From contig JAMDAS010000002.1 in the NCBI GenBank assembly GCA_023484085.1, forward strand, positions 536 to 64,535: a stretch of DNA of 64,000 bases, read 5' to 3'. The position numbers and the translations under genes are program-made. The notes below the pieces were generated by a model. The model saw only the letters and a list, made by a program, of their open reading frames with translations, was not told the origin of the DNA and did not search any database. Below are positions 1 to 64,000 of the stretch, piece after piece; within the stretch, counting starts at the first letter, position 1; the number at the start of each line of letters is the position of its first letter. Source of the DNA: Candidatus Omnitrophota bacterium (GTDB lineage Bacteria > Ratteibacteria > UBA8468 > B48-G9 > DTJG01).

Positions 1-285
1 TGATTTGATGAGCACTGGTATTTATAGCATGTGTTTTGAAATCCCAGGGTATCTCGGCAAATCCATCAAATTCTACATTTCCATACTTCCTGGAATTTTT
101 ATAATATCAGGTAAACCTTGTTCACAGAGAAACTGAAAGAAAAAACCAATCCACTCCATTTGACGCCATTGAGAATAATCGGATTTTTTCATCTTCAGTA
201 TTGATTCTCGTCCATCCCAATGTTTTGAAACAACCCCCTTGAGAATTCCCCCCATCTTTTGTGCTATAATCAATAAACTATCCAT
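1..285 (-). pseudogene. Putative type II restriction endonuclease partner of the adjacent methyltransferase; apparently frameshifted and runs off the window start
   Basis: The 70-aa ORF 73..285 ends at TAG (75..73). A second minus-strand frame is open from ~112 to base 1 (YYKNSRKYGNVEFDGFAEIPWDFKTHAINTSAHQI) and holds a D..DFK PD-(D/E)xK-like motif. The two frames overlap around a T5 run at 96-100. Only 3 nt separate this gene from the MTase gene. Confidence 0.4.
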
Positions 286-288
286 ATT

Positions 289-1107
289 TTATCGGTCAAA
301 AAGTACAGGTTGTCCTATTTCTGAAAATGCTGTTTCATTGCTTTTGATGCGATACTTACCGTTTTCAAGTCGTTCTTTTGCAAATTCATAATATTCTTTA
401 ACAATCTCAAATCCGATATATCTACGATGCATTTGTTTACAAACAACAACTACTTGTCCCGAACCAAGAAAAGGGTCAAGAATGGCATCATTTTCTTCAG
501 AAGTATATTGAAGAATTTTTTTAATTATTTCTGCCGGAAGTTTTGTGGGTGTTTTTTGGTCTCCGCTCCAATATTCTCGCTTAATAAACCACACGTCTTC
601 TTTATCTTCATAATGGAAACTGCCACCATTTGTTTTCCGTTCATTTTTTTTGAATCTTACATATGGAAAAAATTTTCGTTTTGCATCATTTTTACAGACA
701 TAAAGACAATGATAATGTGATGTAACAAATTTTCGTTTCGTCACAACTCCAAATTGATATTTCCAGATAATATGATTAACAGTAATAAAACCAAGTATAT
801 CCAGGGTATTCAAAATATCTTTTAAATTATTCCATCCTGAAAAAACAAACATACTTCCAGAATCTTTGAGAACCCTGTAAACTTGTTTCATCCATTGTAA
901 AGAAAAGTCATAATATCGGTTTGCAGAAATCTCATTATATCCTGTAAGAACACGCCCTGCTATTCTGTTGTAATTGCTGCGTTTGGGGCTGAAATCTATT
1001 GCAAAAGGCGGGTCGGTAATTACCAAATCAATTGAACCATCAGATATTTTTCTCATTCCTGCTATACAGTCTTCATTATAAATTATGTTAGTCTGTAAAG
1101 AATTCAT
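289..1107 (-). CDS. DNA methyltransferase, beta-class N6-adenine/N4-cytosine type
   Basis: 272-aa ORF. Catalytic motif DPPF (VITDPPFAIDF) lies N-terminal and SAM-binding LDPFLGSGQ lies C-terminal, the typical permuted N4/N6 MTase order. Confidence 0.85.
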   Translation of the reverse strand: MNSLQTNIIYNEDCIAGMRKISDGSIDLVITDPPFAIDFSPKRSNYNRIAGRVLTGYNEISANRYYDFSLQWMKQVYRVLKDSGSMFVFSGWNNLKDILNTLDILGFITVNHIIWKYQFGVVTKRKFVTSHYHCLYVCKNDAKRKFFPYVRFKKNERKTNGGSFHYEDKEDVWFIKREYWSGDQKTPTKLPAEIIKKILQYTSEENDAILDPFLGSGQVVVVCKQMHRRYIGFEIVKEYYEFAKERLENGKYRIKSNETAFSEIGQPVLFDR

Positions 1108-1185
1108 ATTATATTTATTATATAACTACAAATAAGAAGTCGCAAGGAAATATAATTTTAGATTTTATTTATAAAATTCTTATGG

Positions 1186-1245
1186 GTGATGAGCGACGAG
1201 TGAAAACCCATGGTTCAAACCCGTCTTCATAGAAGAACTACAAGT
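1186..1245 (-). repeat. Truncated third tRNA-Asp-linked module (B-type left end) abutting the R-M genes
   Basis: Minus strand reads ACTTGTAGTTCTTCTATGAAGACGGGTTTGAACCATGGGTTTTCACTCGTCG. This parallels the start of the B module (ATTAGCAATTTTCTTTGAAGACGGGTTTGAACCCCTTGGGGTTCACCACGACG), then diverges into the MTase upstream region. Confidence 0.5.
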
Positions 1246-1376
1246 CGGGGCCGACGGGATTTGGCGCCCCTCGTTCTCACTACACTCGGGGTCGGCCATT
1301 CGCTGAAATTGTTACGCCCGCTCACAATTTCTTACTTCGCTCTATTCAATTCCCGTCTTCACAGAAAATTGCTAAT
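1246..1376 (-). repeat. tRNA-linked module, family A (Asp locus): trailer, conserved core and terminal copy of the tRNA-Asp 3' end
   Basis: 1246-1263 repeats CGGGGCCGACGGGATTTG, the 3' end of tRNA-Asp from the T-loop onward. The core at 1264-1376 closely matches 8740-8851 and 8871-8981 (GAGCGAAGTAAGA..hairpin..CAGCGNATGGCCGACCCCGAGTGTAGTGNGAACGAGGGGCGC on the minus strand). Confidence 0.8.
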
Positions 1377-1527
1377 CGGGGCCGACGGGATTATGCTATA
1401 ACTATTCAAGATGCACTATTGACGCATATACTCCTCAACTTTGGAAAGTATACTATCTGTATAGCATAAACAATCGTCGTGGTGAACCCCAAGGGGTTCA
1501 AACCCGTCTTCAAAGAAAATTGCTAAT
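1377..1527 (-). repeat. tRNA-linked module, family B (Asp locus): trailer, core and terminal copy of the tRNA-Asp 3' end
   Basis: 1377-1392 repeats CGGGGCCGACGGGATT. The core at 1393-1527 aligns with the Ser-locus module 45047-45179. Shared blocks are TAGCAAT, TTGAACC, GGGTTCACCACNACG, CTTTCCAAAG and GCGTCAATNGTGCATCTTGNATNGTTNTAGCA. Confidence 0.8.
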
Positions 1528-1601
1528 CGGGGCCGACGGGATTTGAACCCGCGATCTTCGGATCGACAATCCGACATGTTAAACCGCTGCACCACGGCCC
1601 C
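1528..1601 (-). tRNA. tRNA-Asp (GTC)
   Basis: 74-nt cloverleaf on the minus strand. Acceptor GGGGCCG/CGGCCCC, anticodon stem TCGGA/TCCGA with loop TTGTCGA, T arm GCGGG-TTCAAAT-CCCGT, discriminator G. No CCA is encoded. Confidence 0.9.
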
Positions 1602-1621
1602 TGTAGTTTTATCGGAATTTA

Positions 1622-2470
1622 TCAGGTATATACCATACTTTCAAGTCTCTTTATTCTTTCTTCTGTAGGTGGATGTGTGGCAAATAAAGATAACATCTTT
1701 TTCCCTGAAAAAGGATTCATGATAAAAAGATGGGTTGTCGCAGGATTTGCATTATTCATCGGGTCTCTTGCTATACCATGGGATATTTTTCTCAAGGCAT
1801 TTGCAAGGAATAGCGGATTCCCACAAAATCCTGCTCCTGTCTCATCGGCTAAGTACTCCCTGTTTCTTGAAATTGCAAGCTGAATCATTGTTGCTGACAG
1901 TGGAAGAAGGATTCCCAATATGATGAAAGATACAATGTTATCCTCATCATTTCTGCCTCCGCCTAATCCTCCAAATATTGCGCCCCACCTTACCATAAAT
2001 CCTATCATTGAAATAGCACTTGCAATCGTTGCCGCTATTGTCGCAATTAAAATATCCCTGTTTTTTACGTGAGATAGTTCATGCCCGATTACACCCTTTA
2101 ATTCCTCTTTGTTCAAAAGGTCCAAAATCCCCTGTGTAAATGCTATTGAAGCATGCTGCGGGTCTCTCCCTGTTGCAAAAGCATTAGGACTGTCATTTGG
2201 AATTATATAAACCTTTGGCTTTGGTATACCGGCAACAGATGCCACTTCACCAACAAGACTGTGCAGACCGGGGGCATCCTTTTCCGAGACTTCCTGTGCC
2301 CGGCTCATCTTAAGTATAAGTTTATCCCCCTTAAAGTAAGAAAAAGCATTCATCGCTACAGCAAAGATAAACGCAAGGATAATTCCATGTTCCCCCCAAA
2401 AACTACCAATCCATACCAATAAAACTGAAAGAACCCCCAATAAAAATACTGTTTTAAATTTTGCACCCAT
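1622..2470 (-). CDS. htpX: Zinc metalloprotease HtpX (M48 family)
   Basis: 282 aa with N-terminal TM helices, an HELSH zinc motif (GHELSHVKNRD) and further TM helices, which is the HtpX layout. Confidence 0.9.
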   Translation of the reverse strand: MGAKFKTVFLLGVLSVLLVWIGSFWGEHGIILAFIFAVAMNAFSYFKGDKLILKMSRAQEVSEKDAPGLHSLVGEVASVAGIPKPKVYIIPNDSPNAFATGRDPQHASIAFTQGILDLLNKEELKGVIGHELSHVKNRDILIATIAATIASAISMIGFMVRWGAIFGGLGGGRNDEDNIVSFIILGILLPLSATMIQLAISRNREYLADETGAGFCGNPLFLANALRKISHGIARDPMNNANPATTHLFIMNPFSGKKMLSLFATHPPTEERIKRLESMVYT

Positions 2471-2547
2471 ATTATTTCTCCCGATATATTATATTTTTTC
2501 ACTTTTTTATAATAAAATATTATATCATAAATCAAGGAAGCATGCTA

Positions 2548-3936
2548 ATGAATAAAATGAAAAATGACACTATCTGCGCTATTTCAACACCGCTGGGTAT
2601 AGGTGGAATCGGACTCATAAGACTAAGCGGCCCGGATACTTACAGGATTATCAAAAAAATTTTCATGTCAAAAAATGAAAAAATCCCTGTGAGCAAATGG
2701 AAAAGCCATACAGTAAGATATGGTTATATTGTTGATAATGAGAAAATCGTTGATGAGGTTCTTATTACGATAATGAGAAAACCAAAAAGTTACACCAGGG
2801 AGGATATGGCTGAAATCGGGTGCCATGGAGGACTTGCAGCAATGAAAAGCGTGTTAAACCTTTGCCTCTCCAGAGGAGCACGGCTTGCAAGTCCGGGTGA
2901 ATTTACCAAAAGGGCTTTTCTAAATGGAAGGATTGATATAGCACAGGCAGAAAGCGTTATGAATATTATTCTTTCACAAACAGAAAAATCTCTTGAAGTT
3001 TCAATAAAACAATTAAAAGGGTCCCTGTCAGAAAAAATACAAAAACTGAGAGACGGAATCTTTAAACTACTTGTTCAATTAGAAACCCTCATAGATTTTT
3101 CTGAAGAGCATGTGGTTGAAGAAATAAAACCTGACATAGAGGGGACTATTGAAAAAACATGCAATAATATAGAGAATATTTTAAAATCCGGTCAAACCGG
3201 GAAAATATTTACTGAAGGAATAAAAGCTGCAATCGTAGGGAAACCAAACGTTGGCAAGTCAAGCCTTCTTAATATCCTTACCGAGGACGAAAAAGCCCTT
3301 GTTTCAGAGATACCCGGGACAACAAGAGATGCAATAGAATCCATTATCTCCATAAAAGGGATCCCTTTAAAAATTATAGATACAGCAGGTATAAGAAAAC
3401 CTGAAGGGAAAATTGAAGTAATGGGCGTGGACAAAGCCAGGCTATGGATGGAAAAGGCTGAAATTGTTTTATTGCTCCTTGATGGAAGCCAGACTCTGGA
3501 CAGCCTTGATATGGACCTCCTTGAACGTTCCGGGGAAAAAAGACGCATTCTTGTTATAAACAAGATTGACCTCCCGCTCAAAATTGATGAAAAACGCCTT
3601 GAAAAATTTGCAGATAACAAAGAAGTGGTAAAAATATCTGCAGCCACGGGTCATGGAATAAGTATGTTGTATGAGAAAATATACGAATTAATTGAAAGCG
3701 GTGCAGGTACCCTTAAAGAACCTGAATTTTTTTTAAACCTGCGTCAGGAGACAATACTTAAAAATGTCTTACAGAACCTTACAGAAGCAAAAAAAGCCGT
3801 CAATAAAAATCTTTCCCTTGACATCATCGCAGAGCAAATAAAATTTTGTTTATGGGACATGGATAACATTACGGGTAAAAACTTATCAGATGAAATCATT
3901 GACTCAATATTTGATAAGTTTTGTATAGGTAAATAA
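2548..3936 (+). CDS. mnmE: tRNA modification GTPase MnmE/TrmE
   Basis: N-terminal DTICAISTP..GGIGLIRLSG, G domain GKPNVGKSSLLN and DTAG, C-terminal CIGK tetrapeptide. The start is moved to ATG 2548, which follows the RBS AAGGAAG; the ORF track starts at 2461. Confidence 0.92.
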   Translation: MNKMKNDTICAISTPLGIGGIGLIRLSGPDTYRIIKKIFMSKNEKIPVSKWKSHTVRYGYIVDNEKIVDEVLITIMRKPKSYTREDMAEIGCHGGLAAMKSVLNLCLSRGARLASPGEFTKRAFLNGRIDIAQAESVMNIILSQTEKSLEVSIKQLKGSLSEKIQKLRDGIFKLLVQLETLIDFSEEHVVEEIKPDIEGTIEKTCNNIENILKSGQTGKIFTEGIKAAIVGKPNVGKSSLLNILTEDEKALVSEIPGTTRDAIESIISIKGIPLKIIDTAGIRKPEGKIEVMGVDKARLWMEKAEIVLLLLDGSQTLDSLDMDLLERSGEKRRILVINKIDLPLKIDEKRLEKFADNKEVVKISAATGHGISMLYEKIYELIESGAGTLKEPEFFLNLRQETILKNVLQNLTEAKKAVNKNLSLDIIAEQIKFCLWDMDNITGKNLSDEIIDSIFDKFCIGK

Positions 3937-4087
3937 TAACCCCCCATAAAAATTGAGGAAAATTGACCCCAAAATAGAAAGCATGGTATTCTTTATACAG
4001 GTTCACCCTGATATATCTTCTCTGAAGTAAATGAATTAAATTAAGGAATATTTACTTTATGTGCAGGATTTAGATACAGGAGGAGGG

Positions 4088-6103
4088 ATGGCTACTTTTA
4101 ATATTGGAATTTTTGGACACAGTAAATCCGGAAAAACAATTTTAGGGGAGGCTATTTTATTTAAGGCTGCTGTTATAGACAGAATGGGTGGCATTAACCA
4201 GGGTAATACCCTGCTTGATTATGAAGAGGAAGAGAAAAAGAGGCTGATGAGTATAAATCTTGCCACAGCATATTTCAACTGGAAAAAGAATCTTTGTTTC
4301 CTTGTTGATAGTCCAGGGTATATGGATTTTATCGGTGAACAGATTTCTGCCTCTTATGCCATTGACCTTGGTATTATTAATATTGCTTCTGATAGCGGGA
4401 TAGAGGTGGGAACGGAAAAATCTTATGAAATACTAAAAAAACAGGGTATACCTCTGATTATTTTTTTAAATAAGATTGACGCAGAACAGGCAGATTTTAA
4501 AAACATATCCAAACAGGTATCTGAGTGGCTGGGGAAAAAAACCATTCTTATTACCTACCCGGGAATAAATGCTCAAAAGATTGAGAAAGTTATAAACGTT
4601 GCTGATGATAAACAGCCTCTTCCGGAAATATCGGAATACAGACAAAATTTTTTAGACTCTATTGCAGAACTTGATGATTCTTTAATGGAAAAATATCTTG
4701 GCGGGGGTAATATTACACAGGAAGAAATGGCAAAAGTTTTAAAAACAGGGATTACCAACGGTAATCTAATCCCTGTTTTTTCAGGTTCAGGGGCTAACCA
4801 GTCAGGGATAGAAGAACTCCTTGATTTTATCGTTGAATTTTGTCCGGATACCTCTTGTTTACCACCTGCAAAAGAAAAAACACCTGATGGTAAAGATGTT
4901 TTATTGGAAAGGAAGGGACAGGAACATCTTTCAGGTATTGTATTTAAAACACATTTTGACACCCTTATGGGCAGAATTTCCTATCTCAGGGTTATATCAG
5001 GCACACTTTCTGCAAACTCAAATTTTTATAATGGTACAAAGGGGGTAAAAGACCGGATTGGACAGATTTTTCGTATGAAAGGTAAAAAGCAGGAGATTGT
5101 GGCAGAAGCTGTGGCAGGAGAAATAGTGGGTGTTACCAAACTAAATGGTTTTGGCACTTTTGATACGTTTTCCGATGCGTCTTTCCCTGCTATTTATGAA
5201 AAGCCGGAAATTCCGGAAAGCTCCCTGTCTTTTTCTATCACTCCAAAGATAAAAGGTACGGAAGATAAATTAGGCAATGCAATATCAAAAATTATGGAAG
5301 AGGACCTGACGCTAAAAATTTCCAGGGATAATGAAACAGGAGAAACGATAATGTCCGGGATGGGGGACGTTCATCTTGAAATTTCCTTAGCCAAGTTTAA
5401 GGAGAAATTTGGAGTGGAGGTTCTACGGGGAATACCAAAGATTGCATACAAGGAAACGATTACTGTCTCCACCGAGGCAGAAGGAAAATTTAAAAGACAG
5501 ACAGGAGGACATGGCCAGTATGGACATTGTTTTATAAGATTAGAGCCTTTATCCAGGGGGAAAGGATTTGAATTTGTTGACAAGATTGTGGGTGGTGCCA
5601 TTCCGAGACAGTACATTCCATCCGTAGAAAAAGGATTAAAAGAAGCAATAAAAAAAGGAACCCTTGCCGGGTATCCGGTCGTAGATGTTAAAGCAACGGT
5701 TTTTGACGGGTCTTATCACGTCGTTGATTCCTCTGACATTGCCTTTCAGATAGCGGCTTCTCTTGCTTTTCAGAAAGGTATGCAGTCATCAAGGCCGGTT
5801 ATCCTTGAACCGATAATGAACGTGGAAATAAACATACCCCAGGAATTTGTAGGAGACGTCATAGGAATAGTCAATGCAAAAAGAGGACGGGTACTGGAGA
5901 TGATTACCCATAGTAACAGCCAGCTCGTAAAAGCGCAAATACCTCTTGCTGAAATGTCAAACTATGCAACAGAATTAAGGTCTCTTACGAGTGGAAGAGG
6001 TTCTTATAGCATGACGTTTGCACATTACGAGGAAGTTCCATCATATCTTGCTGAAAAAATAGTATCAGTCAGAAAAACAGAAAAGGAGGCGGAAAAAACT
6101 TAA
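4088..6103 (+). CDS. Elongation factor G family GTPase (EF-G paralogue with divergent G1)
   Basis: G1 GHSKSGKT, G3 DSPGYMDF, G4 NKID, and the domain IV motif GGHGQYGHC, with an EF-G-like C-terminus. The start is at ATG 4088 after AGGAGG. Confidence 0.85.
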   Translation: MATFNIGIFGHSKSGKTILGEAILFKAAVIDRMGGINQGNTLLDYEEEEKKRLMSINLATAYFNWKKNLCFLVDSPGYMDFIGEQISASYAIDLGIINIASDSGIEVGTEKSYEILKKQGIPLIIFLNKIDAEQADFKNISKQVSEWLGKKTILITYPGINAQKIEKVINVADDKQPLPEISEYRQNFLDSIAELDDSLMEKYLGGGNITQEEMAKVLKTGITNGNLIPVFSGSGANQSGIEELLDFIVEFCPDTSCLPPAKEKTPDGKDVLLERKGQEHLSGIVFKTHFDTLMGRISYLRVISGTLSANSNFYNGTKGVKDRIGQIFRMKGKKQEIVAEAVAGEIVGVTKLNGFGTFDTFSDASFPAIYEKPEIPESSLSFSITPKIKGTEDKLGNAISKIMEEDLTLKISRDNETGETIMSGMGDVHLEISLAKFKEKFGVEVLRGIPKIAYKETITVSTEAEGKFKRQTGGHGQYGHCFIRLEPLSRGKGFEFVDKIVGGAIPRQYIPSVEKGLKEAIKKGTLAGYPVVDVKATVFDGSYHVVDSSDIAFQIAASLAFQKGMQSSRPVILEPIMNVEINIPQEFVGDVIGIVNAKRGRVLEMITHSNSQLVKAQIPLAEMSNYATELRSLTSGRGSYSMTFAHYEEVPSYLAEKIVSVRKTEKEAEKT

Positions 6104-6630
6104 TGGTAAAAGTCAAAGTTTATGGTCTTGCCCTTAATCTTAATACAAATGTCCCTATAGTCATATTAAAAGACCGTAATAATTCTATATTACCGATTGT
6201 TATAGGAATCTTTGAAGCGCAGGCTATTTTTTTAGCTCTTGAAAAAACAGATTTTTTCAGGCCCCTGACGCATGACCTGTTCAAAAAAGTTATTGATGCT
6301 ATGGGAGGTAATGTGTTGAAACTTGAAATATATGCTTTAAAGGACAATACGTATTTTGCTTTTCTGATTATTAAATTAAATAATAAAACACTAAGAATTG
6401 ATTGCAGGCCAAGTGATGGCATTGCTATTGCTCTTAGAGCGGATGCAGCCATATATGCATCAGAACAAATTCTTGAACCATCGGACATTATAAGTTATTA
6501 TGAAGGGGAGGAATTCATAAATTCAAAAAGATTTGATAAACCCATTAATAAAAAGGAAGCGAAAGAATTTAAAAATATTCTTGATAAAATGACTGCTCAG
6601 AATTTTTGGAAAGAATTAAATACAAAATAA
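6103..6630 (+). CDS. Bifunctional nuclease (BFN/DUF151) domain protein
   Basis: Family-typical pattern: LPIVIGIFEAQAI...RPLTHDL...FYAFLII...IDCRPSDGIAIALR. Confidence 0.75.
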   Translation: MVKVKVYGLALNLNTNVPIVILKDRNNSILPIVIGIFEAQAIFLALEKTDFFRPLTHDLFKKVIDAMGGNVLKLEIYALKDNTYFAFLIIKLNNKTLRIDCRPSDGIAIALRADAAIYASEQILEPSDIISYYEGEEFINSKRFDKPINKKEAKEFKNILDKMTAQNFWKELNTK

Positions 6631-6643
6631 GGAGGCGTTTGAT

Positions 6644-7393
6644 ATGTCAGGACATTCTAAATGGGCAAGTATAAAACATAAAAAGATGGCAACAGATGCA
6701 AAAAAGGGTAAATTTTTTACAAAAATCATCCGGGAAATTATGCTTGCTGCAAAAGTTGGCGGTAATAACCCTGATAACAACCCGAGACTGCGGATTGCCA
6801 TTGAACATGCAAGAGCAATAAACATGCCCAACGATAACATACAGCGGGCGATTAAAAAGGGAACAGGGGAAGAAGGTGTAATGGCTCTGGAATCCACGAC
6901 TTATGAAGGGTATGGACCGGGAGGCGTTGCAATTCTTGTAGACGTAATGACTGATAATAAAAGAAGAACCGCTGCAGAAATCCGTTCAATATTTACAAGG
7001 CATAATGCAGGTATGGGGGAATCAGGTTGTGTTTCCTGGATGTTTGAAAGAAAAGGAATAATCAACGTAAAAAAAGATATAATTGATGAAGAAAAACTGA
7101 TGGCGGTTGTTCTTGATGCAGGAGCAGAGGATTTACAGTCTGATGGGGAGTCGTATGAAATAGTCACATCTCCTGAAAACTTTGAAAACATAAAAAAGTC
7201 CCTGGAGCAAAATAATGTTGCCATTGAAACTGCAAACGTTACTTTAAATCCAAAAAACAACGTAAAAGTGGAAGGCAGGGATGCAGAACATCTTTTAAAA
7301 TTACTTGATGAATTAGAAGAATATGAAGACGTCCAAAACGTTTATTCAAATTTTGACATTTCAGATGAATTGATAGAAGCCGTATCCATTTAG
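6644..7393 (+). CDS. yebC: YebC/PmpR family DNA-binding regulator
   Basis: MSGHSKWASIKHKK N-terminus, NPRLR motif and YEGYGPGGVA; the gene lies upstream of ruvC, as is typical. Confidence 0.93.
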   Translation: MSGHSKWASIKHKKMATDAKKGKFFTKIIREIMLAAKVGGNNPDNNPRLRIAIEHARAINMPNDNIQRAIKKGTGEEGVMALESTTYEGYGPGGVAILVDVMTDNKRRTAAEIRSIFTRHNAGMGESGCVSWMFERKGIINVKKDIIDEEKLMAVVLDAGAEDLQSDGESYEIVTSPENFENIKKSLEQNNVAIETANVTLNPKNNVKVEGRDAEHLLKLLDELEEYEDVQNVYSNFDISDELIEAVSI

Positions 7394-7398
7394 ACAAA

Positions 7399-7893
7399 GT
7401 GATTATACTTGGAATAGACCCTGGATTAAACCATTTTGGTTTCGGGCTCATTGAATGGGAAAAAAATAAAATTATTCCTGTAAAATACGGGCAGCAAAAA
7501 ATATCAGGAAAATATAAATTTGAAGAAAAACTTGCCTTTATTCAAAAAAATATTTCTTCAATTCTTGATACGTATAACCCTGATGTTGTAGTCGTAGAAA
7601 AAATTTACGTTGCAAAAAATCCACAGATTGCTCTTGATATCGGTATTGTTACAGGAATAGTTATAGGAGTTAGTCTGTCAAAAGACAAAAAAATATTCTT
7701 ACTTTCTCCCCTGGAGATAAAAAAGGAAGTAACGGGAATAGGTCAGGCAGGCAAACAACAGGTAAGTTTTATGATAAGTAAAATCCTTAACCTGGATAAA
7801 GAACCTGATGAAGATGCCAGTGATGCACTTGCTACTGCATTTTGTTATATAACGCAACAGAAATTCAACAGATTGATAGAAAAAACTGTTTAA
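7399..7893 (+). CDS. ruvC: Holliday junction resolvase RuvC
   Basis: ILGIDPGLNHFGFG N-terminus (RNase H-like), 164 aa, C-terminal acidic DASDALA motif. GTG start. Confidence 0.88.
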   Translation: MIILGIDPGLNHFGFGLIEWEKNKIIPVKYGQQKISGKYKFEEKLAFIQKNISSILDTYNPDVVVVEKIYVAKNPQIALDIGIVTGIVIGVSLSKDKKIFLLSPLEIKKEVTGIGQAGKQQVSFMISKILNLDKEPDEDASDALATAFCYITQQKFNRLIEKTV

Positions 7894-7904
7894 GAGGAGA
7901 TTCC

Positions 7905-8618
7905 ATGAAAAATATTTTAAAAAAATGGTTATGGTCAGGGATAGGAGCAGGTATGTTTATGTTTGCGATAGCACAGCCTTGTTTTGCATCAGTGACAGGT
8001 CTTGATAGAAGAATAACAAGGGCAAAAACATACCTTGACGACATCAACATGGCACCTGATAGAGGAATCCCTGCAACGTTGTTAAGTGACTGCAAGGGTA
8101 TTATTTTTATGAGGGTGTATAATGCAGGCTTTGTTTTTGGAATTAAAGGAGGATATGGAATTGTGCTTGTAAAGAACCAGAGAACAAAAGAATGGAGTGC
8201 ACCGGCATTTCTTAATTATGCAGGAGCAAGCTTTGGAGCACAGATAGGGCTACAGGAGATAGATGCAATTTTTCTTATAATGAACCAAAAGGGCATTGAC
8301 ATGCTCATGAAAACAAAATTTACGATAGGAGTTGATGCTTCAGCTGCAGCCGGCCCGTTAGGCAGGGATTTTGCCGGCTCTATCGGCCCGGGGACGGCAA
8401 TTTTAGTATATTCCCGTGCCAAGGGATTATATGCTGGTGCGACTTTTGCCGGTGCTGCATTTGTAAATGATAATGCAGATAACCATGAATTTTACAATAA
8501 CAATGAGATTACAACCCGGGATATTCTTTTCAGGGGAGCCGTTCCTGTCCCACAGGCGGCAATTCCTTTGATAAATGACATAGAAAAATATTCCAAAGAA
8601 TATTCAACGTCTAAATAA
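7905..8618 (+). CDS. Secreted SYLF (Ysc84/DUF500) lipid-binding domain protein
   Basis: Signal peptide followed by a glycine-rich SYLF pattern (GGYGIVLV, GASFGAQIG, YSRAKGLYAGATFAG). The start is at ATG 7905 after AAGAGGAG. Confidence 0.7.
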   Translation: MKNILKKWLWSGIGAGMFMFAIAQPCFASVTGLDRRITRAKTYLDDINMAPDRGIPATLLSDCKGIIFMRVYNAGFVFGIKGGYGIVLVKNQRTKEWSAPAFLNYAGASFGAQIGLQEIDAIFLIMNQKGIDMLMKTKFTIGVDASAAAGPLGRDFAGSIGPGTAILVYSRAKGLYAGATFAGAAFVNDNADNHEFYNNNEITTRDILFRGAVPVPQAAIPLINDIEKYSKEYSTSK

Positions 8619-8627
8619 CGTCAATCT

Positions 8628-8699
8628 GGACCCGTAGCTCAGCGGCAGAGCACCGGACTCATAATCCGTTGGTTGCAGGTTCGAATCCTGCCGGGTCCA
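8628..8699 (+). tRNA. tRNA with CAT anticodon (elongator Met, or Ile2 if lysidinylated)
   Basis: 72-nt cloverleaf. Acceptor GGACCCG/CGGGTCC, anticodon loop CTCATAA, T arm GCAGG-TTCGAAT-CCTGC. The G1-C72 pair argues against an initiator. tilS is present in this window, so Ile2 is possible. Confidence 0.85.
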
Positions 8700-8715
8700 A
8701 CTTCAATAATTCTTC

Positions 8716-8851
8716 TGTGAGAGACAGGATTTGAATATAGCGCCCCTCGTTCCCACTACACTCGGGGTCGGCCATCCGCTGAGGATTACTACGTTCACTC
8801 GCAATCCTCTTACTTCGCTCCAGTTCAACTCCCCTTAGAATAGATTTGCAA
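8716..8851 (-). repeat. tRNA-linked module, family A (distal copy, Met/Leu intergenic)
   Basis: The core at 8740-8851 is nearly identical to 8871-8981 (period 131 bp, one 1-nt indel). Its outer end, TATATTCAAATCCTGTCTCTCACA (minus strand), is tRNA 3'-end-like and is also the trailer of the converging tRNA-CAT. Confidence 0.8.
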
Positions 8852-17388: not shown

Positions 17389-18549
17389 TCAAGGTTGTAT
17401 AATTTTTTTCTTTACAGGAATTGGAGGGAAATATATGAAAAGATGACTTATACGGTCACTTTCTCCCAGGTAAATTTCTCCATTTACACCGGTACATGCA
17501 GAAGAAAACTCATAACCATGCCAGAAATTTTCTGTTGCAGCGGAGGGCATACCGAGCTCTACAAGTGAAGACGTATCAGGGTCGTAAGAGAAAAGATGAG
17601 CCATTCCCTCTTTTTCACCGCTTATACCATAAATGATGCCATCATTTCCTGCTGTCATTGCCGGGATACCCGTTTCAGACGTTACCTTCCCGATGGTTTT
17701 TATAAAGTTTGTCTCGGGGTTAAAACTAAATAAAACGCCATCACCAGAGCCTCCGCCATAAATCAGCCTGTCGTATTTATTGAATACTGCAGAATCAAGC
17801 TTATTGTAAAGATCTCTTCCTGTAATAGTCGGGATTGAAACAGAAAGCTTTGTAAATTTGTTATCCAGTATACTATATTTATAAAGATGGCCAAAAGCAC
17901 CACAACAATATACGTTCCCTTTATCATCCAGGACAAGCGTTTCAGAAAAAAGTCCATTTTTATCTATCTGACATATTAAATTCACTTTTTTATGCTCAAT
18001 GTCAAAGGAAAAAAGAGTACCTGTTTTTCCGGTTATTCCATAGATTAAATTTCGGGCACTGTCAATTATTAAAGAACAGATGTATTCCCCTGTAACAGGA
18101 ACAAGAAGTTTTTCAATAGTCCCACAATCTGTTTTCCCTTCAGACATTCTGTCGTTTTTGGTGTTATATGCAAATATGTATCCTTCCCCATTTCCTTCTG
18201 AAATACCACCATAAATAATCCCGTTTTTACCTGCTACAAGGGATTTTTTTACTGACGTTGTTCTTTCTATTACTCCTATGTCACAGACACCATCCGCTTC
18301 AGGACCCGGGTCATAATAAAAAAGGTGACTTTTTTTTCCTGTTGTCGCACCATATATTTTGCCATTATCCCCCAGACATAAAGAGGTTATGGCACATTCA
18401 CCAGGTGGTATTGGTTCTGAAAGTGATTGGTGAATTCGTAAAACCCGGTTTATCATAAATCCGTTTTTTATGGTTGTTGAATATTTTTCAACCGGATAGT
18501 CGGGTTTTATGGGCCAGGTTCTTTTTTCCAGGTCTTTTTCAAGCATCAT
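17389..18549 (-). CDS. Hypothetical beta-propeller repeat protein
   Basis: 386 aa with about seven repeats of G-x-IYG-(x)n-G-x-LF-x-YD/P (GKIYGATTGKKSHLFYYDP, NLIYGITGKTGTLFSFD, GIIYGISGEKEGMAHLFSYDP...). Confidence 0.7.
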   Translation of the reverse strand: MMLEKDLEKRTWPIKPDYPVEKYSTTIKNGFMINRVLRIHQSLSEPIPPGECAITSLCLGDNGKIYGATTGKKSHLFYYDPGPEADGVCDIGVIERTTSVKKSLVAGKNGIIYGGISEGNGEGYIFAYNTKNDRMSEGKTDCGTIEKLLVPVTGEYICSLIIDSARNLIYGITGKTGTLFSFDIEHKKVNLICQIDKNGLFSETLVLDDKGNVYCCGAFGHLYKYSILDNKFTKLSVSIPTITGRDLYNKLDSAVFNKYDRLIYGGGSGDGVLFSFNPETNFIKTIGKVTSETGIPAMTAGNDGIIYGISGEKEGMAHLFSYDPDTSSLVELGMPSAATENFWHGYEFSSACTGVNGEIYLGESDRISHLFIYFPPIPVKKKIIQP

Positions 18550-18550
18550 T

Positions 18551-19834
18551 TTACCCCCAGGGTTTTATATCCTTAAAAGAAAAGACTTTTTTATTCTTTG
18601 ATGCGCTGTCAGGTCTGTAAATATACATGCCCGTAGGAGATTGCCCTGCATCTGCAAAATATAAATTACCATAAAAATCCTGGGTTGCACTTGCGATATG
18701 TCCTGACTTATGCTCTCCAAATACGAGCGGACAAACTTTTTCTCTTTCAAGGGTTTTGGGATTTAATCTTATTATCCATCTATTTTGAGGTTCTTCCCAG
18801 CCAAGCTTCATGACAAAATATAGATTTCCATCCATGCCAAAAACCAGTCCTCTTACCTGGCATTCTTCCAATGCCGTATCTGTTTTAAAATCCCGGGGAC
18901 CAAAAGCCCTGCCTAAATCCTCCATAATACCTTCTTTATCAGTATAAGGATTATATTTCCATATACGGGATTCATATCCCCAGTCAGTTCCATAAAAACA
19001 GGACCGGTCCGGCGCAGGGACCACATCATAAGGAACGTTATGCCATCCCTGCCTGTAAGATTCATGCGGGCACTTTACGTTAAGTTTTCTTATCTCATCT
19101 GTATCAGCATCGCATTTAAGAACGAACCCATAATCATCTGTTGTGTAGGCATTTCCATATTTATCAAGAAAGACCGCCTGGGGGTTTATATCCCCTATTC
19201 TGCCAAGGTCCATGTATTTGCGTGAGTTTATATAAAAGACGTAAAAATGATTTCTTGGCCAGGTGATTCCATATAGTTTCATTCTTTTTTCATCAAAAGC
19301 AAGGGCGCGGCTGCCTTCTTTTTTGGGCCCTGTCCCAAAATTTTCAATCGTGTTTGTGGATGGATTGTACGTAAAAATATAGGAGCATGGAAAATATCTT
19401 TTCATATCGTCCCACGAGTTCCATGGCCGCCATATAGGGTCTCCCAGTGGAGGACCTGAAGCATGTGTTGCACAATAAAGGAGCCCATTACCTGCCGGCA
19501 AAAGACAATAATGTATTTTTGACTGGGTGGCATGACCATTATCCGGCGGTTCACCCACTGCCGGGCCCACCTCAATAAGGTACTCCAGGGTTTCTGTTTC
19601 AGGGATGTAACGTAAAATAAAAACACTTAATCCACCTGTGGATTCACCACATGCAGCAATATAAACGTTTCCATCAGCACCCGTGCATAATCCCCACGTA
19701 GAATCATGTCTTGGTAATTTATCAAAACGCAGGTCCTCTATCTCTCCACCAAGTGCTTTATTTCTTGTTTGTTTTTGCATGGCTTTGCCTATTTGTTTAA
19801 TGGTATATTTTAGTTTTTTATTATCATATGTCAA
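18551..19834 (-). CDS. Hypothetical beta-propeller repeat protein (distant paralogue of the downstream gene)
   Basis: 427 aa with repeated GNVY/GLLY/GNLYF blade motifs. Only 1 nt separates it from the next ORF. Confidence 0.65.
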   Translation of the reverse strand: MTYDNKKLKYTIKQIGKAMQKQTRNKALGGEIEDLRFDKLPRHDSTWGLCTGADGNVYIAACGESTGGLSVFILRYIPETETLEYLIEVGPAVGEPPDNGHATQSKIHYCLLPAGNGLLYCATHASGPPLGDPIWRPWNSWDDMKRYFPCSYIFTYNPSTNTIENFGTGPKKEGSRALAFDEKRMKLYGITWPRNHFYVFYINSRKYMDLGRIGDINPQAVFLDKYGNAYTTDDYGFVLKCDADTDEIRKLNVKCPHESYRQGWHNVPYDVVPAPDRSCFYGTDWGYESRIWKYNPYTDKEGIMEDLGRAFGPRDFKTDTALEECQVRGLVFGMDGNLYFVMKLGWEEPQNRWIIRLNPKTLEREKVCPLVFGEHKSGHIASATQDFYGNLYFADAGQSPTGMYIYRPDSASKNKKVFSFKDIKPWG

Positions 19835-19891
19835 ATTTCAGATAATATCACTGAAGTTCCGACATTATGATAGGTATTGTTTGAACGGCAA

Positions 19892-20098
19892 TCAGGATTT
19901 TTTCGGATTTGAAAATTCCTTCTTTTTTTGTCCTGACAGCCGTGCAACCTGTGTCGTATCTAATATAACATCCAGCACAGTAGGGTCCTTTTTACTGTAA
20001 AATCCCAGTACGGGCATATTCTGAAACATTCCTTTGAAATATTCTGTTTTGCCATCCCTGCTTTTTACAAGATTTAACCGGCCTAAAAATATATTCAT
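19892..20098 (-). CDS. Hypothetical small protein
   Basis: 68-aa ORF tightly packed between lgt (1-nt gap) and the propeller genes. I recognise no motif. Confidence 0.4.
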   Translation of the reverse strand: MNIFLGRLNLVKSRDGKTEYFKGMFQNMPVLGFYSKKDPTVLDVILDTTQVARLSGQKKKEFSNPKKS

Positions 20099-20099
20099 T

Positions 20100-20888
20100 T
20101 TATTTCCTTTGTAAATTATTGGATTTTAAAAATTGAAGATAAATAATCCAGGCAGCACCTGCTATAAAAAATATAAGTCCAAAAATCTGTGTGGCATATA
20201 ACCCAAAAAATGAAGAAGAAACAAGGTCCCCACGTAAAAAGTCCAGTCCAACCCTTAAAGCTCCATACAAAATAAAATACCAGCCTATTACCTCCCCGTT
20301 TTTATGCGGTCTTCTATAAAGGAAGAGATAAAGCACTAAAAATATCATAAGATTGGCAAAGGATTCAAATAATTGTGTTGGATATACAGGATACGTTAAT
20401 TCCGGAAATTGTACAGCAAATATACCGGTAGTTGCCAGACCATAGCAGTTTCCATTCATAAAATCAGCCAACCTTCCTATTGCCTGTCCCACAGGGACAG
20501 AGATTGCCAGCATATCAAAAAGAACCAATAAATTTATGGTTTTATTCTTTCTTAAAAAAATTATAAGAGATATAAATGGCAGCATAAGTGCGCCCTGGAT
20601 AGCAAGACCGCCTTTTCTTATGTCAGGTATTTCAATCGGATGGCTGAAGTAGTAGTGAGGATTCACAAGGACATGAAGTAATCTTCCTCCTATTACGCCT
20701 GATATAACCACAATAAAAAAAATCTTTTCTATTGTATTTTCCGGATATGATTTTTTTTTGGCAAGTTTTTGAAATATAAAAAAACTGACATATACACCTA
20801 TGGCAATCATTACTCCATACCAGTAAATTACAAATCCATGTATTACAAGAAATATAGGATACATTTTTCTATTATACAATAATGTCAA
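20100..20888 (-). CDS. lgt: Prolipoprotein diacylglyceryl transferase
   Basis: 262 aa, polytopic, with the Lgt-typical pattern (YGVMIAIG, GGRL.HV, GGLAIQGA, GRL.NF.NG..YG, P.YPTQL.ES). Confidence 0.9.
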   Translation of the reverse strand: MTLLYNRKMYPIFLVIHGFVIYWYGVMIAIGVYVSFFIFQKLAKKKSYPENTIEKIFFIVVISGVIGGRLLHVLVNPHYYFSHPIEIPDIRKGGLAIQGALMLPFISLIIFLRKNKTINLLVLFDMLAISVPVGQAIGRLADFMNGNCYGLATTGIFAVQFPELTYPVYPTQLFESFANLMIFLVLYLFLYRRPHKNGEVIGWYFILYGALRVGLDFLRGDLVSSSFFGLYATQIFGLIFFIAGAAWIIYLQFLKSNNLQRK

Positions 20889-20936
20889 CAGGAAGTAATT
20901 ATTTTTTTGCTGATGAATTGTGATAAAATCTTATAC

Positions 20937-21530
20937 ATGCTTGAAATCTGTGAGATTTTTTCTTCTATCCAGGGGGAAGGGTTTAATCAGGGAAGAGCCT
21001 GTGTTTTTATAAGATGCGCCCGCTGTAATTTAAGGTGTAAATTCTGCGACACACGGTATTCCTGGAAAAAAGGAAAAACTGTTGATGAAGAAACCATCGT
21101 CCGAAAAATTGAAAAATTTAACATAAAATCTGTGATAATAACCGGCGGGGAGCCCCTGCTCCAGGATTTAAGGAGAGTTATTTCACTTTTAACAAACAAG
21201 GGATATAAAATCGCGGTGGAAACAAACGGGTTAACGTATCAAAATCTGAATGTTGACTGGCTTACTGTAAGTCCCAAAAAAGCAGGAACAAGACGTTTTA
21301 AAAATGGCTACGATGAAAGATTCAGGAAAACCGCCTCTGAATTCAAGTACGTAATATGTGACATGGAGGATATTAATTTTATTGACAGGAAGATAAAGGT
21401 TCCTGTGATTCTCCAGCCTGTAGACAATGAGCTAAAATTGGCGGAAAAGATCGCAAAAGAGATGGAAAAAATAAAAATTCCAAACTGGTTTTTAAGATTA
21501 CAACTGCATAAGCTCTTAAAAATACAATGA
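20937..21530 (+). CDS. queE: 7-carboxy-7-deazaguanine synthase QueE (radical SAM)
   Basis: EIFSSIQGEG and radical-SAM cluster CNLRCKFCDT. The start is placed at ATG 20937 to match the family N-terminus; the ORF track starts at 20907. Confidence 0.88.
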   Translation: MLEICEIFSSIQGEGFNQGRACVFIRCARCNLRCKFCDTRYSWKKGKTVDEETIVRKIEKFNIKSVIITGGEPLLQDLRRVISLLTNKGYKIAVETNGLTYQNLNVDWLTVSPKKAGTRRFKNGYDERFRKTASEFKYVICDMEDINFIDRKIKVPVILQPVDNELKLAEKIAKEMEKIKIPNWFLRLQLHKLLKIQ

Positions 21531-22183
21531 AAACCGTATGCCTTATCTCAGGAGGACTGGACAGCTTTGTTTCTGCAGGAATTGCCAGGAAAGACGGCTA
21601 TGAATTATACGGACTGACTATTGATTATTCACAAAAACATAAAAAAGAGATTGAATATGCAAAAAAGATAGCCGGTTTTTTGAACGTGGATGAACATAAA
21701 ATCATTACCATTGACCTTTCTTTTCTTTCTTCAGCCCTTACATCAAGAAACATAAAAATCCCTGAAAAACCAGTTACGGGTATTCCTGTAACCTATGTTC
21801 CCGCAAGAAATACGATTTTTATTTCTCTTGCTCTTGCATATGCTGAAAATATTAACGCAGATGCCATCTACTTAGGGATAAATCACATTGATTATTCCGG
21901 TTATCCTGACTGCCGGCCTGAATATATAGAGGCATATCAAAAGCTTATTAACATAGCCACACAAAAAACAGTGAAGGGGGGAAGGATTTTATTAAAAACC
22001 CCTCTTGTCAGCCTGTCAAAATCAGAAATTATACTGATTGGAAACAGCATGCATCTTGATTTTTCATTAAGCTGGTCATGTTACAAGGGAGAGGAAAAAG
22101 CATGTGGGAAATGTCCCTCCTGCGTAATAAGACTGAAAGGCTTTGAAAAGGCGGGACTAAAAGATCCTCTTGAATATAAATAA
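21527..22183 (+). CDS. queC: 7-cyano-7-deazaguanine synthase QueC
   Basis: SGGLDS PP-loop and a C-terminal zinc motif C..C..C.C (SCYKGEEKACGKCPSC). A 4-nt overlap with queE. Confidence 0.92.
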   Translation: MKTVCLISGGLDSFVSAGIARKDGYELYGLTIDYSQKHKKEIEYAKKIAGFLNVDEHKIITIDLSFLSSALTSRNIKIPEKPVTGIPVTYVPARNTIFISLALAYAENINADAIYLGINHIDYSGYPDCRPEYIEAYQKLINIATQKTVKGGRILLKTPLVSLSKSEIILIGNSMHLDFSLSWSCYKGEEKACGKCPSCVIRLKGFEKAGLKDPLEYK

Positions 22184-22204
22184 AAACCCCTCAATAAATA
22201 TTTC

Positions 22205-22356
22205 GTAAATACTCAGTGAACGGTGTTTGAAATAAGTTTGGATTGTCTTTGAAGCTTTGTTTGAAAGAATGTTTTTACAAAGAAGAGAAGAGCAATCCAG
22301 AACTTATTTCCTACTTCAGCTCAGGAAATTATTAACACTGTTTAGTGAATATTTAC
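22205..22356 (+). repeat. Long-palindrome intergenic repeat, copy 1 (MITE/REP-like)
   Basis: 152 bp. Termini GTAAATACTCAGTGAACGGTG / CACTGTTTAGTGAATATTTAC are inverted repeats. Inner arms AAGTTTGGATTGTCTT / AAGAGCAATCCAGAACTT pair with two bulges. Related copies lie at 41355-41511 and 60865-60997. Confidence 0.85.
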
Positions 22357-22365
22357 AATATTTTT

Positions 22366-22393
22366 TTGACAAAAAGTATTATTGGTATAAAAT
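22366..22393 (+). promoter_or_regulatory. Sigma70-like promoter for the TraB-to-ComF operon
   Basis: TTGACA (22366-22371), a 16-nt spacer and TAAAAT (22388-22393), about 60-80 nt upstream of the first ORF. Confidence 0.45.
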
Positions 22394-22450
22394 AATAAAA
22401 ATTTTTTATCTTTATTTTCTGGAGTAATAATTGACTGGGACAATTATTAT

Positions 22451-23626
22451 GTGGAGGATATTTTGTTGTCTAAAATGCCCAGTTTACAAAATACGCTGAA
22501 GAAAAATGCAAAAACAATTTTCATAGTCGTCATTATCCTGTTTGTCTTTATAACACTGTTAACGTCCCGGTTGACGGCAAACAGGCAGAAAATACCCCGA
22601 GCCAACGAAAACGTAACCGGAATACTCGGTATTCAGGGGGAAGAAGGTCAAATCTATAACAAAGCCATTGAATCCCGGGTTAACAACGTATCAAACAATT
22701 TAGAACAATTTCAGAACCAGCTGGACGCCCTCCAAAAACAAAACCAGGCACTGACGGACCAGAACAAGCTTTTGAATGCTGAATTGAGACACATCAATGA
22801 CAGAGTAGATAAAAAAATGAATGAGAATCTCAACGAGGCAATGAATAAAATAGAAACAAAAATATCAAACATTATTCCCACCCGGCAGGTTTCTGCTCCA
22901 TCAACTCCACAATCAGAAAGACTTCAAATTATCAGCTTCCCGCAGAAAAAACAGGAACAGACATCTTACAGTCAAAAAGAACTATATCTTCCGGCAGGTT
23001 CTTTTGTAAAAGGTACGTTATTAAGCGGTGTGTTCGCCCCGGAGAACAAATCAAATCCTCTGCCTGTGGTTTTTTCAGTTGACCAGGCGTTTAATGGTCC
23101 TGCAGGAAGTAAAATCCCGCTTAAAGGAATGCTCGGTATAGGAAAAGCACAGGCGGACATAAATTCAAGCAGGGCGGTTATCCAGGTTGTCAGACTTGCA
23201 TACGTATTCCCTGATGGAAAGGTCTGGGAAAAGAATGTTAATGGTTGGGTCTGTGGTCCTGATGATATTCTTGGAGTAAAAGGAAAGATAATTCAGCAAA
23301 CAGGCAGGGCTTTGGCAGGGGCATTCACTTCAGGGTTTCTTTCCGGGGCATCACAGGCTTTATCACAGGCACAAACATCCACACAGCAAACCATTTCAGG
23401 AACACTTGAAACAAATGTGACAGGAAACACTACAAAGTATGGATTATATTCAGGGCTTGCCTCTGCGGCAGGAAACCTTTCAAACTATTATTCCGGTATG
23501 CTGAATCAGATTATCACAGCAATCAAGATCAGGGCAGGGACACCAATACAGATAGTAATGGAAAAAGGAGTATCAATTGAAAGCGGCAACGATTATAACA
23601 ATCATGGGTATTCTTATCATCAGTAG
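22451..23626 (+). CDS. traB: TraB/VirB10 (TrbI family)-like T4SS core protein
   Basis: Short cytoplasmic N-terminus, one TM helix (IFIVVIILFVFITLLTS), a coiled coil (LEQFQNQLDALQKQNQALTDQNKLLNAEL), then a TrbI-type beta domain (LPAGSFVKGTLLSGV...GKAQADINSSRAVIQVVRL...GTPIQIVMEKGVSI). The true start may be TTG 22466 or ATG 22475. Confidence 0.8.
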   Translation: MEDILLSKMPSLQNTLKKNAKTIFIVVIILFVFITLLTSRLTANRQKIPRANENVTGILGIQGEEGQIYNKAIESRVNNVSNNLEQFQNQLDALQKQNQALTDQNKLLNAELRHINDRVDKKMNENLNEAMNKIETKISNIIPTRQVSAPSTPQSERLQIISFPQKKQEQTSYSQKELYLPAGSFVKGTLLSGVFAPENKSNPLPVVFSVDQAFNGPAGSKIPLKGMLGIGKAQADINSSRAVIQVVRLAYVFPDGKVWEKNVNGWVCGPDDILGVKGKIIQQTGRALAGAFTSGFLSGASQALSQAQTSTQQTISGTLETNVTGNTTKYGLYSGLASAAGNLSNYYSGMLNQIITAIKIRAGTPIQIVMEKGVSIESGNDYNNHGYSYHQ

Positions 23627-23975
23627 CGGCTGTGCGGGTATATCTTCTACAACAAGCCGGCAGTCATCAATGGAAAAGCTCTACAGGCACGCAGAAAAAC
23701 AGGGAAAATATGACACAATAAAAGCAATAGCCCGGCAATTAAAAATAAATAAAGCCCTGGGTTATGTAAAGCCCTATGTGCCTGTAATAAATCCACCAGT
23801 GGTCAAAAGAGCGTGGATTGTTCCCCATCAGACAAAAAATGGTGCCCTGGTTGGCGGATATTGGGTATACATAATAGTTAAAAAGCCTTCCTGGTACATA
23901 GATACACCACAGATGAATATACCCGCAATTACAATTCCTTACGTAAATAAAAATAATAACCGGGGAACAAAATGA
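23577..23975 (+). CDS. traV: TraV-like outer-membrane lipoprotein
   Basis: TTG start 6 nt after AAAAAGGAG. Lipobox ISSGC. The C-terminal motif PPVVKRAWIVPHQTKNGALVGGYWVYIIVKKPSW resembles the F-type TraV signature (R.WI.P..D..G.L.....VY.V). Confidence 0.65.
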   Translation: MKAATIITIMGILIISSGCAGISSTTSRQSSMEKLYRHAEKQGKYDTIKAIARQLKINKALGYVKPYVPVINPPVVKRAWIVPHQTKNGALVGGYWVYIIVKKPSWYIDTPQMNIPAITIPYVNKNNNRGTK

Positions 23976-26374
23976 TAACAGAAAAAATATGGGAAAATTT
24001 ATTTGACGAGGGACAAGGCATAGCGGATTTTCTGCCATATTACAGCTTTGAAGATGATGTATTTACATTTGTTGATGGAAGTCTCGGAAAAGGGCTTATT
24101 CTTTCACAGATACCCATTGAACTTAAAACAGATGCAGAACTTGATGTTTTGGCTGCACAGGTTGAGACCCTTATAACCCGCTTCAGACCCGGCTTCTCTT
24201 ATCAGTTTCTACTGCTTTCTATTCCTGACGTCTCAGAAAAATTGGATAAATACTTGTCATACAAAGAAGCGGAACCTTCAGGCCAGTCAAAAATATTCTC
24301 ACAGGGAAAGATTGAAAACATAAAAAAAGGGGCAAACGGGTTTTTCAGGGAAGGCGCAACAACGTATTCTACAAGAGAGATCCATCTGGTTTTTACAATC
24401 AGGTTTTTCCCTTCCCACGGCAAAATGGATTTAGACAGTTTTCAACGGACACTGCAATCAGACAGACAGGCACTTTTAGACCACTATAGCGAGCTATGCT
24501 CTGTTTTGCAGAACCTTAATCTTGGATACAGGGAAATTGACGGAACAGTTCTGGTAGAAATTTTAAGCCGGATGTCCGCTCCAGACAGGCTCCCCCGCAA
24601 TTATAATCCTTCAAAATCTATCAGGCAGCAGATTTTTCTTTCAAATCCTTTTGTAGATGGCGAAGGTTTTGTTCTGGATAAAACAAAGACCATCATTATT
24701 TCACTGATAGAACTTCCTTTAAAAACGTTTCCGGGAATGTTTTGTGTGGGAAGAGAAAAAACTTCTGTGATTGATTTGGCAAGCAATATTGCAATGATTG
24801 TGAACATAGCCTGTAATGACCAGACGGAAGAGATGGAAAAGGTAAAAAGAAAAAGCTCTTTTGCGTTTATCCACAAGACAAATATTCTCGGGGACAGGTC
24901 CATAGAAGCTGACCTTATCAAGAAAGATACTGACACGGTCATAGAAAAAGTGTTTGGACAGGGCAGGAAAATTCTTAACTGTTCCACACATTTTCTTGTC
25001 TGGGAAAACAAAGAAAGCGGAATTGAGAATGAAATAATCAATACGCTCCATTTTCTTGGCTGCGAGGGAGTAAAAGAGAATTTGATAGGAGCAGGCCTGT
25101 TTCTTGCATGCCTTCCTTTTGGATATGACTATAAATTTGAAAAGTTTTATCAGAGAAGTCACAAGATGTTGTCTGATAACGCCAGTGATATTATTCCGGT
25201 CTGGGGTTCCGGCACAGGTTCAAATACACCGGCAGCTATTTTTACAAACAGGCAGGGAAGAGTGTTTTTCTTTGACCCGTTTGACAGCAACAGTCCGCAT
25301 TTTCTTACTGTAGGAATAACCGGGGCAGGGAAAAGTGTGTTTTGTAATAACCTTATTATGGAAGGTCTACGGCTCGGTTCTCATATATTCGTAATTGACA
25401 GGGGTGGCTCATACCAGAGAATTTGTGAAGTAAATGGGGGGCAATACGTTGAAATAGACCCGAATAATCCGACATGTATAAATCCTTTTTCCTCTTCTCT
25501 TAATCCTGAAAATCTTGCCTTTTCGGTTATGCTTGTTTCAGAAATGGCAAGCGGAGGAGAAGATACAGAAAGACTGAGAAGAGAAGAAAGAGCAATCATC
25601 CAGGGAGCAATACAAAATGCCTACCATGAAGTGGCAGGCAGACAGGTAACCCTTTCTGACGTGGCGGAACAGTTAAATAAAGATGAACTACCTGGTAAAA
25701 GACTAATCCTGAAATTGTTGCCATTTTTAAAAAAAGGCCATTATGGCGGATTTTTTGATGGACAGAACCAGCTGGATATCACAAATAATTTTGTGGTTTT
25801 TGAATTAGGGGCGCTTGGCGGATGGAAGGATTTACAGACAGTTCTTTTACTCGCCTTAATGTATCTTCTTACGGGTAAGGTGGCAGGAATGAAAGACATC
25901 AGGAAATACCTTTTGATAGACGAGGCATGGACTCTTCTTAACACGGAAAACACAGCCCGGTTTATAGAAAACGCTTTCAGGACCTTTAGGAAATACAGGT
26001 GCAGCGTAGGGGCAATCTCACAGCAGCTCCAGGACTTTTTTAATACAAAGGCGGGTAATTCCATTATGGCAAATGCAGTCAACAGGATTTATCTTGCGCA
26101 GAATCCTGAAGTGGTTGAAAGTATGAAAGAACAGCTCGGTTTGAATGAAATACAGGTAAAAACGTTAAAAAGCATAAAAACTATCAAGGGCAGATATTCT
26201 GAAGCAATGATAAAAACAGATGCGGATTCCGGTATAGTAAGACTGATTCTTGACCCTGCAAGCTATTGGCTGTTTACAACCGACCCCAAAGACATTTCAA
26301 GACTTAATGAGGCGGTTAAACAAACAGGGAGCCTTGAAAAAGCCATAGAAACACTAACAAAGGAGCGGGTATGA
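23972..26374 (+). CDS. traC: TraC/VirB4-family T4SS ATPase (F-type TraC-like)
   Basis: 800 aa. TraC_F_IV-like N-terminus (DFLPYYSFEDDVFTFVDGSLGKGL), Walker A GITGAGKS, Walker B LLIDEAW. ATGA overlap with traV. Confidence 0.88.
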   Translation: MITEKIWENLFDEGQGIADFLPYYSFEDDVFTFVDGSLGKGLILSQIPIELKTDAELDVLAAQVETLITRFRPGFSYQFLLLSIPDVSEKLDKYLSYKEAEPSGQSKIFSQGKIENIKKGANGFFREGATTYSTREIHLVFTIRFFPSHGKMDLDSFQRTLQSDRQALLDHYSELCSVLQNLNLGYREIDGTVLVEILSRMSAPDRLPRNYNPSKSIRQQIFLSNPFVDGEGFVLDKTKTIIISLIELPLKTFPGMFCVGREKTSVIDLASNIAMIVNIACNDQTEEMEKVKRKSSFAFIHKTNILGDRSIEADLIKKDTDTVIEKVFGQGRKILNCSTHFLVWENKESGIENEIINTLHFLGCEGVKENLIGAGLFLACLPFGYDYKFEKFYQRSHKMLSDNASDIIPVWGSGTGSNTPAAIFTNRQGRVFFFDPFDSNSPHFLTVGITGAGKSVFCNNLIMEGLRLGSHIFVIDRGGSYQRICEVNGGQYVEIDPNNPTCINPFSSSLNPENLAFSVMLVSEMASGGEDTERLRREERAIIQGAIQNAYHEVAGRQVTLSDVAEQLNKDELPGKRLILKLLPFLKKGHYGGFFDGQNQLDITNNFVVFELGALGGWKDLQTVLLLALMYLLTGKVAGMKDIRKYLLIDEAWTLLNTENTARFIENAFRTFRKYRCSVGAISQQLQDFFNTKAGNSIMANAVNRIYLAQNPEVVESMKEQLGLNEIQVKTLKSIKTIKGRYSEAMIKTDADSGIVRLILDPASYWLFTTDPKDISRLNEAVKQTGSLEKAIETLTKERV

Positions 26375-26790
26375 AAAAGATAATAATACTTTTTGTTTTT
26401 TGGACTGTTTTAACTGCAGCCGGGGCTTTGAAAGCACAAAATGTTTCTGAAAATATCACAACAGATACGGCTATAAAACATCATAAACATCCAGGTTTTG
26501 TTGATTTTTTTCAGGATATTTTTTCCCCGGGAAAAGAAAAAGAGAAAAAAGCATATAAAGAAGGGTATAAGGCAGGCGTGAAAGAACAATTAAAGAAATT
26601 CAGGGAGAACTTTGTAGATAACCAGGTCCCTTATTATTACTGGCAATCACCTATTGTCCAGAAAGTAAAAATCCCGGCGCAGCTCGTTAACGGGTTTTTT
26701 ATACCATCACACTATGAATACGTAATTATCCAGCCGGGCAAATGGCAGAAGGAATATGCCTATCCCATTGCAAAAGGAGAATCCCGATGA
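26371..26790 (+). CDS. Secreted protein with a TraV-like C-terminal motif
   Basis: Signal peptide (AAGALKAQ). The C-terminus SPIVQKVKIPAQLVNGFFIPSHYEYVIIQPGKW aligns with the motif of the 132-aa lipoprotein. ATGA overlaps on both sides. Confidence 0.6.
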   Translation: MKKIIILFVFWTVLTAAGALKAQNVSENITTDTAIKHHKHPGFVDFFQDIFSPGKEKEKKAYKEGYKAGVKEQLKKFRENFVDNQVPYYYWQSPIVQKVKIPAQLVNGFFIPSHYEYVIIQPGKWQKEYAYPIAKGESR

Positions 26791-28418
26791 AAAGAATAAT
26801 AATGGTTTTTTTAACCGTGATTGTTTTAACTGCACCCGGAACTTATTTAAAGGCGCAGAAATTAAGCAATAGTGAAAAACAGGAAATAATCAACAAGGAG
26901 TGGAAACAGCTGATGGGGCAATACCATCAGGCTATAAATAATAAAAAGTTTCAGGAACGGATTAAACAGGAAGGCTATAAACGGACCAATAAACCCGTAC
27001 CGGAGAGTAAAGGTATTCAAAACCCCTGTCCGATAACAAAAGTTATACTGCCGGAGCCTGTTTTTTTAAACAAAATTATGTATATCAACATAGGCTCAGC
27101 GCCATTAAGAATCGTACTATCTGAATTAGCCACACAGCTCGGAGTACCCATAATAACGAAAAGCGGGGTTAACCCTGATATGAACGTACAGGGAAATTTT
27201 AATGGCCAGACAGCAAAAGACGTTCTGGATAATCTTTGTAATCTTCTGGATTACGCCTGGGATGTGAAAAAAGGGAAAATTTATATCAGTAAATTTGGCT
27301 CAGAGATGTTTCAATTATCTGTCCCATATATATCAACGCAATTTTCCAATGAAATAGATTTATCAGCAAACGGTATAACCGGTTATTCGGCAGGAGCGTC
27401 CAGCCCTTATAATAACATGCCTGACACAACAGGCACAGCAGGTAATACATCCACCTTGAATAATAATTCTTCCGGGAATGGCAACTCCGGGCCCAACTCT
27501 TTTGTCCGGATATATGCAGACAAAGTGTCTTTATATGAAAATATAAATGAGAACCTTAAAAGCCTTATCAGCAAAGACGGAAAGTTTGCAATAAACAATG
27601 AAGCGGGAACAATCTTTGTTTTTGACAGGGTACGGAACCTGAAGAGAATTTCAGAATATTTTAAAACCCTGAACAAAACCCTTTCAGAAGAACTTCTTGT
27701 GAAAGCAAAAGTTGTGGAAGTAACGCTTAATAAAGGATTTCAGGGTGGTGTTAACTGGAACCTGCTTACTTCAGAGTCAGGTTTTCAGACAGATTTCAAC
27801 CTGCTCTCATCAGGTCCTGTTTTCCTGCTGCGAAGCAGACAGCCGACTACAACAGGCACAACAACAAACGGAATGGAGGAAATAATCAATCTATTAGGCA
27901 GCCAGGGAAAGATTTCTATTCTTTCAGAACCCCAGATAACAGTCCTGAATGACCAGCCGGCAATTATCCAGATGGCAGACATTGTTTCCTATATAGCCCA
28001 GTCAAGCCAGTATATAACCCAGGTAGGGAGCCAGACAGCCATAACACCAGGGGAAGTAATGGATGGAGTAAACATGACAATAATTCCCAAGATTTCAAAG
28101 CAGGGGATATTTCTTAACGTAATGCCATCCGTAACAATGGTAAAACAGATACAAACCATAAACACGGGAAATGGCACTGAAATCCAGTTACCACAGGTTG
28201 CCTCAAGAGCATTGAACACGTCTATAAGAATTAAGGATGGGGATATTATTGCAATAGGCGGGCTTATTTTTAATCAAAAAGACAAGGAGGAACAGGGAAT
28301 ACCTGTTTTATCAAAAATACCTGTTATAGGGGCTTTATTCAGGCAAAATACAGATACAACAAGCAAAGATGAGTTGCTGATATTTTTAACAGCAAGGAGA
28401 ATAAAGTGGAGTATGTGA
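26787..28418 (+). CDS. Secretin (GspD/PilQ superfamily) outer-membrane channel
   Basis: Signal peptide; N0/STN-like domain (LRIVLSELATQLGVPIITKSG..AKDVLDNLCNLLDYAWDVKKGKIYIS); S/T/N/G-rich linker; N1-like domain; C-terminal secretin domain (ILSEPQITVLNDQPAIIQ ... GGLIFNQKDKEEQGIPVLSKIPVIGALF). The start is at ATG 26787 after AAAGGAGA. Confidence 0.88.
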   Translation: MKRIIMVFLTVIVLTAPGTYLKAQKLSNSEKQEIINKEWKQLMGQYHQAINNKKFQERIKQEGYKRTNKPVPESKGIQNPCPITKVILPEPVFLNKIMYINIGSAPLRIVLSELATQLGVPIITKSGVNPDMNVQGNFNGQTAKDVLDNLCNLLDYAWDVKKGKIYISKFGSEMFQLSVPYISTQFSNEIDLSANGITGYSAGASSPYNNMPDTTGTAGNTSTLNNNSSGNGNSGPNSFVRIYADKVSLYENINENLKSLISKDGKFAINNEAGTIFVFDRVRNLKRISEYFKTLNKTLSEELLVKAKVVEVTLNKGFQGGVNWNLLTSESGFQTDFNLLSSGPVFLLRSRQPTTTGTTTNGMEEIINLLGSQGKISILSEPQITVLNDQPAIIQMADIVSYIAQSSQYITQVGSQTAITPGEVMDGVNMTIIPKISKQGIFLNVMPSVTMVKQIQTINTGNGTEIQLPQVASRALNTSIRIKDGDIIAIGGLIFNQKDKEEQGIPVLSKIPVIGALFRQNTDTTSKDELLIFLTARRIKWSM

Positions 28419-29404
28419 AACAACAAAACAAGTATTTTGTTTTTTGTGAACCCAAAATTCAAAAAGCGGTAAATGAAGAATCCCTGGAAAAAATACAGGA
28501 TAACAATAATTTTTTCTGTTATGAAAAAATTGATGAAGAACTATACCAGGTATTTATTTTGCCTGTATCCGTAATAGATAAGATAAAAAAACAGACAGAG
28601 CTAAGCAAAACAGTTCTTATTCCCTATCAAACCTCTGTAAGAAATCTGCTTACCAATTCAGAACCCGCCCTGTTTCTACACGCTTTAGATGATACAACAC
28701 TTATAATGACAGGCATAAAAGGAAAAGAGGTTTCACAGGCTACCCCGGTTCCAATCAAAAACATAAAAGAAACTGTGAAATTTTCTATCAACGACTATAA
28801 AACAACTTTCAGGTTGGAAAGCATGTCTGTTATTACAAATAGCAGGGATATAGCAGAACAGTTAGAAGGGATAGAGGTAAAGACCATTTCCTTTCCCCAT
28901 GCCCTGCCTGTCCAAAACACACCTGAATTTATTCTTCCCCAACACATTGAATTCAAGAAGACAGAAGCAGAAAACAAACAAATCCGGATGATTGGCGGGA
29001 CAGCTGTATTTGGTGTTTTACTTGCCGTTGCAATTTTTTACCAGAACAGGACAGGACTTACAAAGGTAATACAACAAAGAAACATGCTGCAAAAAAAAGT
29101 GACGATAATGCAGACAGCATATACAAACTACCAGCAGCAGGACACGTCAAAATACTTTTCATCCCGGCAAAAAAACAAAATGGTATCTCTGATTTTAAAA
29201 TTATCACACCTGCCACCGGGATACACTTTTAAGAATTTAAAAATAAAACGGATGCCATCCGGAAATTACATGGCAGATGTTTTTATATCCATAGCTGCCC
29301 CGGGAATGTCTTCACAGCCTTTAAGAATTCTGTTCCCTGAAGGAATAATAGATCCGGTTTTTCAAAACCAGGGGCAAATATATAGAATCAGACTTGGAAT
29401 TTAA
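28406..29404 (+). CDS. Bitopic inner-membrane protein with GspL/PilO(R64)-like architecture
   Basis: GTG start 5 nt after AAGGAGA. About 190-aa cytoplasmic domain, a single TM helix (MIGGTAVFGVLLAVAIFY), and about 120-aa periplasmic domain. The call rests on architecture only. Confidence 0.45.
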   Translation: MEYVKQQNKYFVFCEPKIQKAVNEESLEKIQDNNNFFCYEKIDEELYQVFILPVSVIDKIKKQTELSKTVLIPYQTSVRNLLTNSEPALFLHALDDTTLIMTGIKGKEVSQATPVPIKNIKETVKFSINDYKTTFRLESMSVITNSRDIAEQLEGIEVKTISFPHALPVQNTPEFILPQHIEFKKTEAENKQIRMIGGTAVFGVLLAVAIFYQNRTGLTKVIQQRNMLQKKVTIMQTAYTNYQQQDTSKYFSSRQKNKMVSLILKLSHLPPGYTFKNLKIKRMPSGNYMADVFISIAAPGMSSQPLRILFPEGIIDPVFQNQGQIYRIRLGI

Positions 29405-29406
29405 AA

Positions 29407-30081
29407 ATGAACATAAAGTTTGGGAGATTATACCAAACAGAAAACGGATTCAGGGGTATGCTTGGAGGAGTTCCTGTCCTGGCAAAAAAACAGGAAGACA
29501 GACTGATTATATTATTGGATACCCAAAAAGTAAAAGAAATCTCAGGAAAAGAATTTATCTCTTATCCTCTATTCTATTTTATTCCCCCGGCAAGTATCTA
29601 CAAGGATAAAATCAGGAGAGATATATTAGACGTCAAGATAAACGGCAGTCTGAAAAAAATTCCGGATTTGGTGGAACTACTTATTACAACGTATCACGGG
29701 AATCCGTTACTGTCAGAAACAGACCTGCTTATTCCATGCCCCCATTCTGCGGATAACAAGATAGAACTAACAAGATTATTATGTATAAGTATGGGGGAAA
29801 AAATAGAAAAACCTGCCCTGTTAAATACCCTGCAAAGGACCAGGGATTTTGAGTTCCCGCAGGTGGAATTATCCCCGAAAGAAAGATTAGAAAACGTAAA
29901 AGGGGCTTTTAAAATAATCAATGGCGATGGACTCAGAGGAAAAATATGTCTGCTTGTGGATGACATAATAACAACAGGGGCAACGGCAAATGAATGTACC
30001 AATCTTTTATTGTCCGCAGGAGCGAAAAAAGTATATCTTATCACTCTGGCACAACCCCTTAAAAAATCCTATTTTACCTGA
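29407..30081 (+). CDS. comF: ComF family phosphoribosyltransferase-fold protein (ComFC-like, no N-terminal zinc finger)
   Basis: PRT motif LLVDDIITTGATANEC, preceding ERLENVKGAF. It lacks the 4-Cys N-terminal finger usual in ComFC. Confidence 0.8.
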   Translation: MNIKFGRLYQTENGFRGMLGGVPVLAKKQEDRLIILLDTQKVKEISGKEFISYPLFYFIPPASIYKDKIRRDILDVKINGSLKKIPDLVELLITTYHGNPLLSETDLLIPCPHSADNKIELTRLLCISMGEKIEKPALLNTLQRTRDFEFPQVELSPKERLENVKGAFKIINGDGLRGKICLLVDDIITTGATANECTNLLLSAGAKKVYLITLAQPLKKSYFT

Positions 30082-30376
30082 AAAATTTTATATCTGAAAG
30101 CGGGGTGCCTGTTCTTTCCTCCAACTGGTTTTTTATATCCTGTTTTCTTTTTTTTAATTCCATCATCCATGCAGAGCTTGTTACCCTGATTAATAAAGTT
30201 TTTTTATCCAGCCCTATTACTTCGGTGAATACAGACTCATCAGGGAATAATTCTATCCATATTTTTTCCCAGTCAATAACAGGATTTATCCTTTTAGTTT
30301 CTGTTTCCGTATTATTATTTATGTTTTTTAACACCCTTGCCAGAATTTCGGATATTTTTTCTGTATTATCCACCAT
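30074..30376 (-). CDS. dciA: DUF721/DciA-like protein
   Basis: 100 aa directly downstream of dnaN, with the DUF721 pattern (W..I......T.V..L....LLIRVTSSAWMMEL......I...L). Confidence 0.7.
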   Translation of the reverse strand: MVDNTEKISEILARVLKNINNNTETETKRINPVIDWEKIWIELFPDESVFTEVIGLDKKTLLIRVTSSAWMMELKKRKQDIKNQLEERTGTPLSDIKFFR

Positions 30377-30381
30377 TATTA

Positions 30382-31476
30382 TCAGGGCTTGATGGGCATT
30401 ACTATATATACGTAATTTTCATTTCCTTCAGGAGCTATTTGGGCCGGTTTTGTCGGTTCCGTAAAAGAAAGCCTTATGTTTTCCTCTTCAACAGTTTTTA
30501 AAAAATCTATCAGATATACAGGATTAAAAATCATAGTAACGTCCGGACCTGAATATTCTATCTTGATTTTTTCCTCTCCTAATCCTATATCAGGGCTTTC
30601 AAGGTTGAGAACAAGAAGGTTTTGCCTGAAATGCATGTATAAAGAGTTAAAATTCAGACTTGATAAGAGATTTATACGGGAAAGGGAAGAAAAAAGCTCT
30701 TTTGTGTTTATTTTTGCATAATTGAGCTTTCCTGATGGAAATACCGTGTTATAGTTGGGAAATTCCCCTTCAAGAAGTTGGGATGTTAATAATATCCTGT
30801 CAGTACTGAAACTTATCTGATTTTTTGATACAGCCACTTTCATTTTTTCATCCTTTACAAGGTAGGGGAAAACCTCCAAAAGTTTATAGGGGAGTAAAAT
30901 TTTTAATAAGTTTTTGTTGGATGTTTCTTTTTTTATTAAACCCATACGTCGTGTATCCGTTCCCACCATTGTTAATATTCTGGTATCTGAATTAAACAAA
31001 GCACCCCTGAAATATACACGGGCTTCCTGGGGATTTATACAATAACAGGTTTTTTTAATCATATCTACAAAATCTTCGGAAGATAAAACAAAGGAATTGG
31101 CTTCTGAAGAAATATCCTGCTCCGGAAGCTTGGGGAAATCCTCAATTGACATTGTAAGAAGTTTATATTGAAAATTTTTATTTTCAATTATTAAATAATT
31201 ATCTTTTGTTATCATTTTTATTGAGGATTCAGGAAGTTCTTTTATCAGGGAAATAAAATTTTTCCCTGGAATAAGAATACTGCCTTTTTCCTTGACAGAA
31301 CCTTCCATGAATATTTTTAAGGTTAACTGAAGGTCTGTTGTTGTAAATGATACCCCTTCTTTTTTCGCCTCCATTAAAATTCCGCCCAAACTTACGATTG
31401 GGGGTTTTAAAGGAAGCACTTTACCCATTTTTTCTATAATTCCCGATAATTCTTTTCTTTCTATTATTAATTCCAT
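30382..31476 (-). CDS. dnaN: DNA polymerase III beta sliding clamp
   Basis: 364 aa with three-domain clamp-like periodicity, located directly downstream of dnaA; C-terminal YIVMPIKP. Confidence 0.9.
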   Translation of the reverse strand: MELIIERKELSGIIEKMGKVLPLKPPIVSLGGILMEAKKEGVSFTTTDLQLTLKIFMEGSVKEKGSILIPGKNFISLIKELPESSIKMITKDNYLIIENKNFQYKLLTMSIEDFPKLPEQDISSEANSFVLSSEDFVDMIKKTCYCINPQEARVYFRGALFNSDTRILTMVGTDTRRMGLIKKETSNKNLLKILLPYKLLEVFPYLVKDEKMKVAVSKNQISFSTDRILLTSQLLEGEFPNYNTVFPSGKLNYAKINTKELFSSLSRINLLSSLNFNSLYMHFRQNLLVLNLESPDIGLGEEKIKIEYSGPDVTMIFNPVYLIDFLKTVEEENIRLSFTEPTKPAQIAPEGNENYVYIVMPIKP

Positions 31477-31586
31477 ATTTACTCCTTTTTTTTAAATAAA
31501 TTAAAATATATATTCTTAGTAATATTGTGTAAAAGTTATATCTTGTTGAAATTCATATACTTATAATGTGTGTTTCCTGTGAAGAA

Positions 31587-32879
31587 CTATTCATGTAAGC
31601 TGTTTATTATTTTTTCAATGGACATTTTTAAATAAGAATCTGTTTCCAATTGTGTTTTTAATTTTTTACAGGCATATAAAATCGTTGTATGGTCTTTTCC
31701 TCCAAATTCTTCAGCGATGGCAGTAAGAGACATATCTGTTTTTTCCCTTGCTATATACATTGCTATCTGTCTTGGTACAACAAGTGTTTTTAATCTTCTT
31801 GAGCTTTTTAAATCATGAACGCTGATGTTAAAATAAAAGGCAACCTTTTCCTGTATTTTTTCAATGGTTATGATTTTCTTCTGGGATGAAATAAGATCCC
31901 TGAGATATTCTTTTGTTATGTTTATGTCAAGGGTTTTATTTAAAAGAGATGAGATGGCAATAAGTCTGTTAAGTGCACCTTCAAGAAGCCTGACGTTATC
32001 ATGAATATTTTCAGCTATATAAAAAACAACGTCATCATCCAAAAATATTTTTTTTAATTCACATTTTTTCCGTAAAATCGCAACCCGTGTTTCAAATTCA
32101 GGGGGTTTAAGGTCAGTTACAAGACCCCATTCAAAACGTGAAACAAGTCTTTTTTCAAGGGAAAACAATTCTTTGGGTGGCCTGTCACTGGTAAGAATTA
32201 TCTGTTTTTTCTGGTCATAAAGAGAGTTAAACGTATTAAAAAACTCTTCCTGGGTACCTTCTTTACCTGCTATAAAATGTATGTCATCTATAAGTAGAAT
32301 ATCCAGGGAACGAAAATTATTTCTAAAAGTATTCATTGTTTTTGTCTGGATGGATTGTATAAAAAGATTAACAAAATTTTCACATGGAAGATAGGCTGTT
32401 TTACAGTTATTGGTTTTGATTGCCATGGAACCTATTGCCTGTATAAGATGTGTTTTTCCCAAACCCACGCCGCCATATATGAAAAATGGATTATAGGCTA
32501 TTCCCGGTGACTGGGCGATTGCAATTCCTGCAGCATGTGCCAATTGATTACATTGACCGCGGACAAAATTATCAAAAGAATTTGCCGGATTAAGTTTTTC
32601 ACCAAAATAAAGGGAGGGAGGATTTTTTTTGGATTCCGGGTACGACCACTTTATTTCCATGTTATAACCTGTAATGTTTGATAAGGATTCCCTTAAATCA
32701 TTGATAAAACCGCTGATTCCTTTGTAAAACAATGGATTTGGGATTTCAAGGTATATATAATTATTCTCGATTTTTACAGGTTTGATAGGTTTTATCCATG
32801 TTTCAAAAGCCCTGTCATTTCTTATTCTATCTTTTAAGTTTCTTAACACTAAATCCCAGTTTTTCCACAAGTTATCCAC
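31587..32879 (-). CDS. dnaA: Chromosomal replication initiator DnaA
   Basis: Walker A GGVGLGKTHL, box LLIDDIHF, sensor TSDRPP, C-terminal HTH (DHTTILYACKK). GTG start at 32879. Confidence 0.95.
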   Translation of the reverse strand: MDNLWKNWDLVLRNLKDRIRNDRAFETWIKPIKPVKIENNYIYLEIPNPLFYKGISGFINDLRESLSNITGYNMEIKWSYPESKKNPPSLYFGEKLNPANSFDNFVRGQCNQLAHAAGIAIAQSPGIAYNPFFIYGGVGLGKTHLIQAIGSMAIKTNNCKTAYLPCENFVNLFIQSIQTKTMNTFRNNFRSLDILLIDDIHFIAGKEGTQEEFFNTFNSLYDQKKQIILTSDRPPKELFSLEKRLVSRFEWGLVTDLKPPEFETRVAILRKKCELKKIFLDDDVVFYIAENIHDNVRLLEGALNRLIAISSLLNKTLDINITKEYLRDLISSQKKIITIEKIQEKVAFYFNISVHDLKSSRRLKTLVVPRQIAMYIAREKTDMSLTAIAEEFGGKDHTTILYACKKLKTQLETDSYLKMSIEKIINSLHE

Positions 32880-32880
32880 A
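32861..32880 (+). promoter_or_regulatory. Tandem DnaA boxes overlapping the dnaA start codon
   Basis: TTTTCCACA (32861-32869) fits the relaxed consensus TTWTNCACA. The perfect box TTATCCACA (32872-32880) follows after 2 nt in the same orientation. Confidence 0.6.
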
Positions 32881-32897
32881 ATTCCTCCACATCATAT

Positions 32898-35800
32898 TTA
32901 TCCAGTGACGTTTTTACCACAGCAATGTTTATATTTTTTACCGCTACCACAGGGACAGGGCTGATTTCTTCCGGTTTTTTGTGCGGATTTTACAGGCTGT
33001 CCTACAGGTTCAGGAATGTTAGGGGCAACAGGAACGGATTCCTGTACCGGATGGCCTGATTCCTGTGACTGGATAGATTCAAACTGGCCAAATTCCTGGT
33101 GAACAAAAACCGAGGGGGCAAAAATCTTTTTAGGTTTTTGTATTTGCTCAAAAGGTGCCGCCTGTATTTTGAAAAGAGCAGAAAGAATCTCTATTTTTGC
33201 TGAAGTAAACATCTGCTCAAACATTAAAAACGCCTCCTGTTTGTATGCAACAAGAATGTCTCTCTGTGCATAGGAGCGAAGATTAATTCCTTCTCTAAGA
33301 GCATCTATTGACCGTAGATGCGATTTCCATTTTGAGTCAACTTCCTGTAAGAAGACGTATTTGATGATTTCTTCAAACAAAGGGCCGGACTGTTCTTTTT
33401 TCCTGTTAAATAATTCCCTGGATTTTTTCTTTGCTTCCTCCATAAGATTATCCCTCCAGAAAACCTGTTCTTTTGTATCGCCAGGTATGGAAGAATCAAT
33501 CTCTATGCCAAAAGTGGTTTTTAATATACCTGAAAGCTTTTCCGGGTGCCACTCCTCTGTTTTTGTTTTTTCGTTCATGAATTCATTGAAAAAATCATCT
33601 ATGGTCTCATCTATAAAAGTCAAAATATACTGTTCTATGTTGACAGTACTCTCTAAAATATCCCTTCTCAACTGGTATATAACCTTTCTTTGCTGGTTTA
33701 AAACGTCATCAAAATCAATAAGATGTTTTCTTATTTCAAAATTTCTTCCCTCAACACGTTTTTGGGCCATGTTAATCTGTTTTGTTATTATAGGATGCGT
33801 GATTTTTTCACCCTCAGGAAGTTTTCCCATAATACCCATAAGTCTTTCCGAGCCAAAGATACGAAGCAGGTCATCCTCAAGAGAAAGATAAAAACATGCA
33901 GAACCAGGGTCTCCCTGCCTGCCTGCGCGGCCTTTTAATTGATTATCCACCCGGCGTGCCTCGTGTCTTTCTGTTCCCATGATGTGAAGTCCGCCTAATG
34001 AAACTACCTTTTCATGGTCTTTTTCCCATGGTTTTAAATTTTTTTCAAGAGTTTCGTTAAATATAATTCTAAACTCTTCAGGACTTTTTTCCATTTCCTC
34101 CCTTGCTGTTTTCCATTCCTCTTCCGTCGCACCGTGTTTTTTCTCATACTCGTCCCTTGCAAAAGAAAGCTCCTTTTCATATTGAGAATGTAGATTTTCA
34201 TAATCTTCAAGGGCTCTGTTATAATCTTTTTTTCTTTCAGAATAATCTTTTCCACCAAAGAAAGAAAAAAGGTTTGTTTCCAAAGCATCCAGTCCATAAA
34301 TAAAATTTTTATATTCTGCCTGAAAGTTTACAAGAAAATCCCTGACAAATTCTTTGCCCTGCTCAACGTTTAATTCAAAAACTTTTTTTCCTGCATCTTC
34401 AAGAAAATCCATGAGTTTTTTACTCCGCCCGGAAAAATCCTTGAATGAGGCGGAATTTTTGATTTCATCCGTAAGGACAGGGGTAATGCTTTCCTTGTAG
34501 CCCTTTATGCATAAAAGCAGTTCCTCAACGAGCTGCTCTAACTCTTTTTTTAAAAAAGGTATTTTTTCAGGAGGATTTTCACAGAGAAGAATAATCTGGT
34601 TTGTTTTTTCTTCAATGTCTTTTCTTATAAAGATTCCGGCATTTTTTCTTATAAACTCTTTTGAACCTTCGTAATCACGGTATGTTTTGCTTAATGCCTC
34701 TTTGAATTCTTTTAATTGTTCAGGTTTTTTTTGATATTCAACCTGTGCTTTTTTAAGCATGTCATCAGCTTCCTGGTGTTTTTCCTTTAGTTTTAAAATC
34801 CTGGGTTCGGCACGTAAATATTCTTCACCTGCTTTTGCCATAAAAATACTTCTTTCCATGTCTTCTCTTGCTTTTTTGTCTGTTTCTGCAAAATTGTTTT
34901 CTTTTTCTGTAAGAAAGCCTTTTGCTTTTTCAAGAGAAGGCAGGAGCTTTTTCTCAATATTATCCTGGGTCTTTTTATAGGCATCTTCTATTTCATTTAA
35001 AATCTCATGAAATAGTTTTATCTTCGTTTGTGTTTTTGTTGTCGTTTTTGATTTTTGGGACCAGATGGTTCTTATTGTTTCCTCCCTGGCAAGAACTTCA
35101 GGGTTTCCGCCAAGAATGATGTCTACGCCTCTTCCTGCCATCTGGGTTGCTATTGTAACTGCTCCGGGTTTTCCTGCCTGTGCTATAATGGCTGCTTCTG
35201 CCTCGTGATTTTTCCCGTGAAGGACCTGGTGCGGGATGTTTTTATGTCGCAGCATTCTGCCTAATTTTTCTGCTTTTTCTATGGAGACAGTCCCCACGAG
35301 AACAGGTCTTGCGTTTTTATACATCTGTTCTATTTCATTCACCACTGAATTAAACTTTTCTTTTTCCGTTCTATATATCTCATCGTTGGATTCCGCTCTT
35401 TTTAATGGTTTATTTGTTGGTATGGCAATTACGTTTAGTTTATAGATTTCCTTGAATTCGGAAGCTTCCGTAAGTGCCGTGCCAGTCATACCTGCAAGTT
35501 TTTTATAAAGTCTGAAATAATTCTGGAAAGAAATCGTGGCAAGGGTCTGGTTCTCACTTTCAATACGGACGCCTTCCTTGGCTTCTACTGCCTGGTGGAG
35601 CCCGTCGCTCCATCTTCTGCCGGGCATGAGCCGTCCTGTAAATTCATCCACAATTATTACCTCGCCATTTTTTACAACATAATCCTTATCTCTCCTGGAA
35701 TAGGTGTGGGCCCGGAGTGATTGATTGATAAAATGAATAATGTCTGTATGGGCTCCATCATAAAGATTTTCTATGTTAAGGAACCTTTCACATTTTCTCA

Positions 35801-36731
35801 GTCCGTCATCTGTCAGGGAAACAATCTGATTTTCCTCATCCATAAGATAGTCATTGTCTTTGTTCAGCTTGCGGACAATCTTATCTATGTCATAATAAAG
35901 ACCTACGGATTCCTCGGAGGGACCTGAAATAATCAAGGGTGTGCGCGCCTCATCTATCAGGATACTGTCAACCTCATCAACAATTGCATAATTTAAATTT
36001 CTCTGGACAAGAGCGTCTTTGGTTATAGCCATGTTGTCCCTGAGATAATCAAAACCAAATTCACTTCCGACGCCATAGGTTATGTCACAGGTGTAAGCAT
36101 CCTTTCTTGAAACCGATCTCAGATTAAGGAACCGGGAATCCGCCGGCAGATACGCGGGGTCAAAGGTAAAAGCAGAAATACCCGGCTGCTCATTGAGCTG
36201 TGCATAAGATACAATACAACCCACTGAAAGGCCAAGATTATGATAAACCGGCCCCATCCACTGGGTATCCCTTTTGGCAAGATAATCATTGACGGTCACC
36301 AGGTGACAGCCTTCCCCGGTTAGGGCATTCAGATAAAGCGGGAGAGTGGCTACAAGGGTTTTCCCCTCACCTGTTGACATTTCACTAATGTTCCCATAAT
36401 GCAGGGCTATCCCCCCAAGAATCTGGACGTCAAAATGGCGCATGTTTATAAATCTTCTTGCAGATTCTCTTACGAGAGCATAGGCCTCAGGCAGGATATC
36501 ATCCGGGGTTTCTCCTTTGGAGAGCCTGTCTTTGAATTCCGCTGTTTTTCCTTTCATCTCATCAGGTGATAGACTTTTTACCTTTTTCTCCAGCTCATTA
36601 ATCCTCTGGAGAAAGACAATCATTTTCTCCATAAATGCATACCTGTCCCTGTTTAAAATCCTATTGATAAAAAGTTTTGTCCCGGGATTAAGTTTTCTTA
36701 AAGAAGAAAGAAGGGAATTATAATAATCCAT
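32898..36731 (-). CDS. secA: Preprotein translocase ATPase SecA with a very large K/E-rich insertion
   Basis: 1277 aa. Walker A [8 protein letters not shown], DEAD-like [59 protein letters not shown], and a C-terminal zinc motif [14 protein letters not shown]. Confidence 0.95.
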   Translation of the reverse strand: [1277 protein letters not shown]

Positions 36732-36753
36732 AAATTAAACGTACCTCCAGATT

Positions 36754-36825
36754 TGCCGGGGGACAGAATCGAACTGCCCACGCCAGCCTTTTCAGGGCTG
36801 CGCTCTACCACTGAGCTACCCCGGC
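36754..36825 (-). tRNA. tRNA-Phe (GAA)
   Basis: 72 nt on the minus strand. Acceptor GCCGGGG/CCCCGGC, D arm GCTCAGTGGTAGAGC, anticodon loop CTGAAAA, T arm GGCAG-TTCGATT-CTGTC. Confidence 0.9.
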
Positions 36826-36869
36826 TTTGAAATAAACCGGATTTATATTGTTTCTTAGTATATACCAAA

Positions 36870-37724
36870 CTAAATCTTTGTCAAAATCACATCACTGAGT
36901 TTTATCAATTGCTCAAGGTTTAGCTGATGACTTCTTAAAGACGGTTTTATCCCGGATTTTTCAAGTATAATCTTTATGTCCTGTTTTTTAATTTTCAAAA
37001 CATGGGCAAGAACGTTTTGTATTGTTTTTCTTCTATAAAGAAATATGGAAGGTATGATTTTCCAGAACGTTTCTTCGTCAGGTATGGGTACAGATGGCTT
37101 TTTTAAGGGTTTTATACAAAGAAAAACCGATTTGACGTCAGGTACAGGATAAAATACCTTTTTTCCTATTTTATAACAAACTTTTGTATCTGTATAAAGG
37201 GAAAATAAAACCGCCATCAGCCCGAAATCTTTTTCACCAGGTGCGGCAATAATCCTTTTTGAAACCTCTTCGGGTAAACTGACAAGAGCGGATTCCCAGT
37301 AATTCCTGAGTTTAAGGAGCTTGAAAAGAATTGGTGAGGCAACATAGTACGGAAGATTACCAATGATTTTAAGGTTTCCTTCAAAGTCTTTAAAAAAAGA
37401 TGCTTCTACATCCAAAAAATCCTGAATGATAATCCGGACATTTTCTTTTTCTGCAAATCTTTTTTTAAGAATGCCGGCAATATGCCGGTCTTTTTCAAAT
37501 CCATAAACCCTTCCTGCCTTTTCTGTAATGCTTTCCGTTAATTCTCCAAATCCCGGACCGATTTCAATAACCGTATCCGTAGAAGTCAACTCAGCAAAAC
37601 CGATTATCTTATCCCTGACATTTTTATCTATAAGAAAATGCTGGCCTAATATTTTATTGGGCTTTATACCTTCATTTTTCAATAATTCCTTAAGTTTGTT
37701 CAGAGTAAGAAATTCAGGTGTCAT
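36870..37724 (-). CDS. rsmA: 16S rRNA (adenine1518/1519-N6)-dimethyltransferase RsmA/KsgA
   Basis: LGQHFL motif and SAM site VIEIGPGFGELT, NLPYYVASPI. The start is taken at ATG 37724 (MTPEFL...); the ORF track extends to 37757 and would overlap hypF more deeply. Confidence 0.9.
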   Translation of the reverse strand: MTPEFLTLNKLKELLKNEGIKPNKILGQHFLIDKNVRDKIIGFAELTSTDTVIEIGPGFGELTESITEKAGRVYGFEKDRHIAGILKKRFAEKENVRIIIQDFLDVEASFFKDFEGNLKIIGNLPYYVASPILFKLLKLRNYWESALVSLPEEVSKRIIAAPGEKDFGLMAVLFSLYTDTKVCYKIGKKVFYPVPDVKSVFLCIKPLKKPSVPIPDEETFWKIIPSIFLYRRKTIQNVLAHVLKIKKQDIKIILEKSGIKPSLRSHQLNLEQLIKLSDVILTKI

Positions 37725-40032
37725 TTGATTTTTTTGATAAAGTGAAATTTTGGACATTAGCTATTATTAATTGTCCCAGGGATATTCCCCCATCATTTGC
37801 CGGGAAATTTTTATGAAAATATAAATTAAACCCTGAATTCCTGAATTCCATGATTATATACTTTAAAAGCAGGTTGTTTTGAAAGACCCCGCCTCCAAAA
37901 CAAATTTTTTTTATTCCTGTCTGTTTTTCTATTCTTTCGGATATTTTTTTTATACCTTTTGCCATTGCCATGTGAAATCCCAATCCTATGTCTTCCACCC
38001 TTTCCCTGTTTTTTATATCCTTGATAATTTTTTCAATTACAGGCCTATAGTCTAATATAAAAAGATTTTCTTTTTCCATAGTTCCAAACTCATATTTAAG
38101 CCTTTCTGTTCCTTTTTCACTTCTCATCTGCAGGGATATTGCGGCTTCACCTTCAAAGGTTGTTTCTTTTTTTATCCCGAGGATTGTGCTTACACCATCA
38201 AAAATTCTTCCACTTGAAGACGTGGCTGGACTGTTGATGCCTTTCTCTATGATTTTTATCACGGTATCAATGTCATACCCTTTTAAGCCGGACATAAATG
38301 GAAGAAAGGGGATGTCTCTGCCAAATGTTTCATATAAAAGAGAAAGCCCTGTTTTCCATACCTGTTTTATTGCCATCCCGCCTGTGGGAAGTAAAAACTG
38401 CAGGAAAGAACCTTTCCTTTCAAAGCAAGAATAATCACCCAATAAAAATTCCCCTCCCCATATCGTTCCATCCGTTCCGTATCCTGTTCCGTCAAAACAG
38501 ACCCCGATTACAGGTTCATTCTGCAGTTTGTTATCTATCATACAGGAAACCATATGGGCGTGATGATGCTGGACATGAACCAGTGGTATTTTTTCCTCTT
38601 TTGAAAGACTTTGCGCATACTGTGTGGAAAAATATCCCGGATGAAGGTCACAGACAATAATTCCAGGTTTTATTTCAAGGAACCGTTTGAAATACTGAAT
38701 GGTATTTTTATAGAAGGTAAATGCCTCTATATTATCAAGATCTCCAATATGCTGTGAAAGAAAAATCCCTCTTTCATTGCTTAAAGCGAAAGTGTTTTTC
38801 AGGTCAGAACCCGCAGCCAGAATTTTATTGATAGAGCTTTCTGTACTAAAAGGGAAGGGGACGTATCCTCTGCTTCTTCTGAGCATGGAATAGCCATAAG
38901 GTGTCCTGCTGATTACAGAATCATCCTCTCTCTGGTGAATATCCCTGTTATGAACCAAAAAACGGTTTGTCAGGATGTCAAGATTTTTTACAGCCTCGCT
39001 GTTTTCAGTAATTATCGGCTCTTCTTTAATGTTACCACTTGTTGCAATAATAATTTTTATTTTTTGGGAAAGCAGGAGATGATGTAAGCCGGTATAGGGA
39101 AGCATTATTCCAAGATAGTTGTTTCCAGGGGAAATATCCCGGCTTAAAAGGTGTGTATCTTTTTTGGGAAGAATAAGTATTGGACTTTCAATGCCGGTTA
39201 AAATTTTTTCATCTTCTCTGGTAAGACAGGCAATCTTTTTTGCTGTTTCTATGTCTTTTACCATGATGGCAAAAGGCTTATTGGAATCCCTTTTCCATTT
39301 TCTTAATGTTGAAACAGCTTTTCTATTTGCAGCATCACAGCATATGTGAAATCCCCCGATACCTTTTATGGCAATAATTTCCCCTTTTTCAAGAAGTTTT
39401 ATAGTATCAAAAATTGCATCTGTATTAACAGAAACCACTGAGGACTGATTATTATGGGTTTCAAAAAGCTGCAGCTGTGGACCGCATACAGGACAGCAGT
39501 TGGGCTGGGCATGATATCTCCTGTCTGAAACAGAATTATATTCTTTTTCACACCTGCTGCACATCGTGAATTTGCTCATTGTCGTATTTTGCCTGTCATA
39601 GGGAAGTTTTTTAACAATTGAAAATCTTGGTCCGCACTTGGTGCAGTTTGTAAATGGATAAAGGTATCTTCTGTTTTTTTTGTCAAAAATTTCCCCGCGA
39701 CATTTTTTACACGTGGCTATGTCCGGTGGTGGGAAGATAAATCCCTTTTCAAGTTCTTCACTCTTTCGTATTTCAAAACCGGAACATTTTTTTAATGGAA
39801 TTTTTTTTGTTTTGAAGGAAATAACATAAGAAAGTTTCGGGGGATTTGTTTTTAACCGGATCAAGAACTTTTTTATATTCTTGTTTTCACCATGTATTTC
39901 AATAATTACACCTTTTCTGCTGTTTAAAACATATCCTGTAAGAAAATTTTTTTTGGCAAGCCGGTATACGTAGGGCCTGAATCCTATTCCCTGAACCTGA
40001 CCTTCAATCGTAATTCTATAAGATTTTTTCAC
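37714..40032 (-). CDS. hypF: [NiFe]-hydrogenase maturation carbamoyltransferase HypF
   Basis: 772 aa. N-terminal acylphosphatase-like domain (VQGIGFRPYVYRLA), two CxxC-x18-CxxC zinc fingers, a YrdC-like domain, and a Kae1-like C-terminus (CFDGTGYGTDGTIWGGEF). Confidence 0.92.
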   Translation of the reverse strand: MKKSYRITIEGQVQGIGFRPYVYRLAKKNFLTGYVLNSRKGVIIEIHGENKNIKKFLIRLKTNPPKLSYVISFKTKKIPLKKCSGFEIRKSEELEKGFIFPPPDIATCKKCRGEIFDKKNRRYLYPFTNCTKCGPRFSIVKKLPYDRQNTTMSKFTMCSRCEKEYNSVSDRRYHAQPNCCPVCGPQLQLFETHNNQSSVVSVNTDAIFDTIKLLEKGEIIAIKGIGGFHICCDAANRKAVSTLRKWKRDSNKPFAIMVKDIETAKKIACLTREDEKILTGIESPILILPKKDTHLLSRDISPGNNYLGIMLPYTGLHHLLLSQKIKIIIATSGNIKEEPIITENSEAVKNLDILTNRFLVHNRDIHQREDDSVISRTPYGYSMLRRSRGYVPFPFSTESSINKILAAGSDLKNTFALSNERGIFLSQHIGDLDNIEAFTFYKNTIQYFKRFLEIKPGIIVCDLHPGYFSTQYAQSLSKEEKIPLVHVQHHHAHMVSCMIDNKLQNEPVIGVCFDGTGYGTDGTIWGGEFLLGDYSCFERKGSFLQFLLPTGGMAIKQVWKTGLSLLYETFGRDIPFLPFMSGLKGYDIDTVIKIIEKGINSPATSSSGRIFDGVSTILGIKKETTFEGEAAISLQMRSEKGTERLKYEFGTMEKENLFILDYRPVIEKIIKDIKNRERVEDIGLGFHMAMAKGIKKISERIEKQTGIKKICFGGGVFQNNLLLKYIIMEFRNSGFNLYFHKNFPANDGGISLGQLIIANVQNFTLSKKSNDT

Positions 40033-40077
40033 TTTCCGCCTTTACCGGCAAATAACAGGGGTCGGCTTGAAATCAAC

Positions 40078-41319
40078 TTATAACTTCCAGGAAGAGAGAT
40101 ATTCTGTCTGTTGGACAGTCAGGGTATCTATTTCTATGTTCAGGCTTTTTAATTTGAATTCTGCTATTTTTTTGTCTATCTCTTCAGGGACACTATAAAG
40201 TTTTGGAGCAAGTCCTTTGTTTTCCTTCAGATATTTGGATGCCATAAACTGATTTGAAAAGCTTAAATCCATTACGGAGGAAGGATGTCCTTCAGCACAG
40301 CCAAGATTTACAAGACGTCCTTCTGCAAGAAGATAAACTTTTCTATTATTCTTTAAAACGTACTCTGTAACCATGGGTCTGATGGAATTTTTTTCCCTTG
40401 AATTTTTTTCAAGATAATCCACATCAATTTCAACATTAAAATGTCCTGAATTGGCAATGATGGCTCCATCTTTTATTTTTGAAAGGACATTTGCTGAAAG
40501 AACGTCTTTATTCCCTGTGGATGTAACAAAAATATCACCAAATTCTGCGGCTTTTTCTATTGTCGTTACGTAAAAGCCATCCATAACCGCCTCAAGAGCC
40601 TTTACAGGGTCCACTTCAATAACAATAACTTTTGCCCCGAGACCCCTGAAGTTTTTTGATATACCCTTGCCGCACCATCCATATCCGCAGACAACAGCAT
40701 TTTTTCCTGCAATCAGAATGTTTGTGGCACGAAGAATGCCGTCAACTGTAGACTGGCCCGTCCCATACCTGTTATCAAAAAGATGTTTGGTCATTGCATC
40801 ATTTACGGCAATCACAGGAAAAGCAAGTTTTCCCTCTTTTTCAAGACTTTTTATTCTTGTTATTCCTGTTGTTGTTTCTTCAGTGGCTCCGAGTAGATTT
40901 TTAGATAATGAAAGATTCTGATGGAGATAGGCAATAAGGTCCGCGCCATCATCAATTACAATATCAGGCTTCTGCTCTGCAATGAATTTAACGCTATCAT
41001 TATATTCTGAAGAACTTTCCCCCTTTTTTGCAAATACCGGTATTCCATAATCTTTTACTAAACAGGCAGCAACTTCATCCTGGGTGCTTAAAGGATTTGA
41101 AGCAGTAAGAAATACCTTTGCCCCGCATTCTGAAAGTGCAATAACAAGATTTGCAGTTTCAGACGTTACATGAAGGCATGCGCCTATTTTTATTTCTGAA
41201 AAAAGATTTTTAGACTGGGTTTCTTTAAGAATGTTTAAAACAGGCATTTCTTTGCCCGCCCATAAAATTTTGTTTTTACCTTCCCTTGCAAGACCAATAT
41301 CTTTTATAAAATATTCCAT
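40078..41319 (-). CDS. ahcY: Adenosylhomocysteinase
   Basis: 413 aa. EETTTG motif, NAD-binding GYGWCGKG, NSGHFNVEID, LAEGRLVNLGCAEGHP. Confidence 0.95.
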   Translation of the reverse strand: MEYFIKDIGLAREGKNKILWAGKEMPVLNILKETQSKNLFSEIKIGACLHVTSETANLVIALSECGAKVFLTASNPLSTQDEVAACLVKDYGIPVFAKKGESSSEYNDSVKFIAEQKPDIVIDDGADLIAYLHQNLSLSKNLLGATEETTTGITRIKSLEKEGKLAFPVIAVNDAMTKHLFDNRYGTGQSTVDGILRATNILIAGKNAVVCGYGWCGKGISKNFRGLGAKVIVIEVDPVKALEAVMDGFYVTTIEKAAEFGDIFVTSTGNKDVLSANVLSKIKDGAIIANSGHFNVEIDVDYLEKNSREKNSIRPMVTEYVLKNNRKVYLLAEGRLVNLGCAEGHPSSVMDLSFSNQFMASKYLKENKGLAPKLYSVPEEIDKKIAEFKLKSLNIEIDTLTVQQTEYLSSWKL

Positions 41320-41354
41320 TATTTTTCCTCTCCTGTGTTATGAAAAGTTTCCTT

Positions 41355-41511
41355 GTAAATACTCAAGTAGAACGACGTTTGAAGTAAGTTTGGATTGTCT
41401 TTAAATCTTTATTTGAAGCATTTATCTTTATAAAGATATAAAGAGCAATCCAGAACTTATCTCTGAACATTTTCATTTCAATCACTGAGACGGGGTTCAG
41501 TGAATATTTAC
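41355..41511 (+). repeat. Long-palindrome intergenic repeat, copy 2
   Basis: 157 bp. It shares GTAAATACTCAAGTAGAACG..GTTTGAAGTAAGTTTGGATTGTCTTT ... AAGAGCAATCCAGAACTTAT ... CAGTGAATATTTAC with copies 1 and 3. The central stem carries a compensatory change (CTTTAT/ATAAAG versus CTTTGT/ACAAAG). Confidence 0.85.
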
Positions 41512-41546
41512 GTTTTCTTTATTATACCCTGATTTTTTTGATAATT

Positions 41547-42590
41547 CTATTTTTTCGCTAAAATCAGTGGAGATATACTTGGCGCCTCTTCCAATTTCTC
41601 TACTTTTTTAAATCCAGTGTCCATGAGTAATTTTTTTAATTCTGCAAAAGTAAAAATATCCCCCTCGCTTGTATTAACCAGCATATTCAGGGCAAATAAA
41701 AGAGGAACTGCGGGACCGGTCTTTTCATCGTTTGGAGTAAATTCAGCGATAAGAAGATGTCCCTGTGGTTTTAAGGCGGTCCAGGATTTTTTCAATAGTT
41801 TTGGTGTATTGGCTTTGCCTTCACTGTGGCAGATATGGCCGAGCGTTATAAGGTCATACTTCTCTTCCCCAAAATTCAGCTCCCTTAGGTTCCCTTCAAT
41901 ACATTCAGCCCTGCTATCTAATTTATACCGGCTGATGAAGTCTTTTGTAACTTTGCATACTTCCGGAAAATCCAATGCAGTCAGTTTTGCATTTTCAAAC
42001 TGCTGTGCAACACCTATGCCCCAGACACCCGAGCCCGCAGCCACATCTAATATACTGGATACATTGATATTCTTTTCTTTAAGGTATGTTCCGGCATATT
42101 TGGAAGCCTGGTAATTCATGTTAAAAAGTCCTTTTACCATTGAAGGGAAGAAATCCTCTGCTTTTTTCTGTACATCCACAGATTCATAAGGTTTGCCGGT
42201 TTTTACACATTCAGTAAGATGCCCCCAGTTTTCATGCAGATCCATCATGTGTTTGAGCATTCCTCCAAGAAAACCGGGTTTTTCAGAAACAAGAAATTCC
42301 GCAGTATCATCAGTCAATTGATACTGCCCGTTATTTTTTTTCAAAAGCTCCAGCCCCACAAGTGCATTAAGCAGCATTTCTGTTGCCCGTGGGTTAGTAT
42401 TTGCAGCAGAAGACACCTTTTCAGTGGTGTGGTTTCCTCTATATATATGCCCAAAAATATCAAGCTCAACTGCTGTTGTCAGGGTTCTTACTCTTGCAAA
42501 ATCCCATCCCATATCCAGTATTTTTCCCGGTGAAACACTTTCATGTCTTTTCTCTTTTTCCATGTCTTTTCTCCTTGTGTTTTTTTTCAT
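41547..42590 (-). CDS. Class I SAM-dependent O-methyltransferase (Methyltransf_2/COMT-like with N-terminal dimerisation/wHTH domain)
   Basis: SAM motif ILDVAAGSGVWG, acidic loop LDFP, and a C-terminal catalytic region. It is adjacent to ahcY. Confidence 0.75.
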   Translation of the reverse strand: MKKNTRRKDMEKEKRHESVSPGKILDMGWDFARVRTLTTAVELDIFGHIYRGNHTTEKVSSAANTNPRATEMLLNALVGLELLKKNNGQYQLTDDTAEFLVSEKPGFLGGMLKHMMDLHENWGHLTECVKTGKPYESVDVQKKAEDFFPSMVKGLFNMNYQASKYAGTYLKEKNINVSSILDVAAGSGVWGIGVAQQFENAKLTALDFPEVCKVTKDFISRYKLDSRAECIEGNLRELNFGEEKYDLITLGHICHSEGKANTPKLLKKSWTALKPQGHLLIAEFTPNDEKTGPAVPLLFALNMLVNTSEGDIFTFAELKKLLMDTGFKKVEKLEEAPSISPLILAKK

Positions 42591-42799
42591 ATACTTTGTA
42601 ATTTATCTTTTATAATATCATAATAATAATATTGATAAAAAATATATCAATAGAATGAATTGCTTACCATGGTACTAAGCCTATTGACAACAAAAACCTA
42701 TTTTTACCATTTTTTTAAAATCCTGTAATGGATATAACTCTTTTTAAATGTTAAAATTAAATTAGATAAATTTATTAAAACATAAAAAGTGACAAATAA

Positions 42800-44047
42800 A
42801 TGGTAAATGCAAAAATAATAATCGGGGACAGCAGAAAAATGCTCGAGGTTAAAAATGATAGTATAGATTTAGTCGTAACTTCGCCGCCATATTGGCATAT
42901 TAAAGATTATGGCGTTGGAGGTCAAATAGGATATGGCCAATCTTTACATGAGTATCTCAAAAGTTTATTTCTCGTCTGGAAAGAATGTTTCAGAACCCTA
43001 AAACCCGGAACAAGGTTATGCATAAATATAGGCGACCAATTTTTAAGAAGCATAATTTACGGAAGATATAAAATAGCCCCGCTTCATTCCGAATTTATAA
43101 CCCAATGTGAAAAAATCGGTTTTGATTATATGGGTTCAATAATTTGGCAGAAGAAAACAACAATGAACACTACAGGTGGAGCGAGTATAATGGGTTCCTA
43201 TCCCTATCCGCCCAATGGATTAGTGGAAATAGACTATGAATTTATTTTAATTTTCAAAAAGCCGGGAAAAACCATGTTTTCTAAGGAATCGAAAGAAAAG
43301 TCAAAATTAACCAAGGAGGAATGGAAAGAATATTTTTCCGGACACTGGAATTTTAATGGAGAAAGACAAGCCGGACATGAAGCAATGTTTCCGGAAGAAT
43401 TACCAAAAAGACTAATTAAAATGTTCACGTTTGTCGGAGATACTGTATTGGACCCATTTTTGGGAAGCGGCACTACCCTTAAATCCGCTATAAATTTGGG
43501 CCGAAACTCTATAGGATATGAAATAAATGATGAATTCCTGTCCATGATAAAAAATAAAATTGAACTAAATGGAACTTTGTTTGCTTTAAATCATCAAGTA
43601 GAAATCCTGAAACAAAATAAATCAATTTCAATAGAAAACGATATTGATTATATTCCCAATATCAAAGATGCAAAACCAGTTATCTCCCCGGATAAATTCA
43701 AATTTGATAAAGAAAGATTATACAAAGTAGTAAACATTTTAAACGAAAAAACCATTGAATTGGATACAGGCCTTAAAATAACATTTCTAGGCGTAAATAG
43801 TATTCCTCAGCAATCCAATAAGGCAATGAACTATCTTGAAGAATACGTTAGAGGGAAACAAGTATTCTTAAAATTTGATTCCTTATTCAAATCAACTACA
43901 AATGGAATACCTGCTTATGTATTCCTCAAAAATAAAATTTTCATCAATAAAGAGCTGATTAAACAAAAATTTGCAAATATTCCGGACTATAACTTTAAAT
44001 ACAAAGATACCTTTGAAAAACTAATGACAGGAACGACACATGGCTAA
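42800..44047 (+). CDS. DNA methyltransferase (SPPY motif, N4-cytosine/N6-adenine beta class) fused to a degenerate SNase-like C-terminal domain
   Basis: Motif IV VVTSPPYW near the N-terminus and motif I LDPFLGSGTT at about aa 217. Residues ~305-395 follow the thermonuclease fold pattern (ITFLGVNSIP..., GIPAYVFLKNKIFINKELIKQKFA), but the catalytic D/R/E residues are replaced. Confidence 0.8.
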   Translation: MVNAKIIIGDSRKMLEVKNDSIDLVVTSPPYWHIKDYGVGGQIGYGQSLHEYLKSLFLVWKECFRTLKPGTRLCINIGDQFLRSIIYGRYKIAPLHSEFITQCEKIGFDYMGSIIWQKKTTMNTTGGASIMGSYPYPPNGLVEIDYEFILIFKKPGKTMFSKESKEKSKLTKEEWKEYFSGHWNFNGERQAGHEAMFPEELPKRLIKMFTFVGDTVLDPFLGSGTTLKSAINLGRNSIGYEINDEFLSMIKNKIELNGTLFALNHQVEILKQNKSISIENDIDYIPNIKDAKPVISPDKFKFDKERLYKVVNILNEKTIELDTGLKITFLGVNSIPQQSNKAMNYLEEYVRGKQVFLKFDSLFKSTTNGIPAYVFLKNKIFINKELIKQKFANIPDYNFKYKDTFEKLMTGTTHG

Positions 44048-44672
44048 AGAATGGATTTTGAACAGTGCAACAAACAGATTTCAGATGAATTTCTCAAGAA
44101 ACGTCGGTAAAGTTTCAGAAGAAATAAGAAAATGCTCCCCGAAAAACATTAAAGACTGGGAAAGATACTATTATGCCAATGTTCGGGCCAAAAAACATCT
44201 TATAGACCTTGGAAGAAAATTATTTACAAAAATCACAGAAGTATTACAAGCAGAGATAGAAAGCGTAACAGAACAGGATTGCATAGACTTTATAATCAAT
44301 CTTGTCATCAAAAGAACTTTTGATGGATATGAAACAGAAAGAAAAACAATTTACGGCCAACTGCAGGAAATTCTCAATGTCAAGATTGAACCTGCACCTG
44401 ATGAATGGGACAGATTATATAACGTTGACTTTTTCATAAAAATTAAAGACAAATTTATAGGACTGCAAATCAAACCAGCAGGCGGAGTTTCTCATATTCC
44501 ACAGATTTGGCATGAAAGAACACAGCAAACCAAGACCCATGCAAAATTTACTGCAGAATATGGCGGAAAAGTCTTTTATGTTATATCCATAAAGGATGGA
44601 GATAAAAAGAGGATACACAACAAAGAAGTAATTGGAGAAATAAAAAAGGAAATTAAGAGATTACAGAGTTAA
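44040..44672 (+). CDS. Putative type II restriction endonuclease (cognate of the upstream MTase)
   Basis: 210 aa with an 8-nt overlap with the MTase. Candidate PD-(D/E)xK core YNVDFFIKIKDKFIGLQIKP. It may be MjaI-like, but I cannot verify this from memory. Confidence 0.55.
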   Translation: MAKEWILNSATNRFQMNFSRNVGKVSEEIRKCSPKNIKDWERYYYANVRAKKHLIDLGRKLFTKITEVLQAEIESVTEQDCIDFIINLVIKRTFDGYETERKTIYGQLQEILNVKIEPAPDEWDRLYNVDFFIKIKDKFIGLQIKPAGGVSHIPQIWHERTQQTKTHAKFTAEYGGKVFYVISIKDGDKKRIHNKEVIGEIKKEIKRLQS

Positions 44673-44681
44673 AAACTAATT

Positions 44682-44882
44682 ATGAACAATAATCAAAACG
44701 ATAAAATTGTATTTTCTGTTATTTTGGACGAACTGCAACAGGAAGCAGTCCGTTTAATTGGGCGAGAATTAAATGAATTTGAAATATACACAGCAATAAA
44801 GGGAATTGAATCCGGTCTGTCATTTGACATTGAAACCATATTTAAAACCGAAATTGAAGAATCTGTGAGTTGCAAAATGTAG
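44682..44882 (+). CDS. Hypothetical small acidic protein downstream of the R-M pair
   Basis: 66-aa ORF starting 9 nt after the REase stop. I recognise no motif. Confidence 0.35.
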
Positions 44883-44955
44883 AAAATAATCCTCTTCAAT
44901 ATATTAAGAATATGTATTTATGATAAAATAATAGATTGAGAGATTAGTAAAATCT

Positions 44956-45046
44956 GGAGGGGTCGCATAGAGGCCTAGTGCGGCGGATTGCTAATCCGTT
45001 GTATCGTCGCAAGGCGATACCGTGGGTTCAAATCCCACCCCCTCCG
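44956..45046 (+). tRNA. tRNA-Ser (GCT)
   Basis: 91 nt. Acceptor GGAGGGG/CCCCTCC, anticodon stem GCGGA/TCCGT with loop TTGCTAA, long variable arm (GTATCGTCGCAAGGCGATACC), T arm GTGGG-TTCAAAT-CCCAC. Confidence 0.9.
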
Positions 45047-45196
45047 TATAGCAATCTTCTACGGAGGTGGGAATTGAACCACGGGTTCACCACTACGGCT
45101 GTTTTTACCATACAGGAAGTTGCTTTCCAAAGAAGCCGTAGAGTGTGCGTCAATGGTGCATCTTGTATGGTTCTAGCACAATCCCACCCCCTCCGT
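45047..45196 (+). repeat. tRNA-linked module, family B (Ser locus) ending in a copy of the tRNA-Ser 3' end
   Basis: 45180-45196 AATCCCACCCCCTCCG duplicates 45030-45046. The core aligns with the Asp-locus B module. The 5' segment ACGGAGGTGGGA is complementary to the tRNA-Ser 3' end. Confidence 0.85.
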
Positions 45197-45217
45197 ATAG
45201 CAATCTTCTACGGAGGG
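45197..45217 (+). repeat. Second copy of the tRNA-Ser trailer (start of a third, diverged unit)
   Basis: TATAGCAATCTTCTACGGAGG repeats 45047-45067 exactly. The sequence then diverges into the toxin-antitoxin region. Confidence 0.7.
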
Positions 45218-45316
45218 TAACATATTAGCGTTAAAAAGTAAATTTCTATTTTTCTATCCCCTCAAGAAAGAGAGGATTTTACACTATTGATTACTTGCGA
45301 AATTTATTAAAGGGTA

Positions 45317-45568
45317 TTATTTATAAACATCTCTTCTGTGTCCAACTTTAAGAATTATAATATTGATATCTTCCAAATCGAAAATCACACGGTATTCTCC
45401 AATTCTATAGCGCCACTCTCCAAAGCGTGAATCTTTTATTTTTTCAGCAAAAATTAAAGGATTTTCTTGAGAAATAAAAAAATCAAGTTTGTCCTTAATC
45501 CTTTTCTGAATTTCTTTTTCAAGAGAAGATAATTGACGAAAAGAACGATTAGAAAAAATAATATTCAT
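45317..45568 (-). CDS. relE: RelE/ParE family type II toxin
   Basis: 83 aa: WRYRIGEYRVIFDLEDINIIILKVGHRRDVYK, the classic RelE/StbE C-terminus. Confidence 0.85.
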   Translation of the reverse strand: MNIIFSNRSFRQLSSLEKEIQKRIKDKLDFFISQENPLIFAEKIKDSRFGEWRYRIGEYRVIFDLEDINIIILKVGHRRDVYK

Positions 45569-45577
45569 TGAAAGAAC

Positions 45578-45796
45578 TCAGGAAATTTTTAATTTCTTTT
45601 TAACTTCGGCAAAACTAATTACTTTTCCTTCTTTAACCTCTTCTCTAACTTTTTTTATCTCTTTAGCTAAATTTTCTGAACGATACATTTCCCAATCTTC
45701 CAATTCTTCCTCAATCTCTTCCCATTTCTTCAATGGCAATATTACTACTCCTTCTTTTTTCTGTATATCTTCTTTTGACAATGTTATATTTTTCAT
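45578..45796 (-). CDS. Type II antitoxin (Phd/YefM- or RelB-like) paired with RelE
   Basis: 72 aa, acidic (VVILPLKKWEEIEEELEDWEMY). It lies 9 nt upstream of the toxin gene in the canonical antitoxin-first order. Confidence 0.7.
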   Translation of the reverse strand: MKNITLSKEDIQKKEGVVILPLKKWEEIEEELEDWEMYRSENLAKEIKKVREEVKEGKVISFAEVKKKLKIS

Positions 45797-45803
45797 ACTT
45801 TCA

Positions 45804-46112
45804 TTATAGCAAATATAGGTTAAAATTCAAATTTTTGAACATTTTTGATAAGCGACAATTAGGATACTCCCCACGATAGGATTGCACACCGTATATGGGA
45901 GTTGGGAAGAACAGTATACTACCAAACCCTACGCCCATAAAAAATAAATTTGACCAGGTGAAATATATGGGTATAAAATATATACAAAAGTACAAACAAA
46001 AAGAGGATATATGACACAAAATTATCCAGGCAGTAGATTTCAACCTTTCAGCAAATTCAGTATTTTTTCTTATTTCACCACCAAAACTATTCATATTAAA
46101 TTTATTACACAA
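45804..46112 (-). CDS. Questionable ORF (small hydrophobic protein)
   Basis: 102-aa ORF with two or three hydrophobic stretches and no recognisable RBS or motif. It may be spurious in AT-rich DNA. Confidence 0.2.
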   Translation of the reverse strand: MCNKFNMNSFGGEIRKNTEFAERLKSTAWIILCHISSFCLYFCIYFIPIYFTWSNLFFMGVGFGSILFFPTPIYGVQSYRGEYPNCRLSKMFKNLNFNLYLL

Positions 46113-46141
46113 ATATTCGTTTTAACGGAAAAGGAGAGTCT

Positions 46142-46906
46142 ATGAGTAAAAAAATTTTTGCAGGTGTTGGTTTGTTTCTTGTAATGTTTTTTTGCAGGAT
46201 ATCTTTGGCATCTCATGTATCATTTGAAGGACAATACTGGTTTCCAAGCCTGAATGGAAAAGTAAACATAACAGCCGGTGGAATAAGTGGAACAGAGATT
46301 AACATGAAAAATGACCTTGGCATGAGAGATGAAAACGTTCCTGAAGGGAAATTTACATGGACGATTAATCCCAAGAATAAAATAACACTTTCTTATTTAT
46401 GGGTTGAATATAACGGAAATGCCACTATAACTAAATCTATTAATTATAATGGACAGACCTATGCTATTGGGAATCATATTATTTCCCAGCTTGATTTAAA
46501 CGATATAAATATTGGATGGACAAGATATTTTGGAAACGTGAAAAATGCGAAGTTTAAAGTTGGACTTCTTCTTGAAGCAAGAGGGTTCCAGCTAAAAGGA
46601 AATCTTAATGATACAACTTTAGCCCTATCAACATCAAAAACAATTTCCGGGGTTTTACCGACAGTAGGGCTTGTTTTCAGTGTAAATCCCAATAAAAAGA
46701 TAAATATATTTGTGCGGGCTTCAGGGATAACTGCCGGTAAATATGGATATTTCCTGGATGCTCAAGGTGGAATTAAATGGCTACTATTGAAAAATTTTTA
46801 TATATCAGCCGGATATAGGACTCTTGATATAGAAGGTAAAAGCGACCCTGATTATGCAAAAATCCAGCTTTCAGGTCCATTTGTTGTAGCAGGCTTAAAA
46901 TTTTAA
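46142..46906 (+). CDS. Outer-membrane beta-barrel protein
   Basis: RBS AAGGAGAG, signal peptide (CRISLASH), alternating amphipathic beta strands, and the C-terminal signature ending ...VVAGLKF. Confidence 0.7.
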   Translation: MSKKIFAGVGLFLVMFFCRISLASHVSFEGQYWFPSLNGKVNITAGGISGTEINMKNDLGMRDENVPEGKFTWTINPKNKITLSYLWVEYNGNATITKSINYNGQTYAIGNHIISQLDLNDINIGWTRYFGNVKNAKFKVGLLLEARGFQLKGNLNDTTLALSTSKTISGVLPTVGLVFSVNPNKKINIFVRASGITAGKYGYFLDAQGGIKWLLLKNFYISAGYRTLDIEGKSDPDYAKIQLSGPFVVAGLKF

Positions 46907-46912
46907 CTTGAG

Positions 46913-46942
46913 AATCTCCCTGCGGCTTGCCGCAGGGAGATT
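46913..46942 (+). terminator. Rho-independent terminator after the OMP gene
   Basis: A 13-bp GC-rich stem AATCTCCCTGCGG / CCGCAGGGAGATT with a CTTG loop, followed by T-rich sequence. Confidence 0.7.
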
Positions 46943-47063
46943 CATCCTTTCTATTTTTGTTTCTAAGTATTATCAACCACTTGTCAAAAACCGGAATTTT
47001 CAGGACTTTAATTTTTTTTGATTTTATGCTATTATATATATTTAAAGTTTAGGGGAAAAATTT

Positions 47064-48074
47064 ATGAAAGCAGAAATAAAAGAACTTTCAAAATATGGCA
47101 GAGAAATAATATTTGAAGTTGACAGGGAAACTATTGAACAGGAAAAACAGACTGTAGTTAAACAGATTTCCAATTCTGCAAAAATACCAGGGTTTAGAGC
47201 CGGTAAAGTACCTGAAAACGTTATTCAAACAAGGTACCAGGATGCAATAAAGGAAAAACTGATAGAAAATCTTGTGAGTCGCTGTTATTTAGAAGTTACC
47301 AATCAAAACAAGATTGTCTCAATTATTGAACCTGAAGTTTCTGATGTCAAACTTGATACCACACTTAGTTTTAAGGTTTACGTGGAAATAAAACCAACAT
47401 CTTCAGTAAAGAAATATAAAGACCTTGTAGTAAAAAAAATAGAGCCTGAGCCTGTAACCAATGAGGATGTGGAAAAAGTTCTTACTCAGTATGAAAAGAG
47501 CAAGGAATTTGCCATTTCAGTCATTGACCCTGAAAAAAGAAAGGCATGGAAAGAGAAGGTGGGCAGGCAGCTTTTGGAATATAATAAACAGAAAGCTATC
47601 CAGGCTGAAGAAGACCAGCTGTGGGAAGAGCTCTTACAAAACAGTGAGATTGAAATCCCGGAAAAACTTTTATTTCAAAGAACAAGAAAAATTGCGGAAG
47701 AATGGCTGGGCTATATGAATTTAAAAGAAAAAACAAAGGATGAAACAGACAGGATTGTGGATGACACCTTAAAAAAGGCGAAACCTTATGCTGAAGAACA
47801 ATTGAAAAAGTATTTTATTCTTGAGAAAATATCCGAGCAGGAAAACATTAAGATTTCACAGGAAGAAATAGATGAAAGTCTGCAAAAGGCATCCCTGAAA
47901 TCCAGGGGTTCTGTATCAGACATAAAAAAACGGCTGGAAGAAACAGGGCGGATGGACGATTGGAAAGAGGATTTAAAAATTGACAAAACGTTCCAGTTTA
48001 TTAAAAATAATTCCAGGTGGATTGAAAAAATAATCTTACCGGGGGAAAAAAATGAAACCAGAAAAATTCAGTAA
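47064..48074 (+). CDS. tig: Trigger factor lacking the PPIase domain
   Basis: Ribosome-binding signature GFRAGKVP in the N domain and a C-terminal arm domain. At 336 aa it is about 95 aa short of typical TF, with no FKBP-like segment between the N and C domains. Confidence 0.8.
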   Translation: MKAEIKELSKYGREIIFEVDRETIEQEKQTVVKQISNSAKIPGFRAGKVPENVIQTRYQDAIKEKLIENLVSRCYLEVTNQNKIVSIIEPEVSDVKLDTTLSFKVYVEIKPTSSVKKYKDLVVKKIEPEPVTNEDVEKVLTQYEKSKEFAISVIDPEKRKAWKEKVGRQLLEYNKQKAIQAEEDQLWEELLQNSEIEIPEKLLFQRTRKIAEEWLGYMNLKEKTKDETDRIVDDTLKKAKPYAEEQLKKYFILEKISEQENIKISQEEIDESLQKASLKSRGSVSDIKKRLEETGRMDDWKEDLKIDKTFQFIKNNSRWIEKIILPGEKNETRKIQ

Positions 48075-48660
48075 TGTAAGGGGTCAGTTGATACCTTATG
48101 TTATTGAATCAACGGAAAAAGGGGAGCGGGCATATGATATTTATTCCCGGCTTTTAAAGGACAGGATAATATTTATTGGGTCCCCTGTAACGGATGAACT
48201 TGCAAATATTATAGTTGCCGAGCTTCTTTTTCTGCAGAATGAAGACGCGAAAAAAGAAATAAGTATATACCTGAATACCCCCGGCGGCTCTATTACTGCA
48301 GGGCTGGCAATATATGACACCATGCAATTTATAAAAAATGACGTAGCCACTTACTGTATAGGCCAGGCGGCAAGCATGGGGGCTCTTATTTTGGCGGGTG
48401 GAACAAAAGGCAGAAGATTTCTTTTACCCCATTCACGGGTTTTGATTCACCAGCCATGGGGGGAAATAGGAGGAACGACAATTGACGTGAGTATCCATAC
48501 AAAAGAAATGCTGAGGCTCAGAAGTATAATAAGTGAGCTTCTTGCCAAACACACGAACCAGGATATAAGCAGGATTGAAGCAGATACGGAAAGAGACTAT
48601 TTTATGTCTGCCCGGGAGTCTGTGGAGTATGGGATTGCAGATAACATTATATATCCTTAA
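48052..48660 (+). CDS. clpP: ATP-dependent Clp protease proteolytic subunit
   Basis: IPYVIE..ERAYDIYSRLL, catalytic GQAASMGA and HQP motifs. Confidence 0.95.
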   Translation: MKPEKFSNVRGQLIPYVIESTEKGERAYDIYSRLLKDRIIFIGSPVTDELANIIVAELLFLQNEDAKKEISIYLNTPGGSITAGLAIYDTMQFIKNDVATYCIGQAASMGALILAGGTKGRRFLLPHSRVLIHQPWGEIGGTTIDVSIHTKEMLRLRSIISELLAKHTNQDISRIEADTERDYFMSARESVEYGIADNIIYP

Positions 48661-48665
48661 AACAA

Positions 48666-51023
48666 ATGGCTATATTGAAAAAAAATAATTCATTGAAAAA
48701 GGAAATAAGGGAAGTTTCCGGGACAAAAGAGATACCTCTTGTTCCAATCAGAGATATGGTCATATTTCCTTATATGGTTCTTCCCTTGCTTGTGGGAAGA
48801 CAGCGGTCAGTCAATGCGGTTGAAGAATCCCTGGGAACGGATGGATTTGTTGTGATTGGCTTTCAAAATGACCCAAGAGTTGAAGAACCTCAATTGGAGA
48901 ATATCTATCCTGTAGGTATTTATGCAAAAGTTATACAGAGCCTCCGTGAATCAAATGGCACAATGAAAATCCTTGTTGAGAGCCTTGAGAGGGTTCACAT
49001 TCTTCAAGTGGTACAGGGTAAAAAGTATTTCAGCTGTATTATGGAAAAAGTAAAAGAGGAGATTTTCAAGGACAGGGAAACAGAAGCCTTGATGAGATTT
49101 GTTATGGACATTGTCCAGAAGTATCTTGCTCTTAACGTTCAAACGCCGAAAGAGTTTTATGGGACAATTATAGGAATTGAGGACCCTGAAAGACTTTCAG
49201 ACACTATTGCAGGATACCTTCCTTTAAAGATAAAGGATAAGGCCCGGCTCCTGGAAACGTTTAACGTTAAGGACAGGCTTAAAGCACTGATAGACGTTTT
49301 AAATAGTGAGATTAACGTTTTAGAAGTCCAGAAAGAGATACAGGAGAAGGTTGTAAAAAAAATAGAACAAACCCAGAAGGAATATCTGCTTCATGAACAG
49401 CTTAAAACAATCCAGCAGGAACTTGGGAAAGAAGCCACTGAAAATCCTGAAATTGTCCAGTTGGCTGAAAAAATCAAATCTGCAAAAATGAAACCAGAGG
49501 CAGAAACAAAGGCTTTGGATGAGCTAACCAGATTATCTAAAACAATGCCTATGTCACCTGAAGCAACCGTAATAAGAACGTATTTAGACTGGCTGATAAG
49601 CCTGCCATGGATAAAATACACGGAAGATAATCTTGACATAAAAAATGCTGAAAACATTCTTAATGAGGACCACTATGGACTTGAGAAACCGAAGGAAAGA
49701 ATCCTTGAATATCTTGCTGTTAGAAAAAGAACGGATTCCCTGAAAGGACCTATCCTGTGTTTTGTAGGTCCTCCAGGGGTTGGTAAAACGTCCCTTGGCA
49801 AATCCATAGCAAGATGTCTTGGAAGAAAATTCGTCAGGGTTTCCCTTGGCGGGGTCAGGGATGAGGCGGAAATTCGCGGGCACAGGAGAACGTACATAGG
49901 AGCGCTTCCCGGGAGAATAATGCAATCCATAAAAAAGTCAGGCGTAAATAATCCGGTTTTCCTTCTTGACGAGGTGGATAAGCTCGGCACAGATTTCCGT
50001 GGAGACCCATCCAGCGCTCTCCTTGAGGTTTTAGACCCGGAGCAGAATTTTGCTTTTTCTGACCATTACTTAGAGGTGGAATTTGACCTTTCAAAGGTGC
50101 TTTTTATCACAACTGCAAATACTGAATTTACAATACCGTCTCCGCTTCTTGACAGGATGGAGGTCATAAGCCTTCCAGGGTATTCAATCTGGGAAAAAGT
50201 GGAGATTGCAAAGAATTTTCTTATTCCCAGATTACTGACATCCCATGGTTTAAAAGAAGAAGAAATTAGATTTGCGGAGCCAGCCATAATGAAGCTTATA
50301 AAAGATTATACCAGGGAGGCGGGAGTAAGGAATCTTGAAAGGGAATTGGCAAACATATGCAGAAAAACAACAAGAGAGATTGTAGAGGGTGCTAATAAAA
50401 AATTTCACATAACCTCGCAGAGTGTTTATTCATATATTGGCCCTGAAAAATACTCTTCTTTCTCCATCCAGGAAGAACCCAAAATAGGCGTGGCTACGGG
50501 TATGGCATGGACGGAATATGGAGGGGATATTCTCTTTACTGAAATTGTTTTAATGAAAGGAAAGGGGAATCTTATACTTACGGGTAAACTTGGTGATGTA
50601 ATGAAGGAATCCGCACAGGCCTCCTTGAGTTTTGTTCGTGCAAACGTGGATAAATTTGGCATCAGCCCGGATTTTTATGAAAAAATGGATATTCACATAC
50701 ATGTTCCGGAAGGAGCCATTCCCAAGGACGGACCTTCAGCAGGCGTAACGATTGTTACTGCCATTGTATCTGCATTAAGTAAAAAATACGTCCGTAATGA
50801 CGTTGCAATGACAGGAGAAATAACCCTGCAGGGAAGGGTTTTAAAAATCGGGGGATTAAAAAGCAAGATACTTGCCGCGCACAGGTCCGGAATTAAAACA
50901 GTGATAATTCCCAAAGAAAATGAAAATGACATGGATGAAATACCCAAAAAAATCAGACAGGAGCTGGAAGTTGTTTCAGTAAGTAACATATTTGAAGTCC
51001 TGGATAAAGCCATGGTCCAATAA
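48666..51023 (+). CDS. lon: ATP-dependent Lon protease
   Basis: LON N domain, Walker A GPPGVGKTS, Walker B FLLDEVDK, and protease PKDGPSAG with catalytic Ser and K. Confidence 0.95.
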   Translation: MAILKKNNSLKKEIREVSGTKEIPLVPIRDMVIFPYMVLPLLVGRQRSVNAVEESLGTDGFVVIGFQNDPRVEEPQLENIYPVGIYAKVIQSLRESNGTMKILVESLERVHILQVVQGKKYFSCIMEKVKEEIFKDRETEALMRFVMDIVQKYLALNVQTPKEFYGTIIGIEDPERLSDTIAGYLPLKIKDKARLLETFNVKDRLKALIDVLNSEINVLEVQKEIQEKVVKKIEQTQKEYLLHEQLKTIQQELGKEATENPEIVQLAEKIKSAKMKPEAETKALDELTRLSKTMPMSPEATVIRTYLDWLISLPWIKYTEDNLDIKNAENILNEDHYGLEKPKERILEYLAVRKRTDSLKGPILCFVGPPGVGKTSLGKSIARCLGRKFVRVSLGGVRDEAEIRGHRRTYIGALPGRIMQSIKKSGVNNPVFLLDEVDKLGTDFRGDPSSALLEVLDPEQNFAFSDHYLEVEFDLSKVLFITTANTEFTIPSPLLDRMEVISLPGYSIWEKVEIAKNFLIPRLLTSHGLKEEEIRFAEPAIMKLIKDYTREAGVRNLERELANICRKTTREIVEGANKKFHITSQSVYSYIGPEKYSSFSIQEEPKIGVATGMAWTEYGGDILFTEIVLMKGKGNLILTGKLGDVMKESAQASLSFVRANVDKFGISPDFYEKMDIHIHVPEGAIPKDGPSAGVTIVTAIVSALSKKYVRNDVAMTGEITLQGRVLKIGGLKSKILAAHRSGIKTVIIPKENENDMDEIPKKIRQELEVVSVSNIFEVLDKAMVQ

Positions 51024-51026
51024 AAA

Positions 51027-52433
51027 ATGGAAGAAATAAAAGAAAATTGCGGTCTTGCCGGTATTTACAGGAATGAATCCGCCCCGAAAATACTTTACTT
51101 CTCTCTTTTTTCCCTGCAGCACCGCGGTCAGGAATCTGCAGGAATAATGGTATCCGATGGCAGGGAAATTTTAACCCACAGGGGTATGGGTCTTGTTTCA
51201 GAGGTGTTTAACGGCTCTAATCTTGAAAATCTCAAGGGAGATTTTGGAATAGGACACGTACGGTATTCAACGACAGGCAGCTCAAACGTAAAAAACGTCC
51301 AGCCTTTCTATATAGAATACCAGGGGAAAACCTATGGAATAGCCCATAATGGTAACCTTGTAAACAGCTACAGACTTAAAGCCTCTCTTGAAAAAAGGGG
51401 GGCAATTTTCCAGACAACAATGGATAGTGAAATCATACTTCATCTGCTTGTCAGGAGTCCCGGCAAAAACATAAAAGAAAAGATAGCATACACACTTAAA
51501 AAGCTCAAGGGGGCGTTTTCATTGCTTTTTTTTACAGAGAATGGGATAATTGCAGCGCGGGATTCACATGGATGGAGACCGCTTTCTGTCGGTAAAATAA
51601 ACAACAGCTACGTAATTGCCTCTGAAACGTGTGCTTTTGACCTTATCGGTGCGAAATACATAAAAGACGTCCAGCCGGGGGAAATGCTCCTGTTTGACCG
51701 GAAGGGAATGGAAAGTTTTTTCTGGGCTGAAGGCAGCATTAAAAAATATTGTATATTTGAATTTATTTATTTTGCACGACCTGACAGCCGTATATTTGAA
51801 ACGAGCGTCTATAGCACAAGAAAACGGCTCGGGGAAAAACTTGCAGATGAGTTTCCTTTTGATGGAGACATAGTTTTGCCTATCCCTGATTCCGGTAATC
51901 TTGCCGCAATTGGTTTTTCACAAAAAAGAAACATACCTCTTGAAATGGGGATTATAAAAAATCATTATATTGGAAGAACTTTTATCCAGCCTTATCAAAA
52001 AATCCGTGACGTAGACGTAAAAATCAAACTAAATCCCGTCAGAAGTATAATAGAGAACAAAAACATTATAGTTATTGAAGACTCCATCGTCCGCGGGACA
52101 ACGTGTAAAAATCGTGTGAGCGCCCTGAGGCAGGCAGGAGCAAAAAAAATATACATGGGGGTCAGCTGTCCTCCTATTATTTCGCCCTGTTATTATGGCA
52201 TAGACTTTCCTTCAAAAAAGGAATTGATTGCATCAAATAAAAGCACAGAGGAAATAAGAAAATTCTTAGGGCTGGACGGGCTTTATTATCTAAGCCTTGA
52301 GGGAATGCTTTCCTCCATGCTTATTTCAAAAGACGTTTTTTGCACATCATGTTTTACGGGAAAATATCCTGTAAAACCTGAAAAATGTTTTGGCAAGTAC
52401 CGGTTGGGAAAATGCGCACTAAAGGATATTTAG
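51027..52433 (+). CDS. purF: Amidophosphoribosyltransferase
   Basis: N-terminal CGLAGI (Ntn Cys), HRGQESAGI, PRT motif IVIEDSIVRGTT, and C-terminal Cys residues. Confidence 0.93.
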   Translation: MEEIKENCGLAGIYRNESAPKILYFSLFSLQHRGQESAGIMVSDGREILTHRGMGLVSEVFNGSNLENLKGDFGIGHVRYSTTGSSNVKNVQPFYIEYQGKTYGIAHNGNLVNSYRLKASLEKRGAIFQTTMDSEIILHLLVRSPGKNIKEKIAYTLKKLKGAFSLLFFTENGIIAARDSHGWRPLSVGKINNSYVIASETCAFDLIGAKYIKDVQPGEMLLFDRKGMESFFWAEGSIKKYCIFEFIYFARPDSRIFETSVYSTRKRLGEKLADEFPFDGDIVLPIPDSGNLAAIGFSQKRNIPLEMGIIKNHYIGRTFIQPYQKIRDVDVKIKLNPVRSIIENKNIIVIEDSIVRGTTCKNRVSALRQAGAKKIYMGVSCPPIISPCYYGIDFPSKKELIASNKSTEEIRKFLGLDGLYYLSLEGMLSSMLISKDVFCTSCFTGKYPVKPEKCFGKYRLGKCALKDI

Positions 52434-53503
52434 TTCTTGAGAATGGATTGATTTTTTCCGGTTATATTTTTGGTTTCCATAAAAAAACCTTCGGGGAGCT
52501 CATATTTAATACAAGTATGACCGGGTACCAGGAAATTGTTTATGACCCTTCCTACAAGGGACAGGTTGTTGTCATGACGTATCCTTTAATCGGAAATTAT
52601 GGCACAAATACCGAGGATGAGGAGTCTTACAGGATACACCTTGAAGGTTTTGTTGTTAATGAATTAAGCAAAATCCCGAGCAACTGGCGTTCAAGGAAAA
52701 GCCTGGACGAACTTTTTAAAGAAAACAAGGTTACGGGAATTGAAGAAATAGATACAAGAAAGCTCACGTGTATTTTAAGAGATGAGGGCGCTCTAAAGTG
52801 CGGCATTTTCTCTGGAGGTGGGGATTTTAAACAAATGCTTAAGGAAACCAGGGAGTCTTCTTCCATTATTGGTAAGGATATCGTAAAAGACGTTGTAAGA
52901 AAAGAGCCATTCTGGTGGAATAAGAGCGGAAAATTCAAGGTTCTGGTTATTGACTGCGGAACCAAATACAACATATTAAGGTTGCTTGCCAGACAGAATT
53001 TTCATGTCCGTGTGGTTCCGGCAGACTATCCGGCAGAGGAAATCATAAAAGAAAAGCCTGACGGAATTCTTATATCCAATGGACCCGGCGACCCTGAGCC
53101 TCTTGATTATGTTGTCCGGACAATATCCGGTATTATTGAACGATACCCGGTATTCGGAATCTGCCTTGGACAGCAGATACTTGGTATGGTTTTTGGCGGG
53201 AAAACCTATAAGCTTAAGTTTGGTCATCATGGTGCAAACCACCCGACAAAAACACTAAAAACAGGAAAGATTGACATAACAGTACAGAATCATGGATTTT
53301 GTGTTGACATTGATAGTTTAAAAGACCCGCACTGTGAAATCACCCATATAAACTTAAATGACATGACGCTTGAAGGTTTCAGGCACAAAAAATATCCTGT
53401 TTTTTCTGTCCAGTTTCATCCTGAGGCGTCCCCGGGTCCCCATGATGCAAACTATATTTTTAATGAATTTTGGACAATGATATGCCAAAAAGAAAAGACA
53501 TAA
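52412..53503 (+). CDS. carA: Carbamoyl-phosphate synthase small (glutaminase) subunit
   Basis: LVLENG.., TGYQE, triad region [23 protein letters not shown]. The start is at ATG 52412; the ORF track starts at 52385. Confidence 0.93.
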
Positions 53504-55134
53504 AAAAGATATTACTTCTCGGTTCAGGGCCGATAATTATAGGCCAGGCTTGTGAATTTGATTATTCCGGTTCACAGGCATGCAAGGCTTTGAAGGAAGA
53601 GGGATACAAGGTTATTTTAGTAAACAGTAATCCTGCAACGATTATGACAGACCCTGAATTGGCGGATGTTACATATATTGAGCCACTGATTCCGGAGGTT
53701 ATTGCTGAAATAATCAGAAAGGAAAAACCTGATGCACTATTGCCTACAATGGGTGGCCAGACAGCCCTTAATCTTACAGTCAGCCTGTCGGAAATGGGTA
53801 TCTTTGAGAAACATAAAGTGGATTTAATTGGTGCAAACATCCAGGCAATAAAAAAGGCTGAAGACAGGCAGCTTTTTAAATCCGCGATGATGAACATTGG
53901 ACTTACTGTTCCTGAAAGCGGGATAGCCTATTCAGTTGAAGAAAGCCTGAAAATCGCTTCAAAGATAGGATTTCCGTTTATAATAAGACCCAGTTTTACT
54001 CTTGGAGGAACCGGGGGGGCAATTGTTTATAACATAGATGAGTTGAGGGAATCAGTCCCCAAAGCCCTTGAGCTAAGCCTTAACCATGAAATTCTTCTTG
54101 AAAGGTCTGTTATTGGATGGAAAGAATTTGAGCTTGAGGTAATGAGAGATAAAAAAGATAATGTTGTTATTATCTGCGCCATAGAAAACTTTGACCCTAT
54201 GGGTATCCATACAGGGGATAGTATCACTGTTGTACCTGCCCAGACGCTTACTGACAGGGAATACCAGGATATGCGCGATGCCTCAATAAAAATAATAAGA
54301 GAGATAGGCGTGGAAACAGGCGGTTCAAATATTCAGTTTGCGATTAATCCCCAAAACGGGGAAATGGTCGTTATTGAAATGAATCCCCGTGTTTCAAGAA
54401 GCTCTGCACTTGCTTCAAAAGCAACAGGGTTTCCAATAGCAAAGATTGCGGCGAAACTTGCCGTTGGATATACACTTGATGAAATACCAAATGACATAAC
54501 AAAAAAGACACCCGCATGTTTTGAGCCGACGATTGACTACTGCGTAGTAAAAATTCCAAAATTTAACTTTGAGAAATTTCCCGGGGCAGAACCTTTTCTT
54601 AATACTTCCATGAAATCTGTTGGAGAAGTAATGGCAATAGGCAGGACTTTCAAGGAGGCTATCCAGAAAGGGATCCGTTCCCTTGAAGCAGGGTATTGCG
54701 GATTTGAAGAAAAAAAATTAAACATGGAATTAGATGAGTCGTTGAAAAATACCACACCCGAAAGACTTTTTTATATCCGGGAGGCTTTTAAAAGGGATTA
54801 TAGCATTGAAAAAATACACCAGCTTACGTTTATTGACCCATGGTTTCTTCACAATCTGAAAGAAATCTTTTCCCTGGAAACAGAACTCCGGGAGTATAAA
54901 AATCTTGATGTGCCGGCAGAATTATTAAAAAAAGCCAAAGAATATGGTTTTTCTGACATGCATATTGCAAAAATTTTATGTGAGAAAGAGGAAAACATCA
55001 GTATTTTAAGAGATAGATATAACATAATGGCGGACTATAAAATGGTTGATACGTGTGCAGGGGAATTTGAAGCTGAAACACCCTATTACTATTCAACCTA
55101 TAAACAATCTGACATGATTGAGGTGCGTGAATGA
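53482..55134 (+). CDS. carB: Carbamoyl-phosphate synthase large subunit, N-terminal half only (split carB)
   Basis: [21 protein letters not shown], first ATP-grasp ([32 protein letters not shown]) and the oligomerisation domain. It ends at about aa 550, where the full-length protein continues, and the next gene is guaA. Confidence 0.88.
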
Positions 55135-56648
55135 TTGCTGTCCTGGATTTTGGTTCCCAGTATACGCAGCTTATTGCAAGAAGGGTACGTGAATTAAAGA
55201 TTTATAGCGAGATTTTTCCCTATAACGTTTCTGAGGAAACATTAAAAGAAAGAGGAATAAAGGTGATTATTCTTTCAGGAGGACCTGGTTCAGCCAATGA
55301 ACAAAAATCGTACCAGCCGGATAAAAGAATATTTAACGGGGATTACCTTGTTCTTGGAATATGCTATGGCATGCAGATTATGGGCAGGATTTTTGGATCA
55401 GATATTTCCAAAGGAAGCGTACGGGAGTATGGAAGAACAACGTTTTACCCGGAAAAGGACCCTGTATTTGAAGGAATAAAAGAGCCCGGAACCGTATGGA
55501 TGAGCCATTATGATGTTGTGGAAAACGTTCCTGAAGATTTTTATTCCATTGGCAAAACAGATACGTGTCCAATAGCAGCATTCAGAAATAAGAAGGGAAC
55601 GTTTTACGGTCTGCAGTTTCATCCCGAGGTTATTCATACGGAGGATGGAAAAAAAATACTTAAAAACTTCCTTTACAACATTGCAAAACTTAAACCTGAC
55701 TGGACGTCATCTTCAATGGTGGACGCGGCAGTAAAAGAAATAAAGGAAAAAGTGGGGACAAGCAAGGTTATATGTGCTTTAAGCGGCGGGGTTGATTCTT
55801 CAACCCTGGCTATGCTCGTTCACAGGGCAATAGGTGAAAACTCTCTTGTGGTTTTTGTTGATAATGGACTACTGAGGAAAGACGAAGGGAAGGAAATTGT
55901 GAAAAGGTTTTCATCTATCCTGAACATGAGATATATTGAAGCGAGTGATATTTTTCTTTCAAATCTCAAGGGGGTAAAGGACCCTGAGGAAAAAAGGAAA
56001 ATAATAGGAAATACCTTCATAAAAATATTTGAAAAACAGGCGGAAAATTTTGGAGCGCGTTTTCTTGCACAGGGAACTTTATATCCTGACCTGATTGAAA
56101 GTACTCCTGCTTTTGGAGGACCTACGGCAATAATAAAAACGCATCATAACGTTGGCGGATTGCCTGAAAAAATGAAACTGAAGCTTGTGGAACCGTTCAA
56201 ATACATGTTCAAGGATGAAGTAAGACTAATTGCAAAAAAAACAGGTCTTCCTGAAAGTATGATAGAGAGACATCCGTTCCCGGGTCCCGGTCTTGCGATA
56301 AGAATTATTGGTGAAATTGATGATGAAAAGCTTGAAATATTAAGAGATGCGGATGCCATATTTATTGAAGAAATTAAAAAAGCGCAGCTTTATAAGAAAA
56401 TATGGCAGGCGTTTACGGTTCTTCTGCCAATAAAAACAGTCGGCATAATGGGGGATATGAGAACGTACCAGTACGTTGTTTCTTTAAGAGCGGTAAAAAG
56501 CGTTGATGGTATGACTGCCGACTGGTATAAAATACCACAGCACGTTCTTGATAAGGTTTCAAACAGGATTGTCAACGAGGTTAAAAAAGTTAACAGGATT
56601 GTTTATGACATTACCTCCAAACCGCCCGCCACAATTGAATGGGAATAA
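55131..56648 (+). CDS. guaA: GMP synthase (glutamine-hydrolysing)
   Basis: GATase ICYGMQ, FHPEV, PP-loop SGGVDSS, and C-terminal KPPATIEWE. Confidence 0.95.
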
Positions 56649-56726
56649 GGCTTTCCCGCTTCCTGCAGATTTATTATGACCGCGATTCTTTGTGTGAATT
56701 ATGAGGATATGGTATTATAATCCATA

Positions 56727-57281
56727 ATGGATGCAATTGATTTAAAACCTGGTATGGTTATTGAAGTGGATGGCTCATTTTACTCTGTTATTTCTGCCAC
56801 ACACACACATGCCCAGCAAAGAAGGGCTGTTATAAGAGTAAAGGCGAAGGAATTGAAAACAGGAAGAGCCAATGAGTTTGTATGGCGCTCGGATTTCAGG
56901 ATAAACCATATACTTATTGAGGAGATATCCCTGTCCTATCTTTACAGGGATGCATCTGATTTTCATTTTATGAACAGCCTGACCTATGAAGAAATTGTCC
57001 TGTCATCTGATGTTATTGCTGATAAAAAAGTTTATCTGAAAGAGAATATGGAAGTAACAGGATTGGCATATGAAGGCAATGTTCTTGATATAAACATCCC
57101 AATATTTATGGAACTTAAAATTGTTGAAACAGAACCAGGGTTTAAAGGGGATACTGTCCAGTCTGCTAAAAAACCCGCAAAACTTGAAACAGGCCTTGTC
57201 ATACAGGTCCCGCTGTTTATAAATACCGGGGATACCGTAAAAATAGACACCAGAACAAACGAATATCAAACCCGGGTATAA
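56727..57281 (+). CDS. efp: Elongation factor P (atypical modification loop)
   Basis: 184 aa with the three-domain EF-P pattern (YLYRD..FHFMN..TYEE; ETEPGFKGDT; VQVPLFINTGD.VKIDTR..EY..RV). The loop reads HAQQRRA instead of KPGKGQA. Confidence 0.85.
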   Translation: MDAIDLKPGMVIEVDGSFYSVISATHTHAQQRRAVIRVKAKELKTGRANEFVWRSDFRINHILIEEISLSYLYRDASDFHFMNSLTYEEIVLSSDVIADKKVYLKENMEVTGLAYEGNVLDINIPIFMELKIVETEPGFKGDTVQSAKKPAKLETGLVIQVPLFINTGDTVKIDTRTNEYQTRV

Positions 57282-57323
57282 TACTAAGTGGGAAGTTTAT
57301 TATCAAACTTGGAGTAATGCCAA

Positions 57324-57779
57324 ATGAAGCCTGAAGAACTAAAAGAATACATTGAATTCATGAAAAAAGAAGGGCTTGTTTATCTTGAGGTCAGGAAAAA
57401 AGATTTTAACCTTGTTCTTAAGAAAGACAATGACCGGTTTGAAGAAACCCCTACTCTAATTAAAGAGGACATACCCCACCTTTCACAGGAACAGATTATT
57501 GAAGAATCCAGGAAGAAAATCCAGCATATTGCTAATACCATATATGTAAAATCCCCTCTTGTCGGCATGTTTTATCTTGCACCTTCCCCACATGCAAAGA
57601 CTTTTGTTGAAATTGGTTCTCACGTCCAAAAAGGGGATACGTTGTGTATTATTGAAGCAATGAAGGTTATGAATGAAATTAATGCTGATGAAAATGGCAT
57701 TGTAAAAGAAATTCTTGTTGAAACCGGAAAACCTGTTGAATTCGGGCAGCTATTGTTCATTCTTGAAGGCGAACAATGA
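57324..57779 (+). CDS. accB: Biotin carboxyl carrier protein AccB
   Basis: Biotinylation motif [11 protein letters not shown] and P/A-poor linker. It precedes accC with a 4-nt overlap. Confidence 0.93.
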
Positions 57780-59134
57780 TAAAAAGAGTTTTTATAGCCA
57801 ATAGAGGGGAAATTGCATTAAGAATACTAAGGGCATGCAGGGAACTTCGGGTTACGTCTATCATTGGTTATTCCGAGGCAGACATAGACAGCCTTCCAGT
57901 AAAACTTAGTGATGAAAAAATTTGTATTGGCCCTTCCAAACCTATTGATAGTTATCTCAACATACCATCCATTGTATCCGCTCTTGAGGTTAAAGACTGC
58001 GATGCCGTACACCCGGGTTATGGTTTTCTTTCAGAAAACCCGTTTTTTGTTGAAATATGCTATAAATCAGGTATAACCTTTATTGGACCAAGCCCGGAAA
58101 ACCTGAAGCTTATGGGTGATAAATCTATGGCAAGAAGGGTCGTTCAGGAGCATGGACTGCCCATTATTCCTGGTTATGATAATGTTTCTGATCATAAAAA
58201 AGCCCTGAAATATGCAGGTAAGTTCGGGTTTCCTTTAATAATAAAAGCTTCTGCAGGCGGTGGCGGAAGAGGAATGCGGATTGTACGGGATGAAAAAGAA
58301 TTTGAAAATTTCTGGCATGCCTGCCAGCATGAGGCAAAAATAGCCTTTGATAATCCCAGCCTTTACATAGAAAAATACATAGAAAGGCCCCGGCACATTG
58401 AAGTCCAGGTAATCGTGGACAAAAAGGGAAAAGCCCTGATTTTCCCTGAGAGGGATTGTTCCCTTCAAAGAAGACATCAAAAACTTATTGAAGAAAGCCC
58501 GTCCCCCATAATAGATTCTTCTCTCAGAAGAAAATTCCAGAAAATATCCGCAAGGATTTGCAAGGTAACAAATTACAGGAATGTAGGGACAATAGAATAC
58601 CTTTTTGATGGTATTTCCCATCCATACTTTTTGGAAATGAATACAAGAATACAGGTTGAACACCCTGTAACAGAGGTTATTACAGGGATAGACATTGTAA
58701 AGGAACAGATAGAGACTGCATCCGGGGAAACCCTGAAGTATCCTTTTTATTTTGTTCCATTTTGCGGCCATAGTATAGAATGCAGAATAAATGCCGAGGA
58801 CCCTCAAAAAAATTTTATGCCATCCCCGGGTAAAATAAAAAAACTGATTCTTCCAGGCGGGCCGGGAATAAGAGTTGATACCCATATATATGAAGGATAT
58901 ACCGTACCGCCATATTATGATAGTCTTATTGCAAAGATTATAAGTTTTGGTTCTACAAGGGAAGAGGCAATCGCAAGAATGCAAAGGGCATTGAAAGAAA
59001 TCGTTATAGAAGGAATATCAACGACCATAGATTTCCATAGAAACGTTTTTGAGCATCCCATATTTTTAAGTGGCAGGTATTATGTTGGATGGCTTGAAAA
59101 ATTTGGTGAAGAGGAGGAAAATGGCAAACGGTGA
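57776..59134 (+). CDS. accC: Biotin carboxylase AccC
   Basis: [29 protein letters not shown], and [14 protein letters not shown]. Confidence 0.95.
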
Positions 59135-59483
59135 AGAAAAAAAGATAGGCTCAGTAAAAATTGAGGATGAAGTCTTGGGGGCAATTGCATCTATAACTGC
59201 AAAAAAAATTTTAGGTGTTCACAAGATAGCCACAAGTTTTGTGGGCGGCATTATGCAGCTCATTAAAAAAGTTCCTGATGCAGGAGTAAAGGTTGTAGTC
59301 AGAGAGGGGGAGGTAAATCTTGAATTGGGACTGATAGTAGACTATGGTATAAACATACCGGAAATTACATGGAAGGTCCAGAAAACTATAAAAGAGGAGA
59401 TAGAAAAAGCATCCGGGTTAAAGGTTGTCAAAATAGACGTGTTTGTTGAAGGTGTTTACTATCCGGAGGAGGAGAAAAAATGA
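59121..59483 (+). CDS. Asp23/Gls24 family envelope stress protein
   Basis: The pattern IEDEVLGAIASITA..I.GV ... VDYG.NIPEI...VQ..I...IE...GL.V..IDV.V.GV. The start is taken at ATG 59121; the ORF track starts at 59070 inside accC. Confidence 0.75.
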   Translation: MANGEEKKIGSVKIEDEVLGAIASITAKKILGVHKIATSFVGGIMQLIKKVPDAGVKVVVREGEVNLELGLIVDYGINIPEITWKVQKTIKEEIEKASGLKVVKIDVFVEGVYYPEEEKK

Positions 59484-60133
59484 TAGATTTACACACACAT
59501 TCTCTTTTAAGTGACGGGGCACTGCTTCCTTCTGAACTTGCCAGAAGAGCTGAAGAAAAGGGTTATCATGTAATAGCCATTACCGACCATGTTGATTTTT
59601 CAAACGTTGAAAGAGTTATACCTTCAGTAATAAAATCCGCTGAACACATTAACCGTTCAATGAAAATAAGAGCCATTGCCGGCTGTGAAATAACCCATAT
59701 ATCTCCACTTGAAATTCCTGTTATTGTCCAGCTCTGCAGAAAATTGGGTGCACAAATTATCGTTATGCATGGAGAAACCCCGGTTGAACCTGTAGCAAAA
59801 GGCACAAACAGGAAAGCCATTGAATCAGGTATAGATATCCTTGCCCATCCGGGATTACTTTCAGAAGACGAGGCATCACTGGCTGTAGAAAATAATGTCT
59901 ATGTTGAAATCACGACAAGAAAAGGACATTGCCTCGGAAATGGAAGGGTCGTTCAGTTATGGTATAGGTATGGGTTCCGGCTTATTCTTAATACAGACAC
60001 CCATCAGCCGGATGACCTTATTGATGATGAATTTGCAAAAAAGATTTCCCTGGGTGCCGGTGTCAACCCTTCTGAAGTAAATACAATTCTACAAAACAGC
60101 CACACACTTGCAAACAGTATCCTTAACATGTAA
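59480..60133 (+). CDS. PHP domain metal-dependent phosphoesterase
   Basis: IDLHTHSLLSDG N-terminus, ITDH, further His motifs (MHGE, AHPG), and NTDTH near the C-terminus. Confidence 0.8.
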   Translation: MIDLHTHSLLSDGALLPSELARRAEEKGYHVIAITDHVDFSNVERVIPSVIKSAEHINRSMKIRAIAGCEITHISPLEIPVIVQLCRKLGAQIIVMHGETPVEPVAKGTNRKAIESGIDILAHPGLLSEDEASLAVENNVYVEITTRKGHCLGNGRVVQLWYRYGFRLILNTDTHQPDDLIDDEFAKKISLGAGVNPSEVNTILQNSHTLANSILNM

Positions 60134-60135
60134 TT

Positions 60136-60816
60136 ATGGAAAACAAAATTGCCGTTGTTTTGTGCGGACTTGAAAAAGAAAAAAAGCTTAAAGAAGTATT
60201 CTCTGACGTTAAATGGGTTGAAGTCAGAATTGATATGTTTTTAAAAATTTTCCCGGAAGAAAAACTTATCCCGTATCTTAAAAAAACAAGAGAAAATTTT
60301 CATGGTAATATCATTGGGACAGTAAGGTGGTTCAAAGAACAGGATAAAGAAAAAACATACATAAAAGAAACAAAAAGAAGAGAGATATATGAAAAAATTA
60401 TTCCCTATGTTGACTATCTTGATATAGAAATCAAAAGCAGGCTCGCTCCTAAAATAGTTAAGATTTCAAAAAGCAAAAACAGAAAAACAATACTTTCTTA
60501 TCATAATTTTAAAAAAATCCCTTCTGTAAAGAAATTGAAGAGCCTATATCAAAAAGCAGAGCTGTTAAATCCTGACATTTTCAAATTGGCAGTACAAATA
60601 AACAAAACATCTGAATTCCTTTCTTTAATGAATCTTGCAATTAAATGGAAGCAGACGGTTTTAATCGTTCCTATGGGTATGCCGGGAATATTCAGGTTTA
60701 TTCCTCTCTATTACGGTTCTCCTTTTACGTATGTATTCCTTGAAAAGCCCTCAGCTTCCGGACAGTTTTCTTATGAAACATTCAACTCATACAAAAAGTT
60801 GAAAGATTTTTATTAA
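60136..60816 (+). CDS. aroD: Type I 3-dehydroquinate dehydratase
   Basis: 226 aa with an AroD-like pattern (VEVRIDMF, TVR...E, YLDIE, ILSYHNF..P, FKLAV). This is a moderate match by eye. Confidence 0.65.
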   Translation: MENKIAVVLCGLEKEKKLKEVFSDVKWVEVRIDMFLKIFPEEKLIPYLKKTRENFHGNIIGTVRWFKEQDKEKTYIKETKRREIYEKIIPYVDYLDIEIKSRLAPKIVKISKSKNRKTILSYHNFKKIPSVKKLKSLYQKAELLNPDIFKLAVQINKTSEFLSLMNLAIKWKQTVLIVPMGMPGIFRFIPLYYGSPFTYVFLEKPSASGQFSYETFNSYKKLKDFY

Positions 60817-60864
60817 AGTGGTAAAATCTTTTATATCTGAAAAAACCATACCATATTACAAAGG

Positions 60865-60997
60865 GTAAATACTCAAGTAGAACGGTGTTTGAAATAAGTT
60901 TGGATTGTCTTTGAGGATTTGTTTGAAAGAACGTTTTTACAAAGATGAGAAGAGCAATCCGGAACTTATTTCTTACTTCAGCTCAGTGAATATTTGC
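60865..60997 (+). repeat. Long-palindrome intergenic repeat, copy 3 (shorter right arm)
   Basis: 133 bp and nearly identical to copy 1 across GTTTGAAATAAGTTTGGATTGTCTTTGA...AGAAGAGCAATCC(A/G)GAACTTATTTC. It ends 3 nt before the RBS of the PIN-TRAM gene. Confidence 0.85.
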
Positions 60998-61011
60998 CAA
61001 AGGAGAAACTT

Positions 61012-61983
61012 ATGGGACTTTATATTATCAGGGGATTTTTTATTATACTGTTATCCCTTGCAGGATCTTTTTATTTACCACAAAATAAAATAGAAGGCGT
61101 GTTGATAGGTTTGCTTGGCAGTCTTGCCGTTATAGGAATTGAAAAGTTTCTTGAAAAAATTCCTTTTAAAAAAATCCTGATGGGAATTATCGGGCTTCTT
61201 ATCGGGCTTCTTACGGCAATCTTAATCGCTAATTTTTTACTTCTTGCACCTTTTCAGACAGAACAGGGAATAATTGCTACAAGATTTATACTTTATGCTG
61301 TTTTTTCCTATCTTGGAATTGTTTTTGGAATAAGGTCTGTTGGGGAACTTGGATTTTTTTTCCCATATTTTCATAGTATGAAAGGACCCGGGGAAAGTAT
61401 AATCGTTATAGATAGCAGCGTTGCCATAGATGGGCGAATATATGACCTGATGAAAAGCCACTTTTTTGAAGGCACGATTATTATTCCTTCTTTTATAGCC
61501 AATGAATTACAGGAACTTGGGGATTCTTCCAGTGAAATGAAACGGCAGAGAGGAAGAAGAGGATTAGAGACGTTGAAAAAACTTCAGGAAGACAGTTCCA
61601 TTGAAACAAAATTTTATGAAGAATCCTATCCTGAGATAGAAAGCGTGGACTCAAAACTCGTAAAATTATCCCTGGACCTTAAAGCAAAACTTCTTACAAA
61701 TGATTTTAATCTCGCAAAAGTAGCAGAGGTGCAGGACATAAAGGTTTTAAATCTCAATACACTTGCCGTTGTAATGAAACCGAAGCTTGCCTCCGGGGAG
61801 GTATGGAACATAAAGGTGGTAAAGGAAGGGAAAGAGTTTGGTCAGGGAATTGGATATCTTGAGGATGGAACAATGATAGTTATAGAAGAAGGTGCAAAAT
61901 TTGTAGGAAAAAACATAGACATAATCATAGATACGTCAATTCAAACTTCAACCGGAAGGATTATCTTTGCAAAAGTTAAATGA
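61012..61983 (+). CDS. PIN/TRAM domain membrane protein (YacL-like)
   Basis: Four N-terminal TM helices, a PIN domain (IIVIDSSVAIDGRI, LTNDFNL) and a C-terminal TRAM-like barrel. The start is at ATG 61012 after AAGGAG; the ORF-track start 60994 lies inside the repeat. Confidence 0.85.
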   Translation: MGLYIIRGFFIILLSLAGSFYLPQNKIEGVLIGLLGSLAVIGIEKFLEKIPFKKILMGIIGLLIGLLTAILIANFLLLAPFQTEQGIIATRFILYAVFSYLGIVFGIRSVGELGFFFPYFHSMKGPGESIIVIDSSVAIDGRIYDLMKSHFFEGTIIIPSFIANELQELGDSSSEMKRQRGRRGLETLKKLQEDSSIETKFYEESYPEIESVDSKLVKLSLDLKAKLLTNDFNLAKVAEVQDIKVLNLNTLAVVMKPKLASGEVWNIKVVKEGKEFGQGIGYLEDGTMIVIEEGAKFVGKNIDIIIDTSIQTSTGRIIFAKVK

Positions 61984-62717
61984 TAAGTTCCGTAATCGCT
62001 GGTGCCGGTAAAGGCAGAAGATTTAAAGGTAACATCCCCAAGGTTTTCCATGAACTGAATGGCAGGGAAATAATAGAATATAGCCTTGAAACCTTTCAAA
62101 GAATAGATAAAGTTACTGAGATAATACTTGTTCTTCCTTATAAATGGACTGAACATAAGAGATTTAAAAAGCTGAAAAAAGATTTCCCTAAATTGAAGTG
62201 TATCATACCAGGAGGCAGATTCAGGGAGGAATCTGTTTATAATGGATTAATTAATTGCTCAGGACAAAATAAAATAGTTCTTATCCATGATGGCGCAAGG
62301 CCATTGGCAGATATGTCTCTTATAGAAAAAGTGATAAATAATACAAAAAAACATGGAGCATGTATTCCTGTTTATGAAATATTCGGTTCCGTAAAAACAG
62401 CAAAGAATGGTTTTCTTGAAAAAACCATGGAAAACAGTAAATATTTCGTTGCCCAGACACCACAGGGTTTTGATAAAGATTTATTGATTTCCCTGATGGA
62501 GAAAATAAAACGTCATTTTGAAACATTTCCTGATGAGTCTTCAATATTCAGACATTTTGGATATAACGTAAAAATAATAAGAGGCGATCTGGAGAATATA
62601 AAAATAACTACAAAGGAAGAATTAAAAATGGCAGAAAGACTGCTTTCTGCATCCTCATCTGAATCTTCTCCCCTTACTTTGTCCCGCTTTGGCGGAAGAG
62701 AAAAGGAATATGAATAG
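61980..62717 (+). CDS. ispD: 2-C-methyl-D-erythritol 4-phosphate cytidylyltransferase
   Basis: VIAGAGKGRRF P-loop, IHDGARP, QTPQGF. It has a short S-rich C-terminal tail that overlaps argJ. Confidence 0.9.
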   Translation: MISSVIAGAGKGRRFKGNIPKVFHELNGREIIEYSLETFQRIDKVTEIILVLPYKWTEHKRFKKLKKDFPKLKCIIPGGRFREESVYNGLINCSGQNKIVLIHDGARPLADMSLIEKVINNTKKHGACIPVYEIFGSVKTAKNGFLEKTMENSKYFVAQTPQGFDKDLLISLMEKIKRHFETFPDESSIFRHFGYNVKIIRGDLENIKITTKEELKMAERLLSASSSESSPLTLSRFGGREKEYE

Positions 62718-63912
62718 CAAAAGAGAATCTGTATGCTTTCCTGAAGGATTTTTAGCCGGCGGGCTAAGTTGTGGAATCAAAAAAGATGGGGGGAAAGACC
62801 TTGCCCTTATTTTTTCTCCATCAGAGTGTATTTCTGCGGCAACGTTTACGACAAACCGTGTAAAATCGTACTCTGTTTTATGGTCTATCAGAAATATTAA
62901 AAATCCAATAAATGCAATCCTGATAAATAGTGGAAATGCAAATGCTGCCTGTGGAGAGGAAGGGTGGAATATAACCGTAAGAATTATGGAAGAGCTTTCC
63001 GCCGCGTTAAATGTTCCTGCAAAAAAGATTCTTTTTGCTTCAACAGGATTGATAGGTAATACATTACCGGAGGAAACTATAAACAAATCATTAAAAACAC
63101 TTGTGGAAAGATTATCATCTCAAAGTGGAATGGATGCTGCAGAATCAATTATTACAACAGACAGGACAATAAAGACAGAGAACATCATTACCTCTATCCC
63201 CGGCAGAAAAAAAAACAGCCATGTAAAATTGGGTGCTATGGCAAAGGGAGCAGGGATGATAAACCCGAATATGGCTACAATGCTTGCATTCATTACGACA
63301 GATGCGGTTATTTCAAAAGAGCTCTTACATCTTGCTCTTAAAGAGGCTGTTGGTGAGAGCTTCAATATGCTCACAATTGATAATGATCAGAGCACAAATG
63401 ATACTGTTTTTTGTCTTGCAAACGGGAAAGCCGGTAATAAAAATATCAGACAGAATTCCGAAGAATTTGCTGTTTTCTACAGGGCATTAAAGGACGTATG
63501 TATAAGTCTTGCCAAAAAGATTGCCAAAGATGGTGAAGGGGCAAAAAAATTTATTGAAGTGTCTGTTTATGACGCATGGAGCAAAAAAGATGCAAGAAGA
63601 ATTGCAAAAAGGATTGCGGGGTCAAACCTTGTTAAAACAGCGATTGCCGGCGAATGGCCAAACTGGGGAAGAATTATGGCAGCGGCGGGCTCTGTTTGTG
63701 CCCGCATGGACCTTTCAAAACTCAAACTTGAGATAGGTCAATGGACAGTATATAATAAAAATCCGGTAAAAATTAACGGGTCAGCCTTAAAAGATTATCT
63801 TTCCGGGAATGAGATTAACATAAAAATACATGTAGCCATGGGAAAGGAAAGTGCTACTGCATGGGGATGTGACTTAACTGAAGATTATGTAAATATAAAC
63901 AAAAGAGAATAA
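62710..63912 (+). CDS. argJ: Bifunctional ornithine acetyltransferase / N-acetylglutamate synthase ArgJ
   Basis: GF.AGG..CGIKK, autoprocessing site ATMLAFITTDA, and TIDNDQSTNDT. The start is at ATG 62710. Confidence 0.93.
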   Translation: MNSKRESVCFPEGFLAGGLSCGIKKDGGKDLALIFSPSECISAATFTTNRVKSYSVLWSIRNIKNPINAILINSGNANAACGEEGWNITVRIMEELSAALNVPAKKILFASTGLIGNTLPEETINKSLKTLVERLSSQSGMDAAESIITTDRTIKTENIITSIPGRKKNSHVKLGAMAKGAGMINPNMATMLAFITTDAVISKELLHLALKEAVGESFNMLTIDNDQSTNDTVFCLANGKAGNKNIRQNSEEFAVFYRALKDVCISLAKKIAKDGEGAKKFIEVSVYDAWSKKDARRIAKRIAGSNLVKTAIAGEWPNWGRIMAAAGSVCARMDLSKLKLEIGQWTVYNKNPVKINGSALKDYLSGNEINIKIHVAMGKESATAWGCDLTEDYVNINKRE

Positions 63913-63926
63913 ACTTAAATAATTCT

Positions 63927-64000
63927 ATGGATTCCAAAAGAGATTATTATGAAATTCTTGGTGTATCAAAAAATGCCTCCAGTGATGAACTGAAAAAGGC
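63927..64000 (+). CDS. dnaJ: Chaperone DnaJ, N-terminal J-domain fragment (runs off the window)
   Basis: MDSKRDYYEILGVSKNASSDELKK, the canonical J-domain start. Confidence 0.85.
   Translation, partial: MDSKRDYYEILGVSKNASSDELKK

Follow-up and report, generated by a model that had tools for sequence, protein, structure and literature searches.

A tandem array behind tRNA-Asp

The window analysed here is a 64,000-nucleotide stretch of contig JAMDAS010000002.1 (assembly GCA_023484085.1, Candidatus Omnitrophota bacterium), and all positions refer to it. On its minus strand, at 1193-1601, tRNA-Asp is followed by a B unit, an A unit and a truncated B unit (Table 1), an order which the initial annotation had read from the letters alone and which ARAGORN, Rfam and a repeat search bore out. 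The repeat search located a 41-nt junction in three copies (1503-1543, 1352-1392 and 1221-1261, spaced by 151 and 131 nt), in which the tRNA sequence from the T-loop to the 3' end is joined to a spacer of 19 nt and then to a T-arm segment in inverted orientation. The copies precede B, A and truncated B, respectively. AATCCCGTCGGCCCCG has three exact occurrences against 0.01 expected, and GAAGACGGG, which stands ahead of every unit, complements the T-stem 3' strand, as claimed earlier. The cores had originally been given as 135 and 113 nt; these lengths include the arm and the tRNA copy, and the cores proper measure 104 nt for B and 81 nt for A. Similarly, the duplicated block does begin inside the T-loop, with its exact start now refined to C56 for A and A58 for B. 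Junction 3 together with the truncated B is the oldest, decayed unit of the array. It had been described as continuing into the methyltransferase gene; instead, about 85 nt with a promoter-like site intervene before the methylase ATG at 1107.

That the array might merely reflect chance similarity or faulty assembly, as the frequent breaking of short-read contigs inside such arrays could suggest, is effectively refuted and retains a negligible probability. The repeat counts are far above chance, identical arrays are present in independent assemblies and samples, and the covariation described below holds between species. The independent assembly L002 has the same tRNA-Asp and B sequence, and the array of a related species is identical in four assemblies; the array is therefore no assembly artefact, a concern that the initial annotation had itself raised.

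Four of the five tRNA genes in the window carry units, and BLAST matched the recurrence of the cores noticed earlier at 8.7 kb and 45 kb. Behind tRNA-Leu(CAA) the spacer, arm and copy are all tailored to tRNA-Leu, and the relic behind tRNA-Met adjoins a reverse-strand A of this array. The B core behind tRNA-Ser(GCT) is about 73-77% identical to that at tRNA-Asp, and its arm is also complementary to the acceptor strand.

Table 1. tRNA genes and associated units in the window
Feature	Position	Strand	Evidence
tRNA-Asp(GTC), intact, no encoded CCA	1528..1601	(-)	ARAGORN; Rfam tRNA, 64.4 bits
First repeat copy, the last 16-18 nt of tRNA-Asp	1528-1545	(-)	
Junction 1: 19-nt spacer (1509-1527) and inverted T-arm segment GACGGGTTTGAA (1497-1508)	1497..1527	(-)	Inverted-repeat search
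B core, full length, 104 nt	1393..1496	(-)	Similarity to 45-kb B; L002 sequence
Direct tRNA-Asp 3'-end copy (A58 to discriminator), closing the B unit	1377..1392	(-)	
Junction 2: spacer (1358-1376) and inverted arm GACGGGAATTGAA (1345-1357)	1345..1376	(-)	98% identical to junction 1
A core, 81 nt, helices P2 and P3, conserved purine-rich joining strands	1264..1344	(-)	Covariance model R1, 127.3 bits
Direct tRNA-Asp 3'-end copy (C56 to discriminator), the 3' strand of A helix P1	1246..1263	(-)	
Junction 3 (spacer 1226-1245, inverted arm 1214-1225) and ~21 nt of truncated B (1193-1213)	1193..1245	(-)	
tRNA-Met	8627-8701	(+)	
Relic behind tRNA-Met: spacer, inverted arm CAGGATTTGAA, first ~7 nt of a forward A core	8700..8742	(+)	
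Two tandem A units behind tRNA-Leu(CAA)	8740..8981	(-)	Cores 8871-8954 and 8740-8823; 119.7 and 107.1 bits
tRNA-Leu(CAA)	8982-9064	(-)	
tRNA-Ser(GCT)	44955-45047	(+)	
B unit behind tRNA-Ser(GCT)	45047..45217	(+)	BLAST; 37-nt perfect repeat
Parts of the Ser B unit: spacer 45047-61, arm 45062-78, B core 45079-45179, copy 45180-95			
Distal end of the Ser B unit: repeated spacer and 7 nt of arm	45196-45217	(+)	

Architecture of the units

Read on the tRNA strand, the 131-151 bp units begin with 14-25 nt of trailer spacer, followed by the T-arm in inverted copy, the conserved structured core and finally a direct tRNA copy. The inverted arm is the complement of T54 to about position 63-73, while the direct copy spans the T-loop (from C56 for A, from A58 for B) to the discriminator. 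In all A copies the core meets C56 after GGTT, and the corresponding joint in B lies between A57 and A58. Pairing of the inverted arm with the direct tRNA copy forms helix P1, which closes the core. Across loci the repeat is 16-50 nt long and its right edge ranges from +0 to about +50 nt: behind the window tRNA-Ser and at L004-Thr and L005 it takes in the arm and the first core bases, and at L019 it is exactly C56-73. Searching the sequence between tRNA and units for promoter or terminator patterns, we found none. The earlier view that A and B are modules with neither coding capacity nor autonomy and are linked to tRNA 3' ends was supported, and we put at about even the chance that they are two unrelated non-coding modules which make up one architectural family in the tRNA 3' trailers of an Omnitrophota clade.

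A and probably B as structured RNAs

The A core adopts a conserved, RNA-like three-helix fold in which 95.6% of cells are paired. Double (compensatory) changes were found in 13 of the 23 pairs, a number reached by none of 500 shuffles, and slid controls collapse; moreover, the joining strands are invariant and P3 contains a tandem GA. For B, five pairs have double changes, including compensatory changes in the long stem, a weak signal drawn from only two full copies. The cores have a G+C content of 53-61% against 37% for the window. Comparing G-U against A-C on the two strands of A gave G-U counts of 3 versus 2, with good folds on both strands. As judged from sequence comparison, A is a new conserved structured RNA of an uncultured phylum, and B is probably another. 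The arm is predicted to base-pair with its own tRNA's T-arm when the two lie on one read-through transcript.

At the gathering threshold Rfam recognized only the five tRNAs in the window, and even at E<10 it gave nothing credible for 1150-1620, with self-cleaving ribozymes, introns, riboswitches and tmRNA included. A hammerhead or HDV-like ribozyme was rejected, the common points being only a three-way topology or the GCGAAUGG string, with no model match, and for a tmRNA or tRNA-like gene on the opposite strand both ARAGORN and Rfam were negative. The open reading frame 8835-9050 was dismissed as protein-coding: it overlaps tRNA-Leu, and the observed changes preserve RNA-helix base pairs.

Distribution and tie to tRNA genes

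In related Omnitrophota assemblies we found A behind tRNA-Asp, Met, Thr(GGT), Thr(TGT), Gly and Gln. The same cores with matching flanks, first noticed at a few tRNA species, are thus now known at tRNA-Asp, Leu, Met, Ser, Thr-GGT, Thr-TGT, Gly and Gln, in a sample of four or five species with two full B copies. Almost every tRNA gene examined in these Omnitrophota is trailed by one to three units, all five tRNAs sampled in a relative species are occupied, and a full A is present at the orthologous tRNA-Met in L017, L019 and L027. All 11 distinct covariance-model matches in about 190 kb lie directly behind a tRNA or a preceding unit; cores away from tRNA 3' ends, which by the initial annotation's own account would have spoken against it, numbered 0 of 11.

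Scans of genomes and metagenomes used an A loop motif that was too strict, from which other copies differ by one base; they returned three loci in genomes and, in metagenomes, one real locus and one chance match. Exact-motif scans of viral contigs yielded nothing, or three chance matches within coding regions without tRNAs, and in phage and plasmid collections BLAST found nothing that matched the B and A region. Literature searches turned up no account of such elements, and the one Omnitrophota preprint checked held no tRNA-linked elements.

Turnover at orthologous tRNA genes

The 87%-HtpX relative lacks, at its orthologous tRNA-Asp, the full B of the window species, in agreement with the proposal that arrays grow next to the tRNA. 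It has a different A subtype at this tRNA, its Asp A being 86% identical to the window Leu A versus 83% to the window Asp A. An ortholog of the truncated B is present in the relative L008, and in L017 the distal copy is free to decay. In a single genome the A cores behind Thr, Gly and Gln are 96-98% identical and their spacers are unrelated. The arm of the Gly unit matches the tRNA-Leu T-arm at 11 of 11 positions, versus a 5-nt run to Gly, while both of its 18-nt copies have the Gly sequence; a Leu-type arm with Gly copies on both sides favours target duplication over integrase att exchange. The modules are duplicative, mobile and non-autonomous, always adjoin the tRNA in its own orientation, and are able to switch tRNA species. 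No clean empty site was recovered among close relatives, since the HtpX relatives P0007 and P0006 have no tRNA-Asp neighbour, the trigger-factor relatives have no tRNA-Ser, and the same-species contig ends short of tRNA-Ser; the inserted segment is therefore inferred, not seen.

These comparisons also bear on whether the units serve the host, as trailer RNAs that would be co-transcribed with the tRNA, released by tRNA processing to act, for example, as regulators of tRNA folding or processing or as tRNA-binding RNAs, and spread by segmental duplication and gene conversion, not by transposition. Such a role would suit the strong structural conservation, the constant orientation with no separate promoter or terminator, the near-saturation of the sampled tRNAs, the old copy at tRNA-Met that four taxa have kept by vertical descent and the predicted ability of the arm to pair with its own T-arm. 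However, presence, absence and subtype all turn over at orthologous sites, relics and truncated units occur, copies at tRNA-Met are decaying, and a Leu-type arm stands at Gly; moreover, there are two unrelated cores, copy number varies from tRNA to tRNA, and the family is found in only a few genomes. We consider a host-serving role unlikely.

Integrase and restriction-modification genes

The initial annotation had regarded A and B as miniatures of a tRNA-targeting integrative element, for which it proposed looking for an integrase gene flanked by the same ends. Neither the 20 window ORFs (Pfam) nor the called genes of related loci L008-L022 contain an integrase, and the same sets contain no transposase or reverse transcriptase near the units. 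A helper integrase acting in trans is possible, and A and B would then be integrase-less, CIME-like derivatives that a tyrosine integrase inserts serially by crossover in the T-loop. Consistent with this, there is a direct repeat of the tRNA 3' part beginning in the T-loop and running to the tRNA end, like in the T-loop class of att sites, the newest unit of an array lies next to the tRNA, and defence islands occupy the same tRNAs (R-M at 289-1107 and 42800-44672, a toxin-antitoxin pair at 45317-45796). However, that class has one att specificity per lineage and a donor-derived repeat copy, whereas here one core is found at at least eight tRNA species, with near-identical cores at three within one genome, and the Gly unit combines a donor-type arm with target-type copies on both sides, which conservative att exchange would not yield. 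In addition, at 131-151 bp the units would make very small double-stranded circles, RNA-type covariation and invariant joining strands are not predicted, no integrase was seen at any locus examined, and the window holds no outer att copy. An origin from integrative elements is thus improbable, and a tyrosine integrase of single att specificity found no support, given the target-derived Gly copies and the lack of an integrase in the window ORFs and related loci.

The R-M genes, also proposed to be cargo of such an element, do not look like cargo: the window holds no further copy of the tRNA-Asp end that would bound them, in the relative the orthologous truncated B is followed by unrelated genes, and the methylase has its own promoter-like site.

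Proposed copy-in at the tRNA tail

The best explanation, to which we assign about an equal chance of being right or wrong, is a retargetable tRNA-tail element that enters by copying and duplicates its target; conservative integrase recombination is less likely. Insertion at the T-loop and 3' end would duplicate the target's own last 16-19 nt, so that the tRNA stays intact. New units would enter beside the tRNA, and older ones would move outward and decay to relics of spacer plus arm. Spacer, arm and core would travel as one, from about the tRNA 3'-processing cut site, with the arm as the target-matching, guide-like part that is quickly adjusted to each new tRNA. The likeliest route would be a replicative, target-primed or template-switching copy-in via a read-through tRNA transcript or a single strand, the copying enzyme being encoded elsewhere than in the units. 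Several points weigh against copy-in. The variable right edge needs an extra assumption, either self-reinsertion with distal deletion or gene conversion; the arms would have to turn tRNA-specific very fast; two unrelated cores would share one mechanism; and the predicted pairing of the arm with its own T-arm in read-through transcripts would burden the host.

A tRNA-tethered structured RNA with modular retargeting, which the initial annotation had offered as an alternative, fits best, given the strong A covariation and the closing helix made from tRNA-derived flanks. More speculatively, and with a rather low probability, the trailer RNA itself may be the mobile agent, a protein-gene-free, guide-programmable insertion element able to move from one tRNA species to another once its arm has changed slightly. 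After tRNA 3' processing had freed it, the RNA would pair through its 5' inverted arm with the T-loop and T-stem of the tRNA gene or pre-tRNA, which would set the core 3' end at the T55/C56 step. Copy-in of the core, whether self-catalysed or carried out by a host polymerase or reverse transcriptase, would duplicate the tRNA tail.

A guide-like arrangement also recalls OMEGA systems, of which the units could be remnants if the core were a guide-RNA scaffold (compare the IS200/IS605 right end), the tRNA segment its guide flank and the T-loop GGTT/GTTC the adjacent motif. A conserved scaffold of about 80-100 nt directly followed by 16-19 nt of locus-specific sequence is consistent with this in form only, the joint does lie at a fixed T-loop position beside a motif common to all tRNAs, and one Omnitrophota relative (L018) has a Y1 transposase gene. 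We nevertheless regard this origin as very unlikely: no tnpA, tnpB or iscB lies near any copy, known scaffolds gave no Rfam match even at E<10, and the left end is tRNA-specific where a conserved subterminal hairpin would be looked for. The IS200/IS605 family, furthermore, makes no target duplication, which leaves the intact tRNA unexplained.

Comparison with known systems

Elements that target tRNA genes include those of the T-loop sublocation class of integrase att sites and CIME-type elements. Like tRNA and tmRNA integrative elements, the units insert at the 3' part of a tRNA gene, keep the tRNA intact by a repeat from T-loop to end, and form tandem arrays with decayed distal members. A tmRNA-targeting example is provided by the tandem ssrA islands of Dehalococcoides (PMC3146451). 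Unlike integrative elements, the units have no integrase, measure 131-151 bp and share the same core at at least eight tRNA species; they add an inverted T-arm segment, both repeat copies appear target-derived, and the core is under RNA-type structural selection. With MITEs they share small size, lack of coding capacity, multiple copies, inverted-repeat ends and a whole-unit, stem-closed fold. In contrast to MITEs, their inverted ends copy the target tRNA rather than the element, the flanking repeat varies between 16 and 50 nt, which is not the fixed short target duplication of a MITE, and every unit found lies behind a tRNA gene in tRNA orientation; with arms that change with the tRNA, a MITE was rejected.

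Guide-bearing mobile RNAs are known from group I and II introns, with their guide or exon-binding sequences, and from the omega RNAs of IS200/IS605 and the bridge RNAs of IS110. The units resemble them in having a constant structured core beside short target-matching segments that vary with the insertion site, and differ in having neither an Rfam match nor a protein gene, a core much smaller than intron ribozymes and a duplicated target segment. CRISPR arrays, built by Cas1-type integration, are polarised, and their leader-end repeat is duplicated with each new unit. Here too the arrays are polarised, and a partly palindromic repeat of 37-50 nt beside a fixed 'leader', in this case the tRNA body, is duplicated on unit entry. 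Unlike CRISPR arrays, they hold two conserved structured cores and not diverse spacers, no cas genes were seen, and the tRNA sets the repeat sequence; a CRISPR array proper was rejected, the 'spacers' being the conserved cores. An integron cassette with attC was also rejected, as the T-loop and its complement only partly resemble RYYYAAC ... GTTRRRY, the junction falls after TT and not between G and TT, and there is neither an ORF nor intI. The primer-binding site of a tRNA-primed retroelement failed likewise, because the arm spans T54 to about 65, with the acceptor strand left unpaired in all but the Ser B unit, and lacks a CCA complement.

The units have the look of a retargetable mobile element that has not been described before and that copies the tail of the tRNA gene without disrupting it. 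If this is true, a non-coding element of about 130-150 nt would enter essential tRNA genes harmlessly, with its specificity residing in a short target-tracking helix, which would be a new way for mobile DNA to solve its 'safe harbour' problem and could point to a minimal programmable targeting principle. Whatever the mechanism, A and B units occur so often that short-read assemblies break at tRNA genes, and they provide a ready marker of strain-level dynamics in Omnitrophota. Short-read contigs often end within the arrays.

A and B follow tRNA genes as repeated units

A repeat search revealed a 41-nt junction present three times downstream of tRNA-Asp (1503-1543, 1352-1392 and 1221-1261, at spacings of 151 and 131 nt), and the 16-mer AATCCCGTCGGCCCCG is present in three copies over 64 kb as against 0.01 expected. 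These junctions consist of a tRNA piece running from the T-loop to the discriminator, a spacer of about 19 nt, and an inverted segment, GACGGG(T/A)(T/A)TTGAA, that complements the T-stem 3' strand and the T-loop. The initial annotation had described this array correctly save for small boundary details, as confirmed by the repeat search, by BLAST and by an independent assembly that has an identical stretch of tRNA-Asp and B and whose contig ends within the second tRNA 3'-end copy; the tRNA copy begins at C56 in A and at A58 in B. It had also noted that the cores recur at other tRNAs of the window, which BLAST of the array regions bore out by returning two more copies of A, between the convergent tRNA-Met and tRNA-Leu, and one more of B, behind tRNA-Ser. 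The window itself is a bacterial chromosome segment of 37% G+C with dnaA, dnaN, secA, mnmE and htpX, and its nearest HtpX homologues carry the name Candidatus Omnitrophica.

Features of the window and loci of module A in other assemblies
Feature	Location	Strand	Position or basis
tRNA-Asp(GTC)	1528-1601	-	ARAGORN and Rfam
B core, 104 nt	1393-1496	-	between junctions 1 and 2
A core, 81 nt	1264-1344	-	between junctions 2 and 3
truncated B, about 21 nt left	1193-1213	-	after the third junction
N6/N4 methylase, PF01555	289-1107	-	beyond the truncated B of the tRNA-Asp array
broken ORF(s) downstream of the methylase	73-285		beyond the tRNA-Asp array
second R-M pair, N6/N4 methylase and MjaI-type endonuclease	42800-44672	+	just upstream of tRNA-Ser
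two small ORFs, 83 and 72 aa	45317-45796	-	directly downstream of the tRNA-Ser B unit
A behind tRNA-Thr(TGT)	L003 and L007		loop-motif scan
A behind tRNA-Thr(GGT) and tRNA-Gln	MAG FK4.bin61		loop-motif scan
A behind tRNA-Gly(CCC)	MAG FK4.bin61		looser pattern and covariance model R1, built here for A
A, then truncated B, behind tRNA-Asp	relative with 87% identical HtpX		protein-anchored look-up
A behind tRNA-Met	three further taxa (L017, L019, L027)		protein-anchored look-ups

Every unit follows the same order of tRNA tail, spacer of 14-25 nt, inverted arm, core and second tRNA tail. The end of the arm is always the complement of T54 (...TTGAA or ...TCGAA), its leftward limit varies (position 63-66 for most units, the discriminator for Ser B), and the join between core and downstream copy is fixed at one T-loop position, GGTT|C56 for A. 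Base matching shows the arm to be specific to its tRNA: the longest uninterrupted complementarity to that tRNA measures 7-12 nt in eight of the nine A units tested, the Gly unit being the exception, as against only 3-6 nt with most unrelated tRNAs. The tRNAs with the common CAAATCCC T-loop (Asp, Gly, Thr-TGT and Ser) match arms equally well. The inverted segment of B covers the entire T-arm, with a GGGTTCA hairpin partner after it.

The modules are real and more widespread than first seen. One genome scan and one metagenome scan with the A loop motif as query returned few loci, and A lies directly behind a tRNA at every real one. A search of both strands over about 190 kb gave 11 distinct A matches, each lying, in the tRNA's orientation, against the 3' end of a tRNA or against the unit before it; the searched loci that lack tRNAs gave none. 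The window species has a unit or relic at four of five tRNAs, tRNA-Phe being the one without, and the relative has A at all five sampled (FK4.bin61 and GCA_027425435.1 were counted as one species because their trigger factors are identical). Nothing similar was found in Rfam 15, IMG/VR contigs, GenBank phages or PLSDB plasmids, and no catalogued family accounts for the modules. The module repeats systematically fragment short-read Omnitrophota assemblies at tRNA genes in several samples, and module copy number in MAGs is probably underestimated; contigs that break off within the first or second module after a tRNA are L001 (3142), L002 (1890), L010, L012 and L027 (1688).

The A core has an RNA-like structure

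An alignment of 11 distinct A copies backs a three-helix junction, in which P1 pairs the arm with the downstream tRNA copy, P2 is a 7-bp hairpin with an 11-nt GAGYNRRCRNA loop, and P3 is CG(A)CCCC-GA-GU...AC-GA-GGGG-CG with a 9-nt loop, the joining strands GAAGAGAGCGAAGUAAG and CAGCGARUGG being nearly invariant. Standard pairs fill 95.6% of cells with changes on both sides at 13 of 23 pairs, values matched by none of 500 column shuffles, and sliding the partners by 1-3 columns lowered pairing to 37-54%. P3 is retained even in the divergent tRNA-Met copies, where GU/AC, for example, is exchanged for AC/GU, and the cores have 53-61% G+C as against 37% for the genome. By this covariation the A core behaves as a structured RNA. 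The structure of B is provisional because only two full copies could be compared, with five pairs changed on both sides.

Either strand of A folds well, with three G-U cells versus two A-C cells. The tRNA-sense strand is nevertheless favoured as the putative RNA strand because of its tandem G-A pairs and purine-rich joints, its somewhat lower folding energies, the constant co-orientation of A with the tRNA, and the finding of no promoter or terminator patterns when these were looked for inside the arrays. In the minimum-energy fold of the full read-through transcript (1180-1601, minus strand; 44955-45240, plus strand), the first inverted arm pairs with the tRNA's own T-arm 3' strand and the cloverleaf is disrupted. 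This pairing is predicted to be harmful to the host unless 3' processing is fast, and the units could thus interfere with or regulate tRNA folding.

Units turn over at tRNA tails

The orthologous tRNA-Asp is followed by B, A and truncated B in the window and by A and truncated B in the relative, whose A is of another subtype, sharing 86% identity with the A at tRNA-Leu of the window and 83% with that at its tRNA-Asp. The truncated B, common to both, is therefore the oldest unit there, and the full B, adjoining the tRNA, the newest. The relative carries A at Thr-GGT, Gly and Gln with cores of 96-98% identity, unrelated spacers and differing arms. At tRNA-Met, four taxa have inherited the spacer, the arm and A, which diverge or decay there; the window keeps a relic without core, in which spacer, arm and about 7 nt of A remain. 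Downstream of tRNA-Asp in a relative with 64% identical HtpX (L014, 6149-6210), GAAGACAGGGAAACGAAG lies at a distance of 36 nt and is followed by a terminator-like hairpin; resembling a decayed inverted arm and core start, it may be an ancient relic.

The most telling case is the Gly unit. It carries a foreign arm, AGGGAGTTGAA, which matches the tRNA-Leu T-arm at 11 of 11 positions versus a 5-nt run for Gly, and its spacer resembles that of Leu, while the 18-nt copies on either side consist of tRNA-Gly sequence alone. Thus, the travelling piece comprises spacer, arm and core, beginning 0-3 nt from the end of the donor tRNA, and the repeat is made from the target. The repeat is exactly C56-73 at the tRNA-Met locus L019, and its right edge varies (+0 at L019, +3 at Gly, +13 at L007, +23 at L017). 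The longest take in the arm (L005, window Ser) or also the first core bases (L004-Thr); for these we assume self-reinsertion, or else local homogenisation, after which the 3' part of the distal unit was lost. Even young, near-identical copies already have arms specific to their tRNAs; such retailoring could come from guide variation before insertion, or from hairpin-templated correction in which the tRNA copy close by serves as the reference. In the tRNA-Met locus L017 (5590-5660), an insertion of 57 nt splits the distal tail copy and consists of two small hairpins in which the T-stem strand and the complement of that strand appear again (CCTGC...GCAGG and CCTGCC...GGCAGG); it may have arisen by hairpin-templated mutation or belong to a third kind of module, smaller than A and B.

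A proposed duplication of the target's tail

The initial annotation had read A and B as non-autonomous miniatures of a tRNA-targeting integrative element family, and had suggested modular retargeting or a processed, tRNA-tethered small RNA in place of a single att specificity. Under conservative att recombination, one of the two repeat copies would stem from the donor, and an element would be bound to a single tRNA. Integrative elements that duplicate tRNA tails, with their non-autonomous derivatives, are indeed the closest known kind, sharing the repeat and the arrays; unlike them, the modules have neither a donor-derived repeat copy nor a single specificity, and no integrase gene was found among the window ORFs or the genes of related loci, that is, in any locus examined. 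Duplication of the target's own tail upon insertion fits better, and would explain why the tRNA stays intact, why the core|T-loop junction is fixed, why three near-identical A copies in one genome have unrelated spacers, and why new units enter beside the tRNA. Beyond the observed association, structure and turnover, and the one case of target-type repeats with a donor-type arm, we infer that insertion might begin with staggered cuts, one at T55|C56 and one close to where the tRNA ends, or alternatively proceed by target-primed or template-switching copy-in, with the arm as guide and an enzyme supplied in trans. An RNA or single-strand intermediate from a read-through tRNA transcript is attractive because the travelling piece starts at the tRNA processing site and shows RNA-type constraint. 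To this scheme as a whole, tail duplication together with such an intermediate, we give about an even chance.

The modules also resemble MITEs in size and fold, although their 'terminal repeats' belong to the target. Like intron guide sequences, omega RNAs and bridge RNAs, they set a constant core beside target-tracking segments, but they match no such family, and no partner protein is in view. In duplicating a partly palindromic repeat in a polarised manner they bring CRISPR adaptation to mind, but the arrays lack cas genes and diverse spacers. We file them with tRNA-tail-duplicating insertion elements as a new variant, and see a small but real chance that they are a categorically new, RNA-guided element free of protein genes.

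Genes around the module-bearing tRNAs

The R-M genes beyond the tRNA-Asp array had been taken for cargo. They are probably not cargo, since the relative's truncated B leads into unrelated genes, no further tRNA-Asp tail lies within the window, and the methylase has its own promoter-like site in the 85-nt gap that separates it from the truncated B; an outer repeat may nevertheless lie to the left of the window. Two separate R-M systems adjoin module-bearing tRNAs (Ser and Asp) in the window, where the surroundings of tRNA genes serve generally as hot spots of accessory genes. The two small ORFs beyond the Ser unit look like a toxin-antitoxin pair, the 83-aa product ending in a RelE/ParE-like motif (...YRVIFDL...VGHRRDVYK), and a ParE-like gene also lies near the relative's tRNA-Met locus (L019, 3147-3416). 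An Omnitrophota relative (L018, 1741-2364) encodes a 207-aa Y1 transposase of IS200/IS605 or RAYT type, adjoining a nucleotidyltransferase/HEPN pair and unlinked to any A or B copy; such enzymes are a possible candidate class of trans-acting single-strand nuclease in Omnitrophota. Elsewhere, the window carries a gene for a TrbI-like conjugation/type IV secretion protein (22451-23626, plus strand), and, since dnaN and dnaA lie side by side (30382-32879, minus strand), it probably includes the replication origin region.

Follow-up and report, generated by a model that had tools for sequence, protein, structure and literature searches.

A pilin-less chromosomal cassette joining F-type T4SS proteins, a true secretin and a ComF-like protein in an Omnitrophota-lineage bacterium

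The 64-kb stretch of DNA analyzed here (the window), from an uncultured Omnitrophota-lineage bacterium, encodes seven tightly coupled genes on the + strand between positions 22451 and 30081: TraB/VirB10, TraV, an F-type TraC/VirB4, a 139-aa protein (p4), a secretin, a 332-aa bitopic protein (p6) and a ComF-like phosphoribosyltransferase, in that order (Table 1). Judging from sequence comparisons, this cassette derives by reduction from a composite operon that is widespread, and it is the sister of a version carried by mobile elements, not an isolated invention. We lean towards the view that it forms a functional, domesticated, pilus-less T4SS-secretin conduit; that such a conduit serves DNA import specifically is a tentative proposal. 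The cassette may represent an envelope-spanning channel of a new kind, perhaps one that takes up DNA, and its host keeps a remnant of a conjugation apparatus together with a true secretin and a competence-like gene, under strong selection.

Table 1. Features of the cassette, in positions of the window
Feature	Position	Strand	Basis
Candidate sigma-70-like promoter, TTGACA-16-TAAAAT	22366..22393	+	Consensus match only
TraB (VirB10/TrbI family): TM helix, coiled coil, C-terminal beta-barrel domain	22451..23626	+	Profiles, structure match
TraV lipoprotein (VirB7-like), SSGC lipobox	23577..23975	+	Pfam, family alignment
TraC, F-type VirB4 ATPase	23972..26374	+	Profiles, invariant Walker motifs
p4 ('TraV2'), secreted TraV paralogue, 139 aa, putative secretin partner module	26371..26790	+	hhalign, phmmer
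Secretin, type IVb pilus PilN/BfpB/MshL-like: signal peptide, N-domains, C-terminal secretin domain	26787..28418	+	Profiles, structure match
p6, 332-aa bitopic inner-membrane protein (predicted)	28406..29404	+	AF2 model, Foldseek
ComF-like phosphoribosyltransferase	29407..30081	+	Profiles

Re-reading of the ORFs recovered all seven where an earlier note on this DNA had placed them, along with the junctions it had listed: the first two genes overlap by 50 nt (23577-23626), ATGA overlaps of 4 nt follow at 23972, 26371 and 26787, the secretin and p6 genes share 13 nt (28406-28418), and 2 nt separate p6 from the ComF-like gene (29404/29407). The TTGACA-N16-TAAAAT element, which the note had proposed as a promoter, is read directly from the DNA, matches at 11/12 positions, lies ~58 nt upstream of TraB and is the highest-scoring sigma-70-like candidate within 22100-30500, an AT-rich region where such matches are frequent (31 found versus 21 expected). 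Each of the motif calls made by eye is backed by profile searches. The assignments of the three T4SS proteins are supported by the TrbI, TraV and TIGR02746 profiles. TraB matches Pfam TrbI (PF03743, 1e-21) and the NCBIfam F-type TraB (2e-19), and its closest solved relative is TraB of F/pED208 (7spb/7okn, 4e-12). It is 74% identical to its L008 orthologue, and the alignment between them begins at residue 5, suggesting that the real start may lie a few codons past the GTG. TraV exceeds the gathering score of Pfam TraV (PF09676, 1.1e-8), and its S17-G18-C19 and C-terminal W..H..G.W..W motif are invariant in the family alignment (A3). TraC matches TIGR02746 (8e-116), P-loop_TraG (2e-44) and TraC_F_IV (7e-17), with Walker A (GAGKS) and Walker B (DEAW) invariant across its family.

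The secretin is genuine, as had been claimed: it matches Pfam Secretin (PF00263) at 3e-35, MshL at 2e-57 and type IVB PilN at 7e-44; its closest solved relative is BfpB (9u5s, 3e-21), and most annotations of its plasmid relatives name the PilN family. The start at 26787 is favoured over the longest-ORF start at 26742, since the L008 orthologue aligns from residue 1. The previously unassigned 139-aa ORF upstream of it is, by sequence comparison, a second TraV-like protein: the p4 and TraV families align with 92% probability (hhalign, E 6e-7, 88 columns) against 0.65% for a negative control, and phmmer relates the two window proteins at E 8e-4. The p4 gene directly precedes the secretin in every locus. 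Its product is made as a lipoprotein in type A, and type B loci join it to the N-terminus of the secretin (the locus types are described below). This fusion, together with the TraV ancestry of p4, argues for a physical link between the T4SS and the secretin.

The GspL/PilO-like architecture previously proposed for p6 is confirmed at the fold level. The AF2 model (pLDDT 84) predicts a cytoplasmic actin-like domain, a TM segment plus long helix, and a periplasmic domain of two alpha-beta-beta units, and Foldseek matches it to PilO2Bp (4byz), BfpC (3vhj) and GspL/EpsL (4pht, 1yf5, 1w97), each with a probability of 0.98-1.0 and E-values of 3e-3 to 1e-2. The likeness is one of fold only, as we found no sequence-level relation between p6 and PilO2. 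Among 1.8 billion proteins the p6 family has just 7 representatives; the protein encoded behind the secretin in loci of types A, B and D belongs to it (hhalign 98%, E 1e-14). Proteins of this type normally bind the T2SSE ATPase.

The last gene encodes a phosphoribosyltransferase for which comF (TIGR00201) is the top family at 2e-13, followed by GntX (9e-12) and the general PRTase profile PF00156 (6e-8). Its comF score of 50.6 bits lies below the cutoff of 233.55, and while the PRPP loop LLVDDIITTGAT is present, the N-terminal ~100 aa are non-canonical and the Cys4 zinc finger is absent from them. The earlier designation as ComF is thus better given as ComF-like. This gene starts 2-3 nt after p6 in 4/4 lineages with the reduced cassette (type C), is 61-67% identical among them, and is absent from the corresponding site in cassette-less relatives. 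Because the four lineages form one clade, its association with the cassette is effectively a single evolutionary event.

The core TraB-TraV-TraC-p4-secretin-p6 is found again in more than 70 public loci, and its gene order is shared by about 70 independent ones of three architectures. Type A, from Omnitrophota, is an operon of 22 genes in which a full F-type T4SS, including a TrbC-type pilin, TraL, TraE, a TraK-like protein, TraU, TraG_N and a T4CP in F-like order, is interleaved with a type IVb pilus block. The block follows traC and comprises the secretin, a PilO2-like gene, two small genes, T2SSE, T2SSF and a PilS pilin, co-linear with PilN-PilO2-..-ATPase-platform-PilS-..PilV-like; in type A and D loci alike, genes for T2SSE, T2SSF and PilS-type pilins come after the secretin and p6, as in the canonical PilN-O-P-Q-R-S arrangement. 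Type B resides on a mobile element of 23-48 kb with integrases and has no pilus motor: T2SSE, T2SSF, type IV pilins, T4CP and relaxase were all absent in Pfam searches. Its secretin also matches the M13 pIV PHROG family. Type C is the reduced form seen in the window, found in 4 lineages, each ending in the ComF-like gene. Congruent trees place type C as sister to type B (bootstraps of 100/100 for TraC, 80/100 for TraB and 76/100 for the secretin). The secretin-linked TraC clade, which includes the window protein, is monophyletic in 92/100 bootstraps, and the secretins are monophyletic against plasmid PilN outgroups in 1/100. The fuller operons hold both a TraK/VirB9-like gene and the secretin, and TraK is lost only in the reduced window form; the secretin is therefore not an ancestral replacement of TraK, and the earlier claim that it occupies the TraK position does not stand.

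The cassette is conserved as a unit, and its genes are under purifying selection. dN/dS is 0.105 for TraB, 0.141 for TraV, 0.086 for TraC, 0.128 for p4 and 0.091 for the secretin, a range (0.09-0.14) comparable with 0.11-0.12 for DnaA and DnaN, at dS above 1.4; the ComF-like gene shows 0.227. Synonymous divergence is saturated (dS 1.3-2.1 for the cassette). Neither the window nor L008 has a disrupted ORF among the seven, and the parts visible in L160 and L161 are intact as well.

As the earlier note had it, the cassette is chromosomal and lies outside any mobile element: it sits near the replication origin, next to dciA-dnaN-dnaA, the rest of the 64-kb window consists of housekeeping genes, and no integrase or transposase was found near it. 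The reported lack of relaxase, coupling protein (T4CP) and pilins of either kind holds across the window, and no fragments of missing conjugation or pilus genes occur there in any frame. Effector-like genes linked to the cassette are likewise absent from the window. Known T4SSs need VirB3/TraL, VirB6/TraG, VirB8/TraE and VirB9/TraK for VirB4 docking and channel building, and the cassette is missing all four. Genes for pilins, a T2SSE ATPase or ComEC may lie elsewhere in the genome, outside the 64 kb analyzed.

The ancestor was a composite conjugation apparatus of the kind seen in Omnitrophota and their mobile elements, in which an F-type T4SS would be physically coupled to a secretin of type IVb pilus type; the window form would be its domesticated descendant, in which only the envelope-spanning core survives. 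The secretin would provide the outer-membrane pore and TraB the bridge between the membranes, with the PilO2/GspL-like p6 and the TraC ATPase at the inner-membrane and cytoplasmic base. TraV and p4 may tie TraB to the periplasmic N-domains of the secretin by analogy with the F plasmid, where the TraV C-terminal domain pairs with the secretin-N-like TraK in a C13 ring and TraB forms a C17 cone (PMC8770708). With no pilin of either kind in the window, a pilus-less conduit would be expected rather than a mating apparatus. Probable co-transcription with the ComF-like gene and the origin-proximal site would point to uptake or handling of DNA, or of macromolecules derived from a host or prey. VirB4-dependent DNA import is known from the ComB system of H. 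pylori and the archaeal Ced system (PMC13395361, PMC9905601), and ssDNA transport requires ComFC (PMC9005727).

Could the cassette instead be one locus of a complete conjugative system of the IncI R64/PAPI-1 kind, still conjugating with its other genes elsewhere? The analysis covered 64 kb of the genome, the usual partner of p6-type proteins is a T2SSE ATPase, the nearest fuller relatives (type A) do hold the missing genes, T4CP included, in one operon, and T2SS and T4P genes are common in Omnitrophota genomes (10.64898/2026.06.07.730766). However, in the ~55 loci of types A and B these genes keep a strict order within one operon, so scattered genes would be exceptional; in two genomes upstream synteny ends precisely at traB, and housekeeping genes flank either side; no remnants of the absent genes were detected in the window; and, by Pfam, sister type B also lacks pilus motor, T4CP and relaxase. 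We regard this reading as unlikely. It is rather unlikely, too, that the secretin and p6 serve a type IV pilus, T2SS or competence pilus encoded elsewhere, with TraB, TraV and TraC an unrelated adjacent remnant. Both proteins are of type IVb pilus/T2SS ancestry, their type A and D counterparts lead into pilus motor and pilin genes, and ComF works alongside secretin-dependent competence pili. Yet types B and C keep the secretin and p6 without T2SSE, T2SSF or type IV pilins, so the secretin is not simply serving a linked type IV pilus. In all of the ~70 loci and three architectures, TraC, p4, the secretin and p6 stand side by side, the trees are congruent, the secretin is fused to a TraV homologue in type B, all genes are translationally coupled, and selection on TraB, TraV and TraC is as strong as on the secretin.

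A pilus-less device for export or contact, releasing DNA or effectors or serving adhesion to or attack on prey or host cells, appears improbable, even though secretins usually transport outward, T4SSs are mostly exporters, the gonococcal GGI T4SS needs no pilus to secrete DNA (PMC12857230), the pI/pIV pair of filamentous phages, whose pIV family the type B secretin matches, extrudes virions, and Omnitrophota are suspected predators or epibionts. The window holds neither a relaxase or T4CP to feed DNA nor linked effector-like genes, and the sole extra conserved gene is ComF-like, acting in uptake in characterized systems (PMC9005727). Decay of an integrated conjugative element into an inert remnant would account for a slice truncated on both sides of the core and for close relatives on integrase-bearing mobile elements, but the selection analysis effectively refutes it: the ORFs are intact despite saturated dS, dN/dS (0.09-0.23) equals that of dnaA/dnaN, and catalytic motifs, gene overlaps and the candidate promoter are kept. 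Conserved downstream synteny contradicts chimeric assemblies of a recent transfer.

We found no published description of a secretin-integrated, pilin-less cassette, in line with the earlier note, which knew of no described system of this composition. However, T4SSs combined with a type IVb pilus and its secretin are already known from IncI R64 and PAPI-1, the latter proposed as a chimeric VirB4/VirD4 and T4P system whose T4SS ATPase cooperates with T4P outer-membrane parts (PMC12857230), which makes the component mix less unprecedented than first claimed. Of the earlier overall reading, the chromosomal mix of T4SS, secretin, GspL/PilO-like and ComF-like components stands; the TraK position, isolated novelty and a full ComF do not. 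Like the conjugative type IVb 'thin' pilus modules, R64 pilL-V and the PAPI-1 island, the cassette has a secretin nearest the PilN/BfpB family and a p6 of PilO2/BfpC fold. Their pilus genes form a separate complete operon, whereas the type A block lies inside the tra operon; in addition, a TraV-like module sits on or before the secretin, and types B and C dispense with pilus motor, platform and pilins. With the MPF-F system of F/pED208 (TraA-L-E-K-B-V-C...), the window shares clear TraB, TraV and TraC homologues in the same B-V-C order; unlike F, it lacks pilin, TraL, TraE, TraK, TraG, TraU, other F-specific genes, T4CP and relaxase, possesses a genuine secretin, a second TraV-like protein and a GspL-like protein, and is chromosomal, off mobile elements. 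An ATPase-driven inner-membrane complex coupled to a secretin also recalls filamentous-phage pI/pIV (type B matching M13 pIV) and T2SS GspD/GspL (p6 resembling GspL), but the window ATPase is a VirB4, not of Zot/pI or GspE type, and the cassette contains neither phage structural genes nor pseudopilins.

The window also resembles conjugation machineries repurposed for DNA import, H. pylori ComB, which requires ComFC downstream, and archaeal Ced/Ted (PMC9005727, PMC13395361, PMC9905601): all are chromosomal, relaxase-less, VirB4-containing and conjugation-derived. ComB retains homologues of VirB2, 3, 4, 6, 7, 8, 9 and 10 without a secretin, whereas the window has equivalents of VirB4, VirB7 and VirB10 only; import is known for ComB and Ced, whereas for the window cassette it is a tentative proposal. 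Patescibacteria (CPR), ultra-small and host-dependent, carry relaxase-less chromosomal T4SSs adjoining dnaA, dnaN and ksgA, in class ABY1 also comF, with a proposed import role (PMC12102498). The window follows a similar genomic logic. The likeness is convergent, not orthologous: the patescibacterial systems are monoderm and MPF-FATA-like, with VirB2/3/6-like parts and no outer-membrane components, whereas that of the window is diderm, F-type derived and secretin-based.

The seven plus-strand reading frames of the cassette were recovered in the ORF listing exactly where the earlier note had placed them, overlaps included, and its by-eye assignment of TrbI, TraV, TraC, secretin and PRTase domains is backed in each case by Pfam and NCBIfam profile searches. 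The promoter proposed there is likewise present; sigma-70-like matches are abundant in this AT-rich DNA. The closest solved structure to TraB is that of F/pED208 TraB. TraC is an F-type protein of the VirB4 ATPase family: its match to TIGR02746 spans residues 60-798 at 387.8 bits, under the equivalog cutoff of 567, and both TraC_F_IV and P-loop_TraG exceed their Pfam cutoffs. The secretin scores 121.7 bits against PF00263 (cutoff 27.5) and combines the C-terminal secretin domain with N domains—an N0-like region at residues 104-167 displays weak FecR_C and T3S_N0 matches in Pfam. Its best subfamilies are MshL (2e-57) and type IVB PilN (TIGR02520, 7e-44), both under their equivalog cutoffs. The protein belongs with PilN/BfpB-type secretins, having BfpB as its top PDB match (3e-21) and plasmid relatives annotated as PilN. 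The nearest solved secretin, BfpB (PDB 9u5s), is deposited as 17 chains.

Features of the cassette and of its surroundings in the window
Feature	Position	Strand	Length	Evidence or remark
N6/N4 DNA methylase	289-1107			second methylase, near window start; apparently orphan
Low-GC region	11000-16000			GC 0.28-0.30, about 0.37-0.40 elsewhere
Two neighbouring proteins	17389-19834	-	~400 aa each	repeated beta-propeller-like motifs
Candidate promoter TTGACA-16-TAAAAT	22366-22393			11/12 positions; strongest sigma-70-like match in 22100-30500
TraB	22451-23626	+	391 aa	TrbI/TraB (Pfam/NCBIfam), 1e-21
TraV (p2)	23577-23975	+	132 aa	TraV (Pfam), 1e-8
TraC	23972-26374	+	800 aa	TIGR02746, 8e-116; P-loop_TraG, 2e-44
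p4	26371-26790	+	139 aa	no Pfam/NCBIfam family
Secretin	26787-28418	+	543 aa	length from ATGA-overlap start; Secretin, 3e-35
p6	28406-29404	+	332 aa	no Pfam/NCBIfam family
ComF-like PRTase	29407-30081	+	224 aa	ComF is best family, 2e-13
SecA	32898-36731	-	1277 aa	unusually long; large lysine- and glutamate-rich insertion
N6/N4 DNA methylase and MjaI-family restriction endonuclease	42800-44672			pair

We gathered relatives of the cassette from gene contexts, a GTDB genome scan, a metagenome scan seeded with p4 and local annotation. The core TraB-TraV-TraC-p4-secretin-p6 is represented in about 70 loci in four settings, types A to D, and TraC homologues above about 38% identity are rare and exclusively metagenome-derived. 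Type A (about 50 loci in Omnitrophota MAGs, some labelled Planctomycetales) is a rigidly co-linear operon of 22 genes. It begins with TraG_N, two unknown genes, T4CP, a TrbC pilin, TraL, TraE, a TraK/CagX-like gene, TraB, TraV and TraC, and continues through p4, the secretin and p6 to two small genes, T2SSE (MshEN), T2SSF, a PilS-type IVb pilin, a further two pilin-like genes and, last, TraU. From the secretin through the pilins, it is co-linear with the PilN-PilO2-PilP-ATPase-platform-pilin...PilV order of conjugative thin-pilus operons. In one type A locus, L014, an IS200-type transposase and a truncated Mg-chelatase/ComM-like gene, of which the C-terminal 167 aa alone are kept, lie directly upstream of the operon (68-1149, minus strand). 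The comM gene is a known integration hotspot, and the remnant suggests that the element may have inserted there.

The nine type B loci (among them L001, L002, L009 and L155-L159) are mobile elements on contigs of 23-48 kb unless fragmentary, with the order pilin, TraL, TraE, TraK, TraB, TraV, TraC, secretin, p6 and two unknown genes. This operon is surrounded by phage-like PDDEXK and Rad52 recombination genes, an AAA5/VWA pair, a DPBB lytic transglycosylase, SNase, HU, an integrase and a methylase. T2SSE, T2SSF and type IV pilins are missing from type B, and searches with Pfam and PHROGs detected neither T4CP nor relaxase. One of these elements, L009, was assigned to the bin of a Micrarchaeia archaeon, probably in error. 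Type C, with TraB, TraV, TraC, p4, secretin, p6 and the ComF-like gene, includes the window, L005 and L008 (apparently from a single organism), L160 and L161. Type C p4 (LVNGFF, IVNGLF) is out of reach of the metagenome scan pattern I[VEA]NG[VFM][FY][IV]PxH, and it is therefore the protein searches with TraC and p6 that show type C to be rare. Type D, represented by L003 (9024-18969), carries TraC, p4, the secretin, p6, a small gene, T2SSE and T2SSF, lacks TraB and TraV, and could be a PAPI-1-like chimera of VirB4 and T4P. It adjoins a CsgG/DUF4810/GNA1162 lipoprotein cluster and an RHS/Tc-toxin gene. A secretin is absent from the ordinary F-type loci L004 and L006.

The claim that the operon lacks a relaxase, coupling protein and pilin holds across the 64-kb window. 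Neither a coupling protein (TraD/VirD4; present in type A) nor a relaxase is found there, and the same applies to the TraA/TrbC pilin, TraL/VirB3, TraE/VirB8, TraG/VirB6 and TraU/W/N/F/H—the pilin and the inner-membrane and F-specific parts that type A and B relatives possess. T2SSE, T2SSF, a type IVb prepilin and a prepilin peptidase are absent from the window as well; type A and D relatives possess T2SSE, T2SSF and PilS. Six-frame phmmer searches of the window with pilin, TraL/E/K/U/G, T4CP, T2SSE/F and PilS queries returned nothing, and no TraK/VirB9 homologue was found with TraK queries from types A and B. The outer-membrane core is represented by TraB and TraV, but not TraK. Four normally essential T4SS parts, VirB3, VirB6, VirB8 and VirB9, are absent, and from the VirB2-4 and VirB6-10 set of a ComB-like DNA-uptake T4SS the window has the equivalents of VirB4, VirB7 and VirB10 alone. 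On these criteria, the cassette is not a complete F-type T4SS or a complete type IVb pilus, nor does it include a canonical ComF.

The p4 protein matches no Pfam family, TraV included, and its affinity emerged through profile-profile comparison. The p4 and TraV families align in hhalign with 92% probability over 88 columns (E 6e-7), an unrelated family used as a control scores 0.65%, and direct phmmer comparison of the window TraV with p4 gives an E value of 8e-4. Judging by these alignments, p4 is most probably a TraV paralogue. A lipobox is present in the type A proteins; the p4 of the window has a signal peptide alone, without the cysteine. In type B the secretin polypeptide has the conserved p4 motif as its N-terminus. 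In the type A locus L013 the motif is located at residues 450-525 of a 589-aa ORF (4173-5942) starting inside the end of traC; this ORF represents a large N-terminal extension, a fusion or else an artefact of assembly or frame.

By hhalign, p6 constitutes a single family across types A to D (98%, E 1e-14), a tiny one with 7 representatives among 1.8 billion proteins. We modelled it with AF2 from a 9-sequence alignment (pLDDT 84; a 3-sequence alignment gave an unusable pLDDT of 51). The model displays a cytoplasmic alpha/beta domain, a TM helix running into a long helix, and a periplasmic domain of two alpha-beta-beta units. Foldseek returned a generic actin-fold protein first, followed by the cytoplasmic domains of PilO2 from the B. 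pseudomallei type IVb pilus, BfpC and GspL/EpsL, and the predicted fold of p6 is PilO2/BfpC/GspL-like. At the sequence level, homology between p6 and PilO2 was rejected: with four plasmid proteins, PilO2 or its positional equivalents, hhalign yields 0.6% probability, NCBIfam (PilO2 included) and Pfam contain nothing that matches, and tblastn found no match among plasmids. The fold search is the one source of the link between p6 and PilO2.

Neighbour-joining trees (100 bootstraps) place type C as the sister of type B with a support of 100 for TraC, 80 for TraB and 76 for the secretin. Monophyly of the ingroup is recovered in 92 replicates for TraC, where secretin-linked proteins were set against ordinary F-type TraCs, and in 45 for TraB; for the secretin, with plasmid PilN outgroups, it is recovered in 1 of 100, which provides no resolution. 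The trees therefore indicate that the module evolves as a unit, and the window form and the motor-less mobile-element form of type B have a common ancestor. A viral origin was considered and rejected: the IMG/VR scan with the TraC profile produced two marginal P-loop matches, and PHROGs added a generic pIV secretin match and two families of unknown function, nothing more. The window and the type C relative L008 share 84% identity in DnaA and 76% in DnaN. With synonymous sites saturated between them (dS 1.3-2.1), dN/dS is 0.105 for TraB, 0.141 for TraV, 0.086 for TraC, 0.128 for p4, 0.091 for the secretin and 0.227 for the ComF-like gene; the housekeeping genes give 0.122 (DnaN) and 0.107 (DnaA). 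These values argue that the reduced cassette is maintained by selection and is not decaying.

The cassette is preceded by lgt, queE and queC and followed by dciA, dnaN, dnaA, a long secA, ksgA, hypF and ahcY, and no integrase or transposase lies beside it. The closest named relatives of DnaA belong to Candidatus Omnitrophica/Omnitrophota (54-62% identity). The downstream order of the ComF-like gene, dciA, dnaN, dnaA and secA is common to the window and L008, and upstream the synteny between them is broken exactly at traB. An ancestral position of comF next to dciA-dnaN-dnaA is ruled out, because three more distant relatives with secA-dnaA-dnaN-dciA have neither comF nor the cassette at this site. 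The same ComF-like gene follows p6 after 3 nt in two further type C lineages (L160, L161). It had been called ComF in the earlier note, and the name is apt in part. A PRTase domain with a PRPP loop is present (PF00156, 32.7 bits, cutoff 26.3), and the loop D-D-I-I-T-T-G-A-T is unchanged in four lineages. The protein is not, however, a canonical ComF: it reaches 50.6 bits in TIGR00201 against a trusted cutoff of 233.55, and the first ~100 residues have no CxxC pairs in four orthologues, so the N-terminal four-cysteine zinc finger is missing. This finger is generally known, and described, as a defining feature of ComF/ComFC (PMC9005727).

T4SSs and the secretin-based machines (T2SS, T3SS, T4P, filamentous phage) are regarded as distinct ways of crossing the outer membrane. 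Their co-occurrence, as a T4SS together with a secretin-bearing type IVb pilus, is established for IncI plasmids and PAPI-1, and PAPI-1 has been proposed to be a chimeric VirB4/VirD4 and T4P machine (PMC12857230). Type A is best understood as a conjugative system of Omnitrophota that follows this general plan, except that its pilus block lies, unusually, interleaved within the tra operon. The cassette itself is best classed as a reduced derivative of T4SS/T4P composite conjugation machinery into which a secretin is integrated. The earlier note knew of no described system of the same composition; our targeted literature searches, of incomplete coverage, found none either, the pairing of the components being known from IncI and PAPI-1. 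They yielded no account of a TraV-like adaptor or fusion on a secretin, of a secretin and p6 kept with TraB/V/C once the pilus motor and pilins had been lost (types B and C), or of a domesticated, origin-proximal, ComF-linked cassette. A 2025 field-wide T4SS review mentions neither secretins nor Omnitrophota, and the cassette is not described in two Omnitrophota genome preprints of 2026. Overall, the observation in the note stands, and its interpretation is partly supported.

TraK is widely described as resembling secretin N-domains. In the F core, TraK pairs with the C-terminal domains of TraV in a C13 outer ring, the barrels of TraB make up a C17 cone, and ring and cone are bridged by TraV (PMC8770708). 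Because the TraV-like module is found in every case with a real secretin, or fused to one, its simplest reading is as an adaptor that would dock the secretin N-domains onto the TraB/TraV core. With TraK gone from the window, we propose that the secretin is the sole outer-membrane ring, while TraB would span the periplasm and p6 and TraC would form the base of the machine. A pilin of either kind is not encoded in the window. A 17-fold match between this secretin class and the TraB cone of the F plasmid (PMC8770708) is conceivable. The secretin is genetically welded to the T4SS through the TraV-like module, fused in the mobile-element form, and this link outlasts the loss of the pilus motor and both pilins. 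If the parts assemble in this manner, they would provide direct evidence that T4SS outer-membrane cores and secretins are interchangeable, and give substance to the chimeric T4SS/T4P model for PAPI-1. The architecture and the TraV-secretin link are likely to surprise specialists.

All functional readings of the cassette, transport direction and substrate included, are inferential and concern uncultured hosts of which part of the genome is seen. Considering the ComF-like partner and the precedents, the most attractive function would be the import of DNA or other macromolecules. VirB4-dependent DNA import is known from the ComB system of H. pylori and archaeal Ced (PMC13395361, PMC9905601), and ComFC is needed for ssDNA transport (PMC9005727). 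In many patescibacterial genomes a VirB4-like ATPase lies 3-5 kb from dnaN-dnaA (loci L038-L078, e.g. L049 10001-17000), the same origin-proximal placement as in the window. This placement is published: the Patescibacteria T4SS adjoins dnaA, dnaN, ksgA and comF, with the comF linkage in class ABY1 (PMC12102498). Type C—origin-proximal, relaxase-less, linked to a ComF-like gene and carried by a suspected host-dependent nanobacterium—mirrors that recent report, and the parallel suggests convergent domestication of conjugation machinery for macromolecule acquisition, which bears on feeding and gene exchange of ultra-small bacteria. A bolder reading, to which we give a rather low probability, takes the six-part set with its TraV-like adaptor as a new class of pilus-less, VirB4-through-secretin trans-envelope machine, domesticated beside oriC in ultra-small bacteria of the Omnitrophota lineage. 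Together with the ComF-like protein, it would import DNA or nucleotides from the environment or from prey or host, as a diderm counterpart of the essential Patescibacteria T4SS.

Outside the cassette the window is ordinary chromosome with one restriction-modification pair; genes further out include tig-clpP-lon-carAB-guaA-accC, mnmE, a fusA-like gene, ruvC, lepB, tilS, mltG and rseP. The low-GC region contains lepB, tilS, a GNAT acetyltransferase, a CinA/PncC-domain protein and mltG. One of the two neighbouring proteins with beta-propeller-like motifs has weak DUF5074 and Tachylectin matches, and the other has no family. A long SecA is also present in the relative L097 (1270 aa); those of the relatives L095 and L096 measure 916-923 aa.

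What the first reader, a model, noticed from the sequence alone, without database searches (positions are those of the whole stretch)
44956..45217. Family B module at tRNA-Ser, with a 5' segment complementary to the Ser 3' end and the same core as the Asp-locus B module
Seen in sequence: tRNA-Ser(GCT) is followed by TATAGCAATCTTCTACGGAGGTGGGAATTGAACCACGGGTTCACCACTACGG...CTTTCCAAAG...GTGCGTCAATGGTGCATCTTGTATGGTTCTAGCAC and then AATCCCACCCCCTCCG. That last block is an exact copy of the tRNA-Ser 3' end from the T-loop onward. The 21-nt trailer then repeats again (45197-45217). The Asp-locus B module shares the blocks TAGCAAT, TTGAACC-hairpin-GGTTCACCACNACG, CTTTCCAAAG and GCGTCAATNGTGCATCTTGNATNGTTNTAGCA. 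Its tRNA-complementary segment and terminal tRNA copy are swapped from Ser-specific (ACGGAGGTGGGA / TCCCACCCCCTCCG) to Asp-specific (GAAGACGGG / CCCGTCGGCCCCG). The small hairpin changes from GAACC-ACG-GGTTC to GAACCC-CTTG-GGGTTC. Inference: one element family is adapted to two different tRNA targets by co-varying a guide-like segment with the duplicated target. The 5' and 3' ends of the module could pair into an acceptor/T-arm-like minihelix.
Basis: partly seen in the sequence, partly recalled or inferred. Interest (0 to 1): 0.78.

Follow-up and report, generated by a model that had tools for sequence, protein, structure and literature searches.

The report
Tiny gene-less inserts at tRNA ends
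Behind several tRNA genes of this uncultured Omnitrophota bacterium sit 130-150-base gene-less DNA modules, each carrying a spare copy of the tRNA's tail and a mirror-image copy of it. They look like a new miniature kind of tRNA-targeting mobile element, but how they move is not shown.

Summary
tRNA-Ser(GCT) is followed by a 112-nt body flanked by a perfect 37-nt direct repeat. The repeat is the tRNA 3' end from the T-loop, then a 15-nt spacer, then CGGAGG.

The same body family (B, 72% identical and colinear) follows tRNA-Asp. There the repeat is Asp-specific.

A second family (A, 82% identical) sits at tRNA-Asp and tRNA-Leu under the same rules. All copies lie at tRNA 3' ends, in tandem arrays.

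Each unit begins with an imperfect inverted copy of its own tRNA's T-loop and T-stem. This copy best matches the adjacent tRNA in 6 of 7 units, by small margins.

The modules are non-coding and match no Rfam family. No recombinase is encoded in the 64 kb. Two independent assemblies reproduce B at the Ser and Asp loci. No relatives were found elsewhere, but the searches were narrow.

Best reading (about 0.45): these are non-autonomous, attP-like mini-elements integrated at the tRNA T-loop by a recombinase supplied in trans. They regenerate the tRNA 3' end and accumulate in tandem.

The "guide" and "minihelix" ideas are compatible with the data but unproven.

Rivals:
- a casposon-like transposon;
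- a structured RNA co-transcribed with the tRNA;
- passive duplication with palindrome correction.

The parts
44956..45046 (+). tRNA-Ser(GCT), intact, no encoded CCA. Its last 16 nt (45031-45046) are the first copy of the direct repeat.
   Evidence: ARAGORN; Rfam tRNA 55.2 bits; sequence
45031..45067 (+). Direct repeat copy 1 (37 nt): tRNA 3' end from the T-loop (16 nt), 15-nt spacer TATAGCAATCTTCTA, then CGGAGG
   Evidence: D13 (100% identical to 45180-45216)
45062..45085 (+). Imperfect inverted copy of the tRNA-Ser acceptor 3' strand, T-stem and T-loop (CGGAGGTGGGAATTGAACCACGGG). It overlaps a small hairpin, TTGAACC-ACG-GGTTCA (45074-45089).
   Evidence: (best match is tRNA-Ser)
45068..45179 (+). 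Family B body (112 nt), non-coding. The conserved 3' block TGCGTCAATGGTGCATCTTGTATGGTTCTAGCAC ends it.
   Evidence: 72% identity to the Asp B body; CTTTCCAAAG is read in different frames in the two copies
45180..45216 (+). Direct repeat copy 2: displaced tRNA-Ser 3' end copy (45180-45195), spacer (45196-45210), then CGGAGG. It is followed by G and unrelated AT-rich DNA.
1528..1601 (-). tRNA-Asp(GTC), head of a three-unit array
1393..1526 (-). Asp-locus family B unit: spacer TTAGCAATTTTCTTT, inverted copy GAAGACGGGTTTGAACC, B body
   Evidence: reproduced in L010
1376..1392 (-). Exact copy of the tRNA-Asp 3' end (AATCCCGTCGGCCCCGA) that closes the B unit
   Evidence: 3 matches against 0.04 expected
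1262..1375 (-). Asp-locus family A unit (spacer, inverted copy GAAGACGGGAATTGAA, A body)
1245..1261 (-). Third exact copy of the tRNA-Asp 3' end
1185..1244 (-). Third Asp unit (B*). It has a different 15-nt spacer, CTTGTAGTTCTTCTA, then TGAAGACGGGTTTGAACC-ATG-GGTTTTCAC, B-like for about 35 nt only. A DNA methylase gene (289-1107) follows.
8740..8981 (-). Two tandem family A units behind tRNA-Leu(CAA) (8982-9064), period about 131 nt, essentially identical. The Leu 3' end copy is at 8852-8870.
   Evidence: (D4, D11)
8700..8739 (+). tRNA-Met trailer: 16-nt spacer ACTTCAATAATTCTTC, then an imperfect inverted copy of the Met T-arm (TGTGAGAGACAGGATTTGAATAT). It abuts the last base of the distal A body.

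Best explanation
A and B are two families of gene-less, non-autonomous integrative modules, about 131 and 149 bp per unit. Each is essentially a bare attP-like site. They insert into tRNA genes at the T-loop and replace the tRNA's 3' end with their own exact copy.

Shown:
- Every unit is bounded by a 36-41-nt direct repeat. It starts inside the T-loop, runs through the discriminator base, and continues about 20 nt into a spacer.
- The tRNA stays intact.
- Units stack head-to-tail at one tRNA.
- The same colinear body occurs at different tRNAs, each time with that tRNA's own repeat.
- The spacer motif is shared across tRNAs and families, so it travels with the module.

Inferred:
- A site-specific recombinase encoded elsewhere in the genome recombines the module's tRNA-like site with the tRNA gene. 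A tyrosine integrase of the T-loop-crossover type is the most likely candidate.
- Each new arrival lands next to the tRNA and pushes older units, and the displaced tRNA tail, outward.
- The inverted T-arm copy at the module's 5' end, together with the tRNA tail copy, forms a roughly 55-bp quasi-palindrome. This is part of the recombination site, either as a second binding arm or as a hairpin in a single-stranded intermediate. That role would explain why it tracks the target tRNA.
- Retargeting from one tRNA to another happens by rare integration into another T-loop. Gene conversion from the displaced genuine tail, selection for a working tRNA, and quasi-palindrome correction of the inverted arm would then follow.
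For: - Repeats begin in the T-loop in all units: AATCC.. at Ser and Asp, TCAACTCC.. at Leu.
- Repeat length of 36-41 nt fits the roughly 40-nt partial-tRNA att sites, and the tandem accretion, described for tRNA-integrating elements (bioRxiv 10.1101/2020.12.28.424599; CIME concept, PMC5704250).
- All four tRNAs with arrays or trailers are intact.
- All 5 complete units and the partial one lie at tRNA 3' ends. There are no orphan copies in 64 kb.
- B(Ser) and B(Asp), and A(Leu) and A(Asp), are colinear over their whole length, so the mini form itself propagated.
- Conservation is highest next to the repeat: the 3' 33-45 nt are 88-95% identical. The middle is variable. This is the pattern expected for recombination arms.
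- The spacers of Ser_B, Asp_B, Asp_A and Leu_A are homologous although the tRNAs differ.
- The third Asp spacer differs at 9 of 15 positions between otherwise identical flanks. This rules out a simple target-site duplication and fits an incoming att next to a resident att.
- Restriction-modification and toxin-antitoxin genes flank the arrays. One R-M block is strain-variable.
- Modules have 38-57% GC within 18-27% GC intergenic DNA.
Against: - No integrase, transposase, Cas1 or reverse transcriptase is encoded in the 64 kb. No full-length relative was seen.
- No empty site or copy-number polymorphism was found. The two other assemblies carry the same B units.
- B has no inverted partner of the T-stem immediately left of the T-loop, as a classical core site would. 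The inverted partner lies 26-30 bp to the right, too far for a 6-8-bp overlap.
- Swapping about 37 nt of att between tRNAs is not a known easy step for integrases.
- A 131-149-bp circle is a poor double-stranded substrate.
- Compensatory changes in internal hairpins hint at a single-stranded form that this model does not require.
- The distal A unit at Leu ends precisely on a Met-like, not Leu-like, tRNA tail. This is unexplained.
Confidence: 0.45

Rival explanations
1. Transposon-like miniature element with terminal inverted repeats that mimic the T-loop and T-stem. A casposase/Cas1-like or other ruler-type integrase would mobilise it. The enzyme would read the T-psi-C region of a tRNA gene as a 'leader', nick at a fixed distance, and duplicate the intervening target. 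The repeats would then be target-site duplications made anew at each insertion, so retargeting to a new tRNA needs no adaptation.
For: - Casposons integrate at tRNA 3' ends. The required target is an 18-bp T-psi-C segment plus a 15-bp duplicated segment. Tandem copies share one duplication, and duplications can reach 35 nt (PMC5137440; PMC4779613).
- Here a 15-17-nt spacer follows every tRNA tail or tail copy. The spacers flanking Ser_B (15/15), Leu_A1 (17/17) and Asp_B (14/15) match.
- Ser_B has a 14-16-nt terminal inverted repeat, CGGAGG..TGGGA / TCCCA..CCTCCG.
- A locus-specific duplication explains the exact tRNA copies without any att swapping.
Against: - The two spacers flanking Asp_A differ at 9 of 15 positions.
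- Spacers of different tRNAs are homologous, so they are element-borne and not target-derived.
- In Asp and Leu the module termini are not inverted repeats of each other. Only an internal 9-10 nt match.
- No Cas1, PolB or transposase is in the window.
Confidence: 0.17
2. Structured small RNAs co-transcribed with the tRNA. The module's 5' inverted copy pairs with its 3' tRNA-tail copy to form an acceptor/T-stem-like helix. The tRNA-processing enzymes (RNase Z, RNase P, CCA-adding enzyme) would then cut the module out like another tRNA of a polycistronic precursor. The RNA would have a cellular role, or serve as a retro-mobile intermediate that homes by pairing with tRNA sequence.
For: - No terminator or internal promoter separates the tRNA from the modules.
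- The predicted folds of B are more stable than shuffles: z -3.35 for Ser and -2.6 for Asp. Both are closed by the terminal helix.
- There are compensatory changes: C-G to U-A in ACCAUACA/UGUAUGGU, an added C-G pair in the small hairpin, and two double changes plus a co-deleted pair in the A hairpin.
- The modules are GC-rich islands in AT-rich spacer DNA.
- The modules are non-coding.
Against: - Only two sequences per family are available, so covariation has no statistical weight.
- A modules do not fold better than shuffles (z -0.5 to -0.8).
- Asp_B folds equally well on the antisense strand (z -2.8).
- The Ser_B and Asp_B minimum-energy topologies differ.
- There is no Rfam match even at E<=10.
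- The inverted segment lacks the acceptor part in Asp and Leu, so the 'minihelix' there is only 6-9 bp.
- No reverse transcriptase is in the window.
- An RNA role does not by itself explain the exact DNA duplication of the tRNA tail.
Confidence: 0.15
3. No dedicated mobility. The arrays would be products of local duplication, unequal crossing-over and gene conversion around a lineage-specific palindromic tRNA trailer. Quasi-palindrome template switching during replication would keep the inverted arm matched to the selected tRNA arm. A and B would have spread between loci by ordinary recombination.
For: - The two Leu A units are essentially identical tandem copies (D4).
- A spacer plus inverted arm also follows tRNA-Met, which has no forward body.
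- The inverted arms are imperfect, as expected for ongoing correction.
- No recombinase is in the window.
Against: - The same colinear body sits at identical register behind unrelated tRNAs (Asp/Ser, Asp/Leu). The junctions are precise to the base. This is hard to obtain without a site-specific process.
- tRNA-Phe has no such trailer.
- The spacer motif is shared across loci.
Confidence: 0.1

Closest known systems
tRNA-gene-integrating elements of tyrosine integrases (T-loop crossover sublocation) and their gene-less derivatives, the cis-mobilizable elements (CIMEs); tandem accretion as in tycheposon islands
   Same: - About 40-nt partial-tRNA direct repeats that start in the T-loop.
- The tRNA is regenerated.
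- Successive insertions at the same tRNA push older ones outward.
- Derivatives lacking an integrase are known.
- Defence and toxin-antitoxin cargo lies nearby.
   Different: - The units are only 131-149 bp, with 95-112 bp of unique, non-coding sequence, about the size of an attP alone.
- The same mini-body is found at three different tRNA identities with the att swapped.
- Each carries an inverted copy of the target's T-arm 26-30 bp from the direct copy, which classical att cores do not have.
- No integrase was seen.
Casposons and artificial mini-casposons (Cas1 casposase)
   Same: - The target is defined by the T-psi-C region of a tRNA gene plus an adjacent segment of about 15 bp.
- Tandem arrays are separated by a shared short segment.
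- There is a leader-repeat-like logic.
   Different: - There are no consistent terminal inverted repeats.
- The spacers flanking one unit are not always identical.
- The spacers are homologous between different tRNAs.
- No Cas1 or PolB is in the window.
Integron cassettes and attC sites
   Same: - Arrays of short cassettes are separated by imperfect palindromes of 50-60 nt.
- The arm sequences vary while the complementarity is kept.
- Recombination of a folded single strand would explain the arm co-variation.
   Different: - There are no R''/R' (RYYYAAC/GTTRRRY) boxes.
- The palindrome polarity is GTTC...GAAC.
- There is no intI or attI.
- One arm is an exact tRNA tail.
- The cassettes are non-coding.
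Guide-bearing mobile elements (IS200/IS605 guide tetranucleotides, IS110 bridge RNA, group II intron EBS/IBS)
   Same: An element-borne segment is complementary to the target and differs between copies at different targets.
   Different: - Those elements leave no 37-41-nt direct repeat.
- They have characteristic RNAs or hairpins, and a recombinase or RT.
- The complementarity here is mostly to the generic T-loop.
- No guiding function was tested.

Membership tests
tRNA-integrating site-specific element / CIME-like derivative | Insert flanked by direct repeats that are a partial copy of the target tRNA gene (att core), with the tRNA regenerated | tested here: met
   37-41-nt repeats starting in the T-loop at Ser, Asp (x3) and Leu (x2). 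The tRNAs score 55-64 bits.
tRNA-integrating site-specific element / CIME-like derivative | Tandem accretion at the same att site | tested here: met
   Asp: B, A, B*. Leu: A, A.
tRNA-integrating site-specific element / CIME-like derivative | A cognate integrase, in the element or in trans in the same genome | tested here: not met
   None among about 60 ORFs of the 64-kb window. The rest of the genome could not be reached.
tRNA-integrating site-specific element / CIME-like derivative | Core site with inverted binding arms flanking a 6-8-bp overlap at the crossover | tested here: not met
   B has no T-stem complement left of the T-loop (..CTAGCAC|AATCCCAC). The inverted arm lies 26-30 bp downstream.
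tRNA-integrating site-specific element / CIME-like derivative | Evidence of mobility: empty sites, excision, strain polymorphism | tested here: inconclusive
   Only two other assemblies of the same species could be reached. Both carry B at Asp and Ser. Contigs end inside the repeats.
Casposon / mini-casposon | Terminal inverted repeats at both ends | tested here: inconclusive
   Ser_B has 14-16 nt. Asp and Leu units have only an internal 9-10-nt match and their termini differ.
Casposon / mini-casposon | Identical target-site duplication flanking each unit | tested here: not met
   The spacers flanking Asp_A differ at 9 of 15 positions. Spacers are homologous between different tRNAs.
Casposon / mini-casposon | Cas1 casposase (with PolB) in the autonomous partner | tested here: not met
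   Absent from the window. Not testable genome-wide.
Integron cassette array (attC) | R''/R' core boxes RYYYAAC...GTTRRRY and a neighbouring intI/attI | tested here: not met
   The arms read GGTTCAAATCC...GGAATTGAACC. No integrase is in the window.
Classical MITE (DDE transposase) | Terminal inverted repeats plus a short (2-10 bp) target duplication, dispersed copies | tested here: not met
   Repeats are 36-41 nt. All copies are at tRNA 3' ends and none elsewhere.
Known RNA families (tRNA-like elements, ribozymes, sRNAs) | Match to an Rfam covariance model | tested here: not met
   Only the five tRNAs pass gathering scores. Nothing credible on the modules at E<=10.
Retroelement primer-binding site | Complement of the mature tRNA 3' end including CCA (TGG...) | tested here: not met
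   There is no TGG. In Asp and Leu the acceptor strand is not covered.
IS110-type bridge-RNA element / IS200-IS605 PATE | No long flanking direct repeat; characteristic RNA or end hairpins; cognate recombinase | tested here: not met
   37-41-nt direct repeats. The body is only 95-112 nt. No recombinase is in the window.

The most novel reading that the evidence does not exclude
A and B are members of a previously undescribed class of ultra-small non-coding mobile modules that recognise their targets through nucleic-acid structure or complementarity. The module's two ends (the inverted T-arm copy and the tRNA-tail copy) would fold, as single-stranded DNA or RNA, into a mimic of the tRNA acceptor/T-arm duplex. 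That fold, not a fixed protein-read sequence, would specify which tRNA gene is invaded. The family could then be re-addressed to any tRNA by co-varying two short segments.
Probability: 0.15. Interest if true: 0.9.

Novelty: new variant of a known kind. Interest (0 to 1): 0.6.

Why it matters
If these are mobile, they would be among the smallest site-specific integrative units known. Each is little more than an attachment site, yet two families have each colonised different tRNA genes while keeping the tRNA functional.

That would give a natural system for asking how integration specificity is re-addressed between tRNA genes. It would also let one ask whether a hairpin or palindrome made from target sequence takes part in site choice.

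The modules also matter practically. They break short-read assemblies at tRNA loci in Omnitrophota. They mark tRNA loci where restriction-modification and toxin-antitoxin genes lie next to the arrays; one R-M block is strain-variable.

If they turn out to be decayed scars of ordinary islands, the finding is ordinary.

Tried and rejected
**Searches for relatives, all empty**
- Exact-pattern scan for the B 3' block GCGTCAATNGTGCATCTTG:
  - species-representative genomes: one chance hit, in Pseudoalteromonas;
  - JGI metagenomes: 7 chance hits in GC-rich, non-tRNA contexts;
  - viral contigs: none.
- A-block scan of viral contigs: none.
- blastn of A and B against plasmids: none.
- Six-frame "spurious ORF" protein searches for B and A against 5.8 billion proteins: none. 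Two earlier short queries timed out.
- Viral-contig scan for [T-loop]-N24-44-[inverted T-loop]: 45 loci. None had a matching inverted T-stem or an A/B-like body.

These are narrow searches: exact words, or only called ORFs. Absence therefore means little.

**Blocked routes**
The closest was HtpX at 87% identity, P0002, on a 326-kb contig.
- Three window proteins were not on record.

**Ideas rejected**
- Protein-coding: the conserved CTTTCCAAAG block is read in different frames in the two B copies.
- Known ribozyme or sRNA: no Rfam match.
- Intrinsic terminator or promoter inside the modules: none.
- Antisense pseudo-tRNA: no tRNA detected on either strand.
- Simple 15-nt target-site duplication: fails at Asp_A.
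- Assembly artefact: independent contigs reproduce the loci.
- Literature on Omnitrophota genomes mentions nothing similar.
Full report
**1. The observation**

ARAGORN and Rfam find five tRNA genes in the window:

| tRNA | coordinates | strand |
|---|---|---|
| Asp(GTC) | 1528-1601 | - |
| Met(CAT) | 8628-8699 | + |
| Leu(CAA) | 8982-9064 | - |
| Phe(GAA) | 36754-36825 | - |
| Ser(GCT) | 44956-45046 | + |

None encodes CCA.

At the Ser locus a perfect 37-nt direct repeat occupies 45031-45067 and 45180-45216 (D13). The 16-nt tRNA tail occurs twice, against 0.19 expected. The repeat has three parts:
- the tRNA from the T-loop to the discriminator (AATCCCACCCCCTCCG);
- a 15-nt spacer (TATAGCAATCTTCTA);
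- CGGAGG.

Between the repeats lie 112 nt, the B body. It starts with TGGGAATTGAACCACGGG. Together with the preceding CGGAGG this is the reverse complement of the tRNA-Ser acceptor 3' strand and whole T-arm, with one mismatch and two small indels.

Independent assemblies of the same species reproduce tRNA-Asp+B (L010) and tRNA-Ser+B+second repeat (L011, 99.9% over 1629 nt). This is not a misassembly.

**2. The same rules hold at three loci and for two body families**

The sequences below are read in the tRNA's orientation.

- *Asp.* The tRNA is followed by a B unit (1393-1526), a copy of the Asp tail, an A unit (1262-1375), another copy of the Asp tail, and a third unit, B* (1185-1244). B* resembles B for only about 35 nt. 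The 17-nt Asp tail occurs three times, against 0.04 expected.
- *Leu.* The tRNA is followed by two essentially identical A units (period about 131 nt), with the 19-nt Leu tail repeated.

B(Ser) and B(Asp) are colinear and 72% identical (84/116). A(Leu) and A(Asp) are 82% identical (76/93). The highest conservation is in the 33-45 nt next to the tail copy (88-95%).

No A or B copy lies anywhere else in the window.

Every unit has the same plan:
- the tRNA tail copy, exact, starting in the T-loop;
- a 15-17-nt spacer;
- an imperfect inverted copy of the T-loop and the T-stem 3' strand;
- the body.

The spacers of Ser_B (TATAGCAATCTTCTA), Asp_B and Asp_A (TTAGCAATTTTCT..) and Leu_A (TTGCAAATCTATTCTAA) are clearly homologous, although the tRNAs are not. 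So the spacer travels with the modules and is not a native trailer.

tRNA-Met is also followed by a 16-nt spacer and an imperfect inverted Met T-arm. This abuts the last base of the distal A body. tRNA-Phe has nothing of the kind.

**3. How strong is the co-variation?**

I compared the reverse complement of each inverted segment with the last 32 nt of all five tRNAs. The neighbouring tRNA scores best in 6 of 7 units.

The margins are only 2-3 matches, because most of the segment is the generic T-loop. The seven units represent four independent loci.

| locus | tRNA-specific part of the inverted segment |
|---|---|
| Ser | GTGGG plus CGGAG(G) |
| Asp | GAC(GGG) |
| Leu | one or two bases (AGTTGAA instead of A[AT]TTGAA) |
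| Met | CAGG |

The acceptor strand is covered only in Ser.

The exact tail copy needs no guide. It is what any integration into a tRNA gene leaves behind.

**4. What the modules are not**

- *Not coding.* The conserved CTTTCCAAAG block is read in different frames in the two B copies. Six-frame searches found no called ORFs resembling them.
- *Not a known RNA.* Only the tRNAs pass Rfam thresholds. Nothing credible appears at E<=10.
- *No transcription signals.* No promoter-like or terminator-like site separates the modules from the tRNA.

**5. Structure**

As RNA, Ser_B folds into a junction closed by pairing of the 5' inverted copy with the 3' tail copy (-49.7 kcal/mol, z -3.35). Asp_B folds similarly (z -2.6), but equally well on the antisense strand (z -2.8). 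The A units do not beat shuffles (z -0.5 to -0.8).

Pairwise consensus folding shows some compensatory changes:
- C-G to U-A in ACCAUACA/UGUAUGGU;
- one added C-G pair in the small hairpin;
- in A, two double changes and a co-deleted pair in GAGGAUUGC/GUAAUCCUC.

With two sequences per family this is suggestive only. Palindromes can also co-evolve by template switching without selection.

The modules have 38-57% GC and sit in 18-27% GC spacer DNA.

**6. Context**

HtpX homologues place the organism in Candidatus Omnitrophica/Omnitrophota. The best non-self hit is 87% identical.

The window is ordinary chromosome around dnaA and dnaN. It encodes no integrase, transposase, Cas1 or reverse transcriptase.

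Defence and addiction genes flank the arrays:
- a DNA methylase right after the Asp array;
- a methylase plus MjaI-like endonuclease upstream of tRNA-Ser;
- a ParE toxin-antitoxin pair downstream of B.

In another assembly the R-M block is absent. Identity to the window begins at 44946, ten bases before the tRNA.

**7. Search for relatives**

Exact-pattern scans for B gave only chance hits in species-representative genomes and in JGI metagenomes. Viral contigs and plasmids gave nothing.

A structural scan of viral contigs for T-loop/inverted-T-loop palindromes found nothing comparable.

The families therefore look lineage-restricted. The searches were narrow, and I could not examine the rest of this genome or its relatives.

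**8. Interpretation**

The repeats start in the T-loop, are about 40 nt long, regenerate the tRNA, and stack in tandem. These are the hallmarks of site-specific integration into tRNA genes. They match the roughly 40-nt partial-tRNA att sites and tandem accretion described for tycheposons. They also match the gene-less CIME derivatives of integrative elements.

Because B and A are each colinear between loci, the mini form itself must have spread. I therefore read them as non-autonomous, attP-sized integrative modules served by a recombinase encoded elsewhere (confidence about 0.45).

Three points fit this reading and argue against a simple target duplication:
- the third Asp spacer differs between otherwise identical flanks;
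- the spacers are homologous across different tRNAs;
- conservation peaks next to the repeat.

Five points do not fit a textbook integrase site:
- the inverted T-arm copy lies 26-30 bp away from the direct copy;
- B has no inverted arm left of the T-loop;
- the unit is very small;
- about 37 nt of att would have to be swapped between tRNAs;
- the distal Leu A unit ends precisely on a Met-like tail.

These oddities keep three rivals alive:
- a casposon-like, ruler-type integrase reading the T-psi-C region (0.17);
- passive duplication with quasi-palindrome correction (0.10).

**9. Verdict**

The "guide" function is not demonstrated, and part of the shared sequence is common to all modules and to the tRNA-Met trailer.

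This is best filed as a new variant of tRNA-targeting integrative elements: miniature, gene-less, and multi-target, with an unusual target-derived palindrome.

There is a modest chance (about 0.15) that target choice is made by nucleic-acid structure. That would be genuinely new.

Noticed in passing
window 42800-44945 versus L011 1630-1895: The restriction-modification block upstream of tRNA-Ser (DNA methylase, MjaI-like endonuclease, 66-aa ORF) is absent from another assembly of the same species. Identity to the window (99.9%) starts at 44946, ten bases before the tRNA. Upstream, L011 instead carries an 88%-identical relative of the window gene at 11515-12021.
   Followed up: partly
window 22203-22329, 41355-41463, 60865-60991: A third intergenic repeat family of about 125 nt has three copies, 71-93% identical. 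It is internally palindromic (AATAAGTTTGGATTGTCTTTG ... CAAAGA..GAGCAATCCAGAACTTATT). It is not next to tRNAs and has no Rfam match. It may be a REPIN/MITE-like element or a shared leader.
   Followed up: partly
window 8700-8739: tRNA-Met is followed by a 16-nt spacer and an imperfect inverted copy of its own T-arm. Read on the other strand, this is a tRNA-tail-like sequence (TTCAAATCCTGTCTCTCACA) joined exactly to the last base of the distal family A body of the Leu array. The A unit is thus bounded by a Leu-like arm on one side and a Met-like arm on the other.
   Followed up: partly
window 1-1244: The third Asp unit (B*) shares only its first roughly 35 nt with B. A promoter-like site (1117-1145) and a DNA methylase gene running to the window start follow it. 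It could be the left end of a larger, cargo-carrying relative of B that extends beyond the window.
   Followed up: no
window 45174-45202 and 1370-1398: In both B units the pentamer TAGCA occurs at the end of the body and again in the spacer, exactly 24 nt apart, bracketing the tRNA tail copy. The A units lack this.
   Followed up: partly
L009 end (3142) and L010 end (1890): Independent short-read contigs of the same species stop inside the repeat system. L009 ends in the tRNA-Asp T-stem. L010 ends 11 nt into the second Asp tail copy. This is consistent with repeat-induced breaks or population heterogeneity after the B unit.
   Followed up: no
window 22451-29404: A cluster encodes a TrbI-like protein, a TraG/TraC-type ATPase (800 aa) and a secretin. 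It lies in otherwise housekeeping chromosome a few kb from dnaN and dnaA (30382-32879).
   Followed up: no
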